From IMG/VR virus record IMGVR_UViG_3300043399_000371, positions 100,285 through 164,284 of that record: a stretch of 64,000 nucleotides of DNA. One strand, written 5' to 3'. The notes beneath the pieces were generated by a model, which was given only the letters and a program-made list of their open reading frames with translations, did not search any database and was not told the DNA's origin. Made by a program: the position numbers and the translations under genes. This document shows positions 1-64,000 of this stretch, piece by piece. This DNA comes from a virus (lineage: Duplodnaviria; Heunggongvirae; Uroviricota; Caudoviricetes). How positions within the stretch are numbered: position 1 is the stretch's first letter; each line of letters opens with the position of its first letter.

Positions 1-393
1 AAGTATAAGGGGGACTCTACAAATATATGGACGAGAAGTTCTTGGGAAACTAGAGTTATGAAGTATCTCGACACTCACCCACAAGTAATTTGGTGGTCAT
101 CTGAAGAATTGTTTATACCATATAAATCACCAGTAGACAATAAGGTGCATCGTTATTTTCCAGATTTCATTTTTGAGATAGTAGATAAACAAGGAAAGAA
201 AACAGTTCATATGTGGGAAATCAAACCCCATAAACAAACCCAGAAACCTGTTATAAAAAGAAAAACAAAACAGGCTTTACTTGAAATGAAAACATATGTG
301 GTCAATCAAGAAAAATGGAAGGCAGCAGAACTATTTTGTCTTGAGCATGGTTGGAAGTTCAGCATAATAACCGAAAAAGAGTTAGGAATTTAA
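1..393 (+). CDS. PD-(D/E)XK nuclease-fold protein, 5'-truncated (reading frame open to window start)
   Basis: Frame 1 is open from nt 1. Motif YFPDF...EIK resembles a PD-(D/E)XK catalytic core. The same Y(F/Y)PDF motif recurs in ORF 24090..24458. Confidence 0.45.
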   Translation, partial: KYKGDSTNIWTRSSWETRVMKYLDTHPQVIWWSSEELFIPYKSPVDNKVHRYFPDFIFEIVDKQGKKTVHMWEIKPHKQTQKPVIKRKTKQALLEMKTYVVNQEKWKAAELFCLEHGWKFSIITEKELGI

Positions 394-408
394 TATAAAT
401 AGTTAATC

Positions 409-1011
409 ATGGCTAAAACACTCACAGAAAGAATCAAAGAACAACTAATGAGGGAAGGTCTTGCTTTACGTTCAAATAAAGCAAGAAAATGGCTTCGTGC
501 TAAAATGCTGGAAATAAGAAATTCAGCAACCCCACCATTATTTGATGATCCTAGAAGAACAAGACTTAAAAGAAAAGTTGAGATAGGAAAAATGTACTTC
601 TTTGTCTATGATCCAAAGACAAAAGACAAACTTCCATATTATGATTTGTTCCCACTAGTAATTCCAATTGGGGAATATCGTGGTAAGGGTAGAGGGTTTC
701 TAGGATTGAACCTACACTATGTACACCCAAAGAATAGGATTGAACTGTTGGATAAACTTGAACAGATTTTGTCTAATCGAAATTATACACCACAAGCAAA
801 GTATATGATATCGTATCAGTACATAAAATTAAACAGTAGACGTTTGTTTGAAGCAGGACCATGTATAAAAAGGTATCTCGCTAAACACGTAGATTCGCCT
901 TTTTTGGAAGTTCCGCCTGATGAATGGGATATTGCAGCTATGTTACCGACAGAAGGTTTCGTCAAGAAAACAAAACATACAGTCTGGTCAAGATCAAGGA
1001 GCAAATTTTAA
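409..1011 (+). CDS. hypothetical protein (virion/baseplate module by position)
   Basis: 200-aa ORF with an RBS-like sequence upstream. Stop TAA overlaps the next ATG (TAATG). Confidence 0.5.
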   Translation: MAKTLTERIKEQLMREGLALRSNKARKWLRAKMLEIRNSATPPLFDDPRRTRLKRKVEIGKMYFFVYDPKTKDKLPYYDLFPLVIPIGEYRGKGRGFLGLNLHYVHPKNRIELLDKLEQILSNRNYTPQAKYMISYQYIKLNSRRLFEAGPCIKRYLAKHVDSPFLEVPPDEWDIAAMLPTEGFVKKTKHTVWSRSRSKF

Positions 1012-1766
1012 TGTCTTTCTCACCAGCAATATTTCTCTCACACATTAATTCAAAAGAAGGTTTAGCAAAACCTAGCAGATATGAAGTTGTTATACCGATA
1101 CCAGCATACATCAACAATTTCATAGAACAGTCATTGTTGGAACAGATTTTAAATCTACCAAACACAATAATTACTGATCTAACCAATCTAGTTAGTGGTT
1201 CGTCTTCAGCTAATCCGTCAATGACAAGATATTTGGCACTTCAATGTGAAAACGCAGAATTGCCCGGAAGATCTTTACTGACACATGAAGCTAAGGTTTA
1301 TGGTCCAACTTTTAAGGTTCCATATCAAACACAATTTCAATCAACTAGATTGTCTTTCATGTGTACCAATGACTTTTTTGAAAGAAAGTTATTTGAAAAA
1401 TGGATTCAAAGTATAATGCCATTGGACACAAATAATTTAAGGTATCCAAAAGAGGAATCTTCAAGATATCTCACAAACATAAAGATAATACAGTATGACG
1501 ATTTTGTCAAGCAAATATTTGCATTAGAATTGATAGACGCATATCCATTAACCATAGCATCGCAACCTCTTTCTTGGAGAGATGAGGGCTATCATAGACT
1601 AGACATAGAGTTCACATTCCAAAAATATAATGTGATATATGACGGAACCTATGATGTTACCGCAGCACTTACTTCTATATTTGGTGCCGGATTTGCTACT
1701 AAATTTGACCGTGCCGCAGGAAAATTTACTGGAATCGGTGGATCACTATTCTCAAAAGTTATTTAA
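1011..1766 (+). CDS. hypothetical protein (virion module); start set at TAATG overlap
   Basis: The ORF track gives 924..1766. The internal Met at 1011 is translationally coupled to the upstream stop. Confidence 0.45.
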   Translation: MSFSPAIFLSHINSKEGLAKPSRYEVVIPIPAYINNFIEQSLLEQILNLPNTIITDLTNLVSGSSSANPSMTRYLALQCENAELPGRSLLTHEAKVYGPTFKVPYQTQFQSTRLSFMCTNDFFERKLFEKWIQSIMPLDTNNLRYPKEESSRYLTNIKIIQYDDFVKQIFALELIDAYPLTIASQPLSWRDEGYHRLDIEFTFQKYNVIYDGTYDVTAALTSIFGAGFATKFDRAAGKFTGIGGSLFSKVI

Positions 1767-1784
1767 TATAAGGATGATTATAAA

Positions 1785-2519
1785 ATGAAATTACCTAAAC
1801 TTGATGTACCAATTTATGAAACTAAACTTGTATCAAACGATAAAGTTGTAAAATTTAGACCTTTTCTAATCAAAGAACAAAAGTTGTTCTTAATGGCATC
1901 ACAATCAGACGATCCTGTAGAAATCGTTAATTCTATCAAACAAGTTTTACGCAACTGTATTATTAGTGATGATGTTGATATTGACGAACTTTCATCATTT
2001 GACTTGGAATATTTGTTCCTAAACCTAAGAGCAAAATCTGTTGGTGAACTTGTAGACCTTTCATATAGTTGCAACAACACAGTAAAGAACGACAAGGGTG
2101 ATGATGTTCGTTGTGGTGGATTAGTTAAATTTCAAGTAAATTTACTTGAAATTCAGCCAACTATCCAAAGCGGCCATTCAACAAAAATTGAAATAAATGA
2201 TAAATTGGGTGTTGTAATGAAATACCCAACATTCAGTATTCTATCAAAACTTGAGAATGTTGATAATGTTGGACCAGTCGAATTGATTTTAGCTTGTGTT
2301 GACTACATTTATGATAGTGAAAACATTTACTATGCAAAAGACTTTTCAAAAGAAGAATTGACAGAATTTTTCGACTCAATGCAACAGTCAGATTTTGCTA
2401 AAGTAGAGAACTTCTTTAAAACAATGCCACGTATCACAAAGACACTAAACTTCAAATGTGGTAAATGTGGACACGAAGAAGATATCACTTTAGAAGGTGT
2501 ACAGAGTTTTTTCGGATAG
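1785..2519 (+). CDS. putative baseplate hub subunit (gp26-like), C-terminal CxxC zinc motif
   Basis: 244 aa with C-terminal FKCGKCGHEE. Lies among virion genes. Assignment is from memory of T4-like gp26 and is tentative. Confidence 0.4.
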   Translation: MKLPKLDVPIYETKLVSNDKVVKFRPFLIKEQKLFLMASQSDDPVEIVNSIKQVLRNCIISDDVDIDELSSFDLEYLFLNLRAKSVGELVDLSYSCNNTVKNDKGDDVRCGGLVKFQVNLLEIQPTIQSGHSTKIEINDKLGVVMKYPTFSILSKLENVDNVGPVELILACVDYIYDSENIYYAKDFSKEELTEFFDSMQQSDFAKVENFFKTMPRITKTLNFKCGKCGHEEDITLEGVQSFFG

Positions 2520-2707
2520 GACTTTCTCACGATAATCTAGCAAACTATTATCAAACAAATTTTGCGCTTATGCAACATCACAAATATAGCTTAACAGAAC
2601 TTGATAATATGTTGCCGTGGGAAAGGCAAATTTACTTGGATATGTTGGTTGCACACATTGAAAAAGAAAATGAACGAATAAGAAATCAACAAAAACAAAG
2701 AAGATAA
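2465..2707 (+). CDS. small hypothetical protein (true start probably internal)
   Basis: 80-aa ORF overlapping the upstream gene by 55 nt. Ends 2 nt before the 987-aa gene. Confidence 0.25.
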   Translation: MWTRRRYHFRRCTEFFRIGLSHDNLANYYQTNFALMQHHKYSLTELDNMLPWERQIYLDMLVAHIEKENERIRNQQKQRR

Positions 2708-2709
2708 AA

Positions 2710-5673
2710 ATGGCTACAAAAAAGAATAAATTGCCTACTGCAATGCAAATTGCAAGATACCATCGATTTCAAAAAGACAGAGGTTGGTTAACATCTAAAG
2801 CTTTAGCCTTTACTCAAAACATCGCACAAAATATAGACCCAAGAAATCTGATCAATGATTATGGAGAAATGAGATTATTCTTGGGAAAAAATACACTTAA
2901 GGGGTATAGAGCGCCCGGAGGATATACGAGATCACCTAGTAGAACTAGTGGTGATTCTGGTGGTCTGGGTACTCAAGAAATTGTTAACAAAATTAGTGAA
3001 CTTAATGCTGGGTTTGATCGTTTTTTTCAGAAATCAATTGACACTTCTATACACACTAAAAACGTAGCCAAACACACATCACTAATTCCAAGAATGGCTA
3101 GTGACACAAATATCACTAGAAAAAACATTCAGAAAATAGCTAAAGTTCTTGGCGCAAAGCCTACGGATAAAGCAGATAGGTATTTCCAAAACTTCGATGT
3201 GAGAGAAAGGGAATACGAATCTAAATTCAGAAGAGAAAGAGGGAGAGTAAGAGAGACTTCTACACCAAGCAGAGAAGGTGGTGACGGTGGAAGAGGTGGT
3301 GGTATTCTTTCAAAACTTCTAGGTACGCTTGGGAAAGGTGTTGGTTTAGCAGCAATTGGTGCTGGTATCGGTGGATTCCTTTATGGAATTAGTTTGGGTG
3401 TTGGTGCATTAAATAAAATGGGTGGTGCTACAGGATTAAAAGACCTATTAGTAAATTTAGCTGAAGGTTTAAAAGCCTTTGATGCTAAAGGTTTGGCTAT
3501 CATGGGAACACTTTTAGTTGGTGGTGCTTTATTTGGACGATATGCTGGAGGACCATTAGGAATAAAAACAGTCGGTGCAGCATTAGGTATTACTGCTATT
3601 GGTGCTGGTATCGGTGGATTTATGGCAGCAATGTCTTTAGCATCAACATACTCTGGTGATAATGGTAGATCAGCAAAGGAACTAATGACCAATATTGCTG
3701 AAGGTTTTAATGCTTTTGATGTCAACAGTATGATTGCTATGGGTGCCTTAATTGGTGCTGGTGGTTTGTTTGGTGCATATGAAGGAAGAAGTCTTGCTGG
3801 TGGTGATTTAAAATCACTAGGAGAATTTGGTGGTGCCGTGATGGGTATTACTGCCATAGGTCTTGGTATTGGTGGATTCATGTCAGCACTATCACAGGCA
3901 GCAAGATTGTCTGGTGATGATGGAGAATCGGCAAAAATAACAATGCAAAATTTCGCTGCTGGTATGAATGCTCTTGGTGGTGTTAATATGGCAATTCTTG
4001 GTGGAATAATGGCATTGGGTGCTGTTGGTGGTGGTATTGCTGGTGCAATGTTGGCAACCGGAAATCCATTAGGGGTTATAACTTTTGTTGCCGGTCTTGG
4101 TGGTATCGCAGGTATTGGCGGTGCTATAGGCTTATTCTTAGCTGCATTGTCTGGTGCAGCAACACTTTCTGAAGATAGGGGACAAGCAGCAAGAGATATA
4201 CTTGTTAATCTTGGTACTGGTTTAAAAGCATTTGATAGTCTTAGTGGTGAAAATATATTAAATCTTGGCAAAGGATTTAAGAGTTTAGCAGAAGGTTTAA
4301 GAGATCTATTCCTTCAAGATATTTGGAATAGAATAAGACAATTCTTCACCGGGGCTTCGGCTAAAGATACTTTCACAGCACTAGCAGATAATCTTAAAGT
4401 GTTGGAAAAAGTAAATGGAACAAATTTATTTAATTTGGGAAATGGTCTTCATCATTTAAGTCTTGGTCTGAAAAACATGGCAGCATTGACCAAAGAAGAC
4501 TTACAAAATATCAATGGTGCATTATCTACGGTTAGAGAACTTCCTTCTGCATCAACAATAGTACCAAAAGAATTGCCTCCAGCAGAAAAACCAACACCAA
4601 CAAAAACCGGATATATGAAAACATCATATGCACCAGAAGGGTCTCGTTCATATGAAGAAAAAGTTGGTGGTAGAGAATCAGAAGGAAAGTATAACACAAC
4701 ATATGGCAAAGCAGGTACTGGTGACATTAATGGAAAACCAATAACCGAAAATACTGTTGCTGAAGTTATAGCATGGCAAGATCAAATGAGAAAGACTGGC
4801 AAAAACATTCATGCTGCTGGTAAATATCAATTTATGAATGTTGGTGATGCTGCAAGATTAGCCAACATTCCTCTTGATGCTAAATTTGATTCTGCAACAC
4901 AAGAAAAGATGATGCAAGCCTACACAAAAGCAAATGCACAAACTTTAAAGAATCTCGGAATAGAACCATCAGAATCGAATTTAGCTTTGGCTCATGCTGT
5001 CGGTCCCGGAGGTGTACAAAAGTTATTACAGGCAGAAGCATCTGGTCAAGGTAATGCTATTGCTGCTGATGTTCTCGGTCTTACTGGAAATGCTAGATCG
5101 ACAAATAAACATCTAGCAAAAATGACTGTTAGTGAATATCTAAGCAAAATGAGAGGCGAACATGGTGATGGAGGAACCCCACCAGTATTAGCAGAAAAAC
5201 CAGATAGATTACCAAAGCAAGAGGAAGAAAAGAAATCTTCAATATTTTCTCTAGAAGGATTGAAAGGATTGATTCCAGATTTCTTAAAAGATTCTGCGTC
5301 TGCTGTTACTGATTATGGTGGAGATCTGAGAAATTATATATTCGGCCAAAACAATCCAGCTTTTGGTAAATTCAGTCAATTGCAAAGAGATATTGGTTCC
5401 CCAGAGAAATTGCGTGAATTTTTGGATAGTTTAACTGGTGTTGCCAAAATATCTGGTGGCGAACTTAATGAATTAACCGATATGTTGACTCAGGGTAAGG
5501 AAGAAATGATGATGAGGTCTGGTGAAAGTAGTGTGCCAATACAGAAACCAATTGCCCTACCACAAATGTCTCAAGAGAAAATAGGAGTATCTACAACATT
5601 AGCACCAGTAGTAGATACAGATCACATGAAATATTTTATGAAGTGGCAATCAACGTCGTATACATTAATATAA
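2710..5673 (+). CDS. large glycine-zipper repeat protein, tape-measure/baseplate-hub-like, with C-terminal peptidoglycan-hydrolase-like region
   Basis: 987 aa. Repeated GxxxG-rich hydrophobic blocks (AIGAGIGGF...) alternate with LKAFD motifs. The C-terminus (YQFMNVGDAARLANIP...) is lysozyme/SLT-like. Followed by a terminator. Confidence 0.55.
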   Translation: MATKKNKLPTAMQIARYHRFQKDRGWLTSKALAFTQNIAQNIDPRNLINDYGEMRLFLGKNTLKGYRAPGGYTRSPSRTSGDSGGLGTQEIVNKISELNAGFDRFFQKSIDTSIHTKNVAKHTSLIPRMASDTNITRKNIQKIAKVLGAKPTDKADRYFQNFDVREREYESKFRRERGRVRETSTPSREGGDGGRGGGILSKLLGTLGKGVGLAAIGAGIGGFLYGISLGVGALNKMGGATGLKDLLVNLAEGLKAFDAKGLAIMGTLLVGGALFGRYAGGPLGIKTVGAALGITAIGAGIGGFMAAMSLASTYSGDNGRSAKELMTNIAEGFNAFDVNSMIAMGALIGAGGLFGAYEGRSLAGGDLKSLGEFGGAVMGITAIGLGIGGFMSALSQAARLSGDDGESAKITMQNFAAGMNALGGVNMAILGGIMALGAVGGGIAGAMLATGNPLGVITFVAGLGGIAGIGGAIGLFLAALSGAATLSEDRGQAARDILVNLGTGLKAFDSLSGENILNLGKGFKSLAEGLRDLFLQDIWNRIRQFFTGASAKDTFTALADNLKVLEKVNGTNLFNLGNGLHHLSLGLKNMAALTKEDLQNINGALSTVRELPSASTIVPKELPPAEKPTPTKTGYMKTSYAPEGSRSYEEKVGGRESEGKYNTTYGKAGTGDINGKPITENTVAEVIAWQDQMRKTGKNIHAAGKYQFMNVGDAARLANIPLDAKFDSATQEKMMQAYTKANAQTLKNLGIEPSESNLALAHAVGPGGVQKLLQAEASGQGNAIAADVLGLTGNARSTNKHLAKMTVSEYLSKMRGEHGDGGTPPVLAEKPDRLPKQEEEKKSSIFSLEGLKGLIPDFLKDSASAVTDYGGDLRNYIFGQNNPAFGKFSQLQRDIGSPEKLREFLDSLTGVAKISGGELNELTDMLTQGKEEMMMRSGESSVPIQKPIALPQMSQEKIGVSTTLAPVVDTDHMKYFMKWQSTSYTLI

Positions 5674-5680
5674 TAAAAAA

Positions 5681-5706
5681 CCCCGGTTTTATCCGGGGTT
5701 TCCTTT
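5681..5706. terminator. bidirectional rho-independent terminator between convergent genes
   Basis: Hairpin aaaaaccccgg-tttta-tccggggttt flanked by A-run and T-run. Confidence 0.7.
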
Positions 5707-6609
5707 TTACTCGTCGGCTAGTGACCTAAAGTAATCCATATCGTCCTCATCTTCTGTGCTGCTTGATGCTGCCTTTCGAAGAGAACTCATCTCATCAGTT
5801 TCATTCAACCTACTAGCAGGACTAGTTGGTTTTGATGATTCTGCTTTTGTTGTTGGAACTTCACCACCAAGAACTTTATCTAGCCTTGATTTGATCTGAT
5901 CATAAGACTTGAACTTTGATGCATCAGTAAATTCTTTTAGAGAATATTCCTTCTTCCATAGTGATTCAAGTTTTGCATCATCACCATCGAATAGTGCGGA
6001 AGGTGATTCGAACTCTGACTTATCATAGTTACGATATCCTTCAACATTACGCATCTTTAGCTTAAAGTTTGCGCCTTCCCAGAAATCGAATGGGTTCAAT
6101 GGAGATTCATCAGCAAACTCAGGATTCATTGCTTCGTTGAGTTTGTCGAAAATCTTTTTGCCATACTTAAATAGCTTAACTTGTCCTTCGTTTTCTGGAT
6201 TTGCTGGATCGGAAATAATTAGTACATTTGAGATGTACGATAGCTTGCGTTTTTGTTTGCGAGCGATTTCCTTATTAGCCTCAACGCCGGAATTCCAAAG
6301 AGTGCTGTTGTGTTCGCATACTGGACATTTGCCATTAATTGTTGTTAGGCAATCGTCAATTAGCCAACCCCCCGGACCTTGAAAACCGTGCTTCCATACA
6401 CGCGCCCAAGGAAGACCTTCATCACCGTCTGCTTCAGGAGTTGGTAGGAAACGAATAATTGCCATACCGTTACCTGCTTTATCAACGCTAGGAGTCCAAT
6501 AGCGGTCATCGTCCTTTGCTGATTCGGTTGCAGGTTGGGCGGTTTGTACAATCTGCTTCTTTAGGTTATCAAAAGAAGTGTTGCGTTTTAGTTTTGCGAA
6601 AGATGTCAT
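5707..6609 (-). CDS. 32: single-stranded DNA-binding protein gp32
   Basis: AGNGMAIIRFLP, PENEGQVKLFKYGKKIFDKL and WEGANFKLKMRNVEGYRNYDKSEF match T4 gp32 blocks. Acidic C-terminus. Confidence 0.9.
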   Translation of the reverse strand: MTSFAKLKRNTSFDNLKKQIVQTAQPATESAKDDDRYWTPSVDKAGNGMAIIRFLPTPEADGDEGLPWARVWKHGFQGPGGWLIDDCLTTINGKCPVCEHNSTLWNSGVEANKEIARKQKRKLSYISNVLIISDPANPENEGQVKLFKYGKKIFDKLNEAMNPEFADESPLNPFDFWEGANFKLKMRNVEGYRNYDKSEFESPSALFDGDDAKLESLWKKEYSLKEFTDASKFKSYDQIKSRLDKVLGGEVPTTKAESSKPTSPASRLNETDEMSSLRKAASSSTEDEDDMDYFRSLADE

Positions 6610-6675
6610 ATGTTACCTCGTATAAAAAATGTATTACGGCTTGTCCACAAAAATCATTATATCATAGGTATTTAG

Positions 6676-7170
6676 CTATTGCAAATGAAGCTTAATTTTT
6701 GTTAGCGTCTCATCTGCATCAACATGAAGAAGTCCGATACCACCAGCAGCATTAAAATCATCAATAACATCTTCTGTGTCATCAACAAGAATATTGTTAC
6801 TTGCTGCATATTCTTTCTTCTTTTTTCTACCTGATACAATATTGGCATTGTATGTAATGCCTTTTTCATTCAACCAAAAGAGTTTCTGTTTCACTACTAG
6901 ATCATGGTATCGTTCACCTCCAGATGAAGAAAGAATCTCAACGTCGAAACCATATTGTAACTGAAGTAGTCTGATGTTGTCAAGGAAATATTCACCATCT
7001 TTCCACCAATCCAAGGTTTTGAACTGTTCTGTCTTTACAAATTCTTTCCATTGGGGTGAAAATAGTTTATTGTCTCTTGAGTCTTTCGGTGTTGAACTAA
7101 ACAATTCAATATATCTAGAATGAAAATCAGCAAGAACTCCATCCATATCCAAATAAATTTTCTGAATCAT
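6676..7170 (-). CDS. HAD-superfamily hydrolase (5'(3')-nucleotidase-like)
   Basis: N-terminal DMDGVLADF matches the HAD motif I (DxDGT/V). Confidence 0.55.
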   Translation of the reverse strand: MIQKIYLDMDGVLADFHSRYIELFSSTPKDSRDNKLFSPQWKEFVKTEQFKTLDWWKDGEYFLDNIRLLQLQYGFDVEILSSSGGERYHDLVVKQKLFWLNEKGITYNANIVSGRKKKKEYAASNNILVDDTEDVIDDFNAAGGIGLLHVDADETLTKIKLHLQ

Positions 7171-7754
7171 ATAAACTCCTTTATAATTTTTTTACATTGA
7201 TCCAAATCCACATGAATGAAATCCGAATACTTCATAGTTTTTCTACTAATTGAAGGCCACCGAATAGTGTCAGAAATTTTTCGATTCCATGATGGCAGAA
7301 AATTTAAAATCTTATTCAGTATACACAATGTCTCAAATGTTACTTCTGAACGCAAGACTTTATTCAGAAGTAATGGATAATCTCCATCACAGGTCAATAG
7401 TGCATTTGGATTATCGACACCAGAGAACAGTTTATCACAATCTTGCCTGAATGTATAGGTCAAAGATTCCATAATCTTTTTTCTTTTGTTGTTAATCGCT
7501 TCAGCTTCATCAGTCAAAAGATCCCCAACCCACACCTCTTCATTATAAAGAAAATTTGAAACGTAAAAATCTATTAAAACTTGCTTATCTGTATATTTTC
7601 TCGATAATTTGTAGAAATGATATTTGTCTTTGCGTTTTTCAAATGAATCAACCGAAATGTTTGTCTTTCCGTTATATTTGAAAAAGTTATAGGAGTCTGT
7701 TGAAAAATGAAGCTTAAGGGAGTGATACAACCCAAAAGCTTCATATCCGGTCAT
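7167..7754 (-). CDS. 59: helicase loader gp59
   Basis: RKDKYHFYKLSRKYTDKQVLIDFYVSNFLYNEEVWVGD aligns to the T4 gp59 block RRDKYFFQKLSEKY...AWIGD. Sits between gp32 and dsbA as in T4. Confidence 0.75.
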   Translation of the reverse strand: MTGYEAFGLYHSLKLHFSTDSYNFFKYNGKTNISVDSFEKRKDKYHFYKLSRKYTDKQVLIDFYVSNFLYNEEVWVGDLLTDEAEAINNKRKKIMESLTYTFRQDCDKLFSGVDNPNALLTCDGDYPLLLNKVLRSEVTFETLCILNKILNFLPSWNRKISDTIRWPSISRKTMKYSDFIHVDLDQCKKIIKEFI

Positions 7755-8044
7755 AGTGGTAATCTGTTTCCAGTAAATTTGATCATACGACTTTCGATTG
7801 CATCAAGTTCAATCTTTGCTTTAAGATTGTTGTTGACTAATGTAGCTGCAACCTCAAGTTCCAATCCAGTTTGATTACAATACTCTACAATAGCTTCGAT
7901 ATGGTTATAGTCTGTTTTTGATACAAGTTCATCGATAGCTTTTGCAAAATTAGACATTTCGTCTTTACTTGGCACTTTCTTGATTCCCGTAAATGAAATG
8001 CTCATCATAATCATAAAATAGATCTTCATATGGTGTATGAACAA
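7751..8044 (-). CDS. hypothetical protein (occupies gp33 position of T4 gene order)
   Basis: 97-aa ORF. Overlaps 7965..8204, so the true start is uncertain. Confidence 0.35.
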   Translation of the reverse strand: MFIHHMKIYFMIMMSISFTGIKKVPSKDEMSNFAKAIDELVSKTDYNHIEAIVEYCNQTGLELEVAATLVNNNLKAKIELDAIESRMIKFTGNRLPL

Positions 8045-8204
8045 AGATTTCTGGTTTTACAATCTTTACATCACCATCAAAATAGAATCCACAACCATGA
8101 AGAAACTCTTGAAAGAACATAATCACATCATCAATATGTTCTGCATCAAAAGTATGTTTTACTTTGGAGTCATCAAGTTCATATTTAAAAGTAAATTTAC
8201 TCAT
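7965..8204 (-). CDS. hypothetical acidic protein
   Basis: 79-aa ORF. Its start abuts the stop of the dsbA-like gene. Confidence 0.35.
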   Translation of the reverse strand: MSKFTFKYELDDSKVKHTFDAEHIDDVIMFFQEFLHGCGFYFDGDVKIVKPEIFVHTPYEDLFYDYDEHFIYGNQESAK

Positions 8205-8476
8205 TATTTCACCACCGTTTCATAAAGGGTTTCGAATTGATCTTGAACAGCAACTTCCTCATCGAAGTTCTGCTTATGATACACCTTAATCATCTTGTTT
8301 ACAAGACGTTTTGGGATATCAAGTTGTTTTGAGATCTCTTTTACTTCTTCTCGGATGAAGTCTCGTTCAGCAGAAACCCTTGTTAGTGCATCAGAACATT
8401 CCCTAATAACACCAAGGAGTTTTTTACGATCTTCTTCTGAAGAAAGTTGATTGATACTAAATTGTTGAATTGCCAT
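8204..8476 (-). CDS. dsbA: dsDNA-binding protein DsbA-like
   Basis: 90 aa. C-terminus VYHKQNFDEEVAVQDQFETLYETV matches T4 DsbA LYHKDNRDVFEAETEEVVELYDTV. Same place in the gene order. Confidence 0.65.
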   Translation of the reverse strand: MAIQQFSINQLSSEEDRKKLLGVIRECSDALTRVSAERDFIREEVKEISKQLDIPKRLVNKMIKVYHKQNFDEEVAVQDQFETLYETVVK

Positions 8477-9021
8477 TATATATTAGTTTCCTTTTTAGGT
8501 TTGTAAAAAATGTGTTTTCCGATTGTCGTTGTTTTTTTAACACTTTTCCATTTCGGATTCACATAGTTAGCATGATAAAATAATGCACCTCTAGTTGGAT
8601 CGTGCATTTCATGGTGTTTTAAGTAGACTACCATAGCGAGTTCACGGATGTAATTATAGTACCTTTCTTGGTTTAGTGTCAAGACATTTTTCGCAGTTGT
8701 CTTTTTTTCACAGACCCAAGAAAACTGACATACATTATTTCTTTTTTGTTTAATCACATCACAAACTCTACTTGGGTAATTACCACTATTTACTCGATTC
8801 ATAGTCACAAAAGCAACAGCAACTTTTCCAATATCTGGTTCATTACCAGCTTCAAAGTGGATATTATCTGTTAAGCATTCGATTTCTTTTTTAACCTGCT
8901 TGTCTAGTTGATGAAAAGAAACCGTTAGATTGTGTGTTTTACTGTCTGTCGAAGAAGGGAATGTAAATCCCATTAGGAATAGAGAAACAACAGACAGAGT
9001 AAGCAATTTGCGTAAACGCAT
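8476..9021 (-). CDS. secreted cell-wall hydrolase, SleB/CwlJ-like (Hydrolase_2)
   Basis: N-terminal signal peptide. ALFYHANYVNPKW matches the SleB-family motif. Confidence 0.55.
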   Translation of the reverse strand: MRLRKLLTLSVVSLFLMGFTFPSSTDSKTHNLTVSFHQLDKQVKKEIECLTDNIHFEAGNEPDIGKVAVAFVTMNRVNSGNYPSRVCDVIKQKRNNVCQFSWVCEKKTTAKNVLTLNQERYYNYIRELAMVVYLKHHEMHDPTRGALFYHANYVNPKWKSVKKTTTIGKHIFYKPKKETNI

Positions 9022-9123
9022 TTTGTTCCTCCGTTTTGATTGTAGTTTAAACTAAGCCGAAAATTGAATTTAGTTAAGGTTGCTCGACTAGAAAGTTTAA
9101 ACGAAGTGTAAGTATTATTTATA

Positions 9124-9864
9124 TCAATCCCAAAGTGTCTTAAAATACTTACCAAAAAGTTCCAAACCATTGTGAATCCGCTCTTCATGCCTCTTTAGAC
9201 CATCCCAATCACAAACACCTTCTTTCAACCATCGAACAGGAACAGTCTTTTGTCCTTCATCTTCTGGGTATACATTAAGGTCGAATTCTGGTGATTCAAT
9301 CCAATACTGTTTTTCCCAATCACAATCAGGCTGAAGTTGTTCGAAAGTCCAGATCAACTCATCAAGCAACCAATCATACCGTGTGTGGATGTCGCAGTCA
9401 AGCTTTTCTTTGGTTTCCTTGTAGAAATCGAAACAAGGTTGATGCCATTGCCAGTCTTCATCGTTGTCTGTGTACCTAAGATGTTCTGGCACATCTTCAA
9501 GATCAACAAAACCAGACCCATGCTTAGTTTCTTTCAACTGTTTAAGCATAGGAAGAATGATTGGGGATAATGTTGAATCAAAATTCCAAGTATCGTATTT
9601 GTCGATACGAATTTTTACTTTACGTTTCCGCTTTGATTCGATCCAAATAAGAATTTTTGCAAACCATGTGATGTGTTTGCGATCTTTTGAAAAACCTTGT
9701 GCTAGGAAATCACCAAGTTTTTCTTGGAGGCGATAGTCCCATCGATTTTTTACATTTTCATCTTCTGGATATTTTTCACACCAGAAAAAAACCATATCAG
9801 CAATTTGATATGGTCCGATATAATTTTTGTGAGGGCCGATATATACTTTCACATTAATCTCCAT
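9124..9864 (-). CDS. hypothetical protein
   Basis: 246-aa ORF. No motif recognised. Confidence 0.5.
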   Translation of the reverse strand: MEINVKVYIGPHKNYIGPYQIADMVFFWCEKYPEDENVKNRWDYRLQEKLGDFLAQGFSKDRKHITWFAKILIWIESKRKRKVKIRIDKYDTWNFDSTLSPIILPMLKQLKETKHGSGFVDLEDVPEHLRYTDNDEDWQWHQPCFDFYKETKEKLDCDIHTRYDWLLDELIWTFEQLQPDCDWEKQYWIESPEFDLNVYPEDEGQKTVPVRWLKEGVCDWDGLKRHEERIHNGLELFGKYFKTLWD

Positions 9865-10125
9865 AATGAGTGGTGGGTTATTCTGTTACGAGGAAACCCA
9901 CCGAAACCCTAAGCCGAGTTTAGGCGGCTAATGCAAATCTTTCATCGTTTGCGTTTAGTTTTTTGCTTGATTTACGGTCATCGCCTACCGTGCTGTCCAT
10001 TCCTCTACTCGTCCGTCAATCGATACCAATGCAGACCCATCAAAAACATACTTGTGATAGATTGCACTATCTTCTATTTCAACCGTTCCTTATGCCTTAC
10101 GGTATTTACGGACTAAATATGCTTT

Positions 10126-10226
10126 TGGTGGATCTGTCGGGAGTCGAACCCGAGTCTTGCCCGTCTTTGGATTTACTTCATACAGCAATATCTGAATTAT
10201 ACACCAACAGATGGATTTGTCAAGTG
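10126..10226 (-). other. tRNA-like 3' fragment (T-arm plus acceptor 3' strand plus CCA), no matching 5' acceptor
   Basis: Plus strand reads tgg-t-ggatctg-tcggg-agtcgaa-cccga. This corresponds to a minus-strand T-arm TCGGG/TTCGACT/CCCGA followed by CAGATCC-A-CCA. No complementary 5' strand was found. Confidence 0.3.
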
Positions 10227-10886
10227 ATAATTATTTATAAAATTCACAGTTTTATGTAAATACTGTTCTTGTTGTTTGATGAAAAATTGTGGGTCTTCGT
10301 TCTCTACAGCAATAGCGACCACAATTTGTCCGATAGGTATTCCAGTCAGTTCTTCAAACATCACAGTATAAGTTGTACATTGCATAAAATAGTTTTCAAT
10401 GTATTCTTCTTTTTTTAACTTAGAAGAAGTTTTAAAATCAATAACAGATAGTACACCATCCCATTCAGCAATACAGTCAACTCTTCCAGCAACTCTAAGT
10501 TTTTTTGAATACAATGCTTGTTCAATATAATAAATGTTGTCAATACTAACATCAATCCTATCACGCATTTTCAAAAACAAAGATTTCGTATCTGGCATCA
10601 TAGATCTCATTTTCATATCTGTCAATTCATTCAACAGATACTTTTCACAAACACTATGTAATTTAGTGCCTCTTGTGGATGCCTTTGTTGAAATCTTGTT
10701 AGCCTCTTCTTCGCCAACACGCTTTCTCCACTCCAGAATAGCTTTTTTATTATATGTCGAAAGAACTGTGGTAACGGATGGATACTTTGTCCCATCCGGT
10801 GCAACATAAGTCCTTCCTGTTGGCAGAGTTACAGATTCCAAATCAAAGTTCAGAGCATCAACTTTCACATGATTAAATGTTTTCAT
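10197..10886 (-). CDS. PD-(D/E)XK-type exonuclease-like protein
   Basis: GRVDCIAEWDG...SVIDFKTS resembles a D...(D/E)xK nuclease core. Confidence 0.45.
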   Translation of the reverse strand: MKTFNHVKVDALNFDLESVTLPTGRTYVAPDGTKYPSVTTVLSTYNKKAILEWRKRVGEEEANKISTKASTRGTKLHSVCEKYLLNELTDMKMRSMMPDTKSLFLKMRDRIDVSIDNIYYIEQALYSKKLRVAGRVDCIAEWDGVLSVIDFKTSSKLKKEEYIENYFMQCTTYTVMFEELTGIPIGQIVVAIAVENEDPQFFIKQQEQYLHKTVNFINNYHLTNPSVGV

Positions 10887-11605
10887 TACGTAGTCTCAAT
10901 AGCAGTAATAATAGCTTTACACAATTCAGAACGAACAATATCGTCTCTGGTAAATTTAACTACAACAAAGTAGTCTGTTAGTTTTCCCATAAGTCTCATC
11001 AACCATTCATAACAACTTGTCTCGCGTTTACGGGCAAGATCGTTTTGTCTTGTATCACCACAAATGATAACTTGACAATTTTCACCTAGTCGAGTCAACA
11101 TAGATTCACACTCACTAGAATCCATGTTTTGAAATTCATCAACGATAACGATACAATTATCTAGAGTCAAACCACGAATATATGTTGTGGAGATGAATTG
11201 AATCATTCCTTTTTTGGTTAATGTTTCCCATGCAGTACCACTTTGACAAATCTGATCAACAATATTTTTGTATGGAATTGTATATACCAATTCTTTTTCT
11301 TCTAGTGTTCCGGGTAAAAAGCCTTGTGACCTAATATTAACAGCAGAACGAACAATTATGATTTTATCGACTTGTTTTGATAAGAGTTTTTCCAAAGCTA
11401 GGTATGTTGCAATATATGACTTGCCTGTTCCTGCTGTACCTTCGGCTACGATATTCAATCCTCTCATGAAAGAATCAATCATATCTGACTGACCTTGTGT
11501 CTTTGGCATAACCTTCAGTAAATGAAAATTGTCTATTTTTGGACGCACTCTCTTTGATCCTTTAATTGATTCTTCGTTTGTTATTAGTTGTAGTCTTTTT
11601 GCCAT
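10886..11605 (-). CDS. phoH: PhoH-like ATPase
   Basis: Walker A AEGTAGTGKSY and PhoH-family blocks (VIICGDTRQNDL). Confidence 0.85.
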   Translation of the reverse strand: MAKRLQLITNEESIKGSKRVRPKIDNFHLLKVMPKTQGQSDMIDSFMRGLNIVAEGTAGTGKSYIATYLALEKLLSKQVDKIIIVRSAVNIRSQGFLPGTLEEKELVYTIPYKNIVDQICQSGTAWETLTKKGMIQFISTTYIRGLTLDNCIVIVDEFQNMDSSECESMLTRLGENCQVIICGDTRQNDLARKRETSCYEWLMRLMGKLTDYFVVVKFTRDDIVRSELCKAIITAIETT

Positions 11606-11666
11606 TTGTTGCCCTATAAAAAGAAAATGGAATCCCTATAAAAGAATTCCATCTTTGAAAATAACC

Positions 11667-11987
11667 TTATCTATTTTTCCACTTGTCTCTATGTTTTTTC
11701 ACAATGTCTCTAGTCTTGATATCTTTAATAGATTTCTTACCATATCGTTTAGCTACTTCACTATCGGGATGTGCCTCTGCTACCTTTGATAGAACTTCTT
11801 TCCACGAATCATCTGTTTTGGATTGAACATCTCCTGTTCCTGAGATTATACCAAACGATGATGGTACTTGTCTAATGTGTGGATTTTTTTTCAGTAATTC
11901 TTCTTTGATTGAATTTGATATAAAGTCCTCAAACTCTTCACCAGTTTCTGTATTCAAAAATTTAAATGTTGGCATACTTTTTCTCAA
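11667..11987 (-). CDS. hypothetical protein
   Basis: 106-aa ORF. Confidence 0.45.
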   Translation of the reverse strand: MRKSMPTFKFLNTETGEEFEDFISNSIKEELLKKNPHIRQVPSSFGIISGTGDVQSKTDDSWKEVLSKVAEAHPDSEVAKRYGKKSIKDIKTRDIVKKHRDKWKNR

Positions 11988-12234
11988 AATATTTAATAAT
12001 GTCTTTTGGATTCATTAATTGGTAAGAATGAACTTCTTTACCAGTCTTAAAGGATTTAACAATACCTTTAGCTTTTGTTTTGATATTCCAAACATAATTA
12101 GATAGTCGATACATCTCAATATCGTTTCCAATTTTATGTTGAATATCACTAACTGTTATCGGGTTTCCATCAATCATAATGAGTAAAACTTTTTCGAATT
12201 TTTTTACTCTTTTAGCCTCACCGCGAACACCCAT
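11962..12234 (-). CDS. hypothetical protein
   Basis: 90-aa ORF. ATG lies 3 nt after the upstream stop. Confidence 0.45.
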   Translation of the reverse strand: MGVRGEAKRVKKFEKVLLIMIDGNPITVSDIQHKIGNDIEMYRLSNYVWNIKTKAKGIVKSFKTGKEVHSYQLMNPKDIIKYFEKKYANI

Positions 12235-12237
12235 CCA

Positions 12238-12405
12238 TTATCCTTTTAGTAATTGTTGTTGTGGTTCTTCTCTTAGATCTTCTTCGAACTGTTTCACCTT
12301 CAATTGATTAAGTTTTTTTAAAAGAATTTCTTTATCGGAAGTTGCTTGTTCAATTTCTTGTTCAAGCTTTTGAATTTGTCTTTCTAGAACGTCTTTATAA
12401 GTCAT
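12238..12405 (-). CDS. small coiled-coil protein (55 aa), not in ORF track
   Basis: Translates to MTYKDVLERQIQKLEQEIEQ... RBS gaaggaaatat-ATG. Confidence 0.4.
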   Translation of the reverse strand: MTYKDVLERQIQKLEQEIEQATSDKEILLKKLNQLKVKQFEEDLREEPQQQLLKG

Positions 12406-12553
12406 ATATTTCCTTCTCTTCTTGTTTCAAAAGTCTATAGTATGATTTGTCATGATGTTTTTGTTTCTTTTCGTTTTTTTCTTCTAGGTCTTCATGTCTA
12501 CGGAATTTAGTTTTTTTAAATTTTTCCTTTTTGTTGTTGCCGCCAATAAGCAT
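12395..12553 (-). CDS. small highly basic protein (52 aa), not in ORF track
   Basis: Strong RBS aaggagaaaaa-ATG. Translates to MLIGGNNKKEKFKKTKFRRHEDLEEK... Confidence 0.4.
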   Translation of the reverse strand: MLIGGNNKKEKFKKTKFRRHEDLEEKNEKKQKHHDKSYYRLLKQEEKEIYDL

Positions 12554-12562
12554 TTTTTCTCC

Positions 12563-13144
12563 TTACGAAATAATATCAGCTACACCATATTTAACAAGTT
12601 CGTCAGGTGTCATCCAAACATCAGATGGTGGAAGCAATTTAGCTTTTACTGTTTTTGGATCTAAACCAGTAACTTCTGTTAAAATATTAATCATCCTATT
12701 ATTGGTTAGTTCCATTTCTTTGATATGTGCTTCCATATCATGATGTTTGCCCCACATACCACCACTATATTGGTGGCACATGATACTTGTGTTCTTTGCA
12801 ATAATTCTTTGACCTTTTGAACCACAAGAAAAAATCAGAAATCCGGCTGAAATGATATTACCAATCCCAATGGTCCTGATGGGATAATTTGATTGACGCA
12901 TGATATCAATTAATGCAAATGCATCTGGAAGACTTCCCCCAATTGAATTAACATAGAGGGTTAACACTTTATCCTGTTCTGTGATTGTGTTTTCATAGAT
13001 AATCCATTTTATGGCACTTTCTACAGTATATTCATCAATAACACCATTCAAGAAAAAAATATGATTATTTAATAGACTAGTGTTTATCCGTTCAGTAGCA
13101 ATCATCATCTCTGATGCATCGATATCTTCCATTCTTTTACCCAT
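12563..13144 (-). CDS. clpP: ClpP-family serine peptidase (S14)
   Basis: Blocks GGSLPDAFALIDIM and IAKNTSIMCHQYSGG are ClpP-like. Position and fold argue against it being the gp21-type prohead protease. Confidence 0.7.
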   Translation of the reverse strand: MGKRMEDIDASEMMIATERINTSLLNNHIFFLNGVIDEYTVESAIKWIIYENTITEQDKVLTLYVNSIGGSLPDAFALIDIMRQSNYPIRTIGIGNIISAGFLIFSCGSKGQRIIAKNTSIMCHQYSGGMWGKHHDMEAHIKEMELTNNRMINILTEVTGLDPKTVKAKLLPPSDVWMTPDELVKYGVADIIS

Positions 13145-13182
13145 AAAATAGTTTTCCTTTTTTTATTTAGATTTTTTCATTT

Positions 13183-13935
13183 TTACTCACTCAATATGAT
13201 TCCGGGACCAATCTGAACATACTGATTCAACCAAGGATATACACCAGAATATTTCTCATAATTCTTTTGATTACCAATTTCAAAAAATTCTCTATTAACT
13301 GAATTAGGATTACCGTCAAGTCTATAACATAAACTGTAATCTGCTGAACAAGTGAAATGTGGGAAGTATTGCCTTAGTGCATAGAAAAATTGTCTATCGG
13401 CTCCCCATTGACCATACCATGCGTGTCCAATTTTTGTTGCAACCTCTATCTTTACCGCAAAGCTAGATGTGTCAATATGATAAACCTGATCATTTACATA
13501 GACGGGCCATTTACCCAGAGATTCGCAATTATCGTTACAGATGAAAGAACCGTCTTTATCATGAATTTTACGTAGAGAATACACCCAATCATAATTTTGT
13601 GATTGCATCTTTTCGACAAGTTTTTCAACATGATTGGGTTCAAACCAGTTGTCTTCGTCTAGATAACAGATTATATCAGCATTCACCAGAAATGAGCAAG
13701 CAGAATAAACACGATGCCCATACCAACCTTTTCCAACATTTTCTTGTAGTGAAATTGTTTTTATTTCTTTCTCACTACAGTTTTCATTAATTGTCAGATA
13801 AGAGTCGCCAAAGTATTGCTCACCATCAACAAACACATAATGAGTTAAATTTTCATATGTTTGTTTTTGAACACTTTGCAAACAATCTTTTAGAACTGGT
13901 GAACCGATTGTTGGTGTGATGACTGCAACTTTCAT
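13183..13935 (-). CDS. family-2 glycosyltransferase
   Basis: N-terminal VAVITPT...SVQKQTY. DxD motif YLDEDNWF. Confidence 0.65.
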   Translation of the reverse strand: MKVAVITPTIGSPVLKDCLQSVQKQTYENLTHYVFVDGEQYFGDSYLTINENCSEKEIKTISLQENVGKGWYGHRVYSACSFLVNADIICYLDEDNWFEPNHVEKLVEKMQSQNYDWVYSLRKIHDKDGSFICNDNCESLGKWPVYVNDQVYHIDTSSFAVKIEVATKIGHAWYGQWGADRQFFYALRQYFPHFTCSADYSLCYRLDGNPNSVNREFFEIGNQKNYEKYSGVYPWLNQYVQIGPGIILSE

Positions 13936-14360
13936 GATAGATCAAGACCGGGAAATGCTTCTTGAACAATTTTGGGTGTCAAATATTTAATGCCCAAATC
14001 CTTTTTGATAAGGTTAACTAGAATTTCTGCTTCGTCTTTATGAAGAGATTCTAGAACCACAACAAGAAGACTTTTCTTTTTTTCTGGTGTTAGATTTGTC
14101 CTATTTGGATGATCCTTGATAAACCTATAAAGTTTTGGGATCTCCATATCAAGATAAGTCCAGTTTAGTCCTGCGGGTTCTGGTGCTGGTCTATAAGCAG
14201 GGACATCCACATCAAACACAATTCCTTTTTTGTAAAGAAGTTGAAAGAATGTCCTGAAAATTGGATGATCATATTTTCTTAGAACTTGTATCTTGTCTTC
14301 TTTTGTATTTGCTTTTTGATATTCATCAAAAATTTCGGAATATAATTTTGCTGCACTCAT
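13932..14360 (-). CDS. hypothetical protein
   Basis: 142-aa ORF overlapping neighbours by 4 nt and 1 nt (operon coupling). Confidence 0.5.
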   Translation of the reverse strand: MSAAKLYSEIFDEYQKANTKEDKIQVLRKYDHPIFRTFFQLLYKKGIVFDVDVPAYRPAPEPAGLNWTYLDMEIPKLYRFIKDHPNRTNLTPEKKKSLLVVVLESLHKDEAEILVNLIKKDLGIKYLTPKIVQEAFPGLDLS

Positions 14361-15208
14361 TAGAACTCTCCAATAACTTCAATTAGGTTTTTTAGTCTGT
14401 ACTTGATCATATAATTCATGAAATGTGTTTTAGACTTGGTTTCATAGTTCTCATAAACATTAATGACCTTTTCTGACAACTCTTTTGGAATCATAGTCAG
14501 ATCAATCAACATCTGATTCCTATTAAAGTTGCGCTTCATGTAATCATCGCAAAAATCATCGGGTTTCTGATTTAACCAATTTGTGAGTTTGACCTCCATG
14601 ATTGGTTTTTGTCGTTTGCCCACAATAAAAACATCATCATCAGAAAGAATGTTTGGAATACCATCATTCTTATCACCACGAATAATGAGTTCTTTAAGTT
14701 GTTTCTCAGGAAAATTTTCCTTGAGTTCTTTCTTCATGATCGGTGAAAATTGGCTAACATTTTGGAACTTTTGCAATTGAGCAAAGTCCTTGTCAGATGA
14801 AAGAATCATGATGTTTTCAACCGTATGATACTTCTGTGCTAGAACAGAAATAATATCATCTGCCTCACAAGTATCAATCTCAATAACTTTGTAAGGTGAG
14901 TTCTCTTTTAGTTCTTCTTTAATTTTGTTTAGACAATCGAAAATCTTTGTCCAATCGTGACCAGAATTATCTCGATGCTTTTTTCGATTAGCTTTGTAAT
15001 GGGGGAAGATTTCTTTCCTCCAATAATGTCGGCTATCACAGGCAATTACAACATTACTACCATAACTTTCTTTATATTTTTTAACATATGTCCTGATCGT
15101 GTTTAGGATCATATGACGAACAAGATTCTCATCAACCTCTTCTTTGGTTGATCCAATCTGTTCCATAAGATTCGAAATGGCAACTTGGTTATAGTCAAAA
15201 ATAATCAT
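14360..15208 (-). CDS. rnh: RNase H / 5'-3' exonuclease (T4 rnh homolog)
   Basis: IFDYNQVAIS, VRHMILNTIR, EADDIISV and SSDKDFAQL align to T4 RNase H blocks (LIDFSQIALS, VRHLILNSIK, EADDHIAV, SSDGDFTQL). Confidence 0.85.
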   Translation of the reverse strand: MIIFDYNQVAISNLMEQIGSTKEEVDENLVRHMILNTIRTYVKKYKESYGSNVVIACDSRHYWRKEIFPHYKANRKKHRDNSGHDWTKIFDCLNKIKEELKENSPYKVIEIDTCEADDIISVLAQKYHTVENIMILSSDKDFAQLQKFQNVSQFSPIMKKELKENFPEKQLKELIIRGDKNDGIPNILSDDDVFIVGKRQKPIMEVKLTNWLNQKPDDFCDDYMKRNFNRNQMLIDLTMIPKELSEKVINVYENYETKSKTHFMNYMIKYRLKNLIEVIGEF

Positions 15209-15373
15209 TTAGTGTATCTCTTCATTTGTATTATATAATCCACCACTATACTTATGTGCGTAAATATCTATCAGTATACTTTCAAACTCATTTAATTCTT
15301 CTAATGTTGCTGCCTCAGGTGGAAGTTCTCCTGTGACAACTTTCCACACTCTATATCGATCTTCGTAATTCAT
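15209..15373 (-). CDS. small protein (54 aa), not in ORF track
   Basis: RBS aggaattttat-ATG. Stop TAA overlaps the rnh ATG (TAAATG). Confidence 0.4.
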   Translation of the reverse strand: MNYEDRYRVWKVVTGELPPEAATLEELNEFESILIDIYAHKYSGGLYNTNEEIH

Positions 15374-15382
15374 ATAAAATTC

Positions 15383-16450
15383 CTATTTGATAACACGTAG
15401 CAGAATCGTGTCAGAATTTAGACGACCAGTAAGTTTGCCTTCGACTGAGTTGATATTTTGTAGGGCAGTCCTGAGGTACACTTTACCACCTTTTATGACT
15501 TCTGGCAAGACTTTTTCTGGTTTCCTAAGAGTTTTCTGAACGGATTTGGTTTCGTCAAAATTAATTAGTGTAGATCCCTTCACAGATAGACCAGTAGCTT
15601 CAGAAGAAAAATACACACCAAGCTTCCTAGTCTTTGTATTGTATACCCATATCTGATTAGCCCCAATGATATCTTTCTTTGGAAATGATTTTAATGAAAG
15701 TTCTTCAAAGGATTCACAGATATTTAATGATGCAACAAGTTGTTCTGGTGTTTTTGTTTTCTTCTTTCTTGGCTTTCTTGTTTTACTGGAATCTTCAACA
15801 GTATTAGTGCATTCAATAATAATTGCATTGAAGAAAGAAACAATTTTCTTTAACTGTGTTTTTGTAAAATTCGAATATGCTTCTTGTATAAATTTATCAT
15901 TAGTTTCGATAACCTCAATGTACTCAAGTCTTTTTTTCTTAGCCCACTCCATAATATGTTTGGCGTGAAAGGCTTTTACCTTTTCATGAAAGACCATTTT
16001 GATCTGTGAGTAGTCTTTGAAATCCTCAATGTACTCATCAAATGCAAATTCAAGATCTCCAATAATTTCGGAAACTTTTTCGAAAAATATATCTGATCGA
16101 TCTTTTTTATTACTAATAGTTTTCTGAATAGTCTTTTTCATATGATGCCGTTCTTTGATTTCGGCAACACAAGAATCAAACCATTTTTGGTTCTCTTCTG
16201 GAATTTCACCACCGTTCATAATAATTCTACAAACAAACCCAAAGGTTGTTGTCTGATCTTTATATGAATCAGTTGTAAGTTCTAGTTTAAAATTTTTCTT
16301 GAAGTATGACTGAATGTATTTCTCAGAATCTTTATCTGTGCGATTCTGTGAGAACCAATTTAGAACACCAATCAATTGAAGCTTTGTTAGTGGTCCAGTA
16401 AGTTTTGGTTCTGGAGAAATAATGTCATATGCGTTTGTGTTTCTTGTCAT
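15383..16450 (-). CDS. hypothetical protein with basic linker (KTRKPRKKKTKTPEQ)
   Basis: 355-aa ORF. Confidence 0.5.
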   Translation of the reverse strand: MTRNTNAYDIISPEPKLTGPLTKLQLIGVLNWFSQNRTDKDSEKYIQSYFKKNFKLELTTDSYKDQTTTFGFVCRIIMNGGEIPEENQKWFDSCVAEIKERHHMKKTIQKTISNKKDRSDIFFEKVSEIIGDLEFAFDEYIEDFKDYSQIKMVFHEKVKAFHAKHIMEWAKKKRLEYIEVIETNDKFIQEAYSNFTKTQLKKIVSFFNAIIIECTNTVEDSSKTRKPRKKKTKTPEQLVASLNICESFEELSLKSFPKKDIIGANQIWVYNTKTRKLGVYFSSEATGLSVKGSTLINFDETKSVQKTLRKPEKVLPEVIKGGKVYLRTALQNINSVEGKLTGRLNSDTILLRVIK

Positions 16451-16508
16451 TTTTCATCCTCTTTTTTCATAATGCTACAATATGTAGATGAGAATGTCAA
16501 GATGTTGT

Positions 16509-16583
16509 TGGCACCCCCGGCAGGAATCGAACCCACATTCATGCTTTAGAAGAGCATTGTCTTATCCATTAGACGACGGAGGT
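16509..16583 (-). tRNA. tRNA-Arg(TCT)
   Basis: Hand-folded cloverleaf: acceptor ACCTCCG/CGGGGGT, D-arm GTCT/AGAC, anticodon stem ATGCT/AGCAT, loop CTTCTAA, T-loop TTCGATT. CCA is encoded. Confidence 0.75.
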
Positions 16584-16590
16584 AATTTGA

Positions 16591-16674
16591 TGGTGCCCAA
16601 GGAGGGAGTCGAACCCTCATACCTTTCGGTAGTGGATTTTGAGTCCACCGTGTATACCATTCCACCACTTGGGC
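16591..16674 (-). tRNA. tRNA-Leu(CAA), type II
   Basis: Acceptor GCCCAAG/CTTGGGC, anticodon loop CTCAAAA, long variable arm, T-arm AGGGTTCGACTCCCT. Confidence 0.7.
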
Positions 16675-16683
16675 TATTTATTT

Positions 16684-16759
16684 TGGTGCTGCCTCTAGGG
16701 ATCGAACCTAGTTCCACGATTCTTCAGACCGTTGCTATGACCACATCAGCTAAAGCAGC
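16684..16759 (-). tRNA. tRNA-Phe(GAA)
   Basis: Acceptor GCTGCTT/AGGCAGC, anticodon loop CTGAAGA, T-arm CTAGGTTCGATCCCTAG. Confidence 0.7.
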
Positions 16760-16802
16760 AATGTGTGTATATTACAGGAATACACCAACCTTGTCAATAC
16801 TT

Positions 16803-16876
16803 TGGTACTTCGTGACAGAATCGAACTGCCGTAACCGCCGTGTAAAGACGGAGTTCTACCATTGAACTAACGAAGC
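16803..16876 (-). tRNA. tRNA-Val(TAC)
   Basis: Acceptor GCTTCGT/ACGAAGT, anticodon stem CCGTC/GGCGG, loop TTTACAC, T-arm GGCAGTTCGATTCTGTC. Confidence 0.7.
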
Positions 16877-16877
16877 A

Positions 16878-17540
16878 TTATTCTTTCTTCTTTTTAATAT
16901 GCACATGAACACCATTAGCAGCAACGCCACTCAATTTTTTAACTTCAACTTCATGTCCATGCCTTCTAGCATAATCTTCAACGTAATCTTTTAATTCGTT
17001 ACCATCAAACCCTTTTTGGTATGATGTTTCTTCACCACCACCTTTTACTTTTCTCTTTACCCAGATAGATTTTGGTTCATCACCGGGAACTGAGTTTTTA
17101 GCAGCATCAATATCACCTTTCCATTTGCGTGTACCAATAATTGCATGACCACCATCTTTAACAGAATTAAAAATGGAATGCATTACGTGTTCGCGCACAT
17201 GAGGCTCAACTACATTCAATACATTATGACAAACAGCAGCGTGATAATGATTGCGTGGTATATCTTCTGATTTTGTATATTCAGGTGGTTCTTTTCTACC
17301 TTCTGGATTTGGCTCCATGTCATGAATTTCGTGAGTATTACCCTCACCAAGACCAGAATGTAAAGCTTTTCTTGTATGATCCAAACCAGCACCAATACTA
17401 ATAATTTTAGAATTTGGTTCTAGTTTATTTTTTAATATACGACCAGTTTTTTCGTAGGTTCCACCAGTAGTTGCTACTTGTGTTCTTCCTGTAGCATTTA
17501 CTCGTTCTTCTTCGAAAATGAATTTTTTGAATGATAACAT
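16878..17540 (-). CDS. capsid-targeting-sequence (CTS)-bearing protein with class-I SAM methyltransferase-like motif; candidate packaged internal protein
   Basis: N-terminus MLSFKKFIFEEE resembles the T4 internal-protein CTS (MKTYQEFIAE; gp21 cleaves after L/I-x-E). KIISIGAGLDHT matches MTase motif I. Confidence 0.5.
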   Translation of the reverse strand: MLSFKKFIFEEERVNATGRTQVATTGGTYEKTGRILKNKLEPNSKIISIGAGLDHTRKALHSGLGEGNTHEIHDMEPNPEGRKEPPEYTKSEDIPRNHYHAAVCHNVLNVVEPHVREHVMHSIFNSVKDGGHAIIGTRKWKGDIDAAKNSVPGDEPKSIWVKRKVKGGGEETSYQKGFDGNELKDYVEDYARRHGHEVEVKKLSGVAANGVHVHIKKKKE

Positions 17541-17577
17541 ATTAACTCCGATTGAATAGATTTAATATTTATCTATA

Positions 17578-17654
17578 TGGGGTGTTCAGTCGGATTCGAA
17601 CCGACAACCATCTGACTCACAATCAGAGACTTTGCCAATTAAGCTATGAACACC
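17578..17654 (-). tRNA. tRNA-His(GTG) with encoded G-1
   Basis: Anticodon stem TCTGA/TCAGA, loop TTGTGAG. 5' GGTGTTC pairs with GAACACC, giving an extra 5' G opposite the discriminator C as in tRNA-His. Confidence 0.75.
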
Positions 17655-17661
17655 ATAATTT

Positions 17662-17739
17662 TGGAGCGGGTAGGGAGATTCGAACTCCTCACTTGAGGTT
17701 TGGAAGACCGCCGTGCTAACCGTTAAACACTATACCCGC
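17662..17739 (-). tRNA. tRNA-Gly(TCC)
   Basis: Acceptor GCGGGTA/TACCCGC, anticodon loop CTTCCAA (one stem mismatch), T-loop TTCGAAT. Confidence 0.6.
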
Positions 17740-17747
17740 TAACTGTT

Positions 17748-19184
17748 TTAGATTACTTTGTATCGATCTTGCAAAACAGTTTTAAGCATGATCGACTCTG
17801 GTGTGAACTGTTCCAGATCAGCAGCAAGAACAGACTTCATAATTGCTGGTGAGAACCCAGAAACTAGTGCAGTCCCTTCCTTATCAAACTTCACAGGAAC
17901 ATTATCGTGTGCATTCAAGTTCCAGAACACAATTTTTGGAAGCTTATAACCAGCAGCTTCATATTGCTTCCGAATCATTTTGAATGCAGTATAGTCAGGA
18001 CGACAAGCAGCATCAAATTGCATATCGGAAAGGATTAGAAGAACCTCTGGCATTTCTTCTTGTGATACTTTACCCTTTGTTGCGGTTTTAAGAATCAACT
18101 TAAATGCTGCTTCAAGATCGGTATTCATTCCCCAATCAGAAGAAACCATCTGTTCAATTTTCTGATTGATGTTTCCTTTCAGATAAAGGAGTTCTGGATT
18201 TCCAGAGAAAGTCAAGAAAGCATCCTTGAACTTACCAACATTTTTATCTGCTAGGTAAAGTCCTAGAGAAACAGCAATTTCCATACAAGTAGTCTTAGAC
18301 TTACCAGCAGGACTATTCATAGAACCAGAAACATCAACAAGAGGAAGAATCTTAGCATCCCCAACATAGTTAGGTAGTGCTTCCCATTGTTTTTCAATGA
18401 GTTTTAGTTCTGTACCACTAAACTTAATATAGTGGCGAATACGACCCTTTAGAACATCGTGGGGGAAAATCGCACCAGCATTAACCTTCACAGTAGGATC
18501 ATCACCCTTAACAAGCTTATCGATATACTCTTGATACTTTGCTGGAGCATTACGATAGAAAGCTTTTTTGTATCGTGAAGATGCAACAGAAGGCACATGG
18601 CTGAAATTGATATCATCCCATTGTTTTGCACACATCTGAGTCTCAACAACCTTAGTTAGTTCGACTAGACGCTTACGATAAAACTTAGGTGTCCAACCAA
18701 GATGATTACGAAGTGCAACTGCGGCATCACCTTTACGTGGCATCCATTTAGCACATAGACCATCGTTGCTAGCAAGAGCGTCTTTAATCATGTTAAAGAC
18801 ATTTTCTTGGTTTTTATTCCAAGCATCACCAATTGCAAGAACATCATCCCAACGACCTAGTTCTGGTGCTTTCGATGCTAGAGCAAAAGCAGCAGCAGGA
18901 TCATGTTTATCAAGATGCTTTAGGATATCACGGTATATTTGACGTTCACCAGCACCACCACGAACATCACGTACCCAAGCAGCGATACGTAGAGCAAGAT
19001 CTTTGTCTTCCACATAAGCAGCAACGAAATCGGGAATGATGTCTTTTCCGCGTGAAGCACCTACTTTGAAGAATAGGTCAACACAGGCACTACCAGTACG
19101 TTTACGGGCTTTCATACCGTTAGTAGTAGTAGTTTTTTGGTTTTGGATTGCGTTTACAAAAGTAGTCATATTATTTCCTTTCAA
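17748..19184 (-). CDS. Ro60/TROVE-like protein with C-terminal vWA (MIDAS) domain
   Basis: 478 aa. MIDAS LPLVDVSGSM and downstream LLILSDMQ parallel human Ro60 (VDVSASM ... FIVFTDNE). Helical N-terminal region. Adjacent to tRNA genes. Confidence 0.6.
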   Translation of the reverse strand: MKGNNMTTFVNAIQNQKTTTTNGMKARKRTGSACVDLFFKVGASRGKDIIPDFVAAYVEDKDLALRIAAWVRDVRGGAGERQIYRDILKHLDKHDPAAAFALASKAPELGRWDDVLAIGDAWNKNQENVFNMIKDALASNDGLCAKWMPRKGDAAVALRNHLGWTPKFYRKRLVELTKVVETQMCAKQWDDINFSHVPSVASSRYKKAFYRNAPAKYQEYIDKLVKGDDPTVKVNAGAIFPHDVLKGRIRHYIKFSGTELKLIEKQWEALPNYVGDAKILPLVDVSGSMNSPAGKSKTTCMEIAVSLGLYLADKNVGKFKDAFLTFSGNPELLYLKGNINQKIEQMVSSDWGMNTDLEAAFKLILKTATKGKVSQEEMPEVLLILSDMQFDAACRPDYTAFKMIRKQYEAAGYKLPKIVFWNLNAHDNVPVKFDKEGTALVSGFSPAIMKSVLAADLEQFTPESIMLKTVLQDRYKVI

Positions 19185-19454
19185 TTCAACAGGTTAATTT
19201 TTAGTCAATGTATCAAATTGATTTTTCATAAGTTGCGGAACTTAACCTAAAATCAACAGAATAGCTTTTTTGCGTGGTTACAATTACAAGTTGTATGCAT
19301 TTTTGTTGCTGTAACTATTCTAAAAACAACGGGATAGTTGTTCTCATCTTTTTATCCTGCTTTACGAGTCTTCGCAGTTTGCCTGACACTATGTAATCAG
19401 GCTTCTCTTTTATTAGAGGTTGCTGTCACCTATCCCAAAACCTTTACTGCTCAA

Positions 19455-19495
19455 CATGGTGTAATTATGTCACACCACCAACAACTTGTCAAGCA
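19455..19495 (-). promoter_or_regulatory. sigma70-like early promoter (TTGACA-N17-CATAAT) driving a ~270-nt leader plus the Ro60-like gene
   Basis: Minus-sense gtgcTTGACAagttgttggtggtgtgaCATAAT. Lies inside the 3' end of the upstream ORF. Confidence 0.5.
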
Positions 19496-19959
19496 CTTTT
19501 TAGTGTTTTATATCTATCTGCTGCGTAAGATGCTGCAAATGCTCTAGGTTTAACCATTGGAATTACATTGCAAGTTCCTTTGATATAACCAATAGCTTCA
19601 TTTACAACACAAGATGACCCATGAACTTCATTTGGATTGATGTCTAGGTGGACTTCAACGTCACGGTCTTCCAATACATCAGCAAGTTTTAGATACATTT
19701 CCGAAACTTTATAAGCTTCGTTCATTAATCGGTATCGTGGTTTGTCTTGTTTTTGGTCATAATCCCTTTCGCGGATAATTTCACCAAAAACTTTACAACC
19801 ATTTTTACCATTCATATGAACAACGATAGCAATAATGTAATCTGCATACCATTGACCATTTGATTTAAAACGTTCGGAATCACACCCAAGATAAATTTTA
19901 GTCTCAGGTGACTGAGAATCGATGAACATTTTTACTTCTTCTAAATTTATCTTAGACAT
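19489..19959 (-). CDS. YkuK/DUF458-like RNase H-fold protein
   Basis: Blocks IYLGCDSER, YIIAIVVH, HLDINPNEVHGS and IPMVKPRAFAASYAAD recall B. subtilis YkuK. This is from memory. Confidence 0.45.
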   Translation of the reverse strand: MSKINLEEVKMFIDSQSPETKIYLGCDSERFKSNGQWYADYIIAIVVHMNGKNGCKVFGEIIRERDYDQKQDKPRYRLMNEAYKVSEMYLKLADVLEDRDVEVHLDINPNEVHGSSCVVNEAIGYIKGTCNVIPMVKPRAFAASYAADRYKTLKSA

Positions 19960-19980
19960 GATAACCCCTTTTTTATTGTG

Positions 19981-20053
19981 CTACGGTGGAGGGATTCGAA
20001 CCCCCAACAACTGATTTTGGAGATCAGGACTCTTCCAGTTGAGCTACACCGTA
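19981..20053 (-). tRNA. tRNA-Trp(CCA), CCA not encoded
   Basis: Acceptor TACGGTG/CACCGTA, anticodon stem CTGAT/ATCAG, loop CTCCAAA, T-arm GGGGGTTCGAATCCCTC. Confidence 0.75.
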
Positions 20054-20063
20054 ATTGAAAAAA

Positions 20064-20139
20064 TGGAACCTCTTGAGAGAATCGAACTCACATTCCCAGA
20101 TTCGTATTCTGGAGTCCTAGTCCGTTGAACGAAAGAGGT
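20064..20139 (-). tRNA. tRNA-Arg(ACG)
   Basis: Acceptor ACCTCTT/AAGAGGT, anticodon stem CCAGA/TCTGG, loop ATACGAA, T-loop TTCGATT (T-T mismatch at 50:64). Confidence 0.65.
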
Positions 20140-20334
20140 TTAGTTGATAAGATATTTGTATAATTGAACTAACTTTTCACCATAAGCACCTATAATAGTT
20201 AAAAGACTAAAAATAGTTACTAGACTCAAAGCAATCCACTTATTCGAATCGTTTGATGTAGATAAGGCTATGGCAAATATTTCATTGCCCAATATTCGTA
20301 TCTTTATTTCGTATGTTTTCTGTTGGTTTTCCAC
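20140..20334 (-). CDS. possible small membrane protein
   Basis: 64-aa hydrophobic ORF. Overlaps the next ORF by 53 nt. Confidence 0.25.
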   Translation of the reverse strand: MENQQKTYEIKIRILGNEIFAIALSTSNDSNKWIALSLVTIFSLLTIIGAYGEKLVQLYKYLIN

Positions 20335-20569
20335 TATAAATATTCACTTTAAATATTTTTGGAAAATTCTTTCTATGTATATTACAAATACGAATTATAC
20401 ACAAGTAATCATGTACTGGAAATCCTTGTCTCTTCCCGTCTCTCGTATCATATAATAGATTTAAAAAATACTGATGCATATCATAACTACCCCACAACAA
20501 CATAATTTTTTTTGCTATATGTGGATATTTTATTGATATCACATCAAATTCTTTTGTTTGTATAAACAT
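20282..20569 (-). CDS. hypothetical protein
   Basis: 95-aa ORF. Confidence 0.4.
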   Translation of the reverse strand: MFIQTKEFDVISIKYPHIAKKIMLLWGSYDMHQYFLNLLYDTRDGKRQGFPVHDYLCIIRICNIHRKNFPKIFKVNIYSGKPTENIRNKDTNIGQ

Positions 20570-20581
20570 TTTTTTATAGAT

Positions 20582-20938
20582 TTATCTCTGACCACCAAAA
20601 TAAGGTTTTGCCAGATTTTCTGTTATGAGCAAATCGTTTACAGACACCGATTCATCCAGATTTAGATACAATTTTGCTAAGTATCTTCCATATTTATCTG
20701 TTTTAAATGTTTGTATGTATATCTTCTTATCAAGAACTAAATCTATTAATCTTTGTTTAGCTTTTTTGGCTAGTTCTCTTTCTTCTGCAACAGATGATGT
20801 TAATTCTTCAGTATCAATCCCATAAAGTCTTAACCTCTGATGGGAATATACAGAAAAACCAAGATCAACAGAAACATCAATAGTGTCTCCATCCACCACA
20901 TTTAATACTTTTGCTTCAAACAAATAATACATTTTCAT
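20582..20938 (-). CDS. staphylococcal-nuclease (SNase)-like thermonuclease
   Basis: VDGDTI, RLRLYGIDTEE, DKYGRYLA and the C-terminal ENLAKPYFGG block match the SNase signature. Confidence 0.7.
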   Translation of the reverse strand: MKMYYLFEAKVLNVVDGDTIDVSVDLGFSVYSHQRLRLYGIDTEELTSSVAEERELAKKAKQRLIDLVLDKKIYIQTFKTDKYGRYLAKLYLNLDESVSVNDLLITENLAKPYFGGQR

Positions 20939-20958
20939 CTCCGAAATCTGATTATTTG

Positions 20959-21612
20959 TTATTTATGTTTCACTCTTCCTCTTCTCCATCCTTCTGGTAT
21001 AGGATCTGTTTTCAATATCTTTTTATTTTTTTCACCATCAGTAATCCACATAGTTCCATATTGAGAATTTTTTGTTGGATCGGAAAGTCTTTTTTTAGCT
21101 TTTTCAGACATATTTCTTTTAGTTTCTTCACTATGAGTCTTACCAACAAAAGCACCATTAGGATATTTTTTCTTAAATTGTTCAAAACCTTTTTTAGCAT
21201 TGTTTCTTATGTGTTCTCTAAACAGAGAATCAGATTTATATTTTTCTTTCCATTTTTTTATTCTATCTTCATGGCTAATCAAAGAATTTAATCTTTTTTC
21301 TGTCAAATACTTTTCAGGATTTGTGTTTATCCAATCCCAACCACCAAATCCACCTATTTTAAGATTATATGTATTTTCAGTAGCAAGAAATTCTTCATTA
21401 ACAATTTCAGCTTCTTTTTGGTACATAAGTTCTGGTGTATCAAAAACAAACAATATTTCTTTGGTAAAATTTTCTATACCATATTTTTCTATTGCTTTTT
21501 TAAGATACTTACCGGAACCCACATATTTGTCATCCAGATCTTTGGTCTTATGGCTTCCAATATAGAACTTGCCATCAATCTGATTTGTTATCTTATAAAT
21601 TGTGTAGTACAT
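20959..21612 (-). CDS. GIY-YIG homing endonuclease (Seg-like) with C-terminal NUMOD-like DNA-binding region
   Basis: N-terminal YTIYKITNQIDGKFYIGS is a GIY-YIG motif. The basic C-terminus carries WITDG. Confidence 0.75.
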   Translation of the reverse strand: MYYTIYKITNQIDGKFYIGSHKTKDLDDKYVGSGKYLKKAIEKYGIENFTKEILFVFDTPELMYQKEAEIVNEEFLATENTYNLKIGGFGGWDWINTNPEKYLTEKRLNSLISHEDRIKKWKEKYKSDSLFREHIRNNAKKGFEQFKKKYPNGAFVGKTHSEETKRNMSEKAKKRLSDPTKNSQYGTMWITDGEKNKKILKTDPIPEGWRRGRVKHK

Positions 21613-21667
21613 AGTAAACTCCTATGTACATATTTATAAGTTTCGAGTCTTGACATCAACTCAAGGG

Positions 21668-21742
21668 TCCGTGTGGCAAGATTCGAACTTGCGGTTTCTA
21701 CGCCCCAAACGTAGCGACTTGACCGGACTAGCCTACACACGG
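21668..21742 (-). tRNA. tRNA-Pro(TGG), CCA not encoded
   Basis: Acceptor CCGTGTG/CACACGG, D-arm GGCT/AGTC, anticodon stem CTACG/CGTAG, loop TTTGGGG, T-arm GCAAGTTCGAATCTTGC. Confidence 0.75.
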
Positions 21743-22402
21743 TTATTCTTGTTCATAAAATTTGTTTAGTACATTCTGATCAGTACCATAACACCATGAA
21801 GGACGTTTTTCAATTTCTTGCCAATCAACATAAAATGGTTGTTTATTTTTTTGTATTACATTTATATTGCTTTTTTCACCATCACTAGCTGAAACATTAA
21901 ATGATATATTTTCTATCTCACCACGAAATTCTGATGTAATCAAATATGTCAATGCTGGCAAATCATTTTTATATCTTGATGTTTGTGTGTGTTTCTTGTT
22001 TCTTGGATCGAATTCCCTAGAATCATGAAATAACATAAAACCACCATTTTTCAATTTACTCCAAATGATTCTAGCAATTTTATGTCTTGCTGGAACTAAA
22101 CCATCTATGAACGCCACATCTATTTCAGAAATCTGTTTCACGATTCCCTTTAAGTCAGAAGATATAATAGCATTTTGAAAATTTAACTGTTTAATTCTTT
22201 CGCTTACAGTAGAAACCCATTGTGGATTGTGTTCATAAGCGAATACTTGTTTTGAAGTTTGTGCGAAGATCATAGTGCTTCCACCAGACCCATGCTCAAA
22301 AACAACTTCAGAATTTGATCCATATTTTGCAAGAACATCAGCATCTTGTAAACTGAGATCACCAACCCATCTAATATTTTGAAGATATTTAAATCTACTC
22401 AT
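21743..22402 (-). CDS. putative class-I SAM-dependent methyltransferase (start moved to internal Met because the listed start lies inside tRNA-Leu)
   Basis: VFEHGSGGST is a glycine-rich motif I. RBS agga lies 8 nt upstream of the M26 ATG. The track ORF 21743..22477 would overlap the tRNA. Confidence 0.4.
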   Translation of the reverse strand: MSRFKYLQNIRWVGDLSLQDADVLAKYGSNSEVVFEHGSGGSTMIFAQTSKQVFAYEHNPQWVSTVSERIKQLNFQNAIISSDLKGIVKQISEIDVAFIDGLVPARHKIARIIWSKLKNGGFMLFHDSREFDPRNKKHTQTSRYKNDLPALTYLITSEFRGEIENISFNVSASDGEKSNINVIQKNKQPFYVDWQEIEKRPSWCYGTDQNVLNKFYEQE

Positions 22403-22419
22403 TATTTTCCTATATCTTG

Positions 22420-22501
22420 TACGGATGGTGAGATTCGAACTCACACGCCTTTCGACACGGACTTCTAAGGACCGCACGGCTACCAGTTACGTCATATCCG
22501 C
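22420..22501 (-). tRNA. tRNA-Leu(TAG), type II, CCA not encoded
   Basis: T-arm GTGAGTTCGAATCTCAC, acceptor GCGGATA/CATCCGT (one mismatch), 3-bp D-stem, anticodon loop CTTAGAA, long variable arm. Confidence 0.55.
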
Positions 22502-22938
22502 TTTTTATTATTTTTCCCCGAATTTGTACTTGTTTGTGCGTGACAATTCGGACAAATAATTCGTAAATTTTTCATATCATTATTATAATGATTACCATCT
22601 ATATGATCAAGTTCAATCGGAACTTTTTGACTCATCCATTCTGATATATTACACACTTCACATCTATGTTCTTTTATACCTTCTCTAATCAATTTTAATT
22701 TTAATTTGTGAGCAGACACATAGTTGTTTTTAATATATTCAGAAGCACTTATATAAGTTTTATCGTTTTTAGATCCTCTAGAACCCTGATTACCGACATA
22801 TGTTATGCCCATAATTTGAAGATAACGTTCTAGAGTTTCTGGTTTACATTTTAAAATTTTGCAAATGTAAGCTTTAGGGCGATTTTCCGTTATCCAAATA
22901 AGAATATCTTGTTTTTTATCTAAAATATCATTTCGCAT
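22492..22938 (-). CDS. HNH homing endonuclease
   Basis: C-terminal ELDHIDGNHYNNDMKNLRIICPNCHAQ. Confidence 0.75.
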   Translation of the reverse strand: MRNDILDKKQDILIWITENRPKAYICKILKCKPETLERYLQIMGITYVGNQGSRGSKNDKTYISASEYIKNNYVSAHKLKLKLIREGIKEHRCEVCNISEWMSQKVPIELDHIDGNHYNNDMKNLRIICPNCHAQTSTNSGKNNKKRI

Positions 22939-23017
22939 ACAATTCCTTTTTATAGTATACTCAATGTATTTATAACTATTGCCTCTTCCAATTGGGCTAC
23001 ATCCGCATTTAATTCTT

Positions 23018-23133
23018 TGGCGCTGCTGCTAGGATTCGAACCTAGATCTCTTCCTTGACATGGAATTTTAGTATGCTGTACGTATCCATTACTGGATCAC
23101 TTTTTAAGTATCCTACCATTAGACGACAGCAGC
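23018..23133 (-). pseudogene. interrupted tRNA-Asp(GTC)-like element: 5' and 3' halves separated by ~41-nt insert carrying a GNRA hairpin
   Basis: 3' half: anticodon stem ATTCC/GGAAG with loop ATGTCAA, T-arm CTAGGTTCGAATCCTAG, then CAGCAGC-G-CCA. The pairing 5' half GCTGCTG-TC-GTCT-AATGGTA lies ~115 nt away. The insert contains ATCCA-GTAA-TGGAT. Confidence 0.4.
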
Positions 23134-23135
23134 TT

Positions 23136-23215
23136 TGGTGCGAATGGCCGGGATCGAACCGGCACGACCTTTCGGTCGGCAGATTTTCGTACCACTATAG
23201 CTTTCGCTACCCATA
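23136..23215 (-). pseudogene. tRNA-like element (perfect T-arm, Ser-like variable arm CGACCGAAAGGTCG) lacking a resolvable D-arm and anticodon arm
   Basis: T-arm GCCGGTTCGATCCCGGC then CATTCGC-A-CCA. The only 5' partner is GCGAAAG, which makes it 67 nt, too short for a tRNA. Confidence 0.35.
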
Positions 23216-23316
23216 TTTAGTAAACATAGTTTGTGGTCTGGACTTTATCTTTACCATACTATTATAAATAGTTTAGGTAGTGCCTGTCAAGTCTCTACAC
23301 CTCCAAAGGGAATCAT

Positions 23317-23781
23317 ATGAAATTACGCAAATATACGAAAGAGCAATTAGAACAAGCGGTTTTAACATCAGTATCTCTTAGACAAGTCTTGGAAAAACTA
23401 AACGTTAAAATGGCAGGAGGTAATTATTCCACTCTTAAAAAAGCAATCAAGTATTACAATCTAAATACAGATCATTTTACAGGAATGAATCTTAAAGGTA
23501 GATCATTACCACCAAGACGAAGACCAATCAAAGATTATCTAACAAAAGAGTCTGGTGTACAATCAAATAAACTCAGAAAATATTTACTTGATGAAAATGT
23601 ATTCCAACATCAATGTTCATCTTGTAATCTAACTTCATGGTTAGATTCAAAAATTCCACTTGAACTCGATCATATAGATGGTGATAACATGAATAACGAA
23701 TTATCCAATCTTCGACTTCTTTGTCCGAACTGTCATGTTCTAACACCAACGTATAGAGGCAAAAACATACGAAAAACCTAA
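23317..23781 (+). CDS. HNH homing endonuclease
   Basis: ELDHIDGDNMNNELSNLRLLCPNCHVLTPT. This is the only plus-strand gene within the minus-strand tRNA cluster. Confidence 0.75.
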   Translation: MKLRKYTKEQLEQAVLTSVSLRQVLEKLNVKMAGGNYSTLKKAIKYYNLNTDHFTGMNLKGRSLPPRRRPIKDYLTKESGVQSNKLRKYLLDENVFQHQCSSCNLTSWLDSKIPLELDHIDGDNMNNELSNLRLLCPNCHVLTPTYRGKNIRKT

Positions 23782-23782
23782 G

Positions 23783-24029
23783 TTTGGCTCGGGGTTGGCA
23801 TTTTAAAGCTTTCTCCGAATTTAAGCACATTCACACTAGAAGTTTCCTATCTAGGTGCTCAATTTACTTAAGTCTGCTGCGGCTACCAATTACGCCACAC
23901 TCGCAAAAATCAACAGGATACTTTTTAGATGTCTGCTCTACCAATGAGCTATTCTTCCAAGCGGAAAAAGTTGGGGTCGAACCAACTACCTAACATTTAT
24001 GTTAGAATTGCTGCGTGTATCCTAAAACT
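23783..24029 (-). other. cluster of degenerate tRNA-like pieces (D-arm AGCTCATTGGTAGAGC; T-arm GTTGGTTCGACCCCAAC; 6-nt-loop anticodon-like hairpin)
   Basis: Canonical arm motifs are present, but no complete cloverleaf with a paired acceptor could be built by hand. Confidence 0.35.
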
Positions 24030-24104
24030 TGGTGCCTCTTGCCGGTTATGCTCCAACGACTACGGGTTACAAATCCGTTGTTTTTCTAATTAAACTAAAG
24101 AGGC
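24030..24104 (-). tRNA. tRNA-Thr(TGT) with non-canonical T-loop (AGCATAA)
   Basis: Acceptor GCCTCTT/AAGAGGC, D-arm GTTT/AAAC, anticodon loop TTTGTAA. CCA is encoded. Confidence 0.5.
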
Positions 24105-24458
24105 TATAAAATCTTTATTTATATTTTCTATGGGTACAACTATAAGTTTTATGTTATTTTGATTAATAACACTATCTATCTTTTCTTTATCCTTTATTAT
24201 AAGGTATTCATTTTTTGTATCGAAAAAAACATTACCAACTTTAAAATCTGGATAATATCTATGATGAATACCGTTTTTGTCTTTCCAAATAAATGGTTTT
24301 GGCCTTTCCCATTCTACTTCAAGTTCCTCAAGAATAGTTGCAAACATTATTTCATATGAACTATGTAGGTAAACATCACTACCATCTTTTTTACGGAACC
24401 AAATTTTATTTTTAGAAGTATGACCACCTAAGTTATTTTTGATAGCCAAATCTCTCAT
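24090..24458 (-). CDS. PD-(D/E)XK nuclease-fold protein (YYPDF...DTK), possible homing-type nuclease
   Basis: Shares the Y(Y/F)PDF motif with ORF 1..393. Its last 5 codons overlap the tRNA-Thr 5' end. Confidence 0.45.
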   Translation of the reverse strand: MRDLAIKNNLGGHTSKNKIWFRKKDGSDVYLHSSYEIMFATILEELEVEWERPKPFIWKDKNGIHHRYYPDFKVGNVFFDTKNEYLIIKDKEKIDSVINQNNIKLIVVPIENINKDFIASLV

Positions 24459-24923
24459 TTTTTCTTTGAATTCTGGTGGGTGTCCAGTTAAAGCCCTTCC
24501 CCATTTTCTTCCTATAAACTGAGGTCTTGCAATATTAGGATTATCTTCTTATGTCAATCCTTTATTCCAAGGAGATTTCCCTTTTCTTCCATTTTGGATT
24601 TTTCTGTTTGGATTATCTTTACATCTTTGTTCGTGTTGCAATAAAGATGAATTTTTTCCATACTCTTTTAAACAGTATTTACATTTTAACATATATTATA
24701 TTTTATAATAATTCTTTTACGACTGACTCCTTGTTTTGTTCCGCCTCTCTTATTCGGAACCATTTCACCCTTGAATACTAGGCCGGCAGGGTCAGAGGTA
24801 AGTAGTTATAGTTGATACGTGCTAGTTGCTGTGTTGTCGGACTCGCACCGTTAGCTTTCTAATTGTATGCCTACAACTGATTTCTCAACATCTACAACAA
24901 AGTGTCATGCGTAAAAGAACTAT

Positions 24924-24999
24924 TGGTGCCTGTAGTTGGGATCAAACCAACGACCTATCGGTTATCGACCGATTGCTCTATCAACTGAGCTATACAGGC
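24924..24999 (-). tRNA. tRNA-Ile(GAT)
   Basis: Acceptor GCCTGTA/TACAGGC, D-arm GCTC/GAGC, anticodon stem ATCGG/CCGAT, loop TCGATAA, T-loop TTTGATC. Confidence 0.65.
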
Positions 25000-25102
25000 A
25001 AACTTGGTCACAGATCAGTCTATGCCATCGGTTACTGCGGTAGCCGATTATTTTCAAGACAGGCAGAGGTGTGTTATTTAAGGCGCACAACATTTCCTAA
25101 AT

Positions 25103-25184
25103 TGGTGGGTTGGGTAGGAATCGAACCTACTTGCCGAAGCCACGGGGTTACAGCCCGCTGCCCTACCATTAGAGCATCCAACCC
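25103..25184 (-). tRNA. tRNA-Tyr(GTA) with variable-arm mini-hairpin
   Basis: Acceptor GGGTTGG/CCAACCC, anticodon stem GCGGG/CCCGT, loop CTGTAAC, variable arm GGCTTCGGCAA, T-arm GTAGGTTCGATTCCTAC. Confidence 0.7.
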
Positions 25185-25227
25185 ATGTTTCTACTATATC
25201 ACAACTTTACTACTGATGCAACATTTT

Positions 25228-25305
25228 TGGTAGTGATGGTTGGAATCGAACCAACACCATTCTTCCTTATGAGGGAAGCGCACAGACCATTTATGCTACA
25301 TCACC
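25228..25305 (-). tRNA. tRNA with CAT anticodon (Met or Ile2), copy 1
   Basis: Acceptor GGTGATG/CATCACT, anticodon stem CTTCC/GGAAG, loop CTCATAA, T-arm GTTGGTTCGATTCCAAC. Confidence 0.65.
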
Positions 25306-25310
25306 ATATT

Positions 25311-25389
25311 TGGCTCCGCATTAGGGAATCGAACCCTACTAGCCATTGATTAACAGTCAAGCCCATGCACCTTGCTCGGGTTCTGCGGA
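25311..25389 (-). tRNA. tRNA-Asn(GTT)
   Basis: T-arm TAGGGTTCGATTCCCTA, acceptor TCCGCAG/ATGCGGA (mismatch at 7:66), anticodon loop CTGTTAA in stem TTGA/TCAA. Confidence 0.55.
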
Positions 25390-25458
25390 ATCGATACTAC
25401 AGGTTAGCTTTATAACATTCCAATATGTTTTTTTATATTGCTGGACCTAACCTAAAAC

Positions 25459-25536
25459 TGGTTGCGGAGGATGGATTCGAACCACCGACCTTCAGCTTAT
25501 GAGGCTGACGAGATGACCAGACTTCTCTACTCCGCA
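25459..25536 (-). tRNA. tRNA with CAT anticodon (Met or Ile2), copy 2
   Basis: Acceptor TGCGGAG/CTCCGCA, D-arm GAGA/TCTC, anticodon stem TCAGC/GCTGA, loop CTCATAA, T-loop TTCGAAT. Confidence 0.65.
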
Positions 25537-25543
25537 ACAAAAC

Positions 25544-25620
25544 TGGTGGAAGATATCGGATTTGAACCGATCTGAATATCCGCATTGCAAGTGCGGCGAA
25601 CACCCCTAGCATTCCCATCC
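25544..25620 (-). tRNA. probable tRNA-Ala(TGC); 5' boundary and D-arm unresolved
   Basis: Anticodon stem CCGCA/TGCGG with loop CTTGCAA, T-arm ATCGGTTCAAATCCGAT, 3' ATCTTCC-A-CCA. No clean 5' acceptor partner was found. Confidence 0.4.
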
Positions 25621-25636
25621 CCCGAATTATTATATA

Positions 25637-25714
25637 TGGCGACTCAGACGGGATTCGAACCCGTGATATCTTGCTCGACAGGCAAGTGCATTAGACCAAC
25701 TATGCTACTGAGCC
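25637..25714 (-). tRNA. tRNA-Asp(GTC)
   Basis: Acceptor GGCTCAG/CTGAGTC, D-arm GCAT/ATGC, anticodon stem CTTGC/GCAAG, loop CTGTCGA, T-arm ACGGGTTCGAATCCCGT. Confidence 0.7.
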
Positions 25715-25809
25715 AAAAATGTTTCGCTGTCACGGCTTTTTGCGAAACTTCTCACGAAAGAATCTCTTGATTCCTTACCGTACCATTCGATGTGTGTGAG
25801 ATATTTTAA

Positions 25810-25893
25810 ACCATATTAAAGTAAACTAATCAGGTACACTATATAGTCTACGACAATCACTCAAGCTTATTGACTAGCATACTTTAATATGGT
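25810..25893. repeat. 12-nt inverted repeat ACCATATTAAAG / CTTTAATATGGT flanking ~60 nt
   Basis: Exact reverse complements at 25810..25821 and 25882..25893. On the minus-strand transcript they would form a 12-bp stem. Confidence 0.7.
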
Positions 25894-26003
25894 GACGGTA
25901 TAAGGAATCTATCTCCGTCTGTGCAGAAGTCATTTCAACCATCCTGCGAGGGTTGTCCACCATATAAAGGGTGAACCCGGTGTCCCCTGCGCCTCTGCAT
26001 CTA

Positions 26004-26103
26004 ACCATATTAAAATACACTAGTAAGAAGATCAATCCAATTGGCTGATGATTGCTTCTTTAGGTTGCCAAACCCGTAACTAACTAATGTACTTTAATAT
26101 GGT
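26004..26103. repeat. inverted repeat ACCATATTAAAA / CTTTAATATGGT; right arm includes the CCA end of tRNA-Lys
   Basis: 11/12 complementarity. The right arm at 26092..26103 overlaps the tRNA-Lys terminal ACCA. Confidence 0.65.
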
Positions 26104-26174
26104 ACGGGCAGAGGGATTCGAACCCACAACTTATCGGTTAAAAGCCGATTACTCTACCATTGAGTTATACCCGC
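26100..26174 (-). tRNA. tRNA-Lys(TTT)
   Basis: Acceptor GCGGGTA/TGCCCGT, D-arm ACTC/GAGT, anticodon stem ATCGG/CCGAT, loop CTTTTAA, T-loop TTCGAAT. Confidence 0.7.
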
Positions 26175-26321
26175 AAAATCTTACCACTCTTGTCACTATC
26201 CATAACAGGACTCCTTTTATTAATGGTTGGCATTACGAACTTTAGCCGTACTTCTAACGTGAGTACCGAAAATGTATCGTAGACACATCGTTTTCTTACG
26301 CCCACAAGGGATTTGAGGAAT

Positions 26322-26398
26322 TGGTGTCTCCAGAGGGACTTGAACCCACAACCAACGGCTTATGAGGCCGCTGCTCTGACCGATTGAGCTATAGAGAC
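26322..26398 (-). tRNA. tRNA with CAT anticodon (Met, fMet or Ile2), copy 3
   Basis: Acceptor GTCTCTA/TGGAGAC, D-arm GCTC/GAGC, anticodon stem GCGGC/GCCGT, loop CTCATAA, T-loop TTCAAGT. Confidence 0.65.
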
Positions 26399-26441
26399 TT
26401 AATCTTCAACAGTACGCATTATACAGGATCAACCAACTTTG

Positions 26442-27083
26442 TCAATAGGTCAAATGTTCATGTTGATTCTTAATTTTCTTCTTAAGCATCGTCTGAATTC
26501 CCGGATTCACTACTAATGCAGATTTCACCATTTCTTTACGAATAAAATTCCGCATGAATGATGTATCTTCATTACTAGGATCGTTAATATACACGATTTT
26601 CTTTCTCGATGCCCAATCAACAATTTCTTCTTTCTCTGTAATCAAGAAAGGTCGAACAACATTTTTATTACGATAAGGAATCAGTTTCGGTGTTCCATGT
26701 AGAGAACTCCAAATCCATGTTTCCAATACGTCACCAAGATGATGTCCAGTAACAACCATATCAAACTGACTAAGAAACTTATATCGTTCCTCTCGCCAAA
26801 ACTCTTCTTTACTTTGTTCTTTAGGTTTTGTCGAAGTCAATTTACCTACAACAAGAGGCAGAGAATTATTTTTACAGTAATGTGTAAGAAACAGTTCTGC
26901 TTCCTGTCCATGTTGTGTGCCGTGATTGAAATAAGCAACTTGTACTTCATGATTCCGTTTAAGGAAGTCTAGAACTACCATGCTATCAATACCACCAGAA
27001 CAAGCAACAGTAACTTTCCGTTGCACACCAAATAGCATTTTCAACATATTCAATATTCCTTTTAGGATACCATATTGAAACAC
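26442..27083 (-). CDS. tilS: tRNA(Ile)-lysidine synthetase TilS (catalytic N-type ATP-pyrophosphatase domain only); true start probably the internal Met at ~27047
   Basis: PP-loop VACSGGIDS, VTGHHLGDVLET (E. coli TilS: TAQHLDDQCET) and NDPSNEDTSFMRNFIR (DESNQDDSYDRNFLR). The listed GTG start lies inside an inverted-repeat stem. Confidence 0.7.
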   Translation of the reverse strand: MFQYGILKGILNMLKMLFGVQRKVTVACSGGIDSMVVLDFLKRNHEVQVAYFNHGTQHGQEAELFLTHYCKNNSLPLVVGKLTSTKPKEQSKEEFWREERYKFLSQFDMVVTGHHLGDVLETWIWSSLHGTPKLIPYRNKNVVRPFLITEKEEIVDWASRKKIVYINDPSNEDTSFMRNFIRKEMVKSALVVNPGIQTMLKKKIKNQHEHLTY

Positions 27084-27164
27084 ACTCTTTGCAAATATCC
27101 CACCGCTCCGGAACGGTTACAACGGGTCCAACGTCAGGGGTTGGCGAATGTATTTCAATATGGT
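27069..27164. repeat. perfect 12-nt inverted repeat ACCATATTGAAA / TTTCAATATGGT; right arm includes the tRNA-Glu ACCA end, left arm abuts the TilS RBS
   Basis: Exact reverse complements at 27069..27080 and 27153..27164. Confidence 0.7.
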
Positions 27165-27236
27165 ACTCGGAGTGGGAATTGAACCCGACATTTCATCCTT
27201 GAAAGGGATGCGTCCTAACCACTAGACGACCCGAGC
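27161..27236 (-). tRNA. tRNA-Glu(TTC)
   Basis: Acceptor GCTCGGG/TCCGAGT (G-U pairs at both ends), D-arm GTCT/GGAC, anticodon stem CATCC/GGATG, loop CTTTCAA. T-stem is weak. Confidence 0.6.
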
Positions 27237-27296
27237 ATATTTTATATAAATTTTTAAAGAACGTTGCTGACTTGTTTCGTTCAGCGCATGGTGTGA

Positions 27297-27325
27297 ACTA
27301 TACTGGAGTCGCACACACTTGTCAA
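27297..27325 (-). promoter_or_regulatory. consensus sigma70 promoter TTGACA-N17-TATAGT ~55 nt upstream of tRNA-Glu
   Basis: Minus-sense ggtgTTGACAagtgtgtgcgactccagTATAGTtcac. Confidence 0.6.
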
Positions 27326-27341
27326 CACCACCAACAAAAAA

Positions 27342-27366
27342 CCCCAAGATTTTTTAGGTCTTGGGG
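27342..27366. terminator. rho-independent terminator hairpin CCCCAAGAT-TTTTTAG-GTCTTGGGG with A-run/T-run flanks (copy 1 of 2)
   Basis: Identical sequence recurs at 30342..30366. Confidence 0.7.
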
Positions 27367-27391
27367 TTTCTTTTTTAAGTTTAGTTAGATT

Positions 27392-28105
27392 TTATGCAAA
27401 CCTACCTGCAACTTTTCCTAAGAAACCACCAACTTTAGATGCTCCGGTATTGATAGCTGTCTTTACTTTATTCTTGACATTTTCAACACCTGTATCTATA
27501 CGTTTTGCTAATACACCGCGTCTGCCCTCAACATTACCGGCAGTAGCACTAGCAGATTTTCTCTTTGTCTCAGCAGTTTTATATGCTTCTTTTGCTTTTG
27601 CTGCCCTATCCTGAACTGTCTTAGACTTATTAACAGCAAATGCATACTTTGCTCTCTCTAATGGATTTTTACCAACAGGCGCAGTTCTGGCAGCATCTGC
27701 GGCAGATTTGGCCTTTACACCCATTTGAGTTGACTTTTCTTTTGCTTGTTGTGCTTGAGATGTAGCTTTCTGTTTTGCTCTATTTGCTAAGAACCCTTTA
27801 ATACCATATCTAGCACCAGCAACAAATGTACCAATTGACTCATCCAAAAGAACATCATACAGTTCTTCATACAATGGTGTATTAATATCATATCCAGTAA
27901 TTGCTTCTAAAGCAGACTCTTTCAAAGTTGGATACTTAAAGTTTTCCTCAAAATAATCCATAAGAATAGATGTGATATATGCATCTTCTTCTGTCATAAC
28001 ATAATCTTCATCTACATCATAGTTTTCTTCGATAAACTGATCAAGAATAGTAAAGAAAAGTTCTTGTCTTTCTTGAATTTGCTCTTCTGTAAGTTGTTGT
28101 AACAT
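27392..28105 (-). CDS. hypothetical protein with acidic N-half and Ala/Lys-rich low-complexity C-half
   Basis: 237-aa ORF. Confidence 0.5.
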   Translation of the reverse strand: MLQQLTEEQIQERQELFFTILDQFIEENYDVDEDYVMTEEDAYITSILMDYFEENFKYPTLKESALEAITGYDINTPLYEELYDVLLDESIGTFVAGARYGIKGFLANRAKQKATSQAQQAKEKSTQMGVKAKSAADAARTAPVGKNPLERAKYAFAVNKSKTVQDRAAKAKEAYKTAETKRKSASATAGNVEGRRGVLAKRIDTGVENVKNKVKTAINTGASKVGGFLGKVAGRFA

Positions 28106-28136
28106 AAAAATCCCTATAGCGTTATATTATTTATAC

Positions 28137-29903
28137 TTATTTAGCTTTCTTTTTCTGAATCAAAATTGGTTTTGGTGCAGAATATTCTTTACCTCTTGCC
28201 TTTTCTTGTTCTTCTGGTCTATCTATCTCATACTCACCATTATGTTGTTTAGCGTGTTCAATATGATCATCACTAACATCATGCGTAAAATTAGAATGGT
28301 GTTGAACATCGCTAGTGGAAGTTGTTGGTGTTGTTACTAAAATAGCACCAGCATCTTTACCATTTTTAGATTTGAATCTTTCTTTTGGTAAAAATTCATT
28401 ATCCTTAAATCTAGAATCTGTTGGAATTTTATGACCATCAACATCAACTAATCTTGGATGAAGAATATGTTGTTTTTGATAATCGTATCTTCTAGCTTTA
28501 CCATCATCACCAACTACAGTTCTATGACCGTAATGTGCTTTATCTGGAGTGGTTGGTCTACCTTCACCGTCATAATGTCCCTCTGGTCCTTCAGCTTTTT
28601 CACTATCAGATAATTCATGTTCTTCTCTACCTTCAGACCAATACTTAGCATGAGTTACGTGTTGTTGGAATTTTTTATCCATTTCTCCACCACGTTTCAT
28701 ATTTGTTACCATATATGAATTTTTTGGTGGTGTCATATTTCCTTCATCATTTTTAATATCTTCACCTGAAGATTGTGTAGCATGAATTGTCTGACGAACA
28801 CGAATTCTATCTTTTTTCTTATTTTCAGTAATTTCTTTTCCGTGTTTCACTTTTGGACCAGTATTAGAATATGTTACATGATAACCATTTTCTGGATCAT
28901 GTAATTCTGTCGTTTTTCCATAAGAATTAGCAATAATAGCTGGTCTTCCTTCTGTTGCACGTTGTCTGTTTAAATGTTTAATAACGTGTCTTGAACTACG
29001 ATCAGTTTCATCCACAACATTAGGTCTAAAAAGAAAACGTTTTTTTCTTTTATCTGCTGCATCTGCACGATTTCTTAGTGAATGTGTGTGGGCTAAAACC
29101 CAATCGCTTGTCATTGCTGGATCGTGTTTAGCTTGTTCATGACAGGCTCTTCTCACAGCAGCATTTACATATTGTGATTCTGCTTTAGGCGCAAAACAAG
29201 TTCCACGCGATGTATCAACAACACCTTCAGCATCAACACCACCACCACAACCTTCTGTCTGTGCTGGACAAGTATTTAAAATGTGATGTCTCTGATTTTC
29301 TCCGTGTCCTGATGTGTAAACAGCATGACCAGCAACACCTTTAGATGCTGCTGCTTCAAAAGTTCTACCTTGTTCATCATGTTCATGTTTTACTGTATCT
29401 GTCTTTTCGCCTTCATCTGTTGTATCTTTACTGTCTAGGTGTCTTGCTTTATGTAAACGTTCAATAGCTTCTTTTTCTGCTTTAATTTGTTCTTGTTTTG
29501 GTTTTGAAAAATGGTCTTCTAAAACTTTTTTATGCACACTTTCAATTTGACCAAGACCTAAAGGTGGACGATGTTCGCCACCATAAATTTTTGCTCTTGC
29601 TTCATTCCTTTCATTCATACCCATCGCACCAGATTTTTCACTACCTTCCCACATATGTCTAGGAACTACAATTCCTTTAGCTTTTGATTTACCGTCACCA
29701 TCATGTTTAAAAAGTAAACGTTTTGGGTTAGGATGATCATGAACGGATTCTTTAATCATATCGGCATTTTTGATTGGAATATAATCATTAACACCAAAAA
29801 GAGAATTTTGTACATTATGTTCTTGGGTATATTGTGGATGTGTCTCATCCATATCAATAGTGTGTATATCAGACTCTTTCAAAAATGTTTTAAATGATAA
29901 CAT
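28137..29903 (-). CDS. CTS-bearing large His/Asp/Lys-rich protein with Cys cluster; candidate packaged internal protein
   Basis: N-terminus MLSFKTFLKESD is CTS-like. 588 aa, very His-rich. Contains CPAQTEGCGGG...TCF...ACHEQ. Confidence 0.5.
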   Translation of the reverse strand: MLSFKTFLKESDIHTIDMDETHPQYTQEHNVQNSLFGVNDYIPIKNADMIKESVHDHPNPKRLLFKHDGDGKSKAKGIVVPRHMWEGSEKSGAMGMNERNEARAKIYGGEHRPPLGLGQIESVHKKVLEDHFSKPKQEQIKAEKEAIERLHKARHLDSKDTTDEGEKTDTVKHEHDEQGRTFEAAASKGVAGHAVYTSGHGENQRHHILNTCPAQTEGCGGGVDAEGVVDTSRGTCFAPKAESQYVNAAVRRACHEQAKHDPAMTSDWVLAHTHSLRNRADAADKRKKRFLFRPNVVDETDRSSRHVIKHLNRQRATEGRPAIIANSYGKTTELHDPENGYHVTYSNTGPKVKHGKEITENKKKDRIRVRQTIHATQSSGEDIKNDEGNMTPPKNSYMVTNMKRGGEMDKKFQQHVTHAKYWSEGREEHELSDSEKAEGPEGHYDGEGRPTTPDKAHYGHRTVVGDDGKARRYDYQKQHILHPRLVDVDGHKIPTDSRFKDNEFLPKERFKSKNGKDAGAILVTTPTTSTSDVQHHSNFTHDVSDDHIEHAKQHNGEYEIDRPEEQEKARGKEYSAPKPILIQKKKAK

Positions 29904-29948
29904 AAAATATTTTCCTATAAATAAAGTATTTCTTCTATTTATAAGATT

Positions 29949-30023
29949 TGGAGTGCGTAGTAGGAATCAAACCTACCTAAAACTGTTTTGCAGACAGTTG
30001 CCTCATCATTCGACCATACGCAC
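29949..30023 (-). tRNA. tRNA-Cys(GCA)
   Basis: Acceptor GTGCGTA/TACGCAC, anticodon stem ACTGT/ACAGT, loop CTGCAAA, T-arm GTAGGTTTGATTCCTAC. Confidence 0.65.
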
Positions 30024-30028
30024 ATAAT

Positions 30029-30124
30029 TGGCGGTGTGTAATGGATTCGAACCATTGGGGCAGTTTATTAGACTACCCAACTTCTTAGCAGGAAGCCGCC
30101 TTCGACCAACTCAGCCAACACACC
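30029..30124 (-). tRNA. tRNA-Ser(GCT), type II with very long variable arm
   Basis: Acceptor GGTGTGT/ACACACC, 3-bp D-stem, anticodon stem GCTTC/GAAGT, loop CTGCTAA, T-arm AATGGTTCGAATCCATT. Confidence 0.6.
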
Positions 30125-30133
30125 TTAAATTTT

Positions 30134-30224
30134 TGGCGGAAGTTAAAGGATTCGAACCCTCACCGGCGACTAACCGATGGCGACGGTTTTCAAGACCGTT
30201 TGTACACCATGTACGCTAACTTCC
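30134..30224 (-). tRNA. tRNA-Ser(TGA), type II
   Basis: Acceptor GGAAGTT/AACTTCC, anticodon stem ACGGT/ACCGT, loop CTTGAAA, long variable arm, T-loop TTCGAAT. Confidence 0.6.
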
Positions 30225-30229
30225 AATTT

Positions 30230-30304
30230 TGGCAGGGATGTCGGGATTCAAACCCAACCTAACAGAGTCAAAGTCTGTTGTGCTAATCGCTACACTACAC
30301 CCCA
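30230..30304 (-). tRNA. tRNA-Gln(TTG)
   Basis: D-arm GTGT/GCAC, anticodon stem ACAGA/TCTGT, loop CTTTGAC, T-arm TTGGGTTTGAATCCCGA. Position 1:72 is a U-U mismatch. Confidence 0.6.
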
Positions 30305-30341
30305 TCATAATAAAACTAAATTTTTAAAGAACAAGAAAAAA

Positions 30342-30366
30342 CCCCAAGATTTTTTAGGTCTTGGGG
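30342..30366. terminator. rho-independent terminator, identical copy 2, preceded by the shared block aaatttttaaagaac
   Basis: Sequence identical to 27342..27366. Confidence 0.7.
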
Positions 30367-30562
30367 TTTGTTTATTACTACCTAGAATGATGACGTATCT
30401 ACATTCTTTCACAAACCCCAATATCATCACAATTCTCTGGACGATATGAGACACTCCATTTCTGTGTGGAGGCTGAGATCGTACTAAATGAGAGTTGATA
30501 AATTGAAGTTTTCATGATTTCCTATATTTGTTTATTCTATTTAGCAAACTTTTTCGCCAAAA

Positions 30563-30874
30563 TCACTCTTTTTCAAAAAATATTTTTGTTTTTGGCATAT
30601 TTCCATTAACTGTACCATCCATTTTCATGTATGTCAAATAATTTTCTTCACCTACAGTTGCATATCCATCGAAAAAATATTGGTCTTTACTTTTAAGATG
30701 CTCTAGATTTTCATTAGACATTACCTGAACATCCATTGTTTGTGTACTGAGATGAATCGAAGTATTGTAGTCAGATTCTAGTGCAATTATTTCTGCCTTC
30801 TTTTCATCTTCAGCCTCAACAACATGATATTCAACAAAAGTCACAAGTGTTTGGACAATATACATTTTTTTCAT
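30563..30874 (-). CDS. hypothetical protein
   Basis: 103-aa ORF whose ATG overlaps the upstream small-ORF stop (ATGA). Confidence 0.45.
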   Translation of the reverse strand: MKKMYIVQTLVTFVEYHVVEAEDEKKAEIIALESDYNTSIHLSTQTMDVQVMSNENLEHLKSKDQYFFDGYATVGEENYLTYMKMDGTVNGNMPKTKIFFEKE

Positions 30875-31050
30875 TTTTTAATATTCACATTAGCTTTGAA
30901 GAACCCACCAAGAATGATTACAGATAGCCATGTAAAGAAATTATATGGAATCGCAACCATTGGAAATAGTGTATTAAATGCCCAAATCGTTAGTAGTGGT
31001 CCAGCAACAATAAGAGCAATAACAATCAAAATAATAACTAGTTTATCCAT
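30871..31050 (-). CDS. small membrane protein (59 aa), not in ORF track
   Basis: Translates to MDKLVIILIVIALIVAGPLLTIWAFNTLFPMVAIPYNFFTWLSVIILGGFFKANVNIKK with two hydrophobic spans. Confidence 0.45.
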   Translation of the reverse strand: MDKLVIILIVIALIVAGPLLTIWAFNTLFPMVAIPYNFFTWLSVIILGGFFKANVNIKK

Positions 31051-31053
31051 TTT

Positions 31054-31398
31054 TCAATCCTGTGTTTGTTCAATGGGTTTTTCACCATCCATCAATCGTT
31101 TAATCATACTATCCATCCACTCAACAGATTCTTCTGTCTTGCGCGTAATGATACCATATAGAGAGTTGCTTTTCAAGTTTTTTAGATACTCATATGGATC
31201 TAAAAATACTGCTTCGAAATGATCATCATAGTGCATAAAATCGTTTTCGTCTTTTTTTACAAATAAAGCCAACCAGACATTTTCACCAAGAATTGTTTGG
31301 GGTTTGTCAAACTTCATAAAATTAAAATCAATTGCAAATTTTTCACCATCAATATCTCTTGGTTCAAATGTAATCGTATCATACTCGTCTGGTTTCAC
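31054..31398 (-). CDS. hypothetical protein (GTG start with AGGAG RBS)
   Basis: 114-aa ORF. caggagacgatgaGTG. Confidence 0.45.
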   Translation of the reverse strand: MKPDEYDTITFEPRDIDGEKFAIDFNFMKFDKPQTILGENVWLALFVKKDENDFMHYDDHFEAVFLDPYEYLKNLKSNSLYGIITRKTEESVEWMDSMIKRLMDGEKPIEQTQD

Positions 31399-31576
31399 TC
31401 ATCGTCTCCTGAATTGACATATCACGAAGATCCATTGCAGCATCAGCAACACCATGCCAATCTTCACGGGCAATCATAATTTGTAGATACTCAAGCATGA
31501 TAGCTTTTTGTAGTTTAAGTGATTTGTAATCTGGTCCGTTATTCATAATTTATAAGGGAGACTAAGCCCCACTCCT

Positions 31577-32389
31577 TTATTTGTTGATCATTAGTCCAGT
31601 CATGTTACTTGGAACGATGATTGTCTGAACTTTACCGTTTTTGATACCCTCAGAGATGTTTAGTGCTGCTTGGGCATTCATGAAGGCAATTGAACTAGCA
31701 CTATTATTTGCTAGTGCTGCCATACGTCGAGCCTCTGCTTCAGCCGTTTTTACTTCAACCTCTTTTTGTAGAAGTTCGTTTTTAGCACGAACAAGTTCAT
31801 TTGCACTTTTTACCACACTATCAGCAGGAAGAATATTTCGAACTAGAACCTGATTGATAGTAATAGCACCATCAAGTTTCTCTTCACGTAGAGAAGCAAG
31901 CATAATTTCACGCACCTTGGTTTCGATAGCCTGACGATTATCATTCATGGTTAGTGCTTCGTATTCTCTTGATGCTTTATAAATTGCGTTTCGTGCAGAT
32001 TGAACAATATAGTTGTACATCAGAAAAACGTCACCATCATGATTTGCGTGGAATGCCTTCGATTTCTGACTATAGAGTTCCGAAACCTGAGAAGGATTGA
32101 TGTTGTAAATCACCACAGCATCAAAATCTTTCATCGTGCTATTATCTTTGGCTAGTGGAGTAAGATCATTTACCTGAACATTAACATCTTTGACAGGAAA
32201 AGTGATGATACTGCCCACGATGGTTTGATTAAAAGAACCCGGTAGAAGTTCACCTTGCTGAATTTGTTTATCAAATCCAACACGAACACCGACTTCACCA
32301 GTTTCGATACGCGCACAACCAACTGCGGTAGCCACAGCAAGACCAAGAACGGAGAATTTCACAAATTTATTCATAATATATTTCCTCAA
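31577..32389 (-). CDS. SPFH/band-7 (stomatin/HflKC-like) lipoprotein
   Basis: Lipobox LAVATAVGC. SPFH-like core ...VIYNINPSQV... C-terminal coiled coil. Confidence 0.6.
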   Translation of the reverse strand: MRKYIMNKFVKFSVLGLAVATAVGCARIETGEVGVRVGFDKQIQQGELLPGSFNQTIVGSIITFPVKDVNVQVNDLTPLAKDNSTMKDFDAVVIYNINPSQVSELYSQKSKAFHANHDGDVFLMYNYIVQSARNAIYKASREYEALTMNDNRQAIETKVREIMLASLREEKLDGAITINQVLVRNILPADSVVKSANELVRAKNELLQKEVEVKTAEAEARRMAALANNSASSIAFMNAQAALNISEGIKNGKVQTIIVPSNMTGLMINK

Positions 32390-32571
32390 AAAATTGCAAC
32401 AATCAAAAGAACCAAACTCAAACTAGCAAGTGCGATAATGATAGCAAACCCAAGATCCCATGTCAACTTATAAATTTGCTTTCTGGTCATGTTTTTGAAC
32501 ATTATCACACCAAGATAGATCAAAAGACAGAATAAAAGAAAGAAAAAAATGGCATTTATCATACTAGTCAC
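32386..32571 (-). CDS. small 2-TM membrane protein, NfeD-like partner of SPFH gene
   Basis: 61 aa with two hydrophobic helices. 4-nt overlap with the SPFH start. Confidence 0.5.
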   Translation of the reverse strand: MTSMINAIFFFLLFCLLIYLGVIMFKNMTRKQIYKLTWDLGFAIIIALASLSLVLLIVAIF

Positions 32572-33589
32572 TCTCTTTCATCAAAAATTTGTTACTAATT
32601 GCCTTAAAATGGATTTCTGGAACCTCAATACACTTAAAAACAATACCCTCACGTTCTTTTTTATCATTTAGTACACTCTTAGACTCAGCAAATTGAAGAA
32701 TATCTTCAAGAGTTTCGTTAAAAAGTTTCCAATCAAGAGCAATTACAGGAGCATATTGTAGTTGAAGCTTGTGACAAAACTCATTTCGGTCATAAGCATT
32801 CATGTATTTTCCAGTTTTCACATCATAAACGTCGAAAACACGGAATTCGAAGTCAGGAAAATTGTAATAATTCCCCTGAACACCGGGACCAATCAGTTCA
32901 CCTTGAATAGCAATACCAAGATGACCCCTAAGTTTTTCTTCAACATTGTATTTTTTAGCAATTTTCCAGAATGCATTGTTTTCATCTTCTTTTAGATCAA
33001 GATTCCGAGAACAAACATGGAAAATACCTTCAGTATCCATATACATTGTGCATGAAGAACCCTCAAGTTTTTCTGTAATTTCCCAAGTGTAACCCTTTTC
33101 CCTCCAAATCTCAAGTTCTTTTTTAAGATTCTGAATACGTTCCTGATCAGTCTTAGGTACAAGTGTTGGAAAATTACCTTTTACCTGTCCAGCAAGTTGA
33201 GCAGGAATTGGTTTTTCCCATTTTTGAATACCTAGAATTTCAGTAACATCCATGCCTTCTAGATTATCTTCTTGAGCAATTTGTGCAGTAAATGGTTCAA
33301 GAGGAAGCAAAAGACCCTGACTAATTTGACCACGAAGTTTGACAGTTCGTAGACGTTCACCTTTTACACCATTAAATTCCCGTGGTTCCTTACCTTTACT
33401 CAGAAATGGTGCAAGTTCAGTTGGTATCCAAGAATCAATTTCACAATACACGGCAAGATCATCAATTTTATACTCACCCTTTTTAACCACAACTTTCCAA
33501 CCACCGACAACTGCTACTTCAATAGCATCAGCTTCAGGAATCGGTTGAATATCATCAATTTTTCTTACAGTAGCAAGTTTTCGCATCAT
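32564..33589 (-). CDS. ATP-dependent RNA ligase, DraRnl/Rnl5 (DRB0094) family
   Basis: N-terminal MMRKLATVRKIDDIQPIPEADAIEVAVVGGWKVVVKKGEYKIDDLAVYCEIDS matches the family N-domain. Nucleotidyltransferase motif I is EKLEGSS (KxDG-type). Confidence 0.65.
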   Translation of the reverse strand: MMRKLATVRKIDDIQPIPEADAIEVAVVGGWKVVVKKGEYKIDDLAVYCEIDSWIPTELAPFLSKGKEPREFNGVKGERLRTVKLRGQISQGLLLPLEPFTAQIAQEDNLEGMDVTEILGIQKWEKPIPAQLAGQVKGNFPTLVPKTDQERIQNLKKELEIWREKGYTWEITEKLEGSSCTMYMDTEGIFHVCSRNLDLKEDENNAFWKIAKKYNVEEKLRGHLGIAIQGELIGPGVQGNYYNFPDFEFRVFDVYDVKTGKYMNAYDRNEFCHKLQLQYAPVIALDWKLFNETLEDILQFAESKSVLNDKKEREGIVFKCIEVPEIHFKAISNKFLMKESD

Positions 33590-33864
33590 TCAACTCCAAA
33601 ATGTTCTTTAATCACAAGGGCACAAATCTTAAAATCAGTAATATCTTGTTCACCACGAAATTTCTCTGCTTCATCCAGACAAGCTTGAGAACATTCTTTG
33701 ATAATCAATTCAACAAATCTTTCAATTTCATCAAAACCAATCAACACCTGAAGTCCACGATGAGTTGATTCTGTTTTTTGTAATTGATCAATAATTCTTT
33801 GATTCGCTCGTTCATTAAATATATCCTTGTGTTTGTGCCCAGAAGTATACAGCAACTCCAACAA
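33586..33864 (-). pseudogene. frameshifted member of MNERIKEL paralog family (N-terminus MNERIKELL in one frame, C-terminus ...FVELIIKEC...HFGVE in another)
   Basis: At ~33825 ATGAACGAGCGAATCAAAGAATTA encodes MNERIKEL but stops after 24 aa. The 92-aa track ORF carries the family C-terminal blocks in the adjacent frame. Confidence 0.4.
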
Positions 33865-33992
33865 AATAGCAAATCACCATCCACCAAGATTTATACGGAT
33901 TAAACCTACTAGTCGATAGTCCCCAGATACCACCAAGAACAAATGAAAACAAATTCAAGGTAGCTAATGAAATAGCAAAGAAAGCTTCCACA

Positions 33993-34478
33993 TCACACCT
34001 CCAAACTCACATCATTCATAACAAACCAAAGAGGTGTATCGCGTCCGGTCCATTTAGCGAAATCCTTCTTTGCACCAATATAATACTTACGATATGCAAC
34101 TACAGGATCAGAGTCTTTATACTCATCCGGCATAGCTTGAGCAAATTCAGTAAGCCCAATGTCTGGAATGGTATCAGGACAGTCAAACTCTGTCAAGAAA
34201 TATTGATCACTTTTATGTTCTCGATTGTACCTATAAGTATACTCATCACACAGAGCAAGACCATGAGCCTTAAGCCACTCATAGTTTTGTTTAGACCTAC
34301 CTGCCCATAGAGTAGATGGATGATTGGCATGAGTAGGTTTATAAGTAGCTGGCTTACCGTGCTTGTGGTTTACAGTAGCAAGAATCTGAGCCGACTCTAA
34401 AAGCATTTTTACTACGTGCTTATCACATAGCATCTGTGCAGCAACAATAGGATCTTGATGTACATGGAAAATATTCAT
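33993..34478 (-). CDS. hypothetical protein (weak resemblance to T4 endoV/DenV N-terminus noted, unconfirmed)
   Basis: 161-aa ORF, MNIFHVHQDPIVAAQMLCDKH... Confidence 0.45.
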   Translation of the reverse strand: MNIFHVHQDPIVAAQMLCDKHVVKMLLESAQILATVNHKHGKPATYKPTHANHPSTLWAGRSKQNYEWLKAHGLALCDEYTYRYNREHKSDQYFLTEFDCPDTIPDIGLTEFAQAMPDEYKDSDPVVAYRKYYIGAKKDFAKWTGRDTPLWFVMNDVSLEV

Positions 34479-34628
34479 AATTAATAACCTTTATCTGAAA
34501 CACGACACCAAGAACTGTACAGGAAAAAAACACCCATGTCAAGAGTTTTATGGGCAAAGATGAAGGTATTGACAGGATGAAGAATTTGGAGTAAGATTCG
34601 TTCCACCTCAACTCAATGGAAATTAATC

Positions 34629-35141
34629 ATGACTGCAATTAATCGAATTCACCGTGAAGACCTGACAGTAGATCAAGTCAGGGAAATGTTTAACTATGAT
34701 CCTGATACTGGATTGCTCACACGAAAAGTAAAAGCAGGAAGGTCTAATGTAGGAGATTTTGCTGGTAGTCTGAAGAAAGACGGTTACTATGAAGTCAAGA
34801 TCAAAGGAAAGTATTACAGGCAACACCGAATCATCTGGCTACACTATTATGGTAAATGGCCCGATCATTTCCTAGATCATATCAATGCTATTCCCACAGA
34901 CAATCGAATTTCTAATCTTCGGGAATGTAGTGACACAACAAATCAATTTAATAAAGGTGTCCATCCTCTTAGTAGACTAGGTGTGAAAAATGTATCTCTA
35001 GTCAAAGGAAAGTATGTCGTTACCTTTAAATTGAACTATAAAAAAATTCATGTTGGTAGGTATGACACACTTGAGGAAGCAGTAGAAGTTGCCCGTAAGT
35101 ATCGTGAAGAACTACACGGAGAATTCGCCCGTCATGAATGA
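34629..35141 (+). CDS. HNH homing endonuclease with AP2 DNA-binding domain
   Basis: HNH_3-like LDHINAIPTDNRISNLR, then an AP2-like GVKNVSLVKGKYVVTF...YDTLEEAVEVARKYREELHGEFA. Plus-strand insert among minus-strand genes. Confidence 0.7.
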   Translation: MTAINRIHREDLTVDQVREMFNYDPDTGLLTRKVKAGRSNVGDFAGSLKKDGYYEVKIKGKYYRQHRIIWLHYYGKWPDHFLDHINAIPTDNRISNLRECSDTTNQFNKGVHPLSRLGVKNVSLVKGKYVVTFKLNYKKIHVGRYDTLEEAVEVARKYREELHGEFARHE

Positions 35142-35277
35142 AATTGTCCAAAAGAGTCAAATCAGGTAAAGTAATAATTACCTCCAGAATCGTTACTGAA
35201 CTTACTCGCAGACTGCAACGAAAAAAACCTAAAGAGTAACAAAAAAGCCAGAGAATCAAACTCTGGCTTTTTTGTTT

Positions 35278-44148: not shown

Positions 44149-44643
44149 TTAAATCACAAGGGTTTTGATTTCTTCACTCTCGACCATCACTTGATTGGCG
44201 AGAATAACCTGACGTTCAAAAGCTTCCTTTTCCCAAGGCAAAGACCGATATTCCCCGGTCACAACTTCACCATTCCAGCAATTAAGCGACCGACTACCTT
44301 TCACAATCCAATTCAATTTGCCAATCTGATATTGTTCAGCGTGGACCAATTCATGGCAGAGAACTTCAAGGAATTGACGCGAAGCGAGCCTGTAATCGAC
44401 TTCCGCGATCTTGTTGGAACTCCAGTACCGACCATCCCAGCGCGGAGATTTGATGCCGCAAACCCGAATCCAAACGGTATCAGGGAGTTCAAGCTTTTCC
44501 TTCAGAATCGGATAGGCAAGCTTGGCAATCTTGAGATTGTTTTGACCGATTTCCCGTGCGAATTGGTTACGATCATAATTCGCCCCATAGGTGATTGCGG
44601 TACGGGTTTCATAGTTCAGAATGTCGGTATTGCGAATGTGCAT
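44149..44643 (-). CDS. HExxH zinc-metallopeptidase-like protein (SprT/DUF45-like)
   Basis: CHELVHAEQY. Promoter at ~44675..44707. Confidence 0.5.
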   Translation of the reverse strand: MHIRNTDILNYETRTAITYGANYDRNQFAREIGQNNLKIAKLAYPILKEKLELPDTVWIRVCGIKSPRWDGRYWSSNKIAEVDYRLASRQFLEVLCHELVHAEQYQIGKLNWIVKGSRSLNCWNGEVVTGEYRSLPWEKEAFERQVILANQVMVESEEIKTLVI

Positions 44644-44718
44644 TTTGAAGAACCTTGATTCGTTGACTGAAGACTAGATTCTAGTGGAACTGCGCGAGGA
44701 TGTCAACAACTATTTGCA

Positions 44719-45066
44719 TCAGGGGAAGTACCAAGTGAGAACCCGATCCTCATAATTGTCTGCGATATCGTTGTTCAAATCCCAAAGGTTATCGTATTCC
44801 TTAAACAATTTGAAATTGTCATCATAAAGACCAAGAACCCCATCGTACTCCATGATGAACAATTCGTCGCAAGTACAATGAGGAATGCCAGTAGGTTTCA
44901 GATTTTCATGGTCACAATCAAGGAAGAAAACTCCACCCGAGCGACTAAGAGGATATTCCCCCTTGTCTGTCACCCGAGTGTACAATTCAAAACATTCCCA
45001 ATCATAAGTCTTAGAATTCAGACTGTACTGGTAGACTTTGATCAGTTTCGATTCCATCATTTCCAT
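44719..45066 (-). CDS. hypothetical protein
   Basis: Promoter at ~45085..45117. Confidence 0.5.
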   Translation of the reverse strand: MEMMESKLIKVYQYSLNSKTYDWECFELYTRVTDKGEYPLSRSGGVFFLDCDHENLKPTGIPHCTCDELFIMEYDGVLGLYDDNFKLFKEYDNLWDLNNDIADNYEDRVLTWYFP

Positions 45067-45112
45067 GCCTCATTGACTGAAGATTAGAGTTTAAAGCAAT
45101 CGCGGAAGGTTG

Positions 45113-45364
45113 TCAAGCGAAAAGACGTTCACGGGCAGCAGAAGCAAATTCACTCCAGTTACCACATTTATCTTCCCAACGCAAGAGGGAACGACAAGTA
45201 TATGAGATGTATTCTTTTTTACCACAAACAGCTTCCTGATTCAGTTCCCCATTGACAAACACGCGGCAATGGTATACCCCATTGATATTCCGCACCGTGA
45301 CTTCATGATCAACCTCACCAAGAAGGCAGCGTTGAATTTGAATCACTTGTTTATACCGTTCCAT
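45113..45364 (-). CDS. hypothetical Cys-containing small protein
   Basis: 83-aa ORF. Confidence 0.45.
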   Translation of the reverse strand: MERYKQVIQIQRCLLGEVDHEVTVRNINGVYHCRVFVNGELNQEAVCGKKEYISYTCRSLLRWEDKCGNWSEFASAARERLFA

Positions 45365-45365
45365 T

Positions 45366-45707
45366 TTAAATCACCCTGAATTTAATCTCATACCCTTCAT
45401 TGGTGGCATATTGAACCCATTCTAGGAAGTCTTCAATATGCCTTTTTTCTGCATTATAAATTTCATACCCAACAGGATCACGCTCGTTCAAAAAATCATC
45501 ATCAGCATAGATCGGATATTCAAAATCCTCTGCCCCGCTTCTGACCCAATCAATATAGGTTTGAATGGGATCTTCAGAATCATGGATTTTGTAGGTGATA
45601 TTGGTAGGGGTTTGGTAAGCGTCGAAAATCATGGTTTGTTCATCAATCTTCCCGGTCTTAATCACTTGAATATCCCGAGTTGCGATGATTTCAATATTCA
45701 TGCTCAT
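45366..45707 (-). CDS. hypothetical protein
   Basis: 113-aa ORF. Confidence 0.5.
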   Translation of the reverse strand: MSMNIEIIATRDIQVIKTGKIDEQTMIFDAYQTPTNITYKIHDSEDPIQTYIDWVRSGAEDFEYPIYADDDFLNERDPVGYEIYNAEKRHIEDFLEWVQYATNEGYEIKFRVI

Positions 45708-45931
45708 TATCGACCCTTTGCGTATTTGCGAAGCGTTTCCTGATAATCCCTATAATTGGCAGCATTCTTTGCATTACCTTGCCATGCTACCACAATCGTC
45801 CCGGATTTTTTAACTCCCCAAAACCTGCCGACGTTACTCTTATCGCCAGCGTGAACCCATTGACCCGGTTGTGCTTTCGACAGAAGTTCAGCGGGAACTT
45901 GCCAAATGTCAAACGAAGGAAGATATTTCAT
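45707..45931 (-). CDS. hypothetical protein
   Basis: 74-aa ORF. Confidence 0.5.
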   Translation of the reverse strand: MKYLPSFDIWQVPAELLSKAQPGQWVHAGDKSNVGRFWGVKKSGTIVVAWQGNAKNAANYRDYQETLRKYAKGR

Positions 45932-45933
45932 TT

Positions 45934-46155
45934 TTAAGCCCTATCAGCACGATCTTGAAAGTATTTGACGCGACTCAGAAGTTCCTGACAAATCTCCTCC
46001 GCAGCAACATCACCAAGCTTCATAGCAATCGACTCAAGCATTGAAGGAACATAACCGCGAGTATAAGCCAGTTTGTCGCCCTTGTCAATGAATTCTTTTC
46101 CGAGTTCTTCCATCAGAACTTTAGCGAGAATCTTGACGGTTTCGGTATTGTTCAT
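45934..46155 (-). CDS. hypothetical protein
   Basis: Promoter at ~46185..46217. Confidence 0.5.
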   Translation of the reverse strand: MNNTETVKILAKVLMEELGKEFIDKGDKLAYTRGYVPSMLESIAMKLGDVAAEEICQELLSRVKYFQDRADRA

Positions 46156-46225
46156 TTTGATCTACCTTGTTTGTTTGACTGAAGACTAGATTCTAGGGGA
46201 ACTTTGTGAGACTGTCAACTACTTT

Positions 46226-46366
46226 TTAGAACCAGTCTCGATTCTTCTTCAGTTCCGCCTTGTCCCGACTGCGCTCGCCCTTTTTGGAAGCTTTGTGTGA
46301 TCCTGCGCCCGACTTGGTGAACGCGGCGGGAGCGTAGGGATTGCGAGGTTTGATAGTGCGGCTCAT
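46226..46366 (-). CDS. small basic protein (46 aa; internal start M26 of track ORF)
   Basis: Promoter TTGACA-N17-TATACT at ~46400..46432. RBS ggaga. Confidence 0.4.
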   Translation of the reverse strand: MSRTIKPRNPYAPAAFTKSGAGSHKASKKGERSRDKAELKKNRDWF

Positions 46367-46415
46367 TTGATGTTCTCCAGTAAAGAAATCAGTATATAGG
46401 AACTTTGCGAGACTG

Positions 46416-46841
46416 TCAAACAAAAAATCGGGAAATGTCATGGTCGAACCGTGCTTTCTGTTTGGTCAGAACAGCATCAGGAACCCCATGCACGTTATCA
46501 TAGGCACCATTGGAAGTCAAGACAAACGGAAACTTCCCGGTCAGTTTGTTGTAATCGTTGATGTACTGCATGAGTTCCCAACCCTGCGTGAAGGTATTGG
46601 AAACGACAACATTATTCCCAATGCCAAGATTCAAAAAAGTATGCTCAAAGCACCAAGCATGGGCATCAGACAGTTTGCTGGCATTGAAGTGATAGTCCCC
46701 ACTAGGGCTAACAAAAAACTTATCCGCCTCAAGATGAACGAATCCAGCAGTCTCCACCAGCATCTTAGCGAAAGTGGATTTGCCAGAACCCGAAATGCCG
46801 CGAACAAGAATCAGTTGACCGATCATTTTTTTACTCTCCAA
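46416..46841 (-). CDS. P-loop kinase (AAA_33/polynucleotide-kinase-like)
   Basis: Walker A VRGISGSGKST. Confidence 0.6.
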   Translation of the reverse strand: MESKKMIGQLILVRGISGSGKSTFAKMLVETAGFVHLEADKFFVSPSGDYHFNASKLSDAHAWCFEHTFLNLGIGNNVVVSNTFTQGWELMQYINDYNKLTGKFPFVLTSNGAYDNVHGVPDAVLTKQKARFDHDISRFFV

Positions 46842-47115
46842 TGCAGGGAACTTTGTAGCCAGCGTAGGAACGGATCTTAGAAGTGCGATCCGTATGGAAT
46901 TCCTTGATCTTAACAGAAACTCCGAGATGTTGCAAGCGTTGAATCAGAGTAGTCCCATCAAGATCCTCTTCAAGATATGCATGATCTCCACGCATATGAG
47001 AGTAGGGACTGATCATCAGACGAATACCAATCTTGTCAAGCACCGCGAGAGGAACCTTGTACCAACCATGACCCGGATCGGTGTAGCAGTTGATAGTGAT
47101 CTTCTTCATGCTCAT
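46831..47115 (-). CDS. hypothetical protein
   Basis: Promoter at ~47150..47182. Confidence 0.45.
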   Translation of the reverse strand: MSMKKITINCYTDPGHGWYKVPLAVLDKIGIRLMISPYSHMRGDHAYLEEDLDGTTLIQRLQHLGVSVKIKEFHTDRTSKIRSYAGYKVPCIGE

Positions 47116-47189
47116 CCTTGTGTTTGTTGACTACAGAACGAATCATAGCATGGTGCCGGAAGCATTGTCAACCCCCGGCACCATCTTTT

Positions 47190-47804
47190 TTATCGAACAA
47201 GCGTGATGCCAGTTGCGACTTCAGCTTTCACAACGTATGCGCGAGCATTGACGTAGGTAGTGTTCAGTTCCTTTTCTACCATGCGGACGATATCACCCCG
47301 TTTGGGAGTGGTAGCGGCGTTTTCCCGAATGATACGCTCCACGGCAGCGTGACGGGCAAGATCGGGCTTCCTGCCGCGTTTCTTGGGTGCCTCGGCAACG
47401 GTAGCACCAGCAGCAACAGGACCAGCAGCGACCGATTCAACGGCAACCGGAGCGGGTTCAGTAAAGGTAGCTTTTTGTTCAATCATGATAACATCTCCTT
47501 CAAAGAGTTCAGGCTTTTCAATCCTCAGAGTTTCAAGACGATCCTTCGCGTATGCTTCAATTTCATCAGTAGAAGGATCAATGTTTTCGTTGATCATTTT
47601 GACAACGAATTCGACTGCCGCTTTAGCGAGAATTTCATTCTCCACTTTGGTCTTACCGGGAACAACCCCGAAAGAATTGATGACCCCAACGGCAAATTTG
47701 TTACTGTCACGGGAAGAACGAATCCCATCACCAATTGCATTAACTGCGCGGAGAACCGATTTGCCTTCAATGCCATAGGAACCGAGAATCAGATCGTAGT
47801 TCAT
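47190..47804 (-). CDS. hypothetical protein (start at MNYDLIL; basic C-terminal tail RGRKPDLARH)
   Basis: Consensus promoter 47837..47864 (TTGACA-N16-TATAAT). Conserved leader ...actggagtacacaag-ATG. Confidence 0.5.
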   Translation of the reverse strand: MNYDLILGSYGIEGKSVLRAVNAIGDGIRSSRDSNKFAVGVINSFGVVPGKTKVENEILAKAAVEFVVKMINENIDPSTDEIEAYAKDRLETLRIEKPELFEGDVIMIEQKATFTEPAPVAVESVAAGPVAAGATVAEAPKKRGRKPDLARHAAVERIIRENAATTPKRGDIVRMVEKELNTTYVNARAYVVKAEVATGITLVR

Positions 47805-47836
47805 CTTGTGTACTCCAGTCAAGTTGCGATGATTAA

Positions 47837-47864
47837 ATTATACAGGATTCGTTCAGCGTGTCAA
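47837..47864 (-). promoter_or_regulatory. consensus sigma70 promoter plus conserved leader cassette (copy 1 of 3)
   Basis: gtagTTGACAcgctgaacgaatcctgTATAATttaatcatcgcaacttgactggagtacacaagATG. Confidence 0.6.
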
Positions 47865-47874
47865 CTACTTTGTT

Positions 47875-48150
47875 TCAAAATTTGTAGACTTTTCCACCAG
47901 CACGGATTTCAGTAACTCCATCAAGGAAGACCGACCGATAGCCCATCTTGTGAACATTGAATGCCGACACAAGGTCTTCCTTGTTTTGAATCACATTGAT
48001 GCCACCCTTACTATACTTCCGAACTCCCGTGCGACCATTGATCTTGCGGGTAGTACCATCTTGTTTCGACTCAAAAGTGGCAGTAAAGAACTTGCCTTTT
48101 TGAGCGGCGATGATTTTACGGATCTCAGCACGTTTAGCGATCATTTCCAT
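47875..48150 (-). CDS. hypothetical basic protein
   Basis: Promoter/leader cassette copy 2 at 48151..48212. Confidence 0.5.
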   Translation of the reverse strand: MEMIAKRAEIRKIIAAQKGKFFTATFESKQDGTTRKINGRTGVRKYSKGGINVIQNKEDLVSAFNVHKMGYRSVFLDGVTEIRAGGKVYKF

Positions 48151-48183
48151 CTTGTGTACTCCAGTTAAGTTGCGATGATTGAA

Positions 48184-48212
48184 TTATGAACTAGAAGAAT
48201 CGGACTGTCAAC
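48184..48212 (-). promoter_or_regulatory. sigma70-like promoter TTGACA-N17-CATAAT plus conserved leader (copy 2)
   Basis: ttgTTGACAgtccgattcttctagttCATAATtcaatcatcgcaacttaactggagtacacaagATG. Confidence 0.6.
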
Positions 48213-48221
48213 AAAAACTTT

Positions 48222-48488
48222 TCAATCGATTTCGTTGTACCCATAGTCTTCATCTACACCCATTCCAGCAGAACTAAGAACGTCGGCATCAGCTTCCGAA
48301 TTGGTCATATGGGAATAGTCATCATCCAAATCGAATTCTTCGTAGTCAGCAACCCCACGTTGAAAACCCGAATCATAAAATTCCCTTTGTGCATCAGAGA
48401 AAGTATTGTTTTCAATGCCTTGTGTTCGACCATCGTAATACCCAATGGAAAAAGCAACCATATGATCGTAGCTGATTTTCTGTTCCAT
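48222..48488 (-). CDS. acidic hypothetical protein
   Basis: Leader cassette copy 3 (...acaactggagtacacaagATG) at 48489..~48540. Confidence 0.5.
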   Translation of the reverse strand: MEQKISYDHMVAFSIGYYDGRTQGIENNTFSDAQREFYDSGFQRGVADYEEFDLDDDYSHMTNSEADADVLSSAGMGVDEDYGYNEID

Positions 48489-48589
48489 CTTGTGTACTCC
48501 AGTTGTGTTGTCGAGGATTAAATTATGAACTAGCCAGCATCAGGTGTCTAATTGATTGTTACTATCGTCCCACCACAACCGATAGTTTT

Positions 48590-48799
48590 TTACTTAAGCC
48601 CGAATCGTTCACGCATCAAAGCTTGTGCAGTACGAATGACCGACTTGCTATCATGGAACACGGGATCATTTAGCCGATCACAACACGCATTCACGATAAG
48701 CTTTGTGAATTTGTTGGGATCGAAGTTAGTGTAATTCCATACACCATTATTCAGTACAGCACCGGATTTAGCTAGTGCATCTTGTGTAAAACTATCCAT
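48590..48799 (-). CDS. hypothetical protein (internal start MDSF)
   Basis: RBS ggaataaaa-ATG. Confidence 0.4.
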   Translation of the reverse strand: MDSFTQDALAKSGAVLNNGVWNYTNFDPNKFTKLIVNACCDRLNDPVFHDSKSVIRTAQALMRERFGLK

Positions 48800-48809
48800 T
48801 TTTATTCCT

Positions 48810-49043
48810 TTACCATTTAGAAGAAAGATTGGGAAGAAACCCCGTCTCATTGAACATATTGAATGCCCTTACTCCAGCGTCTTCAGCGTCTTTTGAAGTA
48901 TCCCATACCGCAGCAGAATTAACTTCAGACATAATAGTACCATCACTATCAGTCATTTTAAAGACGCAGCAATACTTATTATTGTAAACTGATTGACCCG
49001 AACCACTATAGATTAGTTTATATTTGTAATCGTGCTTACTCAT
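48810..49043 (-). CDS. hypothetical protein
   Basis: 77-aa ORF. Confidence 0.45.
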   Translation of the reverse strand: MSKHDYKYKLIYSGSGQSVYNNKYCCVFKMTDSDGTIMSEVNSAAVWDTSKDAEDAGVRAFNMFNETGFLPNLSSKW

Positions 49044-49287
49044 CTTGCCCCCTCACACCATAACCATTCCCACCTTTAAACACAAGACCAGTTTCAGTAT
49101 ATGTAATGGTGCCTTGTGAAGTTTTAACTACTTCACCAATTTTAGGATAACCAAGACGCGGACCAAGATCAATCGTTTTAATTTCTTTCCGTTCCATATT
49201 CACTCCAAGATATTGTGTACTCTTATTCATAAACTCAGCAATCATCATCGTCTTTGCAGTATTCAATAAAGTCTTCCCACGATCCAA
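49036..49287 (-). CDS. hypothetical protein (start uncertain, overlaps upstream ORF)
   Basis: 83-aa ORF. Confidence 0.4.
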   Translation of the reverse strand: MDRGKTLLNTAKTMMIAEFMNKSTQYLGVNMERKEIKTIDLGPRLGYPKIGEVVKTSQGTITYTETGLVFKGGNGYGVRGQDE

Positions 49288-49621
49288 GAAAAATACTCTC
49301 TCGCCTGTAATTCAGAACCGATACTTTGTCTTTCGTAATTTTATATTCATACTCTTCCTGAGCATTAAAATCAATCGGATGAAGATAGATGTTTCCAATA
49401 CCCTTTTTCAGATGCCCAATCAGACTAGCAGCGAAACATCCCATACCATTTGATTCTGTGGTGCCACTCTTGTCTTTATATCCATTGACAATTTTTCGAC
49501 CAGTCATAAATTCAGCCAGTTCCATTCCATGAACACTAGGGTATCCATCGAATTGCCTGTAGATACAAACAATAGGCTCATTGTTTTCGTTGTAGATATA
49601 TGTAAGGCAGCGAGTTCCCAT
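49235..49621 (-). CDS. hypothetical protein
   Basis: 128-aa ORF. Confidence 0.45.
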   Translation of the reverse strand: MGTRCLTYIYNENNEPIVCIYRQFDGYPSVHGMELAEFMTGRKIVNGYKDKSGTTESNGMGCFAASLIGHLKKGIGNIYLHPIDFNAQEEYEYKITKDKVSVLNYRRESIFLGSWEDFIEYCKDDDDC

Positions 49622-49623
49622 GA

Positions 49624-49842
49624 TTAACGCTCCAAAATAACGTGATCGCCAAAGTATTCATCAAATACTTCAATAAGATTTTCATAATCCCCTGACATCA
49701 TTTGCTCCTGAATTGGTTTGAAATCATATCCTAGTTGTTTAGAGAGTTGTTTCGCATATGCCATGAGAGCATATTCATTACCATCAGGACCAGTAAGATC
49801 GATCACAATAGGACCGGGATTATCAGTTTTTTTACGGAACAT
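49624..49842 (-). CDS. hypothetical protein
   Basis: Promoter TTGACA-N17-TAAAAT at ~49880..49910. Confidence 0.5.
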   Translation of the reverse strand: MFRKKTDNPGPIVIDLTGPDGNEYALMAYAKQLSKQLGYDFKPIQEQMMSGDYENLIEVFDEYFGDHVILER

Positions 49843-49900
49843 TATAGTGTCTCCAAGTATTGCATGAGTGTATGAATTTTAAAGTAGTGAATCGAAGTTG

Positions 49901-50056
49901 TCAAGCACTTTCGTTGATCTTGCGAACACCAAAGAACATCAGAGTAAGACCTACACCAGCAACCATAGAATTGTACAGAACATCAGCATCCGCATCAAAA
50001 TCAAGATTACCTACTGCCCCAAGAACAATCAACATACCAAGAATGATCCGAATCAT
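49901..50056 (-). CDS. small membrane protein (51 aa), not in ORF track
   Basis: MIRIILGMLIVLGAVGNLDFDADADVLYNSMVAGVGLTLMFFGVRKINESA. Confidence 0.35.
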   Translation of the reverse strand: MIRIILGMLIVLGAVGNLDFDADADVLYNSMVAGVGLTLMFFGVRKINESA

Positions 50057-50178
50057 TTTTCATCCCAATAGAAGTTACCGGAACAATCATCAGCACCAGC
50101 ATCAGTACCGTATTGATTGTACAGCATTTCAATCATTTCATCAAGGTCAGCATCAAGAACAGTAGGATCAAGAATCAT
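50053..50178 (-). CDS. small acidic protein (41 aa), not in ORF track
   Basis: Promoter TTGACA-N17-TAAACT at ~50215..50245. RBS aaagga. ATGA overlap with the next ORF. Confidence 0.35.
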   Translation of the reverse strand: MILDPTVLDADLDEMIEMLYNQYGTDAGADDCSGNFYWDEK

Positions 50179-50216
50179 TTTGTATATCCTTTATTTCATC
50201 CGCAACACCAAGAAGT

Positions 50217-50426
50217 TTAGATGAAAAAACTAGCCTTGTCAATAGTTTTATGGGCAATCATTGAGTTGTTGTTTTTACGCAACATCCTTGACATAGAGTC
50301 CCGATCTAGTGCAAGGGATAGAGCATCAATCTTGTCCCTGAAGCATCCCACAATTTGCTCTTGAAAGACCACATAGAACTTGGAACCGATCTTGTCAATC
50401 TTTGCACCAGTAATTTGAACCATCAT
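50217..50426 (-). CDS. hypothetical protein
   Basis: 69-aa ORF. Confidence 0.4.
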   Translation of the reverse strand: MMVQITGAKIDKIGSKFYVVFQEQIVGCFRDKIDALSLALDRDSMSRMLRKNNNSMIAHKTIDKASFFI

Positions 50427-50446
50427 GGGGTTTCCTCCTGTAGAAG

Positions 50447-50761
50447 TCAGACAGTATACCGTACTTTTTTGATCCCTGCAAGCTTGATTGCTTTGGCGCA
50501 GATCGGGCAGGGCTTCGCGTTCATGGGTTGACCATCAGCATTATACCTTGAAATGAAAATAGAATATGCCCTACTCAGGTCTTTACACTTTGTAATTGCA
50601 TGAATTTCAGCGTGTAGATATTCCTTTTCGGGCATTCCCACATTATTTGCAAGTTTCTTTTGATATGGGTGAGTCTTAACATAAGAGTTTTGACCCACAC
50701 TAATCGGATGACCGCGCTTATCAAAAATAATTGCAGTCATTCGTTGTTTTTTACTTGCCAT
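50447..50761 (-). CDS. small cytidine/deoxycytidylate-deaminase-fold zinc protein
   Basis: HAEIHAI ... PCPICAKAI matches the CDA zinc-binding signature (H-x-E ... PCxxC). Confidence 0.55.
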   Translation of the reverse strand: MASKKQRMTAIIFDKRGHPISVGQNSYVKTHPYQKKLANNVGMPEKEYLHAEIHAITKCKDLSRAYSIFISRYNADGQPMNAKPCPICAKAIKLAGIKKVRYTV

Positions 50762-51047
50762 GTTTTTCTTTGATCATATACGGTTGTTGAACTGCTTTTT
50801 CCATAGCGAGAAGTTCTTTTTCGTTATAATAATTATAAACACAGGAATAACGATCCGAATTCAGACGCCCCATTGCTTTAATTCGACCAACTTTTTTATT
50901 GAAGTTGTCATTAGGTGAGCACCAAGAATATGCAACCTTAAACTTGCAATCACCAATTTGGGTATATGCCATAGTGACACCACCAAGATTAGAAACAGCA
51001 CCATCAAATTCAAAATTGCGGAAGTGAGCAAATTTAATCTTTTCCAT
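50751..51047 (-). CDS. hypothetical protein
   Basis: 98-aa ORF. Confidence 0.45.
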   Translation of the reverse strand: MEKIKFAHFRNFEFDGAVSNLGGVTMAYTQIGDCKFKVAYSWCSPNDNFNKKVGRIKAMGRLNSDRYSCVYNYYNEKELLAMEKAVQQPYMIKEKHGK

Positions 51048-51175
51048 TATAAAACCCCTTTATTTAAAGAAACACGTTGCAACGACACAAGAAGAGAGAA
51101 AGATGATTTCCTCATAGGATCGAAGGAAATCATTGAACCAACAAACAAACCCAAAAACTTTTTCCATTTTATACC

Positions 51176-52105
51176 TCACTCGCAGATAGAGTATTCTGCC
51201 ATACGTTGCCAGTCATTGTCAACTGTGGCGCGGATCTTGCAGGTAGTGATAAGAGAACGCAGCGAAAGGCCACCTCGCGCTCGATCCTTAACAGTATCTA
51301 GGAATTCTAGTGCATCAGCCTTAACTTCTTTGGAATACTCCGGGAGGAAGTTGGGGTCTTTTGCAATAACACGCATACGATCAATCGTTTCATCAAGAGT
51401 CATGGAAACGTCGATCATAAGCGAACGGGAACGAATAGCCTGATCAATATCCGACTGATTTTGATTGGTGATGAAGATGATTTGACCCGTGAACTCAAAA
51501 GTACGCGGGAGATCATCGTCGCCACGCATCTCAGAGTTCCAAGAGATTACACGCTTATCATAAGAATCGAGTGCAGCCTTTAGAATATTGAGTGCGGTAT
51601 CGTTGTTCAGAACGGAATCACAATCGTCATACACAATGATGCCGTTGTTGTTGGCATACAGAGAACGGTAGAGTGCCTTAGGAGTGCTATAACCCTTGAT
51701 GAACACAAACGAATTGCTACGATCAATACCGAGTGCATCATCAGTATCGATAAGCGAGAAATCATCAAGACCACTAGTCTCCAATGCTTTGCGGACGGTA
51801 TAGGTCTTACCGAGTCCACCCGCGCCGGAGATGACAACAGAAGGCTGAACCTTCTCCGCGACCATCTTGACCGCTTTCTCAAGGAAATCGAATCGTTCAT
51901 TAATGTGAAAGCGACTCTCGGAAAAGTTTACAACATTAGCGGATGTACGCTTCTTAGAACGCCCATCAACGTATGTGCCGAGTTTTTTCTCTACCATAAT
52001 CTCAGCGGCACGATGCGTATAGGCAGCACCAAGAAATTCACCATTGACATAAGCTTCAAAACGCTTGCCGACTTGCGTAACACCAGTAAAGGAATTGTCG
52101 AACAT
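51176..52105 (-). CDS. AAA-family P-loop ATPase
   Basis: Walker A SGAGGLGKTY. Promoter at ~52135..52167. Confidence 0.55.
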   Translation of the reverse strand: MFDNSFTGVTQVGKRFEAYVNGEFLGAAYTHRAAEIMVEKKLGTYVDGRSKKRTSANVVNFSESRFHINERFDFLEKAVKMVAEKVQPSVVISGAGGLGKTYTVRKALETSGLDDFSLIDTDDALGIDRSNSFVFIKGYSTPKALYRSLYANNNGIIVYDDCDSVLNNDTALNILKAALDSYDKRVISWNSEMRGDDDLPRTFEFTGQIIFITNQNQSDIDQAIRSRSLMIDVSMTLDETIDRMRVIAKDPNFLPEYSKEVKADALEFLDTVKDRARGGLSLRSLITTCKIRATVDNDWQRMAEYSICE

Positions 52106-52194
52106 TGTGTGTGTCCTGTTTGAGTTGCGATTCCGAGATTGTGAAGGAATCGGTTATCTGTGTCAAGTCCTATTTTTGTTGTATTTTTACAACA

Positions 52195-52575
52195 TTAGTT
52201 CTTGACAAAATTTGACTTGTATGATAGGAACAAATCATAGGCGAGTTCCATTTCATCTTTATCAATTGCTTTTTTGATAATATTTTTGAGATCAATTTTT
52301 AGTTGACTTTCGATACCCAATACGTTTGGGTAGTAAGTATGCTCGATAGAGATAGCAATACCAGCATCTTTTAGAATTTGCAAGTCCTCATCAAAGCCAC
52401 AATCATCAATATCACCAACATAAGAGTGTCCATTCATTTCCGCAACATTTTTTGCATCTGTAAATGGAATTTTATAGAGTGCGTGAATTGCGCGGACAAC
52501 CTCAGACTTGTTAATGTGCCTATTGTATACAATAGGAATACGAATAGCGAGACGTTTCATTTTATTATTCCTCAA
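52195..52575 (-). CDS. hypothetical protein
   Basis: 126-aa ORF. Confidence 0.45.
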   Translation of the reverse strand: MRNNKMKRLAIRIPIVYNRHINKSEVVRAIHALYKIPFTDAKNVAEMNGHSYVGDIDDCGFDEDLQILKDAGIAISIEHTYYPNVLGIESQLKIDLKNIIKKAIDKDEMELAYDLFLSYKSNFVKN

Positions 52576-52820
52576 AAAGAATTACATTTGACACCGCGAC
52601 CAAGTTCATCCATCACTTGACGGGCATTTCCACCTTCACCAATTACGAATTTATAACCATCAATACAACGAACTTCAGTCATACCATTGATGCCGAATGA
52701 TACCGCAGATTGGTTTGGAATACTAGCCCCAAACATAACAGGAAGTGTGATTGCTGCGAGGACTCCTAGAATGCAAATGACAATCATCACTTCAATCAGA
52801 GTAAAACCTTTGATTTTCAT
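52572..52820 (-). CDS. type IV pilin/pseudopilin-like protein with class-III (prepilin peptidase) signal
   Basis: MKIKGFTLIEVMIVICILGVLAAITLP matches the G/FTLIE prepilin N-terminus. Confidence 0.55.
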   Translation of the reverse strand: MKIKGFTLIEVMIVICILGVLAAITLPVMFGASIPNQSAVSFGINGMTEVRCIDGYKFVIGEGGNARQVMDELGRGVKCNSF

Positions 52821-52821
52821 C

Positions 52822-53028
52822 TTATTCCACCAGTTTGTTGATTGCTTGTACGATCAGTTTAGCTTCATCTTTTGTGAATGTCAACCGAGTATGTGCTTTC
52901 TTGCTATCAATGCTATCATAGTATCTGATCTCTAGCAAGTCCAATCCATCACGATCCGGACCGATTTCATACCGATAATCCATGTTATAGAGTTCAAACA
53001 TCATTTCAAGTTCAAGCTTGTTGTTCAT
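52822..53028 (-). CDS. hypothetical protein
   Basis: 68-aa ORF. Confidence 0.4.
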   Translation of the reverse strand: MNNKLELEMMFELYNMDYRYEIGPDRDGLDLLEIRYYDSIDSKKAHTRLTFTKDEAKLIVQAINKLVE

Positions 53029-53234
53029 AGTCCCATCCCAAATTTATGTTGAATACAGGCAATTGCAGCGATCTTTGCAGTTCTATATGCAGGACTAGCA
53101 GCGCACCAAGTTGCAGGAATTGCCTCTTCGATTTGATTGATGCACTCCTTGATAATCATTTCGGCAATTTCAAAATGTTCATTTTCCGGGACAATACCTT
53201 TTTCTTTGATCATATCCCTAATTTGTTCGTACAT
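53025..53234 (-). CDS. hypothetical protein (start at MYEQ after upstream stop)
   Basis: TAAAATG coupling. Confidence 0.4.
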   Translation of the reverse strand: MYEQIRDMIKEKGIVPENEHFEIAEMIIKECINQIEEAIPATWCAASPAYRTAKIAAIACIQHKFGMGL

Positions 53235-53235
53235 T

Positions 53236-53385
53236 TTAGTACCACCCATATTCATCATTTTTAATATGCCGATCAGTTTTAAAAAAGAGTTTGTCCATGA
53301 TCATATAAGGCCCGAACACGATTGTGACAACAAATAGTAGCACGATGGTTCCGAGTGTGTCAAGGATTTCGTTTAGAAGACTCAT
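53236..53385 (-). CDS. small membrane protein (49 aa), not in ORF track
   Basis: RBS gaggg. MSLLNEILDTLGTIVLLFVVTIVFGPYMIM... Confidence 0.3.
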   Translation of the reverse strand: MSLLNEILDTLGTIVLLFVVTIVFGPYMIMDKLFFKTDRHIKNDEYGWY

Positions 53386-53480
53386 TGTTGTCCCTCAGTT
53401 GGTATCGATGAAACCAATTGTGCCTGACCCCCGTGAAGAAGTCAAGCACAATTTTTGTTGCTTTTTAACAACAGATAGTT

Positions 53481-53834
53481 TTAGAACATCCCGCCTGTTG
53501 TGTAGATAAAAATTTTCAACTTGTATTTCAATGCCAATTTGATCATATGCGCCGTGCCATTCGATTCCCCATCCCATACAGCAATAAGTGCATCAGCTAC
53601 CTTCGCCATCTCTTCATTCCTAAGATAGCCAGCACGTTTTCCATACCTATTCCAATCAGCAGGATGTTTTTCTATCTTAATATTGTTCTCTATAGCCCAT
53701 TGTTCACCAAAAGTATCAACACCCCTAGCACAACCCGACACTACGATATCAATATTAAATTTAGATTCTTCTATTGCTTTCCTAACTATTTCATAATCGA
53801 CAATAGACCTACTTCCAGCAATAATTACTTTCAT
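53481..53834 (-). CDS. DUF2493/SLOG-fold (YspA-like) protein
   Basis: MKVIIAGSRSI...VVSGCARGVDTFGEQWA...ADWNRYGKRAGYLRN...IAVWDGESNGT. Confidence 0.5.
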   Translation of the reverse strand: MKVIIAGSRSIVDYEIVRKAIEESKFNIDIVVSGCARGVDTFGEQWAIENNIKIEKHPADWNRYGKRAGYLRNEEMAKVADALIAVWDGESNGTAHMIKLALKYKLKIFIYTTGGMF

Positions 53835-54040
53835 TCGTTCTTTGGCATTGCGAAAATTTCAGATAGATATGCGAATACTTCTGCTTCAGTCTGACAAATA
53901 TACTTTCGGGTTAGGTAATTATCTCCAGCATCCCTACCAGTAAACTCTACCATAAAACCATTGTCATAGCGAAAAACATTAACATTCTCATCAACTTTTT
54001 TAACTTTACTGTCAATTTTCATTTCATCCCCTTTTACCAA
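53831..54040 (-). CDS. hypothetical protein
   Basis: 69-aa ORF. Confidence 0.4.
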   Translation of the reverse strand: MVKGDEMKIDSKVKKVDENVNVFRYDNGFMVEFTGRDAGDNYLTRKYICQTEAEVFAYLSEIFAMPKNE

Positions 54041-54357
54041 TTTTCACCTTTTTGGAAACCATCCAAAAATTCTTCATAATCATCTAATGATCTAAATGTG
54101 GGAATGTCTACTGCCCATTCCTCGACCTGTACTTCATTAAATTCCTCACCCCTGTTTTGAGCCGTTATAAATCGTGATGCCTTTTCTCTTGTGGCTTTTC
54201 CCTCAGGTGTTTCGTGGTATTCAATTAACTTCTTTCTTCTTACTTCTTTGTCCTGTTCCGTATGTTCTCGGACATTGGCACAAGATCGGGAACAAAATGT
54301 CCCCTTCTTGGTATGTTTTGAATTACATCTCGGACAGATTTTTTGTAGAGTCGTCAT
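54034..54357 (-). CDS. zinc-ribbon protein
   Basis: CPRCNSKH...CSRSC. Confidence 0.45.
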   Translation of the reverse strand: MTTLQKICPRCNSKHTKKGTFCSRSCANVREHTEQDKEVRRKKLIEYHETPEGKATREKASRFITAQNRGEEFNEVQVEEWAVDIPTFRSLDDYEEFLDGFQKGENW

Positions 54358-54485
54358 TTCTCGTTTTCATATGCTGATATAGTTTCAGATAATACTGAAA
54401 ACTTCTTGGGTAGTGTTCTGGGTTTGGAATTGCTTCTGCCCCAAATAAATCTACCATATCATTATATATTTTGATAATGTCTTCG

Positions 54486-54869
54486 TCACTCATCTTTACT
54501 TTCGATCTGTAGTTTCAGTTTCTCGTTCTCGGTTTTAAGTTTCTTGATTTCTCGCTTTAGTTCGTCAATCTGCATTTTCTTCCAACCAAGTTCATCATAT
54601 TTATCTTGAAGTGACTTAATTTCATCTCTATCAATTTCTCTTAGTCTGGATTCTGGATTTATAAAAATCTTTCCTCGATCCCAATCGAATCCAACAGACA
54701 ATGATTTTACCACAACAGAAGGAGTTCCACCAACTGATCCAACACGATACACAGGAATTACTACTGTATAATTTTCTGGGTTATCTCGACTTGCGTAACC
54801 AGTTGCACGATCATATGCAAAATCAACCGCTCGTTTCAGTTCTTCTAGATTCATTCTTTCTCCAACCAA
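54486..54869 (-). CDS. hypothetical protein with C-terminal coiled coil
   Basis: 127-aa ORF. Confidence 0.45.
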   Translation of the reverse strand: MVGERMNLEELKRAVDFAYDRATGYASRDNPENYTVVIPVYRVGSVGGTPSVVVKSLSVGFDWDRGKIFINPESRLREIDRDEIKSLQDKYDELGWKKMQIDELKREIKKLKTENEKLKLQIESKDE

Positions 54870-55084
54870 TCTGAAAAATCTTGAATAGTGAATGTGTTAC
54901 TATCTTTTATGCCCGAACTCAGAAGATAAACCACAAACATTTCTTTACTTGAAAACCAAACATTCAATAGCTGATTACCACCACAAAATGTTTCTTCAAA
55001 ATCTGATGGGCATTCTTGACTATTGTGGATAGTATTTTCTAGGATTTCAATCCAAGGAACAACATTTTCGATTACTTCATTCAT
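54851..55084 (-). CDS. hypothetical protein
   Basis: 77-aa ORF. Confidence 0.4.
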   Translation of the reverse strand: MNEVIENVVPWIEILENTIHNSQECPSDFEETFCGGNQLLNVWFSSKEMFVVYLLSSGIKDSNTFTIQDFSDWLEKE

Positions 55085-56370
55085 TTAATCACCTCACTTG
55101 AGTCTGCTTCTGATTTATCTAGCCTTAGTTCTAGGAAAATAGGAAGGAATAGACTTTCCTTGTTTTGTTTATTCTTGATTCTGGCATTATACTTGACTGC
55201 TACGATTTTGCCAAGTAGTTTTTCTTCCAGAAGTGTTTTTCGTTGTTCGTCTGTAAACCCCGAACCAACAGAGACTTCGATTACACCATCAGAAGATTGA
55301 CAGATAATAGCACCAAGCATTCGTTCATACTTACCCGTGCCAGCCTCAACACCAGTAATAATTAGATCACAATCAAGTTCTGCCTTGAATTTAATCTGAG
55401 ACTTGGTTCGTTTGTTCTCCCAAATACCATTAAAGTCTTTCAGAATAATGCCTTCTTGACCTTCACTTAGATAATCATTGAAGATTTTTCTTGCTTCATC
55501 AATATTAGATACAACATTAGAATTCACAAGTTTAATCTTGCTTGGTAGATCCATCATAGACAGAGAACCAAACCTTTCAACATAAGGAGTTTTATAAACT
55601 CCCTTTACGAAAGCATCATATTCAACCTTATCCCAAATGGTAGCATGAATTTTTGCTGCCTCTTCATCCGAGATAGTATTCTTGACTGCCTTGTTTAGAA
55701 TTCCATTGCCAGTCTGACGATCAGCATATTTGTCGCCTTCCATGACAAGAAGTTCACCATCAAATACTAGATTCTCGTTATTTGCAAGTTGAAGAAATTC
55801 GGATTCAAGATTACCTAGAAGATCAATCTGTTTACCATTCCTAGTACGAAATTCGACCTTACCATCTTTCACAATAGCATTGAATCGCATACCATCCATT
55901 TTCAATTGAACATATGCGGGAAACTTAATTTTATCAATCAATTTGTCTTCGTATGGTGAACAGAGCATACATGGATAATCAGCAACAAGATCCTTCCAAA
56001 CAGCATTTGCAGTTGCAGTCGATACCCCACACTTTAGGTCTTTCTGAATAATTCGCTCAATGACTTTTGCATCATCTTGATCCATAGACTCAAGAATAGA
56101 TTTTAGATGTTGAATTCCAGCATTACCAGTATGAGTACGATTTGAAAGCTTATTCAGTTCACTTAATGCCCAACCAAGATCAACAAATGGAAGATCTAGC
56201 CTCGTTTGATACTGAGGAATCTTACGAATATAAAATTGCGTAAATGGATCAAGAGTAAGAAAAATTACTTTTTTAAGAATAACATTATTCTGATTTTTCT
56301 TAAGTTGTTCGATCTTATAATTCCTTGACGTATTAGCTGCAAGATCTTCAAAGAATTTGTTGATATTCAT
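55081..56370 (-). CDS. 30: ATP-dependent DNA ligase (T4 gp30-like)
   Basis: Motif I LKMDGMRF (KxDGxR), 429 aa. Downstream blocks EGIILKD and FKAELDCDLII. Confidence 0.75.
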   Translation of the reverse strand: MNINKFFEDLAANTSRNYKIEQLKKNQNNVILKKVIFLTLDPFTQFYIRKIPQYQTRLDLPFVDLGWALSELNKLSNRTHTGNAGIQHLKSILESMDQDDAKVIERIIQKDLKCGVSTATANAVWKDLVADYPCMLCSPYEDKLIDKIKFPAYVQLKMDGMRFNAIVKDGKVEFRTRNGKQIDLLGNLESEFLQLANNENLVFDGELLVMEGDKYADRQTGNGILNKAVKNTISDEEAAKIHATIWDKVEYDAFVKGVYKTPYVERFGSLSMMDLPSKIKLVNSNVVSNIDEARKIFNDYLSEGQEGIILKDFNGIWENKRTKSQIKFKAELDCDLIITGVEAGTGKYERMLGAIICQSSDGVIEVSVGSGFTDEQRKTLLEEKLLGKIVAVKYNARIKNKQNKESLFLPIFLELRLDKSEADSSEVIK

Positions 56371-56495
56371 TTACGTTCCTTTTTCGGTGCAGAGCAAAGA
56401 TAACAAACCTTTTTTACTGGTTCTGGTTTTTTGACTTCTGGTTCTTGTTTTTTGACAATTCCCTTAGTCAATAGTGCTGGAATTTGTTTAATCAT
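56367..56495 (-). CDS. small basic Cys-containing protein (42 aa), not in ORF track
   Basis: ATGA overlap with the ligase start. Confidence 0.3.
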   Translation of the reverse strand: MIKQIPALLTKGIVKKQEPEVKKPEPVKKVCYLCSAPKKERK

Positions 56496-57054
56496 AAGAA
56501 AGCACCCATCCCCTTTCTACAAATTTGTCAACTCGTTTTTGTTTTGCAAGAATAATATTAATTGGAAGAAGCTTTTTACTCTTAATACACTCATACTGAT
56601 TTTTTGAAATGTAATATTTGTCAGCAGAAATGTCATAGTAAGGCAAAGTGTGATAAAAGTCAAACTCTTTATGTGCCTGTTCAAATGGTGCCATAACAAT
56701 CGTTTGCATTTCGTTTTTGAATGTATATGCGTTATTGGTCACAACCTTATTTGCCACGGTTCCATTAGACATTTCATAATTTGGATCACAATCTTTAACA
56801 CTATCCCAAATATTGTTGTCTTTCATATAAGTGTGAAATTCATTGATCGCATCGTATGTCTTAAAATACATATCAACATCATTATATTTTTCATTATGAA
56901 TTAGAGACGCAGAAATTCCACCAGTAACAATACAATTATTGAAAAGAAGATCTTTTAACTCTTTGTCGAAATCATTCAATTTTAGATACACGATAGTTTT
57001 AATTTTCTGTTTCGTGAGTTCAATTTCAGTTCTCTCTTCAGTAGTAAACATCAC
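56488..57054 (-). CDS. hypothetical protein
   Basis: 188-aa ORF starting GTGATG. Confidence 0.5.
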   Translation of the reverse strand: MMFTTEERTEIELTKQKIKTIVYLKLNDFDKELKDLLFNNCIVTGGISASLIHNEKYNDVDMYFKTYDAINEFHTYMKDNNIWDSVKDCDPNYEMSNGTVANKVVTNNAYTFKNEMQTIVMAPFEQAHKEFDFYHTLPYYDISADKYYISKNQYECIKSKKLLPINIILAKQKRVDKFVERGWVLSYD

Positions 57055-57230
57055 TTCTCCAATAATTTAAATTTAATTTCCCCATCGTTTTTCTCGTAGG
57101 ACCAAGACTGATTGCAAGTCCAGCATCTTACCATACCGATTGTGTTATTGCAAGGAATTTTTTCGCGTGTGGGGGAATTTGGGTCCACATTAAAAAGACA
57201 TTCGTATTTACAATGTGGACTTGGGTGCAT
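57051..57230 (-). CDS. zinc-ribbon small protein (59 aa), not in ORF track
   Basis: HCKYEC...CWTC. TAATG coupling with the rubredoxin-like ORF. Confidence 0.4.
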   Translation of the reverse strand: MHPSPHCKYECLFNVDPNSPTREKIPCNNTIGMVRCWTCNQSWSYEKNDGEIKFKLLEK

Positions 57231-57364
57231 TATAGCTCTACCAATTCGTAGTCTGATTTGCTAACACCACATTCGGGGCAGCAAACATCATCAGGTAGTG
57301 ATTCCCAATCTTCAACCGACAGAATATGACCACAAACAATACAACGCATTACTTTATTATCCAT
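57230..57364 (-). CDS. rubredoxin-like small protein (44 aa), not in ORF track
   Basis: CIVCGH...CCPECG. TAATG coupling to the rubrerythrin stop. Confidence 0.5.
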   Translation of the reverse strand: MDNKVMRCIVCGHILSVEDWESLPDDVCCPECGVSKSDYELVEL

Positions 57365-57813
57365 TATAGTGTCTCCTTAATTTTTTGATACGCTTCTGCA
57401 TGACGTTTTTCAACTTTGGCTAGTGCGGCAAATCGTTTCTTTGCCAGTTCTAAAACTTTTTTAAATTGTTCTGCGTGTTCTTCTGATTCTTTAATTTGAA
57501 GGCGAGCCTCTTGTGCAGCAACCATATCACCTTCATTTAATGCTACAGCCTCAAAATGCGGATACATTTGAGTATATTCATAGGTTTCACCTTCGATTGC
57601 TTTTTCAAGACATTCTTTGGTATTTGGTTTACCAATTAGCAGTTCAAGATGACCCCATGCGTGTAGGATTTCTTGATCTGCGGTATGTTCAAAATGTTTT
57701 GCAACATCTTCAAATCCTTCTTCACGGGCAATCTTTGCAAAATAGCGATATTTGATATGCGCCATTGATTCACCCGCAAGTGCAGACTCTAGATTTTTCA
57801 TTGTAACTGACAT
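57364..57813 (-). CDS. rubrerythrin/ferritin-like diiron protein (lacking fused rubredoxin domain)
   Basis: ALAGESMAHIKYRYFAKIAREEG...EILHAW...EGETYEYTQMYP. Confidence 0.65.
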   Translation of the reverse strand: MSVTMKNLESALAGESMAHIKYRYFAKIAREEGFEDVAKHFEHTADQEILHAWGHLELLIGKPNTKECLEKAIEGETYEYTQMYPHFEAVALNEGDMVAAQEARLQIKESEEHAEQFKKVLELAKKRFAALAKVEKRHAEAYQKIKETL

Positions 57814-57826
57814 TATTTCTCCTTTA

Positions 57827-58339
57827 TTAATCGTGTTCGAATTCTTCTACTTCAAAACCATCTCGGGTTGCATATACTACAACATGATCACCAAAAACTT
57901 CTAGAAAAAAATCATCTGGAATTTGACTCAGTTGGTGACGAAGATTTTCCATGTTTTCGGTTACACTTTCTGGAACCAGTTCATGATTATGACCACCATA
58001 GTCGGGATCATCGACCCAGACATTTTCTTCATCGTCACCAGTATATTGACCATATTGAATAACACCGTACTCTTTTGCATTGGTTGCAAATGCAATATAA
58101 GCATAACAACTAAATGTGCAGGGAGAACCATCATTAAAATATGGTGTATATTGTCGCCAACCAATATAATTTACTTCTGGATTCTGTTCAAAAAACTCAG
58201 CAAATAAAAGATTGAATTCTTCTTTCACCTTTGCCTGAAACTGTGCTTTCTGTTCTGCAAATTCTGCTACCAGTTTATCAATTTTGCTCATAATATTAAT
58301 CCTCAAGTTTAATAGTTCGACGTTTCTTTTCTGTACCAC
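57827..58339 (-). CDS. hypothetical acidic protein
   Basis: 170-aa ORF. Confidence 0.45.
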   Translation of the reverse strand: MVQKRNVELLNLRINIMSKIDKLVAEFAEQKAQFQAKVKEEFNLLFAEFFEQNPEVNYIGWRQYTPYFNDGSPCTFSCYAYIAFATNAKEYGVIQYGQYTGDDEENVWVDDPDYGGHNHELVPESVTENMENLRHQLSQIPDDFFLEVFGDHVVVYATRDGFEVEEFEHD

Positions 58340-58646
58340 TCATCCAAGGTTCGATTGACATATTCTTTAAATATTGTTCCATTGTGGGTATAAATCCAAG
58401 ATCCTGAAGAATGTGATCCTCTGCTACATCACGGGGCGAATATTCTTTTCCCGCAGAATTTACCCGTGTTCGACCAAAAATCTTTTCAACAAGAAAACAA
58501 CCAAAAGCAGAGTGCAGTATAGCACGATGCCTTACATCTGGCAATGCTGCTTTCGTTGAATCAATGAAGTCATCGATGTCTGCATAATCATCAGCAACAC
58601 CACCAAATTTTTTTGCATGGATTCTTGCATGAAGATAAGGTTTCAT
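58296..58646 (-). CDS. hypothetical protein
   Basis: 116-aa ORF. Confidence 0.45.
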   Translation of the reverse strand: MKPYLHARIHAKKFGGVADDYADIDDFIDSTKAALPDVRHRAILHSAFGCFLVEKIFGRTRVNSAGKEYSPRDVAEDHILQDLGFIPTMEQYLKNMSIEPWMSGTEKKRRTIKLED

Positions 58647-58813
58647 TTCAAATTTCCAATCATCATCAAAATGCTAGGCATACTAAACATTAATGCACAT
58701 AACCAGAAAAAGCTAGATTTATACCAAGGCGCATATTCGATCCTCAATAAATCACATACTTCTTTTTGCGACATATTACTAACATCAATATAACAAATTT
58801 TTCGATCTTTCAT
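58643..58813 (-). CDS. small membrane protein (internal start MKDRKICY of track ORF 58643..58936)
   Basis: Shortened to remove a 120-nt out-of-frame overlap with the Lar-like gene. Confidence 0.35.
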   Translation of the reverse strand: MKDRKICYIDVSNMSQKEVCDLLRIEYAPWYKSSFFWLCALMFSMPSILMMIGNLK

Positions 58814-58814
58814 T

Positions 58815-59030
58815 TCATTCGGCTTTCCTTTTATTCCAAGATTTAATTGCTTCTTCTTTTGAATCACCAAGAATCGATGCATCACAACCGCCAGCATTAC
58901 CTTGACAAACAACTCGCCAAATATGGTAGTTACCAAACTGATCTCTTGCGACAGGATAAACTGTGTCCAAAATATCCTGCTTATTTAGATCGTTGCCGCA
59001 AAATGGGCATAGTTTAAATTTCTTGGTCAT
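58815..59030 (-). CDS. Lar-family restriction-alleviation-like zinc-ribbon protein
   Basis: KLCPFCGND...WRVVCQGNAGGCDAS...EEAIKSWNKR. Confidence 0.5.
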   Translation of the reverse strand: MTKKFKLCPFCGNDLNKQDILDTVYPVARDQFGNYHIWRVVCQGNAGGCDASILGDSKEEAIKSWNKRKAE

Positions 59031-59197
59031 TTCACACAAGATTTTTCTGTTGGTCGTTTGAAATCTTCGTCCCAATACTTCTGATGGATTTTACCATCAA
59101 TACATTCATTTGACGGTGTTGTTACGGAAATAGTGTAAAAACAAAATAGAACGAATACACCAACAATAGTGTAAAATATGATGTGATCAATTTTCAT
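59027..59197 (-). CDS. small membrane protein (56 aa), not in ORF track
   Basis: ATGA overlaps at both ends. Hydrophobic N-terminus. Confidence 0.35.
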   Translation of the reverse strand: MKIDHIIFYTIVGVFVLFCFYTISVTTPSNECIDGKIHQKYWDEDFKRPTEKSCVK

Positions 59198-59487
59198 TCA
59201 AATCCTTCATTCATTTTGAGATATTCAATATACTGATCAATATCCATAATCTTTACTTCGTCACATTTAAACCCAGGTTCCCAGTCATATAGAAACCACT
59301 CTACTGATGATGTATGTTCCTCAAATACGATTTTCATCATCATTTCATAATCACGAATTAGAAGATCGGAATATAGATTATCATAGATTGCATCACGAAT
59401 GTCAAGAGGTACGCTATCAATATAGTTATCTCGTTCTACTTTATTTTCATAAAGCTTGCGGAAAATAGTTTCTTTTTTCATCATCAA
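59194..59487 (-). CDS. hypothetical protein
   Basis: 97-aa ORF. Confidence 0.45.
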   Translation of the reverse strand: MMMKKETIFRKLYENKVERDNYIDSVPLDIRDAIYDNLYSDLLIRDYEMMMKIVFEEHTSSVEWFLYDWEPGFKCDEVKIMDIDQYIEYLKMNEGFE

Positions 59488-59834
59488 GTCCTACGTTCAG
59501 GTTGTTGTGTTGTTTTACTCTTACAGGGCATCCAAGTAGAGAGTGTAGCATAAATTATCGAATCCGCAGTTTTATTTCGGTATTCGGGAAGCTTTTCAAG
59601 TGAATTCCTAATAATATCTCGGATCTGCCCAAGAGTCACTTCTCCTTGTGGACAAAAACTAGTTCCGGTCAATGTATCGGCAACTCCAGCAACATAACCA
59701 AGAGCAAAAGACTTTTCTTCTACATTTCCAGTCATAAATGAATAAAGCTTGTTACCAGAAAGGAATTCTGCATTTGCTGACATAGAAATAAAAAGAAGAG
59801 ATGAAACAATTAGTTTTTTAATCATTTTCCACAC
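59484..59834 (-). CDS. secreted Rap1a/Tai4-like (T6SS amidase-immunity-like) protein
   Basis: Signal peptide. FLSGNKLYSFMTG...ALGYVAGVADTL resembles the Rap1a family signature. Confidence 0.45.
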   Translation of the reverse strand: MWKMIKKLIVSSLLFISMSANAEFLSGNKLYSFMTGNVEEKSFALGYVAGVADTLTGTSFCPQGEVTLGQIRDIIRNSLEKLPEYRNKTADSIIYATLSTWMPCKSKTTQQPERRT

Positions 59835-59969
59835 CTTTCAAAATGGTTTCCAACAATCGAAGATAACCAATAGCTTCGCCAACTGCTTTTGCATCCGTTA
59901 GATATGTGACATTCATTGAACGAAGTTGTTCGATAAGTGGTGGAAGTCTTTTTTGAATATTATCATAGT

Positions 59970-60533
59970 TCATAGATTTGTTTTCCCGTGATGTGACCGA
60001 ACTTTTTTATTGGAAAGAAGTGCATCTATTTCTTCCCATGACCAAAGACCCATATCCTTTTGTGGTCGAGCATCAATACCAACATCAATTGCTCGACCAT
60101 CAATCTGCACATTTCCATGAACATGACCGAAAAGATGATAAGAACCGTAGTGCATCTTTTCCCATTCATAGATTGGATAGTGAAACATGATAACATCTTT
60201 CCCATCAAGTTTCAACTTTTTGTAGTGCTGAATACTCTCAAAGTATTTCGACATATTATTATAATTTTTGGTAAGCCATTGATCATGGTTTCCAAAAATG
60301 AAATGGAGTCTACCTTTGAGTTGTTTCAGAATCTCTTCTGTCTTCTTACTATCCCGGAATGAGAAATCACCCAGAAGATATACCTCATCAGTCAGAGAAA
60401 CTGTATCATTCCAGATTTGAATCATTTCAGCATCCATCTCATCTGCCACAGAATGACCTTTGCGAGTCTCTGGGGCAAATTTCATGATTGATTTGTGGCC
60501 GAAATGGTTGTCACTTGTAAACCAAATAGTCAT
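59970..60533 (-). CDS. calcineurin-like metallophosphoesterase (candidate RNA end-healing phosphatase)
   Basis: SDNHFGH...LLGDFSF...GNHD...GHVH. 4-nt overlap with the downstream Rnl1-like gene. Confidence 0.65.
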   Translation of the reverse strand: MTIWFTSDNHFGHKSIMKFAPETRKGHSVADEMDAEMIQIWNDTVSLTDEVYLLGDFSFRDSKKTEEILKQLKGRLHFIFGNHDQWLTKNYNNMSKYFESIQHYKKLKLDGKDVIMFHYPIYEWEKMHYGSYHLFGHVHGNVQIDGRAIDVGIDARPQKDMGLWSWEEIDALLSNKKVRSHHGKTNL

Positions 60534-61387
60534 TTAATATTATCCTGAATAAAATTACGCATATATTCTAGTCGCATCTGTTCATCCATCATTGTAAACT
60601 GATCACCAATAGAAGTCAAGTGGTCAATCAAAGGATAGTATTCCTCATCGACAAGTTTTTTATTTAGTGAGAAAATATCCTTCTTACGGGCAATAGCTTT
60701 CAAAGTCAAATAATAAGGAGACTTCAGTTTAAGAACTTTTCCCGACTGTTGCCCGTAAACAACAACCCCTTCATGATGAGACAATTTTACTTCATTGACA
60801 ATATTTGAAAACCTTGAAATGCCCCAATGTGGTCGCATAACATCAAAAGCGTTAGCAATCAAATCCAAATCTTCTTCATGCTTCAAGCTAGAGAAATATG
60901 GAGAAGAATCATTAACATCTCGCGCACCAATCAGATATGCACCAACTTTTTCAGGAATGATATGTGGATCATCGGAATCAACAATTTCAAAAATATAGGT
61001 ATACTTCTGCTCTCGGATAAGTGGCTCCAGATGCTCAAGATATTTCTTAGCGATATCCACAAAAATAGAATCCAATGATCCTGTTGTGGAAATAACAACA
61101 TCGTTCACTTCTGGAACCCAAGTTGCCGCTGCCATGAAACCATTGATTTTATTGACATATAGGCACACTTCATCACGGTCAATATCCATACCATTTTCAA
61201 ATCGATTGAAGATTTTGGTGAATGGACGGATTACAATTTTGCCATCAGAAGTCTCAACGTGTCCGCGAGATTCAATCAGTTCTGGATCTTGATTCCAGAG
61301 ATTGTCAAAGAAAACTTTTTTGACATATTTCTTGACAAATAGTCCCGGATACCGTTTGGATTCTTTTCGTGTGATCAATGGTTTCAT
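60530..61387 (-). CDS. rnlA: RNA ligase 1 (T4 RnlA-like)
   Basis: IESRGHVETSDGKIVIRPFTKIFNRFE aligns to T4 Rnl1 [30 protein letters not shown]. Motif I is VNKINGF (K-x-N/D-G). Confidence 0.6.
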   Translation of the reverse strand: MKPLITRKESKRYPGLFVKKYVKKVFFDNLWNQDPELIESRGHVETSDGKIVIRPFTKIFNRFENGMDIDRDEVCLYVNKINGFMAAATWVPEVNDVVISTTGSLDSIFVDIAKKYLEHLEPLIREQKYTYIFEIVDSDDPHIIPEKVGAYLIGARDVNDSSPYFSSLKHEEDLDLIANAFDVMRPHWGISRFSNIVNEVKLSHHEGVVVYGQQSGKVLKLKSPYYLTLKAIARKKDIFSLNKKLVDEEYYPLIDHLTSIGDQFTMMDEQMRLEYMRNFIQDNIK

Positions 61388-61438
61388 GTCATTCCTCTCG
61401 TTGTCAGGACTCCATTAGAACACGAATTTCATCATCTG

Positions 61439-61702
61439 TCAAGTCTCTTTTCCTTTCAAATACACTTCTAATGTTTTTGCAGAAAGGTCCAGATATGCAG
61501 ATCCGTCTTCAAATTCAACAAATGCGGCATCTGGATCATTAATAATAACTTCAAGATCGGGATGCGTCAGAATATAATCTTTGTATTGAAAGTCTGCAAA
61601 ATACTTTCGAAAAATAGTTTGCTTTCCATCAAATGTTGTAAAGATTACACCAGTTTCGCCATTTGCACAATCTTCACTAATTAGTTTTCGTTTCATTTTC
61701 AA
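61439..61702 (-). CDS. hypothetical protein
   Basis: 87-aa ORF. Confidence 0.45.
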   Translation of the reverse strand: MKMKRKLISEDCANGETGVIFTTFDGKQTIFRKYFADFQYKDYILTHPDLEVIINDPDAAFVEFEDGSAYLDLSAKTLEVYLKGKET

Positions 61703-62094
61703 TCCTCAACAAACATTTTATATTCAAGATCGGCAATCAAAGCACGAATTCTTGTTGTATCTTCATCATGAAGTGCAGATTTCATTTCAATAAGAATTGG
61801 TCTAAATTCACCAAATACTTCCTCGATCATTGCACGTTTCACATCGTATAATACTTCTTTAAATTCTTCTTCTTGTGATCCATAGTTTTTATGGAATGTT
61901 TCTTTCACCCAAGCGTTTGCTGAAAGTTTAGTTTGAATCAAAACTTCTTTTGCAATATTGTATGTCCCATATGTTTCTCGCATATGAATATCAACATCGG
62001 TATATCGAAATTTCATATCACGGATTGCTTTTTTATTGCCCGTGAGAGCATAGGTAATTGCTTTAGCTAATTTTGACATTTTTAAGTTCCTCAA
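61699..62094 (-). CDS. hypothetical protein
   Basis: 131-aa ORF. Confidence 0.45.
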   Translation of the reverse strand: MRNLKMSKLAKAITYALTGNKKAIRDMKFRYTDVDIHMRETYGTYNIAKEVLIQTKLSANAWVKETFHKNYGSQEEEFKEVLYDVKRAMIEEVFGEFRPILIEMKSALHDEDTTRIRALIADLEYKMFVED

Positions 62095-62389
62095 TTTGTT
62101 TTTTCAGAAGTTTAATCTCAGATTTAAGCCCTCGATTTTCATAGTCTGCCCAACCAGCTCGATCTTGCATTTCACGCATTTGTTTTGCGAAATCACGATC
62201 AGATGGAGTTAGGTCTTCATCGGGGATAATAATAAATTTACCCGCTTCGAAATCGAAGCCACTATTAGCAAATTTAACAGGAACCATTGGTCTTGAACCA
62301 ACTGTAGAATATGGTAGTTTAATAAGAACCATTACCTGTTCATAATCATCAATGCGTTCTAGGATTCGCTTTAGTTCATGCACTTTCAT
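62063..62389 (-). CDS. hypothetical protein (start trimmed to MKVHELKR)
   Basis: Trimmed to reduce overlap with ORF 62376..62564. Confidence 0.4.
   Translation of the reverse strand: MKVHELKRILERIDDYEQVMVLIKLPYSTVGSRPMVPVKFANSGFDFEAGKFIIIPDEDLTPSDRDFAKQMREMQDRAGWADYENRGLKSEIKLLKKQIEELKNVKIS

Positions 62390-64000: not shown

Follow-up and report, generated by a model that had tools for sequence, protein, structure and literature searches.

The hairpin that occurs three times in the window, i.e. the whole stretch of 64,000 nt that was analysed (IMG/VR record IMGVR_UViG_3300043399_000371), represents a previously undescribed phage RNA family that is essentially confined to tRNA arrays. It is a real hairpin, formed at the RNA level on the tRNA-sense strand. 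The window as a whole is A/T-rich. Its three copies, with folding energies and scores of the covariance model R1 (values for the plus strand in brackets), are:

27068..27165, minus strand: hairpin copy 3, -42.0 kcal/mol (-33.0 kcal/mol), 57.2 bits (46.7 bits)
26004..26103, minus strand: hairpin copy 2, -36.8 kcal/mol (-27.7 kcal/mol), 58.8 bits (47.5 bits)
25810..25893, minus strand: hairpin copy 1, -28.8 kcal/mol (-21.0 kcal/mol), 50.5 bits (40.1 bits)

The preliminary description of this region had reported three pairs of a 12-nt inverted repeat, and all six 12-mers were found where it had placed them, as exact pairs at 25810-25821/25882-25893, 26004-26015/26092-26103 and 27069-27080/27153-27164. 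When one mismatch was allowed, the 12-mer matched 10 sites in the window against 2.8 ± 1.7 expected, and 0 of 100 shuffles got to 10; the motif is above the A/T-rich background, a check that had been named at the outset. The six exact sites among these 10 matches are the three inverted pairs. The proposed stem of 12 bp proved too short, as the arms extend over 23 nt in copy 1 (25810-25832/25871-25893, 87% complementary), 24 nt in copy 2 (26004-26027/26080-26103, 88%) and 20 nt in copy 3 (27068-27087/27146-27165, 90%), giving arms of 20-24 nt and a helix of 19-24 bp; folding returned stem lengths of 21-22 bp. Measured between the full arms, the loops comprise 38-58 nt and not the 60-90 nt assumed before, and the enclosed part is structured, hypervariable and exchangeable rather than passively looped out.

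Read on the minus strand, i.e. in the sense of the tRNAs, all wobbles in the window arms are G-U. The minus strand also folded 8-9 kcal/mol better than the plus strand (z-scores -4.7 to -6.1), and the covariance model gave about 10 bits more to sense than to antisense for all three copies, with sense scoring higher in most of 20 related loci as well. The stem was thus correctly assigned to the minus-strand transcript. In copy 3, the 5' arm (27165..27146) begins at A73-CCA of tRNA-Glu and pairs with the 3' arm (27087..27068) in a stem of 21 bp with two U-G wobbles. Copy 2 begins at A73-CCA of tRNA-Lys(UUU) and folds into 21 continuous bp; when its 24-nt arms were paired by hand, 21 Watson-Crick pairs, 2 G-U pairs and 1 U-U were counted below a branched top of 52 nt. 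Copy 1, the most diverged of the three, has a stem of 14 bp, one mismatch and 8 bp. The following features surround the copies:

27297..27325, minus strand: near-consensus sigma-70 promoter TTGACA-17-TATAGT (11/12 matches)
27161..27236, minus strand: tRNA-Glu(UUC), the 3'-terminal ACCA of which forms base pairs 1-4 of hairpin 3
26442..27047, minus strand: ORF of 201 aa for a PP-loop ATPase like the TilS N-terminal domain (PF01171, E = 3e-33)
26418..26445, minus strand: consensus sigma-70 promoter TTGACA-16-TATAAT (12/12 matches)
26100..26174, minus strand: tRNA-Lys(UUU), the 3'-terminal ACCA of which forms base pairs 1-4 of hairpin 2
25894..26003, minus strand: 110-nt non-tRNA segment that separates hairpin 2 from hairpin 1 (fold without significance, z = -1.3)

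The promoter at 27297..27325 lies upstream of a unit formed by tRNA-Glu, hairpin 3 and the PP-loop ORF, so that copy 3 is situated between a tRNA and an mRNA inside one promoter-driven unit, in agreement with the suggestion that the element marks gene junctions. The PP-loop ORF follows directly downstream, and 5-6 nt separate the end of the arm from its AAGGA ribosome-binding site, just as described for a TilS-like gene. The second promoter, at 26418..26445, precedes tRNA-Met, tRNA-Lys, hairpin 2, the 110-nt segment, hairpin 1 and the tRNA-Asp array. The view that the upstream arm is the terminal ACCA of a tRNA applied to tRNA-Lys and tRNA-Glu and failed for copy 1, which follows the 110-nt segment with its end ...CCGUC-ACCA. 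This segment finishes with a 5+4-bp stem-loop and then ACCA at once, resembling a minihelix, and no homologues of it were found in related loci. Two sequences that had been listed as variants of the half-site are no copies, since CACCATATTTGG is the 4-nt junction of a tRNA-Asn-like gene and a tRNA-Met gene, and ACCATATAAAGG lies inside the 110-nt segment.

A pattern scan of IMG/VR detected the motif in at least 120 loci, and a looser finder raised the total to at least 297 copies, which are spread over 124 phage loci and lie nearly all within tRNA arrays. Conservation in relatives, the second check named at the outset, was thereby established, and it fits a role in processing or punctuation as far as sequences can tell; the idea of an element specific to this one tRNA operon had to be given up for that of a large family, about 39% of which is fused to tRNAs. 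The carrier phages are T4-like and uncultured. Two cultured relatives were recognized, Synechococcus phage BUCT-ZZ01 with three copies and Ralstonia phage RSP15 with one diverged copy, and these were detected only by applying the covariance model to tRNA regions reached through a protein match. The BUCT-ZZ01 copies (ON615601.1, locus L262) are situated at 7516-7624, 12954-13042 and 18974-19098, and the RSP15 copy follows tRNA-Phe at 11620-11734 of locus L241. Megablast of the region against GenBank phages matched tRNA genes only, and blastn with tRNA-Glu plus arm or with the two-arm consensus returned no canonical copy. The hairpin is absent from phages DLP6 and BUDD. In 596 Gb of bacterial genomes, 19 matches were obtained, of which 3 are true and reside on contigs that each resemble a phage tRNA array, while the other 16 have no extended stem or no tRNA array and look like chance hits; bacterial genomes are essentially without the hairpin, and a host origin of the signal was rejected. 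Gene callers put spurious small ORFs over hairpins, e.g. the annotated CDS at 18987-19181 of locus L262. The element was not found described in the literature on tRNA-array hairpins and phage tRNA processing, nor by a search for the sequence string.

The family stem is a sequence-conserved, A/U-rich helix of 19 bp, ACCAUAUUGAAGCACAUU / AGUGUGUUUCAAUAUGGU, which reaches 20-24 bp in the window copies and is mostly 18-22 bp long in the family, about two helical turns, with no conserved bulges. Over the 19 stem pairs of 248 unique copies we counted 4117 Watson-Crick, 455 G-U and 60 A-C pairs. Paired cells made up 90.6% of the stem, compared with 31-46% when the partners were slid by 1-3 columns, and from position 20 on pairing dropped to chance level, which delimits a sharp 19-bp core. 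Covariation was found at pairs 9, 12-16 and 19, and a U-G wobble at pair 17 is conserved in 196 of the 248 copies. The arms remain nearly identical across copies with unrelated apical domains and flanks.

Given these data, neither palindromes that arose by chance in A/T-rich DNA nor intrinsic terminators of the usual kind deserve serious consideration as an explanation. The arms are indeed A/T-rich and lie in an A/T-rich window, but the count was matched in none of the shuffles, the stem covaries, and at least 120 IMG/VR loci carry extended stems against about 16 random-looking matches from the far larger bacterial collection. As for terminators, the terminator scan flagged none of the three window hairpins, whose stems are A/U-rich, whose loops measure 38-58 nt and which are followed by no U-tract.

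Known RNA families did not account for the element either. Over the window hairpins, Rfam 15 gave no match at gathering score, and none at E ≤ 5 apart from a spurious plant microRNA model (17.7 bits); likewise, no match over the hairpins was obtained for 7 related loci. Rfam classes including Y RNA/YrlA, GOLLD and ROOL were rejected because no covariance model matched. Theta (HDV-like) ribozymes occur directly downstream of phage tRNAs and have been proposed to act in tRNA 3'-end maturation (PMC10879173). They share with the hairpin the position immediately 3' of phage tRNA genes; however, they are self-cleaving and have a conserved catalytic core, whereas the hairpin conserves a plain helix around an unconserved interior. 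A self-cleaving ribozyme, theta/HDV-like or hammerhead, was rejected, as only the closing helix is conserved, no conserved catalytic core was recognized and no Rfam ribozyme model matched.

The relation to tRNAs is precise where it exists. The hairpin starts exactly at A73-CCA of a tRNA in 71 of 136 strict copies and in 116 of the 297 copies of the wider set (39%); an offset of 1-20 nt occurs in none of the 136, and one of 2-10 nt in a single copy of the wider set. On the 3' side, 43 of 118 copies have their end at -3 to +14 nt relative to the 5' end of the next tRNA, and 73 of 297 at most 15 nt from it. Directly after the hairpin, a tRNA within 15 nt was found in 30%, a ribosome-binding site with start codon in 8% and other sequence in 60% of cases; a promoter-like sequence was present in 2 of 108 non-redundant copies (2%). 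About 60% of the copies are not fused to a tRNA, and clusters of 3-7 hairpins occur, also without intervening tRNAs. One and the same hairpin may appear in unrelated contexts. The unfused copies retain ACCA/UGGU or pairing variants such as GCUA/UGGU, which shows that the first 4 bp belong to the element and not to the tRNA. In hairpin-carrying phages CCA is encoded in 97% of the tRNA genes but only about 6% bear a canonical hairpin; the hairpin is therefore not needed for general tRNA maturation.

The same figures bear on the notion that the stem is a cap which sequesters the tRNA 3' end until a trigger removes the trailer, so that tRNAs would be held inactive or be shielded from 3' exonucleases or from CCA-targeting enzymes or toxins. 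Such a switch is favoured by the 39-52% of copies whose helix starts exactly at A73-CCA, other small offsets being almost absent, and by the restriction of hairpins to a subset of tRNAs (Glu, Leu, Lys, Thr, Tyr, Ile). We nevertheless regard it as very unlikely, because the majority of copies have no attached tRNA, the unfused ones still hold the ACCA/UGGU pairing, and a trigger or releasing enzyme is not known.

In contrast to the stem, the apical domains are hypervariable, falling into 188 families among the 248 unique copies. They comprise 30-120 nt, and the whole hairpin 61-159 nt (median 90). They are structured, and within families the internal hairpins stay paired via compensatory changes, which suggests that the RNA inside the stem is itself a product and not a spacer. 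No shared motif or base-composition bias was found within the loops. In some copies the enclosed domain resembles a tRNA and has a GGUUCGAAUCC T-arm beside the 3' arm; of 85 apical domains, only 6 contain this T-arm motif.

Our preferred reading, to which we give about an even chance, is that the hairpin would serve as a double-stranded stem for processing, RNase III being the probable enzyme, and that cleavage would divide the tRNA from the enclosed RNA and this from the RNA downstream. The hairpin is transcribed within polycistronic precursors that contain tRNAs or tRNAs and mRNA. Often its first four nucleotides coincide with the discriminator A73 and the CCA of the preceding tRNA, and its last ones often abut the next tRNA or, less often, the start of an ORF. 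An endonuclease specific for double strands, most probably the RNase III of the host, would then cut the perfect two-turn helix, so that the upstream tRNA and the downstream RNA come apart from the RNA enclosed between them. The short A/U-rich lower stem that is left over would melt, and 3' exonucleases would trim the tRNA trailer to CCA. RNase III cleaves helices of about two turns and has little sequence specificity. The transcribed strand forms an uninterrupted helix of some 20 bp, situated at mature-RNA boundaries in a polycistronic precursor, as is expected of an RNase III stem. In these respects the element resembles the T7 early-gene hairpins and the 16S/23S rRNA stems, i.e. helices of at least about 20 bp in polycistronic transcripts, and like RNase III stems it can enclose the RNA to be released and is present in several similar copies per phage genome. 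It differs from them in that its sequence is nearly invariant over hundreds of copies and many phages, that its first 4 nt are the ACCA of a tRNA and that it encloses a hypervariable domain of 30-120 nt; in contrast to the T7 sites it has no internal loop, and its cleavage is a prediction.

By analogy, the tRNA-like enclosed domains would favour processing, as would a weak relative of the hairpin that needs to be excised:

10035..10129, minus strand: intervening segment of a permuted (two-piece) tmRNA gene, hairpin model 19.4 bits, E = 0.023

This segment follows ...CCACCA, its 13-bp stem prolongs the acceptor stem, and in sequence it has diverged so that the hairpin model matches it weakly; an equally weak match lies within the tmRNA of the relative L124. 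As in the hairpin, pairing after an encoded ...ACCA prolongs the acceptor helix and removal exposes the CCA, but the match is marginal (19-20 bits) and the 3' arm of the tmRNA segment leads on to the 5' strand of that very acceptor stem and not to an unrelated RNA further downstream. Against processing weigh the roughly 60% of copies that are not fused to tRNAs and the clusters of 3-7, the presence of a hairpin on only about 6% of tRNAs, and the apical compensation. Because RNase III has little sequence specificity, the near-invariant stem and the U17-G wobble are also left unexplained by this enzyme.

Alternatively, the hairpin may itself be the product, a scaffolded small RNA whose conserved stem would act as a protein-binding handle or release signal and whose apical cargo (a decoy, guide, aptamer or tRNA mimic) would be functional, the tRNA array supplying the releasing machinery. 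We consider this possible, at clearly lower probability. A parallel is offered by murine gammaherpesvirus 68 with its tRNA-linked pre-miRNAs. Besides the strong sequence conservation of the stem including the U17-G wobble, this explanation would accommodate 188 apical families in 248 copies which yet keep their pairing by compensatory changes, hairpin clusters without intervening tRNAs, the same hairpin in unrelated contexts, and sizes of 61-159 nt (median 90) that are typical of small RNAs. A perfect helix of 19-24 bp, however, should be an RNase III substrate, so that its intactness is hard to account for, and a partner protein was not found. Of 120 loci, just one contains a homologue of the Ro60/TROVE-like candidate, a DUF2828/DUF7788/vWA ORF at 17748-19184, and comparison of this ORF with Ro60 proteins of solved structure returned no sequence match; since also no YrlA match was obtained, a Y RNA with a Ro60-like partner was rejected. 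Among the ORFs that accompany the hairpin, the most frequent one encodes a PF04308 protein (RNase H-like/YkuK, 19489-19959) and was detected in 23 of 120 loci by tblastn and in 24 of 121 by ORF clustering. T4 RNase H was co-located equally often (20 and 22 loci), so the association reflects conserved gene order, and a dedicated hairpin nuclease or partner was rejected for PF04308 as DLP6 and BUDD have the gene and no hairpin. In its most developed form, which we put forward tentatively, the proposal is a phage-specific, modular small-RNA class in which a constant 19-bp handle, read by a ruler-like nuclease or a dedicated protein of phage or host, would carry exchangeable, fast-evolving cargo (decoys versus host defence, tRNA mimics, guides), expressed via transcription and processing of the tRNA array and swapped by recombination in the handle.

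Reshuffling between phages does take place at the arms. Among pairs of copies, 28 have the same apical domain with unrelated flanks, 27 share the upstream side only and 15 the downstream side only, while the same flanks with a different apical domain were seen in 2 pairs; upstream flank, apical domain and downstream flank thus occur in every combination of shared and unshared. Homology between copies begins exactly at ACCA and stops at UGGU, and L148 and L214 contain different apical domains inside flanks of ~100% identity. Among the 124 loci, no empty sites were found, only one hairpin replaced by another; as these loci are biased to occupied sites, this result by itself carries little weight. 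No direct repeats flank the units. As to the cause, we infer that the arms, because they are nearly identical in all copies, may also serve as homology points, the reshuffled modules being upstream genes, apical domains and downstream genes.

The element might even be nothing but a recombination linker at the DNA level, used for module exchange between co-infecting phages, or the ends of a miniature transposable element, with an incidental RNA structure. Module breakpoints at the arms, homology limits exactly at ACCA and UGGU and the apical swaps of L148 and L214 would be explained, homing-endonuclease genes lie inside the tRNA array, and a precedent exists in the PeSLs of T4-type phages (PMC2839356, PMC4122927). 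A PeSL joins a short terminator-like stem-loop to an early promoter of the sigma-70 type, and in hyperplastic regions ORFs are flanked by PeSLs (PMC2839356, PMC4122927). Like the hairpin, they are short conserved repeats at the boundaries of reshuffled modules in T4-like genomes (PMC2839356, PMC4122927), whereas the hairpin has a 19-bp A/U-rich helix, a large top, RNA-strand-specific wobbles and a location in tRNA arrays, and is rarely adjoined by a promoter. With an adjoining promoter in only 2 of 108 copies the composite architecture of promoter and stem-loop is absent, and a PeSL cassette was rejected in spite of the position at module boundaries. The excess of G-U over A-C (455 against 60), always on the tRNA-sense strand, is moreover unexpected for double-stranded DNA sites or terminal inverted repeats, no recombinase was found, and the shared flanks may in part be conserved tRNA genes rather than exchanged ones. 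On balance a DNA-level origin seems unlikely.

Mobile-element classes were compared individually. A miniature inverted-repeat transposable element was rejected, since terminal inverted repeats of 19-24 nt are present but target-site duplications and empty sites were not found, and the interiors are unrelated among copies. An integron attC site was rejected as well, the canonical hairpin occurring on only about 6% of tRNA genes and having no conserved bulges; no integrase was found among the 20 window ORFs scanned against Pfam. Correia/NEMIS elements are units of ~100 nt with terminal inverted repeats of ~20-26 bp that are folded in mRNA and cut by RNase III. The hairpin is like them in unit size, in its terminal inverted repeats, in copy number and in being transcribed as a hairpin, but differs by its unrelated interiors, the missing target-site duplication, its restriction to phage tRNA arrays and its strand-biased wobbles.

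Large phages commonly have tRNA arrays, but how the long mixed tRNA/mRNA transcripts of these arrays are divided has barely been studied beyond T4, and a sharply defined, abundant family that is absent from Rfam provides a concrete handle on phage RNA processing. The copies in RSP15 and in BUCT-ZZ01, the host of which is the model strain Synechococcus elongatus PCC 7942, are open to direct experiments. If the variable tops are functional, the family would constitute a large reservoir of uncharacterised phage small RNAs. Since its near-identical arms coincide with module boundaries, the hairpin may also help to explain the reshuffling of tRNA gene sets among environmental T4-like phages.

All 24 tRNA genes of the window, and its permuted tmRNA gene, are encoded on the minus strand. 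The preliminary description had reported a recurring 12-nt inverted repeat among them that pairs the ACCA ends of tRNAs, and three inverted pairs were indeed recovered, at 25810-25893, 26004-26103 and 27068-27165 (hairpins 1, 2 and 3): ACCATATTRAAR is present exactly six times in the window, accounting for the three pairs. With one mismatch allowed there were 10 sites against 2.8 ± 1.7 expected, and 0 of 100 shuffles reached 10. The length of the repeat had to be revised, the arms actually measuring 23, 24 and 20 nt in hairpins 1, 2 and 3 with 87-90% complementarity. When the arms were paired by hand as minus-strand RNA, two of the three mismatches in hairpin 1, and likewise in hairpin 2, were G-U or U-G and the remaining one U-U, while both mismatches of hairpin 3 were such wobbles; read on the plus strand, the wobble positions become A-C. 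The minus-strand folds reached z-scores of -4.7 to -6.1, and the stem was uninterrupted over 21 bp in hairpins 2 and 3. A covariance model of the element (19-bp stem plus variable apical domain) scored the tRNA-sense strand of the three copies about 10 bits above the antisense strand.

Predicted folding energies of the window hairpins
Hairpin 1: minus strand -28.8 kcal/mol, plus strand -21.0 kcal/mol
Hairpin 2: minus strand -36.8 kcal/mol, plus strand -27.7 kcal/mol
Hairpin 3: minus strand -42.0 kcal/mol, plus strand -33.0 kcal/mol

Genomic context of the hairpins, 5' to 3'
27333-27375, minus: terminator-like hairpin upstream of the tRNA-Glu unit
27325-27297, minus: near-consensus sigma-70 promoter, after the terminator-like hairpin and before tRNA-Glu
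26442-27047, minus: PP-loop ORF, 201 aa (PF01171, E = 3e-33)
26445-26418, minus: perfect sigma-70 promoter within the end of the PP-loop ORF

The near-consensus promoter is followed by tRNA-Glu, hairpin 3, an AAGGA ribosome-binding site and the PP-loop ORF. After the perfect promoter come tRNA-Met, 147 nt, tRNA-Lys, hairpin 2, a 110-nt segment ending in ...CCGUC-ACCA and hairpin 1, 3' of which 95 nt precede tRNA-Asp, Ala, Met and further tRNAs. Nucleotides 1-4 of hairpins 3 and 2 are the A73-CCA of tRNA-Glu and tRNA-Lys, respectively. The PP-loop protein resembles the N-terminal domain of TilS only. Three tRNAs of the window have a CAU anticodon (25228, 25459 and 26322, minus strand), one of which may be a tRNA-Ile2 requiring lysidine modification; if so, the phage would supply both a tRNA and the enzyme that modifies it, the PP-loop protein. 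Overlapping tRNA-Lys at its 5' end is a micro-ORF of 12 codons (MDSDKSGKILRV; 26165-26203, minus strand) that has an AAGGAG ribosome-binding site; it may have arisen by chance.

The hairpin proved to be conserved in relatives. A 14-mer scan of IMG/VR detected it fused to tRNA-Lys(CUU) in a contig with 34 tRNA genes (L071), and a two-arm pattern scan found it across at least 120 IMG/VR loci. Among the loci listed there were 139 copies, nearly all inside tRNA arrays, which reached 34 tRNAs in a single locus; their stems were mainly of 18-22 bp. With a looser finder the family grew to at least 297 copies in 124 loci (248 unique), more than could be seen from the window. When 596 Gb of bacterial and archaeal genome sequence were scanned with the same two-arm pattern, 19 matches came up; 16 had neither an extended stem nor a tRNA array and appear fortuitous, and three lay on contigs that resemble phage tRNA arrays and had been assigned to bins of Planktophila, Aquiluna and an Alteromonadales genome. 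Thus, the element is restricted to phages and does not belong to their hosts. The carrier phages are T4-like, encoding T4 RNase H, DsbA, an Rnl1-type RNA ligase, dCMP deaminase and a small heat-shock protein, and frequently a permuted beta-type tmRNA. BLAST revealed no canonical copy in GenBank phages; in Synechococcus phage BUCT-ZZ01 the covariance model detected three (scores of 47.1, 35.7 and 25.3 bits), and in Ralstonia phage RSP15 a single diverged copy 3' of tRNA-Phe (27.6 bits). In BUCT-ZZ01 (L262, ON615601.1), no tRNA genes are annotated in GenBank at 7600-24900, where ARAGORN predicts a tmRNA and 28 tRNAs, one of them of the amber-suppressor type (CUA). A 'hypothetical protein' CDS at 18987-19181, overlapping a hairpin and the tmRNA, is probably spurious.

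The alignment of 85 non-redundant copies gave the stem consensus 5'-ACCAUAUUGAAGCACAUU ... AGUGUGUUUCAAUAUGGU-3', in which positions 1-11 were preset by the search pattern, save R/Y at position 9, and the free positions 12-19 were strongly conserved too. Covariation was seen at pairs 9, 12-16 and 19 (score 0.239 versus 0.137 ± 0.006 in shuffles), and 90.6% of the cells were paired versus 31-46% with the partners slid. Over the 248 unique copies, the 19 stem pairs comprised 4117 Watson-Crick, 455 G-U and 60 A-C pairs, with U-G as pair 17 in 196. At position 20 pairing fell to chance level, which sharply limits the conserved helix to 19 bp. It is strand-specific: in most related loci searched, the model scored the sense strand, as defined by the tRNAs, above antisense, and we therefore regard a structure of the sense RNA as shown. 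Formally, single-stranded DNA of the same strand might form the structure instead.

The helix stands in exact register with tRNA 3' ends and is placed at RNA boundaries. Among 136 strict copies, the ACCA of a tRNA formed hairpin nucleotides 1-4 in 71, and none began 1-20 nt from a tRNA end; of the 297 copies in the wider set, 116 were fused at ACCA and one lay at 2-10 nt. Fusion was seen with tRNAs for Glu, Leu, Lys, Thr, Tyr, Ile, Val and Gln. The next tRNA started -3 to +14 nt from the hairpin end in 43 of 118 strict copies. CCA is encoded by 97% of all tRNAs in hairpin loci, and about 6% bear the canonical hairpin. Unfused copies can have GCUA, UCCA or UUCA in place of ACCA with pairing kept. 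In many loci the model detected clusters of 3-7 hairpins, 6-200 nt apart. Clusters of 4-7 copies at this spacing and without intervening tRNA occur in three related loci (L229, 2610-3854; L218, 3851-4569; L170, 3001-3732), with three hairpins just 6-7 nt apart at L229 3537-3854.

The apical regions fell into 188 families among the 248 unique copies (143 singletons), with no common motif or composition bias found. Within families, internal hairpins kept their pairing by compensatory changes, e.g. GCCG/CGGC versus GCUG/CAGC, and a few domains are tRNA-like, with a GGUUCGAAUCC T-arm immediately 5' of the 3' arm. The apical domains are therefore not junk. Modularity was assessed by pairwise comparison of 133 copies, in which all combinations of shared and unshared parts turned up.

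Pairs of copies by shared part
Same apical domain, both flanks unrelated: 28 pairs
Same upstream flank only: 27 pairs
Same downstream flank only: 15 pairs
Both flanks same, apical domain different: 2 pairs

In alignments, homology between copies started exactly at ACCA and ended at UGGU, and loci L148 and L214 have unrelated apical domains between flanks 97-100% identical. Since the same apical domain occurs in unrelated contexts and different ones between identical flanks, exchange at the arms is required, and the family evolves in modular fashion. Where tRNA flanks are shared, conservation of the tRNA genes rather than exchange may be part of the reason. No empty site was found.

Further features of the tRNA region
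9829-10237, minus: permuted (two-piece) beta-type tmRNA gene, tag ANDERFALAA, own TTGACA...TATAAT promoter
17748-19184, minus: DUF2828/DUF7788/vWA protein, 478 aa
19489-19959, minus: RNase H-like protein, 156 aa (PF04308, YkuK/DUF458), inside the tRNA array
20959-21612, minus: GIY-YIG/NUMOD3 (Seg-like) homing-endonuclease gene among tRNA genes
22492-22938, minus: HNH homing-endonuclease gene among tRNA genes
24549-24692, minus: short zinc-finger-like ORF fragment among tRNA genes

Permuted tmRNA is also present in the related loci L124 and L122 and in BUCT-ZZ01. After ...CCACCA, its intervening segment forms a 13-bp stem stacked on, and continuing, the acceptor stem, and matches the hairpin model weakly in the window and one relative. 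The segment has to be excised after ...ACCA, and together these features are consistent with a role of the hairpin in exposing CCA ends.

The two homing-endonuclease genes and the ORF fragment fit a mosaic evolution of the array. Counterparts of the PF04308 protein in 23 related loci share up to 74% identity with it, and 76 tRNA-rich GenBank phages have homologues, among them KVP40-like vibriophages, roseophages, DLP6 and BUCT-ZZ01; in some of these phages it is annotated 'ribonuclease'. Presence of the gene does not track the hairpin. Comparison of the DUF2828/vWA protein with the sequences of solved structures gave no match; an 'RNA-binding protein' CDS in the tRNA region of RSP15 (L241, 6712-8067) may be its counterpart. 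A tRNA-Asn(GUU)-like gene at 25306-25400 (minus strand), called neither by ARAGORN nor at the Rfam gathering threshold, has CUGUUAA as its anticodon loop, a T-arm with GGUUCGAUUCC, an acceptor stem of 7 bp in which one pair is mismatched, and GCCA as its end; identity is 72-95% across more than 15 related loci, and the DLP6 annotation has a similar 'tRNA-Pseudo-GTT'. Three tRNAs, Trp (19980-20053), Pro (21666-21742) and Leu(UAG) (22419-22501; all minus strand), apparently have no encoded CCA, unlike the other 21. The Pro and Leu(UAG) genes touch or overlap an ORF downstream of them, and about 20 nt separate Trp from an ORF; the missing CCA could be an artefact of ARAGORN end calls. A second long-range stem (24707-24735/24896-24924, minus strand; 15+4+7 bp, about 160 nt enclosed, fold z = -3.3) starts at the last A of the tRNA-Ile CCA and ends just 5' of a small ORF. 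Its layout is like that of the hairpin family, but its sequence is unrelated, and the model did not detect it.

The hairpins matched no Rfam family, ribozymes included, and a terminator scan found those of the window not to be terminator-like. The element belongs neither to the Y RNA/Ro60 system nor to integron attC sites, and with no target duplication and unrelated interiors it is not a typical miniature transposable element. Its evolution is somewhat like that of PeSL linkers; a promoter adjoins just 2 of 108 copies, which sets it apart from PeSL cassettes.

A perfect two-turn double-stranded helix in a bacterial transcript is an expected substrate of RNase III, and the layout is similar to RNase III stems such as the T7 early RNA processing hairpins and rRNA-flanking stems. 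By this analogy the hairpin would work most like a processing stem. Cutting of the helix would release the tRNA, leaving on it a short A/U-rich trailer for exonucleases to trim, set the enclosed RNA free and give the downstream RNA a new 5' end. The near-invariant stem sequence with its U17-G wobble, the many hairpins without tRNA fusion and the selection on apical structures are left unexplained by RNase III processing or speak against it. For these reasons we consider it about evenly poised between right and wrong, and admit as a rather improbable alternative that the hairpin is a scaffolded small RNA. RNase III processing is a plausible mechanism, for which cultured phages are available as test systems. 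No published description of the element was found in the literature; it forms a new and abundant family of structured RNAs, clear in architecture and specific to tRNA arrays of T4-like phages.

Follow-up and report, generated by a model that had tools for sequence, protein, structure and literature searches.

A catalytic-domain-only TilS homologue beside a presumptive tRNA-Ile2 in the tRNA array of a T4-like phage

The phage DNA analysed here encodes a homologue of tRNA(Ile)-lysidine synthetase (TilS) consisting of the catalytic N-terminal domain (NTD) only, which is embedded in an array of 24 tRNA genes and directly followed by a tRNA gene with anticodon CAU and Ile2-like features. This 'mini-TilS' and the adjacent tRNA probably form a phage-supplied pair for decoding AUA. 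The protein is a new member of a phage family that is already annotated in databases (JGI automatic annotation) and occurs in cultured phages, TilS of the same short type having been reported from MIJ3 and PA5oct in 2019-2020 (PMC6892783, PMC7318152). The window, that is, the whole stretch of 64,000 nt, has a G+C content of 37.7% and a T4-like background, with genes for gp32, gp59, RNase H, DenV and RNA ligases of the Rnl1- and Rnl2-like types. ARAGORN located 24 tRNAs and a tmRNA in the interval from 9.8 to 30.3 kb, every one of them on the minus strand; the tmRNA scored 138 bits against the betaproteobacterial Rfam model. Megablast of positions 24000-28200 against phage genomes returned short tRNA matches only, among them the tRNA-Tyr with 95.7% identity to Ralstonia phage RSP15, and no close relative deposited, while tblastn with a 987-aa ORF gave no matches. 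The features of the locus are as follows.

16509..30304, minus strand: tRNA array of 24 genes, with small ORFs and homing-endonuclease-like genes interspersed and tilS embedded.
27339..27369, minus strand: intrinsic-terminator-like hairpin followed by a T-run, identified from a 14-pair stem and reading of the sequence.
27297..27325, minus strand: sigma-70-type promoter TTGACA-17-TATAGT (11/12 matches), upstream of tRNA-Glu and tilS.
27161..27236, minus strand: tRNA-Glu(UUC), directly upstream of tilS (ARAGORN; Rfam, 52.1 bits).
26442..27047, minus strand: tilS, encoding the NTD-only tRNA(Ile)-lysidine synthetase homologue of 201 aa (mini-TilS).
26418..26445, minus strand: perfect sigma-70 consensus promoter TTGACA-16-TATAAT, overlapping the tilS stop codon.
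26322..26398, minus strand: tRNA(CAU) 'C', assigned to tRNA-Ile2, with A73 and encoded CCA; presumed TilS substrate.
25459..25536, minus strand: tRNA(CAU) 'B', initiator tRNA-fMet-like.
25228..25305, minus strand: tRNA(CAU) 'A', elongator tRNA-Met-like.
24924..24999, minus strand: tRNA-Ile(GAU), which reads AUU/AUC and rounds off the isoleucine set, with an unusual C33.

The three tRNAs with a CAT anticodon listed in an earlier note on this DNA were recovered at the same positions by ARAGORN and by Rfam, whose tRNA model gave 61.5 bits for 25228-25305, 66.2 bits for 25459-25536 and 70.3 bits for 26322-26398 (E values from 2e-11 to 9e-14). That note had placed the last of these upstream of tilS; as all the genes lie on the minus strand, it is actually 44 nt downstream (3') of tilS, and the upstream neighbour is tRNA-Glu(UUC), which is probably co-transcribed with tilS. 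The hairpin at 27339..27369 closes the upstream gene 27392-28105 and sets it apart from the tRNA-Glu/tilS unit. The promoter over the tilS stop codon ends about 20 nt before tRNA C. Perfect-consensus sigma-70 sites number six in the whole window against 0.09 expected, all six on the minus strand, and significance attaches to these sites only, the promoter scan overall being no better than chance (nine found against 9.5 expected).

The mechanical ORF 26442-27083 runs on the minus strand to a GTG at 27083 and carries the blocks SGGIDS, HHLGDVLET and NDPSNEDTSFMRNF, as had been described, but its start probably has to be moved to the ATG at 27047 (Met13 of the mechanical ORF). This ATG is preceded at 9 nt by a Shine-Dalgarno sequence, AAAGGA, and gives an N-terminus in agreement with the MIKLLGK of the family; the protein is then 201 aa long, and a database protein of 201 aa (P0001) is 100% identical to it. 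A look-up of the identical protein returned Logan contigs of about 1.2 kb only. Judged by sequence and by predicted fold, the ORF is the catalytic domain of TilS. Pfam PF01171 matches with E=3.7e-33 over model positions 1-182 of 182, and the NCBIfam equivalog for the TilS N-terminal domain, TIGR02432, reaches 114.8 bits where the cutoff is 93.6, compared with 27 bits for TtcA, 24 for TtuA, 23 for ThiI and 16 for QueC. The suggestion that the gene encodes TilS rather than an enzyme of the TtcA or QueC type is thus borne out, with TilS also ranking first among the fold matches: an AlphaFold2 model (pLDDT 94.3) submitted to Foldseek retrieved Aquifex aeolicus TilS (2E21/1WY5/2E89) with TM scores of 0.82-0.85 and Escherichia coli TilS (1NI5) with 0.81, whereas TtuA reached 0.66-0.78 and QueC about 0.4. 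The best sequence match of solved structure is likewise A. aeolicus TilS (7e-21, 29% identity), and in HMMER alignments SGGxDS, the E..R..RY block, HHLxD..ET, RP(L/F) and the DxSNxD...RNxIR block are common to the phage, A. aeolicus and E. coli proteins. The motifs outside the PP-loop are invariant or nearly so in an alignment of 26 family sequences. The protein is predicted to be catalytically active and to form lysidine.

The absence of any C-terminal domain is a property of the whole viral family. The phage protein aligns to residues 13-195 only of E. coli TilS, with 29% identity, and ends at residue 201, one helix past the catalytic core; Pfam finds PP-loop-type domains only, with no CTD1 following the catalytic domain. 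The full-length equivalog NF007942 reaches 66 of the 606 bits that its cutoff requires, and the Foldseek alignment covers about 218 of the 317 residues of Aquifex TilS, with a TM score of 0.55 when normalised to the target. A tblastn search of the window with E. coli TilS residues 205-432 yielded nothing better than E=2, although a remote homologue would escape such a search. The description of the gene as catalytic domain only therefore stands, while the word 'truncated' does not. The best 120 homologues are all 196-231 aa long; relatives at E<=1e-30 fall into 178 clusters at 50% identity, and in the best 150 of these nearly all are 180-240 aa, the rest being fragments (125-172 aa) or, in a few cases, longer proteins (252-363 aa). 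A gene for a relative is present on at least 516 IMG/VR stretches. Like its family, whose members are viral or metagenomic, about 200 aa long, alignable end to end and begin with MIKLxGK, the protein is complete as an NTD-only form. We considered a pseudogene of a full-length TilS and rejected it, since the whole family shares the end point, and a promoter and a tRNA immediately follow the gene. All TilS are said to carry at least one appended C-terminal domain, and such domains are thought to separate tRNA-Ile2 from tRNA-Met, the only bacterial elongator pair with a common anticodon; deletion of CTD2 from Burkholderia cenocepacia TilS strongly lowered its activity (PMC11947777). As the characterised enzymes all have CTD1, an NTD-only enzyme might be weak, need a partner or have another target.

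To assign the three CAU tRNAs, a bacterial reference panel with this anticodon received class labels under the published rules for acceptor stem and D stem (PMC1635315). In this panel G27.U43 is carried by 15 of the 27 Ile2 tRNAs, by 2 of the 17 Met tRNAs and by none of the 54 fMet tRNAs; position 44 is a pyrimidine in 23 of the Ile2 and 2 of the Met tRNAs, and positions 31:39 form a Watson-Crick pair in all 27 Ile2 and 6 of the Met tRNAs. A distance classifier with the acceptor stem excluded (36/44 correct on leave-one-out) was replaced by position-specific profiles together with individual determinants; the body profiles, which also exclude the acceptor stem, have a leave-one-out accuracy of 38/44 and are imperfect, the known T4 tRNA-Ile scoring -3.7. 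A vote by the annotations of similar phage tRNAs was dropped as useless, because depositors name nearly all CAU tRNAs 'tRNA-Met', even the canonical Ile2-type tRNA of Acinetobacter phage 133. The acceptor-stem mark of Ile2, G3/A3:C70/U70 (Silva et al.), was also rejected as a necessary criterion: E. coli ileX has C3:G70, so that the mark is sufficient but not necessary for Ile2.

Identity elements and profiles support an Ile2-like, an initiator-like and an elongator-Met-like member, in line with the earlier expectation that at least one of the three would resemble Ile2. The Ile2-like one, tRNA C, has a canonical cloverleaf with anticodon loop CUCAUAA, A37, A38 and A73, and an anticodon arm with G27.U43, G30-C40, U44 and a Watson-Crick 31:39 pair. 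It lacks initiator marks (its D stem is GCUC/GAGC, with no A11:U24), its mean-difference ratio Ile/Met is 0.89, and the nearest Ile2 body is 8 differences away compared with 12 for the nearest Met body. Its nearest phage match is the phage 133 tRNA just mentioned (82%; acceptor stem GGGCCUA). Counting against the assignment, its own acceptor stem, GUCUCUA, is atypical, with C3:G70, U4:A69 and C5:G68, and the usual Ile2 acceptor marks G3:C70 and C4:G69 are both absent. A candidate initiator, tRNA B carries both A11:U24 and G12:C23, which PMC1635315 treats as complete discriminators of fMet, together with U1-A72, which also occurs in some initiators of the panel, G2:C71, C3:G70, G26 and A44. On average it is 14.1 differences away from fMet and about 22 from the remaining classes, and its anticodon stem has two G:C pairs (G30:C40 and C31:G39) and A29:U41 rather than three G:C pairs at 29-31:39-41. 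The third, tRNA A, which has C27-G43, C30-G40, A44, G1.U72 and U3:A70 and shares an identical anticodon arm with a tRNA of Salmonella phage PVP-SE1, is the elongator-Met-like one, an assignment made partly by elimination because it is very divergent, with about 24 differences from every class.

The roles of A and C might be reversed, with tRNA A the Ile2 substrate, tRNA C the elongator tRNA-Met and the adjacency of tilS and tRNA C incidental to the tRNA array. C3:G70 of tRNA C is the usual Met/fMet pair (PMC1635315), the distance ratio of tRNA A is an undecided 0.99, and the established T4 tRNA-Ile(CAU), with anticodon stem GUCCC/GGGAA, C30:G40, A44 and a pyrimidine-rich 5' side, resembles A more than C. 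We regard this exchange as very improbable. The log-odds of Ile2 over Met place C on the Ile2 side (+18.1 bits over the full length, +13.8 without the acceptor stem) and A on the Met side (-28.7 and -12.7), and C3:G70 is found in ileX as well. Moreover, tRNA A has C27-G43 and C30-G40, the E. coli elongator-Met determinants for TmcA, of which G27.U43 is the Ile2 counterpart, as well as A5:U68, which E. coli TilS treats, like U4:A69, as a negative determinant (PMC2500205); U4:A69 is found in the homologue of tRNA A in PVP-SE1. Finally, the positional orthologues of tRNA C in other phages are unambiguous Ile2 tRNAs.

The arrangement of tilS and a CAU tRNA recurs in three other phage lineages, in two of which the tRNA is a canonical Ile2. 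The distance from mini-tilS to a downstream CAU tRNA is 39-213 nt in L005/L012, L054 and L010, and about 1 kb in L002 and L008. The tilS-neighbouring tRNAs of L054, L010 and L002 bear the Ile2 mark G3:C70, and the L005 orthologue of tRNA C has C3:G70 and U4:A69, as in tRNA C itself. Among loci with full 10-kb flanks, tRNAs are found near mini-tilS in 12 of 20. Against an AUA-decoding pair, most family loci have no tRNA within reach, though many of the contigs are short, and in three loci an odd type-II tRNA with anticodon ACU instead of CAU lies directly downstream of tilS. These loci, the loss of both tRNA-recognition domains and a closest PHROG that is only a generic 'QueC-like' family (2.6e-08) would suit a PP-loop enzyme derived from TilS but serving another function, such as attaching another amine to C34, acting on another RNA or DNA cytosine, or protecting tRNAs from host anticodon nucleases, and the two RNA ligases in the window suggest tRNA damage and repair warfare. 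Such a function nevertheless seems extremely improbable to us, given a score above the curated TilS equivalog cutoff, TilS-specific motifs conserved throughout the family, and loci enriched near tRNA arrays and directly beside Ile2-type tRNAs; no data point to an alternative substrate.

For the AUA-decoding pair, the following scheme can be proposed. The strong sigma-70 promoter upstream would drive tRNA-Glu and the 201-aa TilS, and the second, perfect-consensus promoter would drive the Ile2-type tRNA(CAU). Mini-TilS would adenylate C2 of C34 in tRNA C, and the lysine epsilon-amine would then displace AMP to give lysidine (k2C), switching the tRNA from accepting Met and reading AUG to accepting Ile and reading AUA. 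The remaining two CAU tRNAs would serve as phage initiator and phage elongator tRNA-Met. With both C-terminal tRNA-binding domains missing, mini-TilS would be unable to read the acceptor stem and would have to tell the three CAU tRNAs apart by their anticodon arms, no two of which are alike.

The acceptor stem of tRNA C may itself bear on why the phage has the enzyme. In this alternative, of an orthogonal pair or relaxed specificity, mini-TilS exists because the non-canonical stem suits a type I TilS of the host poorly. Both C3:G70 and U4:A69 occur in tRNA C and its L005 orthologue; U4:A69 is, as noted, unfavourable for E. coli TilS, and in B. cenocepacia CTD2 makes the type I TilS reject a tRNA-Ile2 with C3:G70, which the CTD2-deleted enzyme accepts (PMC11947777). 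The phage also brings its own full complement of CAU tRNAs, three in number and each with a different anticodon stem, and PA5oct has two CAU tRNAs with identical bodies and different acceptor stems. In its extreme form, host tRNA-Met and tRNA-fMet would be lysidinylated too, host AUG decoding would be reprogrammed or shut down, and the divergent Met and fMet tRNAs of the phage would escape. Orthogonality is not family-wide, as the canonical G3:C70 of the tilS-adjacent tRNAs in L010, L054 and L002 indicates, and domain loss need not bring promiscuity, as B. cenocepacia TilS still rejected tRNA-Met after deletion of CTD2 (PMC11947777). Altogether we consider this explanation unlikely. Only slightly less doubtful is the wider proposal that the viral TilS of about 200 aa constitutes a third architectural class, selecting through the anticodon arm only and forming with a host-rejected tRNA-Ile2 a private, partly orthogonal pair, with host takeover as its strongest form.

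Comparison with known systems places the phage protein, and the AUA-decoding pair that we favour, closest to the Pseudomonas jumbo phages MIJ3 and PA5oct, whose TilS (gp263/EST35_0433) has the same short NTD-only form of about 203 aa and 42% identity over 94-96% of the query. PA5oct is likewise AT-rich (33% G+C versus 66% in its host) and carries three CAU tRNAs, Ile2-like ones included; two of them have an anticodon stem like that of E. coli ileX, one with G3:C70. Its tilS is transcribed throughout infection (PMC7318152) and lies 7-10 kb from the tRNA cluster, whereas the gene described here is inside the cluster. The published view of MIJ3 and PA5oct is one of 'maintaining host viability', with all CAU tRNAs taken as Met and the missing C-terminal domains undiscussed (PMC6892783, PMC7318152). 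Type II TilS from Aquifex aeolicus (PDB 1WY5/2E21/2E89) shares the PP-loop and TilS motifs with the phage protein, and having no CTD2 the type II enzymes do not read the acceptor stem (PMC11947777, PMC12514573), but Aquifex TilS, at 317 aa, still has a CTD1 that comes close to the anticodon stem and elbow. Type I enzymes (E. coli MesJ, 1NI5; Geobacillus kaustophilus, 3A2K; B. cenocepacia) have the same catalytic domain and presumably the same chemistry, but at 430-470 aa possess both the CTD1 and the CTD2 that the phage protein lacks, with CTD2 recognising C4:G69 and C5:G68 in the E. coli enzyme and the 3:70 pair in that of B. cenocepacia. In contrast to the phage described here, T4 and its classical relatives have no TilS and use the host enzyme; the T4 tRNA-Ile keeps the E. 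coli determinants C4:G69 and C5:G68, the first of which tRNA C lacks. A T4-type CAU tRNA reads AUA after lysidine formation (PMC1524935), and a vibriophage tRNA has been shown to carry k2C34 (PMC13191261). The Ralstonia jumbo phage RsoM2USA, with 44 tRNAs, also encodes a TilS homologue, ORF84 (PMC8504454), whose reported length of 349 aa fits a type II enzyme better than an NTD-only form.

The purpose of such a pair would be adequate AUA decoding in a host that is probably rare in AUA and poor in TilS or tRNA-Ile2. AUA accounts for 10.5 per 1000 codons and 14.6% of isoleucine codons in the phage; E. coli, by comparison, has 4.9 and B. cenocepacia 0.6 AUA per 1000 codons, and the TilS of the latter falls about 1000-fold short of the E. 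coli enzyme in efficiency (PMC12514573, Table 1). A contrast of this kind with the presumed host may be what makes the enzyme and its tRNA beneficial to the phage.

Because the family has already been annotated and reported from cultured phages, the gain lies in mechanistic testability and not in the discovery of a new system. The locus offers a convenient test case, with one enzyme and three co-encoded CAU tRNAs of three different anticodon stems, and in several phages the mini-tilS gene lies directly beside its presumptive substrate. It also illustrates how 'tRNA-Met' labels in phage genomes hide Ile2 and initiator species, all three CAU tRNAs of PA5oct, for example, being called Met. If the host-takeover form were true, lysidine synthesis would be a tool of takeover and not a simple supplement. 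The viral family, large and conserved, consists of the catalytic domain only and does without the appended C-terminal domain that the field holds to be necessary; it may thus provide a compact natural system in which to study the minimal recognition code for lysidine formation and the independence of phages from host AUA decoding.

By every testable criterion of sequence and modelled fold, the catalytic domain of mini-TilS, the TilS-like phage protein of about 200 aa, is that of a TilS. The open reading frame reported for it (26442-27083, minus strand) is present, with the motifs quoted by the earlier note inside it, and the protein gives a full-model match to the Pfam PP-loop family PF01171 (E=3.7e-33) and 114.8 bits against TIGR02432, the TilS-specific N-terminal equivalog domain, above the curated cutoff of 93.6, while the rival PP-loop models TtcA, TtuA, ThiI and QueC give only 16-27 bits. 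Among solved structures its sequence is closest to A. aeolicus TilS (7e-21), followed by E. coli TilS/MesJ (2e-12), and the alignments to both share the PP-loop, E..R..RY, HHLxD..ET, RP(L/F) and DxSNxD..RNxIR blocks. AlphaFold2, given the family alignment, produced a confident model (pLDDT 94.3) whose closest structural matches are A. aeolicus TilS (TM 0.82-0.85) and E. coli TilS (0.81), with TtuA (0.66-0.78) and then LarE and QueC following. TilS leads by sequence models and by fold, and the better match to TtcA or QueC that the earlier note had named as the contrary outcome was therefore not found. The start of the gene is likely to be ATG 27047, Met13 of the mechanical ORF, because a Shine-Dalgarno sequence (AAAGGA) lies 9 nt before it, a database protein of 201 aa (P0001) is 100% identical and all relatives in the family alignment start at the position equivalent to MIKLLGK.

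Mini-TilS aligns to residues 13-195 of E. coli TilS and then ends; residues 205-432 used as a tblastn query found no match within the window, and the full-length TilS model gives it 66 bits where the cutoff is 606. Judged by its sequence, the protein has the architecture of neither type I (NTD+CTD1+CTD2) nor type II (NTD+CTD1), where NTD is the catalytic N-terminal domain and CTD1 and CTD2 are the C-terminal domains of characterized enzymes. The first description as a truncated TilS was right in that the C-terminal domains are absent, but there is no truncation, since homologues share the length of about 200 aa: the best 120 among 5.8 billion proteins measure 196-231 aa, many of them encoded on contigs of 100-460 kb. 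At E<=1e-30 an exhaustive HMMER search yielded 178 clusters at 50% identity; nearly all of the best 150 fall within 180-240 aa, the exceptions being some fragments of 125-172 aa and a handful of proteins of 252-363 aa. At least 516 stretches of viral contigs in IMG/VR encode a relative, as do two uncultured huge phages (635-642 kb) and, among cultured phages, the Pseudomonas jumbo phages of the PA5oct/MIJ3 group, whose gene is annotated tilS (42% identity, product of about 203 aa). Sequence clearly places mini-TilS in a phage NTD-only family with the PA5oct and MIJ3 proteins. Because the literature recognizes only types I and II, this NTD-only form, already annotated as a gene, is a biochemically uncharacterized class.

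ARAGORN places 24 tRNA genes and a single tmRNA in the window; all are minus-strand genes and lie within the interval 9.8-30.3 kb. The three genes with anticodon CAT lie exactly where the earlier note put them, at 25228-25305 (tRNA A), 25459-25536 (tRNA B) and 26322-26398 (tRNA C), and were recovered independently with the Rfam tRNA model in Infernal at 61.5, 66.2 and 70.3 bits respectively. All three fold as regular cloverleaves with A73 and an encoded CCA. tRNA C had been placed upstream of tilS; as all these genes are on the minus strand, it is instead 44 nt downstream and the upstream neighbour is tRNA-Glu.

The tilS locus in order of transcription.
27369-27339, minus: terminator hairpin
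27325-27297, minus: promoter TTGACA-17-TATAGT, ahead of tRNA-Glu
minus: tRNA-Glu
minus: 113-nt spacer with the Shine-Dalgarno sequence
26442-27047, minus: tilS
26445-26418, minus: perfect promoter TTGACA-16-TATAAT, overlapping the tilS stop codon
26322-26398, minus: tRNA C

tRNA C is thus predicted to have a strong promoter of its own. This promoter is one of six perfect TTGACA-N16-18-TATAAT sequences in the window (8653-8682, 10196-10223, 23261-23290, 26418-26445, 36901-36929 and 47837-47864), all on the minus strand, where 0.09 would be expected by chance, and the phage therefore appears to use the host sigma-70 RNA polymerase via consensus early promoters.

For classification of the three tRNAs, bacterial genomes were scanned for CTCATAA-N13-14-GGTTCRANTCC, and CAU tRNAs were extracted from the resulting 120 loci with ARAGORN. 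Labels followed Silva et al. 2006 (PMC1635315), A11:U24 plus G12:C23 denoting fMet and G3/A3:C70/U70 denoting Ile2, the lysidine-dependent AUA-reading tRNA-Ile, while C3:G70 in a non-initiator was read as Met. The resulting panel, anchored by the annotated E. coli genes ileX, metT/U and metZWV, comprised 27 Ile2, 17 Met and 54 different fMet sequences. tRNA B is initiator-like in sequence: it has A11:U24, G12:C23, G26, A44, G2:C71 and C3:G70, its weak U1-A72 pair is shared by some of the panel's bacterial initiators, its body differs from fMet at a mean of 14 positions and from the other classes at about 22, and it keeps only two of the three canonical initiator G:C pairs. tRNA C carries G27.U43 (15/27 Ile2, 2/17 Met and 0/54 fMet), U44 (a pyrimidine in 23/27 Ile2 and 2/17 Met), a Watson-Crick 31:39 pair (27/27 and 6/17) and G30-C40; it is precisely by G27.U43, G30-C40 and U44 that E. 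coli tRNA-Ile2 differs from elongator tRNA-Met. tRNA A, by contrast, resembles that elongator in its C27-G43 and C30-G40 pairs and its purine at position 44, the E. coli TmcA determinants being C27-G43, C30-G40 and G44 (PMC2500205).

Position-specific profiles (log-odds, Ile2 over Met) give +18.1 bits for tRNA C and -28.7 for tRNA A. Without the acceptor stem, and so not circular with the panel labels, the values are +13.8 and -12.7, with a leave-one-out accuracy of 38/44 and a near-zero score for the known T4 tRNA-Ile. Positions 8 to 48 of tRNA C are almost identical to those of bacterial Ile2 tRNAs and of the CAU tRNA of the T4-like Acinetobacter phage 133, a canonical Ile2 type with acceptor stem GGGCCUA that is 82% identical overall, while the acceptor stem of tRNA C itself (C3:G70, U4:A69, C5:G68) is without the usual Ile2 marks. 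tRNA A diverges strongly from every CAU class; its homologue in Salmonella phage PVP-SE1 has the same anticodon arm, G1.U72 and U3:A70, and also U4:A69, which would lead an E. coli-type TilS to reject that homologue (PMC2500205). The earlier expectation that at least one of the three is Ile2 thus finds tRNA C on the Ile2 side by anticodon-arm marks and profiles; the assignment of C as Ile2, A as Met and B as fMet has good support, short of proof.

The association recurs elsewhere. In a viral locus whose TilS is 72% identical (L005/L012), a CAU tRNA clearly orthologous to tRNA C lies 39 nt downstream, and in L005 it is the only CAU tRNA in an array of 11 otherwise mostly reading A- or U-ending codons, as expected of an AUA reader. 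Downstream CAU tRNAs also occur at 44 nt in L054, at 213 nt in L010 and within about 1 kb in L002 and L008; those of L054, L010 and L002 have G3:C70 and are therefore Ile2 by the strict rule. tRNAs were found in 12/20 loci with full 10-kb flanks, including the two huge phages, where tilS lies within arrays of 13 and 25 tRNAs. These two arrays also hold a tRNA-Ile(UAU) (L220, LR745206.1, 2233-2307; L221, LR756502.1, 3460-3533), an alternative, lysidine-independent AUA reader. The arrangement does not hold everywhere: many loci, frequently on short contigs, have no tRNA nearby. Three related loci have an ACU-anticodon rather than a CAU tRNA 44-53 nt downstream (L007/L013 10647-10736; L022 10640-10729), type II with a long variable arm, G73 and Ser-like; to our knowledge this anticodon is very unusual in bacteria or phages.

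PA5oct has three CAU genes, all annotated tRNA-Met. One is initiator-like with C1xA72, and the other two have an ileX-like anticodon stem, one with G3:C70, at least one of them being Ile2-like in sequence, so this cultured relative also pairs mini-TilS with Ile2-like tRNAs, a point unremarked by its authors (PMC6892783, PMC7318152). Its 'tRNA-Met' genes 1 and 2 (L215, MK797984.1; 17559-17635 and 18040-18116) share every base between positions 8 and 65 but have wholly different acceptor stems (CCCUCGG versus GGGACUU), and lie in a duplicated Met-Leu(UAA) unit.

From its family membership, mini-TilS would be expected to adenylate C2 of C34, which the lysine epsilon-amine would then attack. With neither CTD1 nor CTD2, discrimination would have to come from the anticodon arm, which differs in all three phage CAU tRNAs. 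B. cenocepacia TilS without CTD2 loses acceptor-stem discrimination but still rejects tRNA-Met (PMC11947777), so acceptor-stem reading is dispensable for that rejection. On a bolder reading, a type I host TilS might modify tRNA C only poorly because of its non-canonical acceptor stem, enzyme and tRNA forming a private pair, and mini-TilS might even act on host CAU tRNAs; this reading is weakened by L010, L054 and L002, where the tRNAs next to tilS have canonical acceptor stems. It is established, and repeated in PMC12514573, that MetRS charges tRNA-Ile2 that lacks the modification and that this tRNA then reads AUG. High output of phage tRNA-Ile2 from a consensus promoter would therefore do nothing for AUA unless TilS capacity kept pace, which would rationalize the phage bringing the enzyme.

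The window has 37.7% G+C, and AUA makes up 10.5 per 1000 codons and 14.6% of Ile codons in 82 non-overlapping ORFs, against 4.9 per 1000 in E. coli and 0.6 in B. cenocepacia, whose TilS is about 1000-fold less efficient (PMC12514573, Table 1). The phage tmRNA (9829-10237, minus; tag ANDERFALAA) scores 138 bits on the betaproteobacterial Rfam model (gathering score 84), which hints at, but does not prove, a betaproteobacterial host; it also matches the permuted-tmRNA model, and the perfect promoter 10196-10223 lies at its 5' edge. By gene content the phage is T4-like.

T4-like core genes and other features of the window.
5707-6609: gp32
7167-7754: gp59
10886-11605: PhoH
12563-13144: ClpP
14360-15208: RNase H
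20959-21612, minus: GIY-YIG/NUMOD3 homing-endonuclease-like ORF, interspersed in the tRNA array
32564-33589, minus: Rnl2-type RNA ligase
33993-34478: DenV
55081-56370: DNA ligase
60530-61387, minus: Rnl1-type RNA ligase

In T4, Rnl1- and Rnl2-type ligases are tRNA-repair enzymes. The tRNA array also contains a 478-aa DUF2828 + DUF7788 protein (17748-19184, minus), and L007 and L011 have the same domain pair 1-3 kb away from mini-tilS, which points to a gene that recurs in association with tRNAs. U33 is near-universal in tRNAs; the tRNA-Ile(GAU) at 24924-24999 (minus) has C33 in the anticodon loop UCGAUAA, with A19:U56 suggested in place of G19:C56 between D-loop and T-loop, and tRNA-Arg(ACG) (20064-20139) has A32. 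The C33 and A32 may belong to the class of anticodon-loop changes for which escape from host anticodon nucleases has been proposed. The tRNA-Tyr at 25103-25184 (minus) is 95.7% identical over 93 nt to that of Ralstonia phage RSP15, the sole near-identical match of the region to deposited phages.

Phage TilS was already known (2019-2020 papers, JGI annotations), as was phage tRNA-Ile(CAU) (T4, 2006 comparative work), and classical T4-like phages carry a lysidine-dependent tRNA-Ile with TilS from the host (PMC1524935). Added here are the explicit pairing of mini-TilS with an Ile2-type tRNA, its recurrence in other phage lineages, the lack of the C-terminal domains across the whole family and a clean test bed of three CAU tRNAs beside one enzyme. 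The result is unsurprising in principle, and it makes substrate recognition by a minimal TilS directly testable.

Follow-up and report, generated by a model that had tools for sequence, protein, structure and literature searches.

A predicted heal-and-seal module and a separate Rnl5-family RNA ligase encoded by a T4-like phage

A functional analogue of the genes described here is the T4 pair Pnkp and Rnl1, in which both healing reactions are carried by one protein, the phosphatase is a HAD/DxDxT enzyme, and Rnl1 is accompanied by a second ligase, Rnl2. Bacterial Pnkp covers the same three chemistries, the Pnkp–Hen1 system (Clostridium thermocellum) using an Rnl4-type, Hen1-activated ligase domain and a lambda-phosphatase-like metallophosphoesterase (MPP) module; Pnkp1–Rnl–Hen1 is likewise among the closest known systems. 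Trl1, the tRNA ligase of fungi and plants (Rnl6 ligase domain), relies on a cyclic phosphodiesterase of the 2H family and on a distinctive C-domain for which a 2'-PO4 is required. Cleavage of tRNA as a defence is an active topic, with PrrC and RloC as examples and, according to recent reports, also retron- and PARIS-type effectors, collateral cleavage by Cas13, and nucleases of the OLD family; the presumed answer of a phage is either to supply replacement tRNAs or to repair the damage. RNA-ligase clades are defined by their appended domains (PMC6379707), Rnl1 and Rnl4 sealing loop breaks and Rnl2/Rnl5-type ligases sealing duplex nicks (PMC4408790), and the pattern of phage RNA repair in general, rare calcineurin-like phosphatases included, has been described (PMC7824862). 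Direct homologues of the ligase, MPP, and kinase treated below are adjacent or clustered in phi92 (gp096/gp097), in Justusliebigvirus and related phages, and in Ralstonia phage RSP15 (ORF094/097/098), with identities of 42–49% (ligase), 31–50% (MPP), and 31% (kinase) and annotations such as 'putative RNA ligase / RNA repair' and 'phosphoesterase'. The RSP15 annotations are wrong for two of them, the ligase being called 'metallophosphoesterase' and the kinase 'NEDD4-binding protein'.

We analysed a 64,000-nucleotide stretch (the window) of a ~168 kb T4-like phage whose host is probably a betaproteobacterium. A search of 50,697 phage records for near-identical DNA gave no match, and the source phage therefore does not correspond to a sequenced isolate. 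An earlier note, made from the sequence of the window, had proposed a three-part RNA-repair toolkit; all four ORFs on which it drew were recovered with unchanged boundaries on the (-) strand, and they are not chance features, because they are long and match families beyond curated thresholds. The phage also encodes an array of 24 tRNA genes (16509..30304, (-) strand) and a permuted tmRNA, both detected by ARAGORN and Rfam; the array offers an alternative route for maintaining translation. Gad2 and a Rap1a-like gene, both of the anti-defence type, lie within the window, and Acb3 adjoins the kinase gene in the relative L176.

The two RNA ligases

Ligase 1 (32564..33589, (-) strand; 341 aa) is a member of the Rnl5 (DraRnl/NgrRnl) family, as previously proposed from its N-domain and KLEGSS motif I. 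The N-domain (residues 5–97) matches the Pfam PHA02142 OB-fold (PF21189, E=2.3e-31), and the protein matches RNA_ligase (PF09414, E=1.3e-28) and the NCBIfam equivalog TIGR02306 RNA_lig_DRB0094 (220.6 bits against a cutoff of 151.15). Residues 2–341 align with residues 4–339 (of 340) of the NgrRnl structure 5cot (E=3.4e-75); the alignment reaches both C-termini, showing that ligase 1 has no C-terminal appendage. K174 in motif I corresponds to K170 of NgrRnl (KLDGSS), the documented nucleophile (PMC4408790); phage homologues of Rnl5 ligases were already noted in that work by Unciuleac and Shuman. With its full-length homology, signature N-domain and nucleotidyltransferase domain, and KLxG motif, ligase 1 exhibits no notable sequence-level difference from the family. 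Downstream, overlapping genes encode a hydrophobic protein of 61 aa and an SPFH/Band-7 protein. A functional Rnl5–SPFH operon was considered and rejected: an SPFH gene is found within 8 kb of Rnl5 in 19 of 85 loci and is adjacent in only 2–3 of them, and the association is explicable by shared ancestry.

Ligase 2 (60530..61387, (-) strand; 285 aa), the predicted sealing enzyme, is an Rnl1-like ATP-dependent RNA ligase, matching Pfam RNA_lig_T4_1 (36.2 bits against a gathering score of 28.3) and phrog_562 (E=7e-44, ending at profile position 273 of 377), a family labelled in PHROGs as 'RNA ligase and tail fiber protein attachment catalyst'. It contains the adenylyltransferase fold and an Rnl1-type N-terminal subdomain with equivalents of R54, K75, and F77. 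All of motifs I, III, IV, and V are present: K80-x-N82-G83, E134, E206-G207, and K220/K222 correspond to K99, E159, E227-G228, and K240/K242 of T4 Rnl1, and R41 and K58/F60 are also conserved. The nucleotidyltransferase lysine, which the earlier note had singled out for checking, is found in both ligases (K174 and K80). The relationship to T4 Rnl1 is drawn from Pfam, hhalign (spanning T4 residues 48–252 only), and the fold search; sequence and profile searches against the PDB retrieved no ligase, and the cadherin entries that they returned are spurious.

In comparison with T4 Rnl1, ligase 2 is 89 aa shorter (285 vs 374 aa), mostly lacks the helical C-terminal domain on which specificity for the tRNA anticodon loop depends, and has an invariant T102 (in 'STTGS') at the position of the motif Ia lysine (K119). 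Hence ligase 2 is Rnl1-like by fold and active site, as the earlier note proposed, but does not belong to Rnl1 in the strict sense. Asn82 replaces D101 of T4, giving the KxNG form of motif I that is of the Trl1 type (PMC6379707). Trl1-LIG is the second-best structural match in the fold search, and the invariant K230 and R234 after motif V have a spacing similar to that of the arginines proposed to bind the 2'-PO4 in Trl1. Unlike Trl1 with its distinctive C-domain, the model of ligase 2 ends in a helical tail of ~60 residues (short helices only, residues 224–283); it also does not match the Rnl4-type ligase domain of Pnkp–Hen1.

The metallophosphoesterase and the P-loop kinase

The MPP gene (59970..60533, (-) strand; 187 aa) has a start codon that overlaps the stop codon of the ligase 2 gene (AAATGACT; ATGA), in agreement with the suggested translational coupling of the ligase to a calcineurin-like phosphoesterase. 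The product is a binuclear metallophosphoesterase (Metallophos_2, 31.5 bits against a cutoff of 27; phrog_547, E=1.5e-54) with all motifs of the superfamily (D8xH10, G55-D56, G81-N82-H83-D84, H118, and G136-H137-x-H139), of which D8, H10, D56, N82, H83, H118, H137, and H139 are at least 95% conserved among 65 homologues. Its family profile identified PDB entry 1xm7 (aq_1665; E=6e-24) and, at E=0.05, GpdQ-like 'phosphohydrolase' entries, placing it in an aq_1665-like subfamily of uncharacterised function; neither lambda-phosphatase nor the CthPnkp phosphatase chain was matched in the PDB, in contrast to the MPP module of Pnkp–Hen1. The score with NCBIfam PdeM, a ligase-associated DNA-damage endonuclease, is 23.7 bits, far under the cutoff of 150. 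In CthPnkp and lambda phosphatase, it is a binuclear MPP that heals ends bearing a 2',3'-cyclic phosphate (PMC2190708). By analogy, the coupling to ligase 2, the conserved linkage, and the comparable fusions described below suggest that the MPP may heal RNA ends carrying a 2',3'-cyclic or 3'-phosphate.

The kinase ORF (46416..46841, (-) strand) probably starts at the ATG at 46826, as in the JGI call P0121, giving a compact protein of 136 aa that matches AAA_33 (E=7e-11) and phrog_2071 (E=6e-28; labelled only 'ATPase' in PHROGs). The P-loop GxxGxGK[ST] (G15..G20-K21-S22-T23) and D40, the general base after strand β2, are invariant and correspond to K15/S16 and D35 of T4 Pnkp; D40 also aligns with the Asp in the 'VNRD' segment of mammalian PNKP, the best multi-motif PDB sequence match of the kinase profile. 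In contrast to T4, the acceptor-nucleotide arginine R38 is absent and a nearly invariant F43 is found instead. The nearest folds belong to kinases of polynucleotides and tRNA rather than of nucleotides, which together with the P-loop and Asp alignment bears out the earlier reading of a stand-alone polynucleotide-kinase-like protein; we infer that it is a 5'-OH end-healing enzyme.

Linkage and fusion of the kinase, MPP, and ligase 2 genes

Of 80 ligase 2 loci in IMG/VR, 65 have the kinase gene and 56 the MPP gene at a distance of no more than 3 kb from the ligase; the median gap is 125 nt for the kinase and 259 nt for the MPP. After de-replication into 26 lineages, the kinase lies within this distance in 22, the MPP in 21, and both in 19; a gene placed at random in a ~150 kb genome would do so about 4% of the time. 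The gene order varies among the 80 loci (for example, MLK in 23 and KLM in 18), a variation that speaks against synteny by simple inheritance. Natural fusions are also found, comprising kinase–ligase proteins of 420–550 aa and kinase–Metallophos–ligase proteins of 701–765 aa. For the trifunctional proteins, orthology of the fused kinase and MPP domains with the window's proteins was rejected, BLASTP detecting no similarity. The three genes are clustered in the nearest relatives and in RSP15, where the cluster adjoins tRNA genes. In the window, unlike the phi92/RSP15-type clusters, the kinase gene is displaced by 13.1 kb from the ligase 2–MPP pair, and co-regulation is therefore not evident.

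These data lend support to what had been a guess, namely that end healing is split between an MPP, in place of a HAD phosphatase, and a separate kinase, given the linkage in most lineages and the fusions. The module thereby differs from T4 Pnkp in dividing healing over two small proteins with a binuclear MPP as the phosphatase, and from bacterial Pnkp in consisting of three separate, non-orthologous proteins that are scattered here and contiguous or fused in relatives. The proposed toolkit stands as a three-gene heal-and-seal module but does not extend to ligase 1, since only 2 of 85 Rnl5 loci have the kinase, and only 2 the MPP, at 3 kb or less from Rnl5. Ligase 1 is probably an independent sealer, predicted to act on 3'-OH(RNA)/5'-PO4 nicks in duplex RNA or RNA:DNA; its presence beside ligase 2 resembles that of Rnl2 alongside Rnl1 in T4, with Rnl5 as the second ligase.

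The proposed pathway and alternative explanations

It is likely that the kinase, MPP, and ligase 2 form a complete heal-and-seal pathway for breaks in RNA that leave 2',3'-cyclic phosphate (or 3'-phosphate) and 5'-OH ends. The compact kinase (46416..46826) would phosphorylate the 5'-OH, the MPP would take off the cyclic or 3' phosphate to give a 3'-OH, and ligase 2, adenylylated on K80, would seal the healed ends, most likely those of a stem-loop break such as one in a tRNA anticodon loop; ligase 1 would act apart from this pathway on its duplex nicks. The role is likely to be the reversal of damage by host ribotoxins or anticodon nucleases during infection, complementing the 24-tRNA array, and the phage thus appears to possess both replacement tRNAs and repair. 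Several features count against the heal-and-seal reading: no host anticodon nuclease was identified, the MPP belongs to an uncharacterised subfamily, and the motif Ia lysine and most of the C-domain are missing from ligase 2, as R38 is from the kinase. No biochemistry on the three proteins or their close homologues was found in the searchable literature.

The same proteins might instead serve DNA ends, the kinase and MPP cleaning 5'-OH/3'-phosphate nicks for the ATP-dependent DNA ligase (55081..56370) and ligase 2 acting on DNA or RNA–DNA junctions. Mammalian PNKP, the best PDB match of the kinase profile, cleans such nicks, the MPP has its weak match to PdeM, and in 38 of the 80 loci a DNA ligase homologue on the same strand is no more than 5 kb from ligase 2, which leaves room for a DNA-end role. 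As a true partner of the kinase and MPP, however, the DNA ligase was weakened once the loci were de-replicated, and we regard a role in DNA repair as unlikely. An equally improbable alternative is maturation of the phage's own RNAs, by joining tRNAs across introns or spacers or by processing the permuted tmRNA, in the manner of Trl1 in tRNA splicing. The Trl1-type motif I and the structural match to Trl1-LIG would fit this role, as would the 24 tRNA genes, the permuted tmRNA, and the tRNA genes adjoining the RSP15 cluster. On the other hand, ARAGORN reported introns in none of the 24 tRNAs, tRNA genes come within 5 kb of ligase 2 in just 14 of 80 loci, and a splicing endonuclease was not found among the scanned ORFs; for many carriers, phi92-like and rV5-like phages among them, no need for an RNA splicing ligase is known.

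The genes could also be functionally unrelated. In that case, the MPP would be either a phosphatase of generic type or an anti-defence phosphodiesterase for cyclic nucleotides, the kinase would act on nucleotides, and ligase 2 would serve in tail-fibre attachment in the manner of T4 gp63. Although the uncharacterised MPP subfamily, the nearby anti-defence-type genes, and the PHROGs labels (tail-fiber attachment for phrog_562, only 'ATPase' for phrog_2071) are compatible with this explanation, it is very improbable in view of the ATGA coupling, the tight linkage in ~80% of lineages despite varying gene order, the two- and three-domain fusions, and the nearest folds of the kinase.

With the heal-and-seal reading preferred, the RNA-repair kit is real, widespread among phages, and of an already recognised kind, as would be expected. 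A stronger version, in which the short Rnl1-like ligase, the aq_1665-type MPP, and the mini-kinase constitute a biochemically distinct and very widespread phage pathway, is possible but rather doubtful. If true, ligase 2 would represent a new RNA-ligase clade by the appended-domain criterion that defines Rnl1 to Rnl6, and end chemistry or targets might differ from those of T4, for example through Trl1-like use of a 2'-phosphate (K230 and R234) or through the repair of RNAs that a defence nuclease other than PrrC has cleaved. The comparative result, a module conserved in hundreds of phage lineages and sometimes fused into one protein, outweighs the single genome; it yields a well-defined candidate, open to testing, for a second major pathway of RNA repair in phages beside T4 Pnkp/Rnl1, which would also give aq_1665-type phosphoesterases a function.

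The window contains further phosphatase genes that had been overlooked in the earlier note, encoding a larger calcineurin-like phosphoesterase of 283 aa (MPP2; 43155..44006, (-) strand; Pfam Metallophos, E=3e-11; phrog_1649) and a PTP-like phosphatase (42629..43102). Both were rejected as core components because proximity to ligase 2 is limited, for each of them, to 4 of 80 loci; for MPP2 this was done despite its synteny in the closest relatives. In both RSP15 (ORF091, E=7e-29) and L007 (E=2e-29) a homologue of MPP2 adjoins the ligase cluster, and in L175 a similar-sized Metallophos gene (253 aa) takes this position. MPP2 is a possible accessory component. A DUF2828/DUF7788 (vWA-like) protein (17748..19184, (-) strand) is embedded in the tRNA array; the earlier description of it as Ro60-like is retained at the level of architecture only (phrog_850 'RNA-binding protein' and a vWA-like C-terminus), as it gave no TROVE or Ro60 match. 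In the relatives L007 and L175, the DUF2828 gene comes after the kinase–ligase–MPP–MPP2 island, and its product is a possible scaffold for RNA repair.

Identity of the two RNA ligases and the phosphoesterase

All four ORFs of the RNA-repair kit proposed in an earlier note are present on the minus strand: an Rnl5-family (DraRnl/NgrRnl) RNA ligase of 341 aa (ligase 1; 32564..33589), an Rnl1-like RNA ligase of 285 aa (ligase 2; 60530..61387), a calcineurin-like metallophosphoesterase of 187 aa (MPP; 59970..60533), and a compact P-loop polynucleotide-5′-kinase-like protein (46416..46841). The Rnl5 identity that had been read from the N-domain and the KLEGSS motif of ligase 1 was borne out by its domains (a PHA02142 OB-fold N-domain and a PF09414 RNA-ligase domain), by a score of 220.6 bits (cutoff, 151) with the curated equivalog that NCBIfam provides for Deinococcus ligase DRB0094, and by an end-to-end alignment with the sequence of the Naegleria NgrRnl crystal structure (E = 3.4e-75), in which Lys174 of KLEGSS falls on the nucleophile motif KLDG (Lys170). 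Rnl5 enzymes seal 3′-OH/5′-PO4 nicks in duplexes with an RNA 3′-OH strand, and phage homologues have been noted previously (PMC4408790). Among viral contigs it is a very frequent family (497 confirmed IMG/VR matches and 341 phage records).

The profile of ligase 2 was aligned to T4 Rnl1 with 94.9% probability, and the active-site residues of the T4 enzyme (Arg54, Lys75, Phe77, Lys99, Gly102, Glu159, Glu227–Gly228, and Lys240/Lys242) fall on invariant residues of the ligase 2 family (Arg41, Lys58, Phe60, Lys80, Gly83, Glu134, Glu206–Gly207, and Lys220/Lys222, respectively), so that ligase 2 has the nucleotidyltransferase lysine and motifs I, III, IV, and V; in ligase 1 the lysine is present on alignment as well. 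The resemblance is incomplete, however. Asp101 in motif I of T4 Rnl1 is replaced by Asn in ligase 2 (KxNG), the same arrangement as in Trl1 (TLKENG), whose Asn makes a water-mediated contact to the catalytic metal (PMC6379707). The motif Ia lysine (Lys119 in T4, Lys169 in Trl1), which contacts the β–γ bridge of ATP and probably also the RNA 5′-PO4, is an invariant threonine in ligase 2. Moreover, because ligase 2 has 89 residues fewer than the T4 enzyme and its PHROG and hhalign matches end at about T4 residue 250–270, it lacks most of the C-domain responsible for the tRNA specificity of T4 Rnl1. Since it is the appended domains that define the clades of RNA ligases (PMC6379707), ligase 2 is described here as Rnl1-like rather than filed as a strict Rnl1 member.

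The stop codon of ligase 2 overlaps the start codon of MPP (ATGA), in agreement with the translational coupling noted earlier. On the parent contig, JGI calls an MPP of only 171 aa (L004:6903-7418, corresponding to 59970..60485), which starts past the D8-x-H10 motif; because this call would lose that first metal-binding motif, the correct start is that of the 187-aa ORF, the one overlapping the ligase stop. The binuclear-site residues Asp8, His10, Asp56, Asn82, His83, His118, His137, and His139 are at least 95% conserved among 65 homologues. The only solved relative, Aquifex aq_1665 (1xm7; E = 6e-24 with the family profile), is of unknown function, and the profile gave no match to the phosphatases of lambda or CthPnkp; for these reasons, we can only infer that MPP may heal RNA 3′ ends.

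Linkage and fusion of kinase, MPP, and ligase 2

We scanned the flanks of ligase 2 homologues (37–63% identity) in 80 IMG/VR loci. Within 3 kb of the ligase, the kinase was found in 65 loci, MPP in 56, and both in 49, always on the ligase strand; the median gap was 125 nt for the kinase and 259 nt for MPP. When the loci were collapsed at 55% ligase identity into 26 lineages, the numbers were 22, 21, and 19; by our own estimate, random placement in a genome of ~150 kb would bring a gene this near in ~4% of cases. The gene order is not fixed (MPP–ligase–kinase, 23; kinase–ligase–MPP, 18; others, 8). In the nearest relatives (64–67% ligase identity), the kinase lies directly upstream of the ligase, and in two close relatives (L007 and L175) the cluster comprises kinase, ligase, MPP, a few small ORFs, a second MPP, and then a DUF2828/DUF7788 gene. 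The three genes adjoin tRNA genes in Ralstonia phage RSP15, where the ligase is misannotated as 'metallophosphoesterase' and the kinase as 'NEDD4-binding protein', while in phi92-like phages the pair is annotated 'phosphoesterase' and 'RNA ligase / RNA repair'. In the window phage, this set of genes is dispersed, with DUF2828 at 17.7 kb, the second phosphoesterase at 43.2 kb, kinase at 46.4 kb, and MPP–ligase at 60 kb.

A single kinase–ligase polypeptide is encoded in 10 of the 80 loci. An exhaustive search with the ligase 2 profile gave 436 cluster representatives (50% identity) at E ≤ 1e-30, and the ten long members checked included four kinase–ligase fusions (445–551 aa) and three kinase–Metallophos–ligase fusions (701–765 aa). 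The latter have the domain order of bacterial Pnkp, and thus a Pnkp-like architecture, but with an Rnl1-like ligase. Kinase–ligase fusions of 515 aa occur on megaphage-sized contigs of 300–560 kb, and one trifunctional gene lies within a dense, co-directional, phage-like gene array, in which Hen1 is absent. The two kinds of fusion are represented by the P0291 cluster, P0305, P0341, and P0347, and by locus L177:3080-5317. Neither the fused kinase nor the fused MPP is closely related to its counterpart in the window; the fused MPP carries the signature GDIVDRG...GNHD, typical of lambda-phosphatase-type enzymes. If the partnership itself is under selection, the ligase 2 family would be expected to keep its functional partners while exchanging non-orthologous versions of them, as is seen here.

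The linkage and fusions thus support the earlier guess that kinase, MPP, and ligase 2 act as one system. The single toolkit then envisaged holds for these three genes, but ligase 1 stands apart, because the kinase and MPP each lie within 3 kb of Rnl5 in only 2 of 85 loci, mostly where ligase 2 is also near. On this gene linkage, we read the window as encoding a putative heal-and-seal module of three genes and, independent of it, a putative sealer of duplex nicks. A parallel is T4, which carries Rnl1 for loop breaks and Rnl2 for duplex nicks, a division of labour described previously (PMC4408790).

Proposed repair reaction and alternatives

Beyond the observed folds, intact catalytic residues, coupling, linkage, and fusions, a reaction sequence can be proposed, in which the kinase would convert 5′-OH to 5′-PO4, MPP would open or remove a 2′,3′-cyclic or 3′ phosphate, and ligase 2 would be adenylylated on Lys80 and then seal the break. 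CthPnkp and lambda phosphatase are binuclear MPP precedents for such phosphate healing (PMC2190708). The substrates would probably be tRNAs, or other RNAs of translation, that host ribotoxins have cut, with repair running alongside a tRNA array able to replace damaged tRNAs; this general idea has been set out for large phages, with calcineurin-like phosphatases occasionally in the phosphatase role (PMC7824862).

The presence of a DNA ligase within 5 kb of ligase 2 in 38 of the 80 loci points to a possible role in DNA-end repair. Counted by lineage at 3 kb, however, this linkage falls to 7 of 26, the DNA ligase is never adjacent, no fusion to it occurs among the long members checked, and the fold neighbours of ligase 2 are RNA ligases. 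A possible role in maturing RNAs of the phage itself finds no support: no introns are reported in the tRNA genes of the window, and a tRNA lies within 5 kb of ligase 2 in only 14 of the 80 loci. That the three proteins are functionally independent is hard to reconcile with the fusions, which fit poorly with unrelated functions. The observation of the repair genes is confirmed and their reading as RNA repair is supported.

Heal-and-seal RNA repair in phages and bacteria is a known kind of system; phi92-like homologues are already annotated as RNA repair, and its general pattern has been described in comparative surveys. What the window contributes is a case from an uncultured phage in which the genes are scattered. 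The searchable literature, incomplete in coverage, yielded no characterisation of any part of the module, which is very widespread: a short Rnl1-like ligase lacking the C-domain and motif Ia lysine, an aq_1665-type MPP, and a mini-kinase.

Genomic setting

The window is part of JGI metagenome contig Ga0485233_000013 (168,163 bp), with no near-identical relative among 50,697 phage records, and has the gene content of a large T4-like phage (gp32, gp59 loader, T4-type RNase H, T4 baseplate protein, PhoH, ClpP, and ATP-dependent DNA ligase). All features below are on the minus strand. A tmRNA of the betaproteobacterial permuted (two-piece) type (9867..10237; Rfam beta_tmRNA, 138 bits; tmRNA_permuted, 128 bits; ARAGORN tag peptide, ANDERFALAA), together with best protein matches in phages of Limnohabitans and Ralstonia, suggests a betaproteobacterial host; the tmRNA is possibly a provision for ribosome rescue.

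Twenty-four tRNA genes (16509..30304; ARAGORN and Rfam) are interspersed with genes for an RNaseH-like protein (19489..19959), a GIY-YIG/NUMOD3 homing-endonuclease-like ORF (20959..21612), and a class I methyltransferase (Methyltransf_24; 21743..22477) with no target assigned. A 213-aa PP-loop ATPase with the TilS-type catalytic domain only (26442..27083; Pfam ATP_bind_3, E = 4e-33) directly adjoins one of three tRNA(CAT) genes (26322..26398, 25459..25536, and 25228..25305) and fits a phage lysidine synthetase for its own tRNA-Ile2, although its PHROGs label differs (weak QueC-like). The array also contains the DUF2828/DUF7788 protein (17748..19184), earlier called Ro60-like; it carries the label 'RNA-binding protein' (phrog_850) and a weak vWA match, but no sequence-level TROVE/Ro60 match, and no Y-RNA-like RNA was detected at Rfam gathering thresholds.

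The second phosphoesterase (MPP2; 283 aa, phrog_1649; 43155..44006) adjoins a PTP/DSP-family phosphatase with a 'Swiss Army Knife' PTP-SAK match (42629..43102), the two lying 2.4–3.8 kb downstream of the kinase. In RSP15 and L007 the ligase cluster has an MPP2 homologue next to it, and in L175 a Metallophos gene of similar size, but MPP2 is near ligase 2 in only 4 of 80 loci.

A scaffold role in RNA repair has been proposed for SPFH modules. Ligase 1, a 61-aa hydrophobic ORF directly downstream (32386..32571), and an SPFH/Band-7 gene (31577..32389; Pfam, E = 5.5e-19) overlap in series by their stops and starts. SPFH lies within 8 kb of Rnl5 in 19 of 85 viral loci and is adjacent in only 2–3; the association is loose and may be simple synteny. 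Just upstream of this operon is a T4 endonuclease V-like pyrimidine-dimer glycosylase (33993..34478; Pyr_excise, E = 2.6e-11), and the ORF at 35278..36324 has a sub-threshold ADP-ribosyltransferase match (ADPrib_exo_Tox, 21.4 bits; cutoff, 23.4).

Just downstream of MPP, precomputed Pfam matches mark a stretch of anti-defence-type and redox genes (55081..59834), comprising a Rap1a-like ORF (59484..59834), rubrerythrin (57364..57813) with rubredoxin in an adjacent small ORF, a Gad2 homologue (56488..57054), the ATP-dependent DNA ligase (55081..56370), a faint Lar_restr_allev match, and DUF6915.

Follow-up and report, generated by a model that had tools for sequence, protein, structure and literature searches.

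The 64,000-nucleotide stretch of phage DNA analysed in the current study (hereafter referred to as the window) encodes a mini-pilin of 82 aa, in which the N-terminal signal and stem of a prepilin are joined to a conserved and phage-specific C-terminal module. In our assessment there is an even chance that this protein is processed by the prepilin peptidase of its host and serves as a non-canonical subunit of type IV pili (T4P) and/or the T2SS by which the filaments are shut down or remodelled, the likely benefit to the phage being one of exclusion or adsorption.

The 82-aa open reading frame (ORF) was confirmed, from the ORF listing and the sequence, exactly at positions 52572–52820 of the window on the minus strand, with its ATG start codon at 52820–52818 and its TGA stop codon at 52574–52572. 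Its full translation is MKIKGFTLIEVMIVICILGVLAAITLPVMFGASIPNQSAVSFGINGMTEVRCIDGYKFVIGEGGNARQVMDELGRGVKCNSF, which may be laid out as MKIKG/FTLIEVMIVICILGVLAAITLPVMFG-ASIPNQS-AVSFGINGMTEVRCIDGYKFVIGEGGNARQVMDELGRGVKCNSF, where the slash marks the predicted processing site. The features of the gene and its upstream region are as follows:

52572..52820, minus strand: complete mini-pilin coding sequence including the stop codon (ORF listing, sequence, and PF07963 and TIGR02532 above cut-off)
52806..52820, minus strand: leader MKIKG, residues 1–5, ending in Gly(−1), the predicted prepilin peptidase site (read from the sequence)
52731..52805, minus strand: mature N-terminus FTLIE... and hydrophobic α1N helix, residues 6–30, with Phe1 and Glu5 (AlphaFold2, conservation)
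52707..52730, minus strand: variable low-confidence linker, residues 31–38 (pLDDT below 50 at residues 31–36; least conserved columns)
52584..52706, minus strand: conserved phage-specific β-module, residues 39–79 (AlphaFold2 strands, invariant residues, dN/dS 0.054)
52665–52667, minus strand: codon of the invariant Cys52, in the β-module
52584–52586, minus strand: codon of the invariant Cys79, in the β-module
52826..52831, minus strand: Shine-Dalgarno-like GGTGGA, 5 nt 5′ of the ATG (read from the sequence)
52856..52884, minus strand: possible sigma-70-type promoter TTGACA-17-TAAACT, approximately 36 nt 5′ of the ATG and within the preceding 68-aa ORF (consensus scan)

The region contains only slightly more sigma-70-like sites than chance would give (33 observed versus 23.3 ± 5.3), and the evidence for the promoter is weak.

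An earlier, sequence-only reading of this DNA had assigned to the gene a class III signal with Gly at −1 and Glu at +5, and this assignment was borne out. The protein passes the curated cut-offs of both the Pfam family N_methyl (PF07963; 29.8 bits against a gathering cut-off of 21.2, E of 4e-7) and the model IV_pilin_GFxxxE (TIGR02532; 32.5 bits against a cut-off of 16.3, E of 4.9e-8), the latter being matched by 41 of 44 family members. The leader MKIK, with a net charge of +2, is followed by Gly(−1), Phe(+1), Glu(+5) and then approximately 20 hydrophobic residues, the signal reading MKIKG/FTLIEVMIVICILGVLAAITLP; the possibility of a plain transmembrane (TM) helix lacking the G(−1)/E(+5) spacing was checked and does not apply, as the spacing is present. 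When all six frames of the 64 kb were scanned with a relaxed class III motif, three matches emerged, among which the mini-pilin is the sole one located at the N-terminus of an ORF, and this finding, together with the curated cut-offs passed, excludes a chance occurrence of the signal. Affiliation with the Flp/Tad (type IVc) group was not found, since the G/FTLIE sequence has no Tyr at +6 and no Flp family is present among the Pfam and NCBIfam matches. Across 47 unique family members from viral loci, the residues G−1, F1, T2, L3, I4, E5 and M7 are 100% conserved, the leaders are mostly 5–6 aa in length with a net charge of +1 to +3, and the helix-breakers of pilins, G14 and P22 in mature numbering, occur in 49% and 38% of members, respectively. 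G−1 is required for cleavage by prepilin peptidase. Pilins can be inserted and cleaved without Glu5, but their N-methylation, subunit registration and assembly depend on it, and its invariance here argues for a pilin-type interaction over that of a mere membrane anchor.

The mini-pilin is a member of a large family found in viral and metagenomic contigs. A protein database search returned at least 172 homologs at E below 1e-3, and the 120 homologs listed display 51–70% identity over nearly the full query, all but one being 76–101 aa in length and the exception 108 aa. Exhaustive profile searching of 1.84 billion representatives yielded 248 clusters (at 50% identity) at an E of no more than 1e-10; with few exceptions these are 65–110 aa in length, no alternative domain architecture was encountered among them, and the few longer entries, which match at their extreme C-terminus, are most simply explained as fused gene calls. 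IMG/VR contains 239 relatives. Members of the family are found on large contigs (167, 318 and 374 kb) crowded with small co-oriented ORFs, while an identical protein (P0001) is encoded on the 168,163-bp metagenomic contig JGI 3300047548 Ga0485233_000013. Two cultured phages encode clear members, namely Xanthomonas phage BUDD (USV40915.1) and Synechococcus phage BUCT-ZZ01 (UTS52068.1). For the comparison with bacteria and archaea, one genome per species was employed (185,579 species), and among the matches listed no bacterial homolog of the C-terminal module (the head) was observed, the alignments extending only from residue 1 to approximately residue 58. The sole near-full-length match listed (L094) was rejected as a bacterial source of the head, as it is an ordinary 150-aa PilA, encoded beside pilBCD, of which the N-terminus alone aligns. 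Matches to ‘Acinetobacter phage MD-2021a xcpT’ were discarded, these being bacterial T2SS contigs misfiled as phage.

Conservation in this family is concentrated at the two ends of the protein. Pooled pairwise dN/dS was 0.054 for the signal motif (residues 1–12), 0.24 for the TM helix (residues 13–31) and again 0.054 for the β-module (residues 39–79), and judging from its homologs and these low ratios the gene is real and under selection. In a separate alignment of 44 sequences (A2), the module residues G43, G46, E49, R51, C52, G55, Y56, F58, Q68, G76 and C79 are invariant; in the wider 47-member set C52, G55 and C79 alone stay at 100%, with the remaining A2-invariant residues at 0.83–0.96. 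All 47 members possess exactly two Cys residues in the β-module, the invariance of which suggests the presence of a periplasmic disulfide. Pilins are bitopic proteins with a periplasmic C-terminus, and it is in the periplasm that DsbA forms their disulfide. The Cys52–Cys79 pair, if bonded, would recall the D-region disulfide of pilins, a comparison made where AlphaFold2 confidence is low at the C-terminus.

In true pilins, the second half of α1N is highly conserved and packs in the filament core. The corresponding segment of the mini-pilin is poorly conserved, which counts against our preferred reading, and the distribution of constraint is the reverse of that of pilins, the head being conserved and the stem variable. 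That the head is the most constrained part, as opposed to the situation in bacterial major pilins, points to a specific binding partner, which need not be a component of a pilus. The combination of a variable filament-core α1N and a fixed head fits better with an N-terminal entry ticket and a specific contact between head and target than with a polymerising subunit, and it also leaves room for a head that acts on a non-pilus periplasmic target, as discussed below.

AlphaFold2 modelling with the family alignment (mean pLDDT 79) predicted a single helix at residues 8–29 (pLDDT 80–94) and four strands at residues 39–43, 46–53, 56–61 and 66–68, connected to the helix by the low-confidence linker. 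The helix stops near residue 29 and α1C is absent from the model; the canonical type IV pilin fold, in which an α1 of approximately 50 residues presents α1C on a four- to five-stranded antiparallel sheet, was thus not recovered, and no structural or fold match was found for the β-module of approximately 40 aa. The N-terminal 30–40 residues match type IVa major pilins (Geobacter PilA-N at 38 bits, PilA, PilE and MshA) as well as PulG, the 61-aa PilA-N of Geobacter representing the best sequence match in the PDB. In leader length, in G−1, F1 and E5, and in α1N, the mini-pilin is nearly identical to these type IVa pilins (38–29 bits, profile positions 2–40), from which it differs in that the match ends at approximately residue 40, that its mature form measures 77 aa compared to roughly 140–160 aa, that α1C and the αβ-loop are missing from the model and that there is no pilBCD context. 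The description of the protein as pilin-like, made from the sequence alone, therefore holds for the N-terminal 30–40 residues, which resemble those of pilins and pseudopilins, but does not extend to the remainder, where α1C is predicted to be absent and where the module is phage-specific and without a pilin fold match. On the predicted model the mini-pilin would be a chimera in design, consisting of the universal entry segment of pilins and pseudopilins and a conserved, phage-only and probably disulfide-bonded periplasmic head.

When the window protein was compared with bacteria by tblastn, 15 of the 20 closest matches were GspG and five were PilA, and the GspG matches have the pattern ...IEVM.V...ILGVLAA...P..MG in common with it. 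GspG (TIGR01710) is also its best partial match at equivalog level, at 32.7 bits against a cut-off of 88.85 and covering model positions 1–30 of 134 only; the mini-pilin differs from GspG in the absence of the GspG globular domain, there being no match past these 30 N-terminal positions, while GspG for its part has no disulfide. The PilA and PpdD equivalogs NF041775 and NF007862 were matched at 27.2 against 400 bits and 27.0 against 138 bits, respectively, the N-terminus alone being aligned. Across the 44 members examined, the NCBIfam matches are generic (GspH, PpdD, GspG, ComGC and PilA) and never reach an equivalog cut-off. Identification of the target system from the N-terminus was for this reason abandoned, as these matches do not tell T4P and T2SS apart.

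Based on these findings, we propose that the mini-pilin would be a small protein of the inner membrane which a T4-like phage produces in the early or middle phase of infection and which is inserted with its leader in the cytoplasm and its C-terminus in the periplasm. A host prepilin peptidase of the PilD/GspO type would cut after Gly5 and N-methylate Phe1, which would yield a mature product of 77 aa in which a short linker would join the Glu5-containing α1N stem to a β-module of approximately 40 aa with a disulfide bond. In a hydropathy scan, no polytopic ORF that might represent a prepilin peptidase was detected in the window, so that processing would rely on the host. It counts against the proposal that pil or gsp genes are present at none of 82 family loci. 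Through F1, E5 and α1N, the processed protein may dock at the pilin/pseudopilin site, either at the assembly platform of T4P and/or T2SS or at the filament base. As it would bring neither α1C nor a normal pilin head, but a phage-specific head instead, it would constitute a non-canonical subunit and may function as a competitor, cap or terminator of type IV filaments. The likely pay-off for the phage would be superinfection exclusion, the keeping of progeny off cells that are already infected, or a remodelling of the receptor. Type IV filament systems occur in the hosts that are known or inferred, namely Xanthomonas for BUDD, Synechococcus elongatus for BUCT-ZZ01 and, on the basis of the tmRNA type, probably a betaproteobacterium for the phage of the window. 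Interference with T4P or T2SS is plausible by analogy, and is in line with published speculation on the truncated PilA-like proteins of virulent phages (PMC12952977).

Judging from its T4-type genes, the window is derived from a T4-like myovirus. On its plus strand are encoded a gp2 DNA-end protector, a tail-tube/baseplate protein and a baseplate hub, while the minus strand carries the genes for a gp32 ssDNA-binding protein, PhoH, an exonuclease, DNA ligase, dCMP deaminase (cd), an nrdC.10-type ATPase and two RNA ligases, including one of the RnlA type; the mini-pilin is co-oriented with the 24 tRNAs of the window. A megablast search of the region against GenBank phages gave no match at the DNA level, and among cultured phages Synechococcus phage BUCT-ZZ01 is the closest relative, at identities of 46% (SPFH), 40% (ligase) and 40% (pilin). 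The mini-pilin gene is situated between those for DNA ligase and nrdC.10/dCMP deaminase, on the same strand as the genes of early/middle type and opposite to the structural genes, and by analogy with T4 its expression would be early or middle.

When the 63 window ORFs around the gene were compared across the 82 family loci, the only ones to recur were the pilin itself, in all 82, and the nrdC.10-type ATPase, in 25. The immediate neighbours (68 aa and 121 aa) were rejected as dedicated partners, as they recur at none of these loci. The P-loop nrdC.10-type neighbour was equally rejected: it is a gene of the T4-like backbone with homologs in 1304 phage records, and its linkage to the pilin therefore reflects backbone synteny. 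Two backbones dominate, the first consisting of nrdC.10, small ORFs, the pilin, a 338-aa protein and a ResIII/DEAD helicase, and the second of a 58-aa two-TM peptide, an SPFH/Band-7 lipoprotein, a small lipoprotein or TM protein and the pilin. This second, SPFH-pilin cluster recurs in approximately 25 loci, and its association with the pilin is more suggestive than that of nrdC.10. The SPFH gene is also located near the pilin at locus L173, together with a gene for glutathionylspermidine (GSP) synthase; in the published ORF list of Aeromonas phage 44RR, the N_methyl ORF097c adjoins the SPFH ORF098c, and ORF093c is a GSP synthase (PMC1524935).

The presence of the pilin among envelope-targeted genes at these loci is in keeping with an alternative which we nonetheless regard as unlikely, whereby the class III signal merely places a periplasmic effector on the inner membrane and the β-module acts on a non-pilus target, for instance by blocking injection of a competitor’s genome (as T4 Imm and Sp do), by setting the timing of lysis or in partnership with phage envelope proteins such as the SPFH lipoprotein. 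A head module that is both the most constrained part and phage-specific would be expected under this explanation, as would a TM helix that evolves freely in the manner of a simple anchor. A generic signal-anchor, on the other hand, has no need of an invariant G−1, F1, T2-L3-I4, E5 and M7, and the presence of a charged Glu in a plain anchor comes at a cost if the residue serves no purpose. Neither is the linkage to SPFH obligatory: in the window the SPFH lipoprotein gene (31577–32389; product 75% identical to the SPFH of the second backbone) and that of its two-TM partner (32386–32571) lie 20 kb from the mini-pilin gene, which consequently stands alone, and in BUCT-ZZ01 the SPFH and pilin genes are approximately 12 kb apart. 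SPFH as an obligatory partner was thus set aside in view of the 20-kb separation, and retained as a lead.

Phage-encoded pilins with a known effect provide a second point of comparison. In Pseudomonas F10-like phages such as JBD68, the prophage-encoded P-FimU takes the place of FimU at the tip of the T4P, and phages that bind there are blocked (Sztanko et al., Cell Rep 2026, PMC12952977), while six virulent Pseudomonas phages encode truncated PilA-like proteins of 60 aa for which the authors propose either incorporation or inhibition of assembly (PMC12952977). The mini-pilin resembles P-FimU and P-PilA in being phage-encoded and in its prepilin-type N-terminus, and a dependence on the host peptidase and pilus and a role in phage-versus-phage competition are presumed for it; with the truncated 60-aa P-PilA it shares a design of α1N plus little else, and an occurrence in virulent phages. 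It differs from P-FimU and the Xylella P-PilA, both full-size homologs of host pilins with a pilin fold, in having no α1C and a β-module without a bacterial counterpart among the matches listed, which cover only residues 1 to approximately 58 and do not amount to full-length homology to a host pilin. It differs also in that the family belongs to large T4-like environmental phages.

It might be argued on this basis that the host machinery polymerises the mini-pilin, as a substitute or major subunit, into pili or pseudopili which retain their function, either to mask a receptor in the manner of P-FimU or to create a phage-specified filament as for SNJ2. P-FimU is indeed built in without loss of pilus function (PMC12952977), pilins of the haloarchaeal provirus SNJ2 are assembled by the host machinery and form the dominant filaments (PMC12426801), and the ratio of minor to major pilins is known to alter pilus dynamics (PMC13249403). 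The F1/E5 motif of the mini-pilin is, furthermore, invariant and very small pilins do exist, as illustrated by the 61-aa PilA-N of Geobacter. Despite these parallels, productive incorporation appears rather improbable to us: α1C is missing from the predicted structure and the filament-core part of α1N is only weakly conserved, an exposed masking domain would not be expected to remain under such purifying selection over approximately 250 clusters from divergent phages, and the lytic cycle affords little time for the rebuilding of filaments.

We attach very little likelihood to a further explanation in which the mini-pilin acts as a decoy that is not assembled, its abundance either titrating the prepilin peptidase or mimicking to PilS a full inner-membrane pool of pilin, such that fewer mature host pilins or pseudopilins would be available. 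The conserved N-terminal segment alone would suffice for this purpose, and PilS has been described as sensing PilA by intramembrane contacts (Kilmury & Burrows 2016, cited in PMC6058289). The strongly conserved β-module would, however, be left unexplained, a lytic cycle is short compared with the time that transcriptional repression takes, and not all of the likely hosts have PilS/PilR. The suggestion, also made in the sequence-only reading, of a virion component is disfavoured to the point of being extremely improbable, given that the gene is far from the late structural genes and on the opposite, early/middle strand, that the product bears a membrane-export signal and an invariant Cys pair of the kind common in periplasmic proteins, whereas the virions of tailed phages are built in the cytoplasm, and that no PHROG with a structural annotation was matched, no direct support having been found beyond a published speculation that the KVP40-type pilin-like ORF relates to attachment (PMC13142089).

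In its proposed outcome, the interference with type IV filaments that we favour is akin to the action of Tip, Aqs1 and PfsE, where pili are lost or altered with superinfection exclusion as the result. Tip and Aqs1 block T4P (PMC12826054), and PfsE acts on PilC (PMC8764522). These proteins are unlike the mini-pilin in that they bind PilB or PilC and that, by the accounts of those papers, none is described as pilin-type (PMC12826054, PMC8764522).

Listings of prepilin-type ORFs from T4-like phages go back to 2006 (PMC1524935), and annotation pipelines already label the mini-pilin as a prepilin-type domain protein; considering also the published examples of pilin mimicry by phages, the motif by itself is not new. 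What appears to be undescribed in the open-access literature searched is a large family of mini-pilins with a conserved, phage-only head. Phage pilin mimics have only recently been shown to work, and for a single prophage family (P-FimU), whereas the mini-pilin family is much larger (approximately 250 clusters at 50% identity), occurs in virulent T4-like phages and in two culturable phage-host pairs, and joins the universal entry ticket (G−1/F1/E5) to a strongly constrained head. If it acts on filament machinery, it would illustrate the way in which lytic phages alter the surface of the host in the course of a single infection cycle, and could offer a compact and portable means of inhibiting or probing pilus assembly; otherwise, the class III signal would have been recruited to target a protein to some other task in the periplasm. 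A broader proposition, which we advance tentatively and consider to have less than an even chance of being correct, is that the RCIDGY mini-pilins form a widespread family, exclusive to lytic phages, of ‘poison’ or adaptor subunits whose F1/E5 stem enters any type IV filament machine, which the head then jams or re-purposes. Such a protein would be a portable, broad-host inhibitor or re-programmer of T4P or T2SS, with a mechanism unlike the substitution performed by P-FimU, and a natural tool against pilus-dependent virulence.

Small N_methyl ORFs of other cultured T4-like phages resemble the mini-pilin in that they are small class III signal proteins encoded in early or accessory regions. Those compared were KVP40.0030 and VH7D gp250 (66–67 aa), Aeromonas phage 44RR ORF097c, Aeh1 ORF040c and the ‘pilin’ of Synechococcus phage ACG-2014f, and the PHROGs involved are 13280, 11263, 10597 and 3433. 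Among the N_methyl ORFs of cultured T4-like phages, the E-x-RCIDG...C module is confined to the BUDD and BUCT-ZZ01 proteins. The Aeromonas and ACG-2014f ‘pilins’ have the signal alone in common with the mini-pilin, their C-termini being unrelated, while the KVP40-type proteins share at most an E..IDGQ sequence and contain one Cys; at 66–67 aa, the KVP40-type ORFs have the appearance of truncated relatives at a greater distance.

A conserved gene pair, encoding a 2-TM peptide of 58–61 aa and an SPFH/Band-7 lipoprotein, was found in the window and in two further loci (designated L009 and L173):

31577–32571 of the window, minus strand, 2-TM peptide and SPFH/Band-7 lipoprotein
3815–5237 of L009, the same pair
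4001–7114 of L173, the same pair

The mini-pilin gene is located immediately downstream of this pair in approximately 25 related phage loci, and according to PMC1524935 the same arrangement occurs in Aeromonas phage 44RR. In the window, 20 kb separates the mini-pilin from the pair. This may represent an envelope-remodelling module.

Concerning pilin-like annotations in other records, the profile search revealed a few predicted proteins of 214–517 aa (P0139, P0141, P0173, P0190, P0203 and P0217) that end with the complete mini-pilin. They were probably created during gene calling, by fusion of the mini-pilin with the nrdC.10-type ORF that overlaps it on the upstream side. The pilin-like gp157 of Aeromonas phage Asfd_1 (2276–2728 of locus L167) is annotated as 150 aa, while its GFTLIE motif starts only near residue 80; translation probably begins at a non-ATG codon downstream of the annotated start, and the gene therefore seems to be mis-annotated. 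Misleading 'phage pseudopilin' matches derive from the 'Acinetobacter phage MD-2021a' records CAKLQH020000005.1 and CAKLQF020000005.1 (L172; phage collection), which carry epsF, xcpT (GspG) and lnt and were rejected as phage since they look like misfiled bacterial chromosomal contigs.

The window also encodes the following features:

9867–10237, minus strand, full-length two-piece (permuted) tmRNA of Betaproteobacteria type
16509–30304, minus strand, array of 24 tRNA genes
17748–19184, RtcB/Ro-like 'RNA-binding protein' (phrog_850)
32564–33589, RNA ligase
60530–61387, RNA ligase
35278–36324, minus strand, ADP-ribosyltransferase-like protein (weak match, below cut-off)
42629–43102, minus strand, dual-specificity/PTP-type phosphatase domain protein (PF22785, 29.6 bits)
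46416–46841, minus strand, AAA_33 kinase-like protein
38274–39449, example ORF of a GC-rich segment (phrog_2319, without Pfam match)

The tmRNA (138 bits against RF01850, 128 bits against RF04321; tag peptide ANDERFALAA according to ARAGORN) is of a host-specific type, and its carriage by the phage thus suggests a betaproteobacterial host. The tRNA genes cover most amino acids and are interspersed with small ORFs, the RtcB/Ro-like gene and RNA ligase genes, the whole being a large RNA-repair and translation island. The phosphatase, ADP-ribosyltransferase-like and kinase-like proteins are candidate host-takeover enzymes. Segments 38000–42000 and 46000–48000, whose ORFs produced no Pfam match, exhibit a GC content of 0.46–0.51 against a background of approximately 0.36 and may represent recently acquired DNA.
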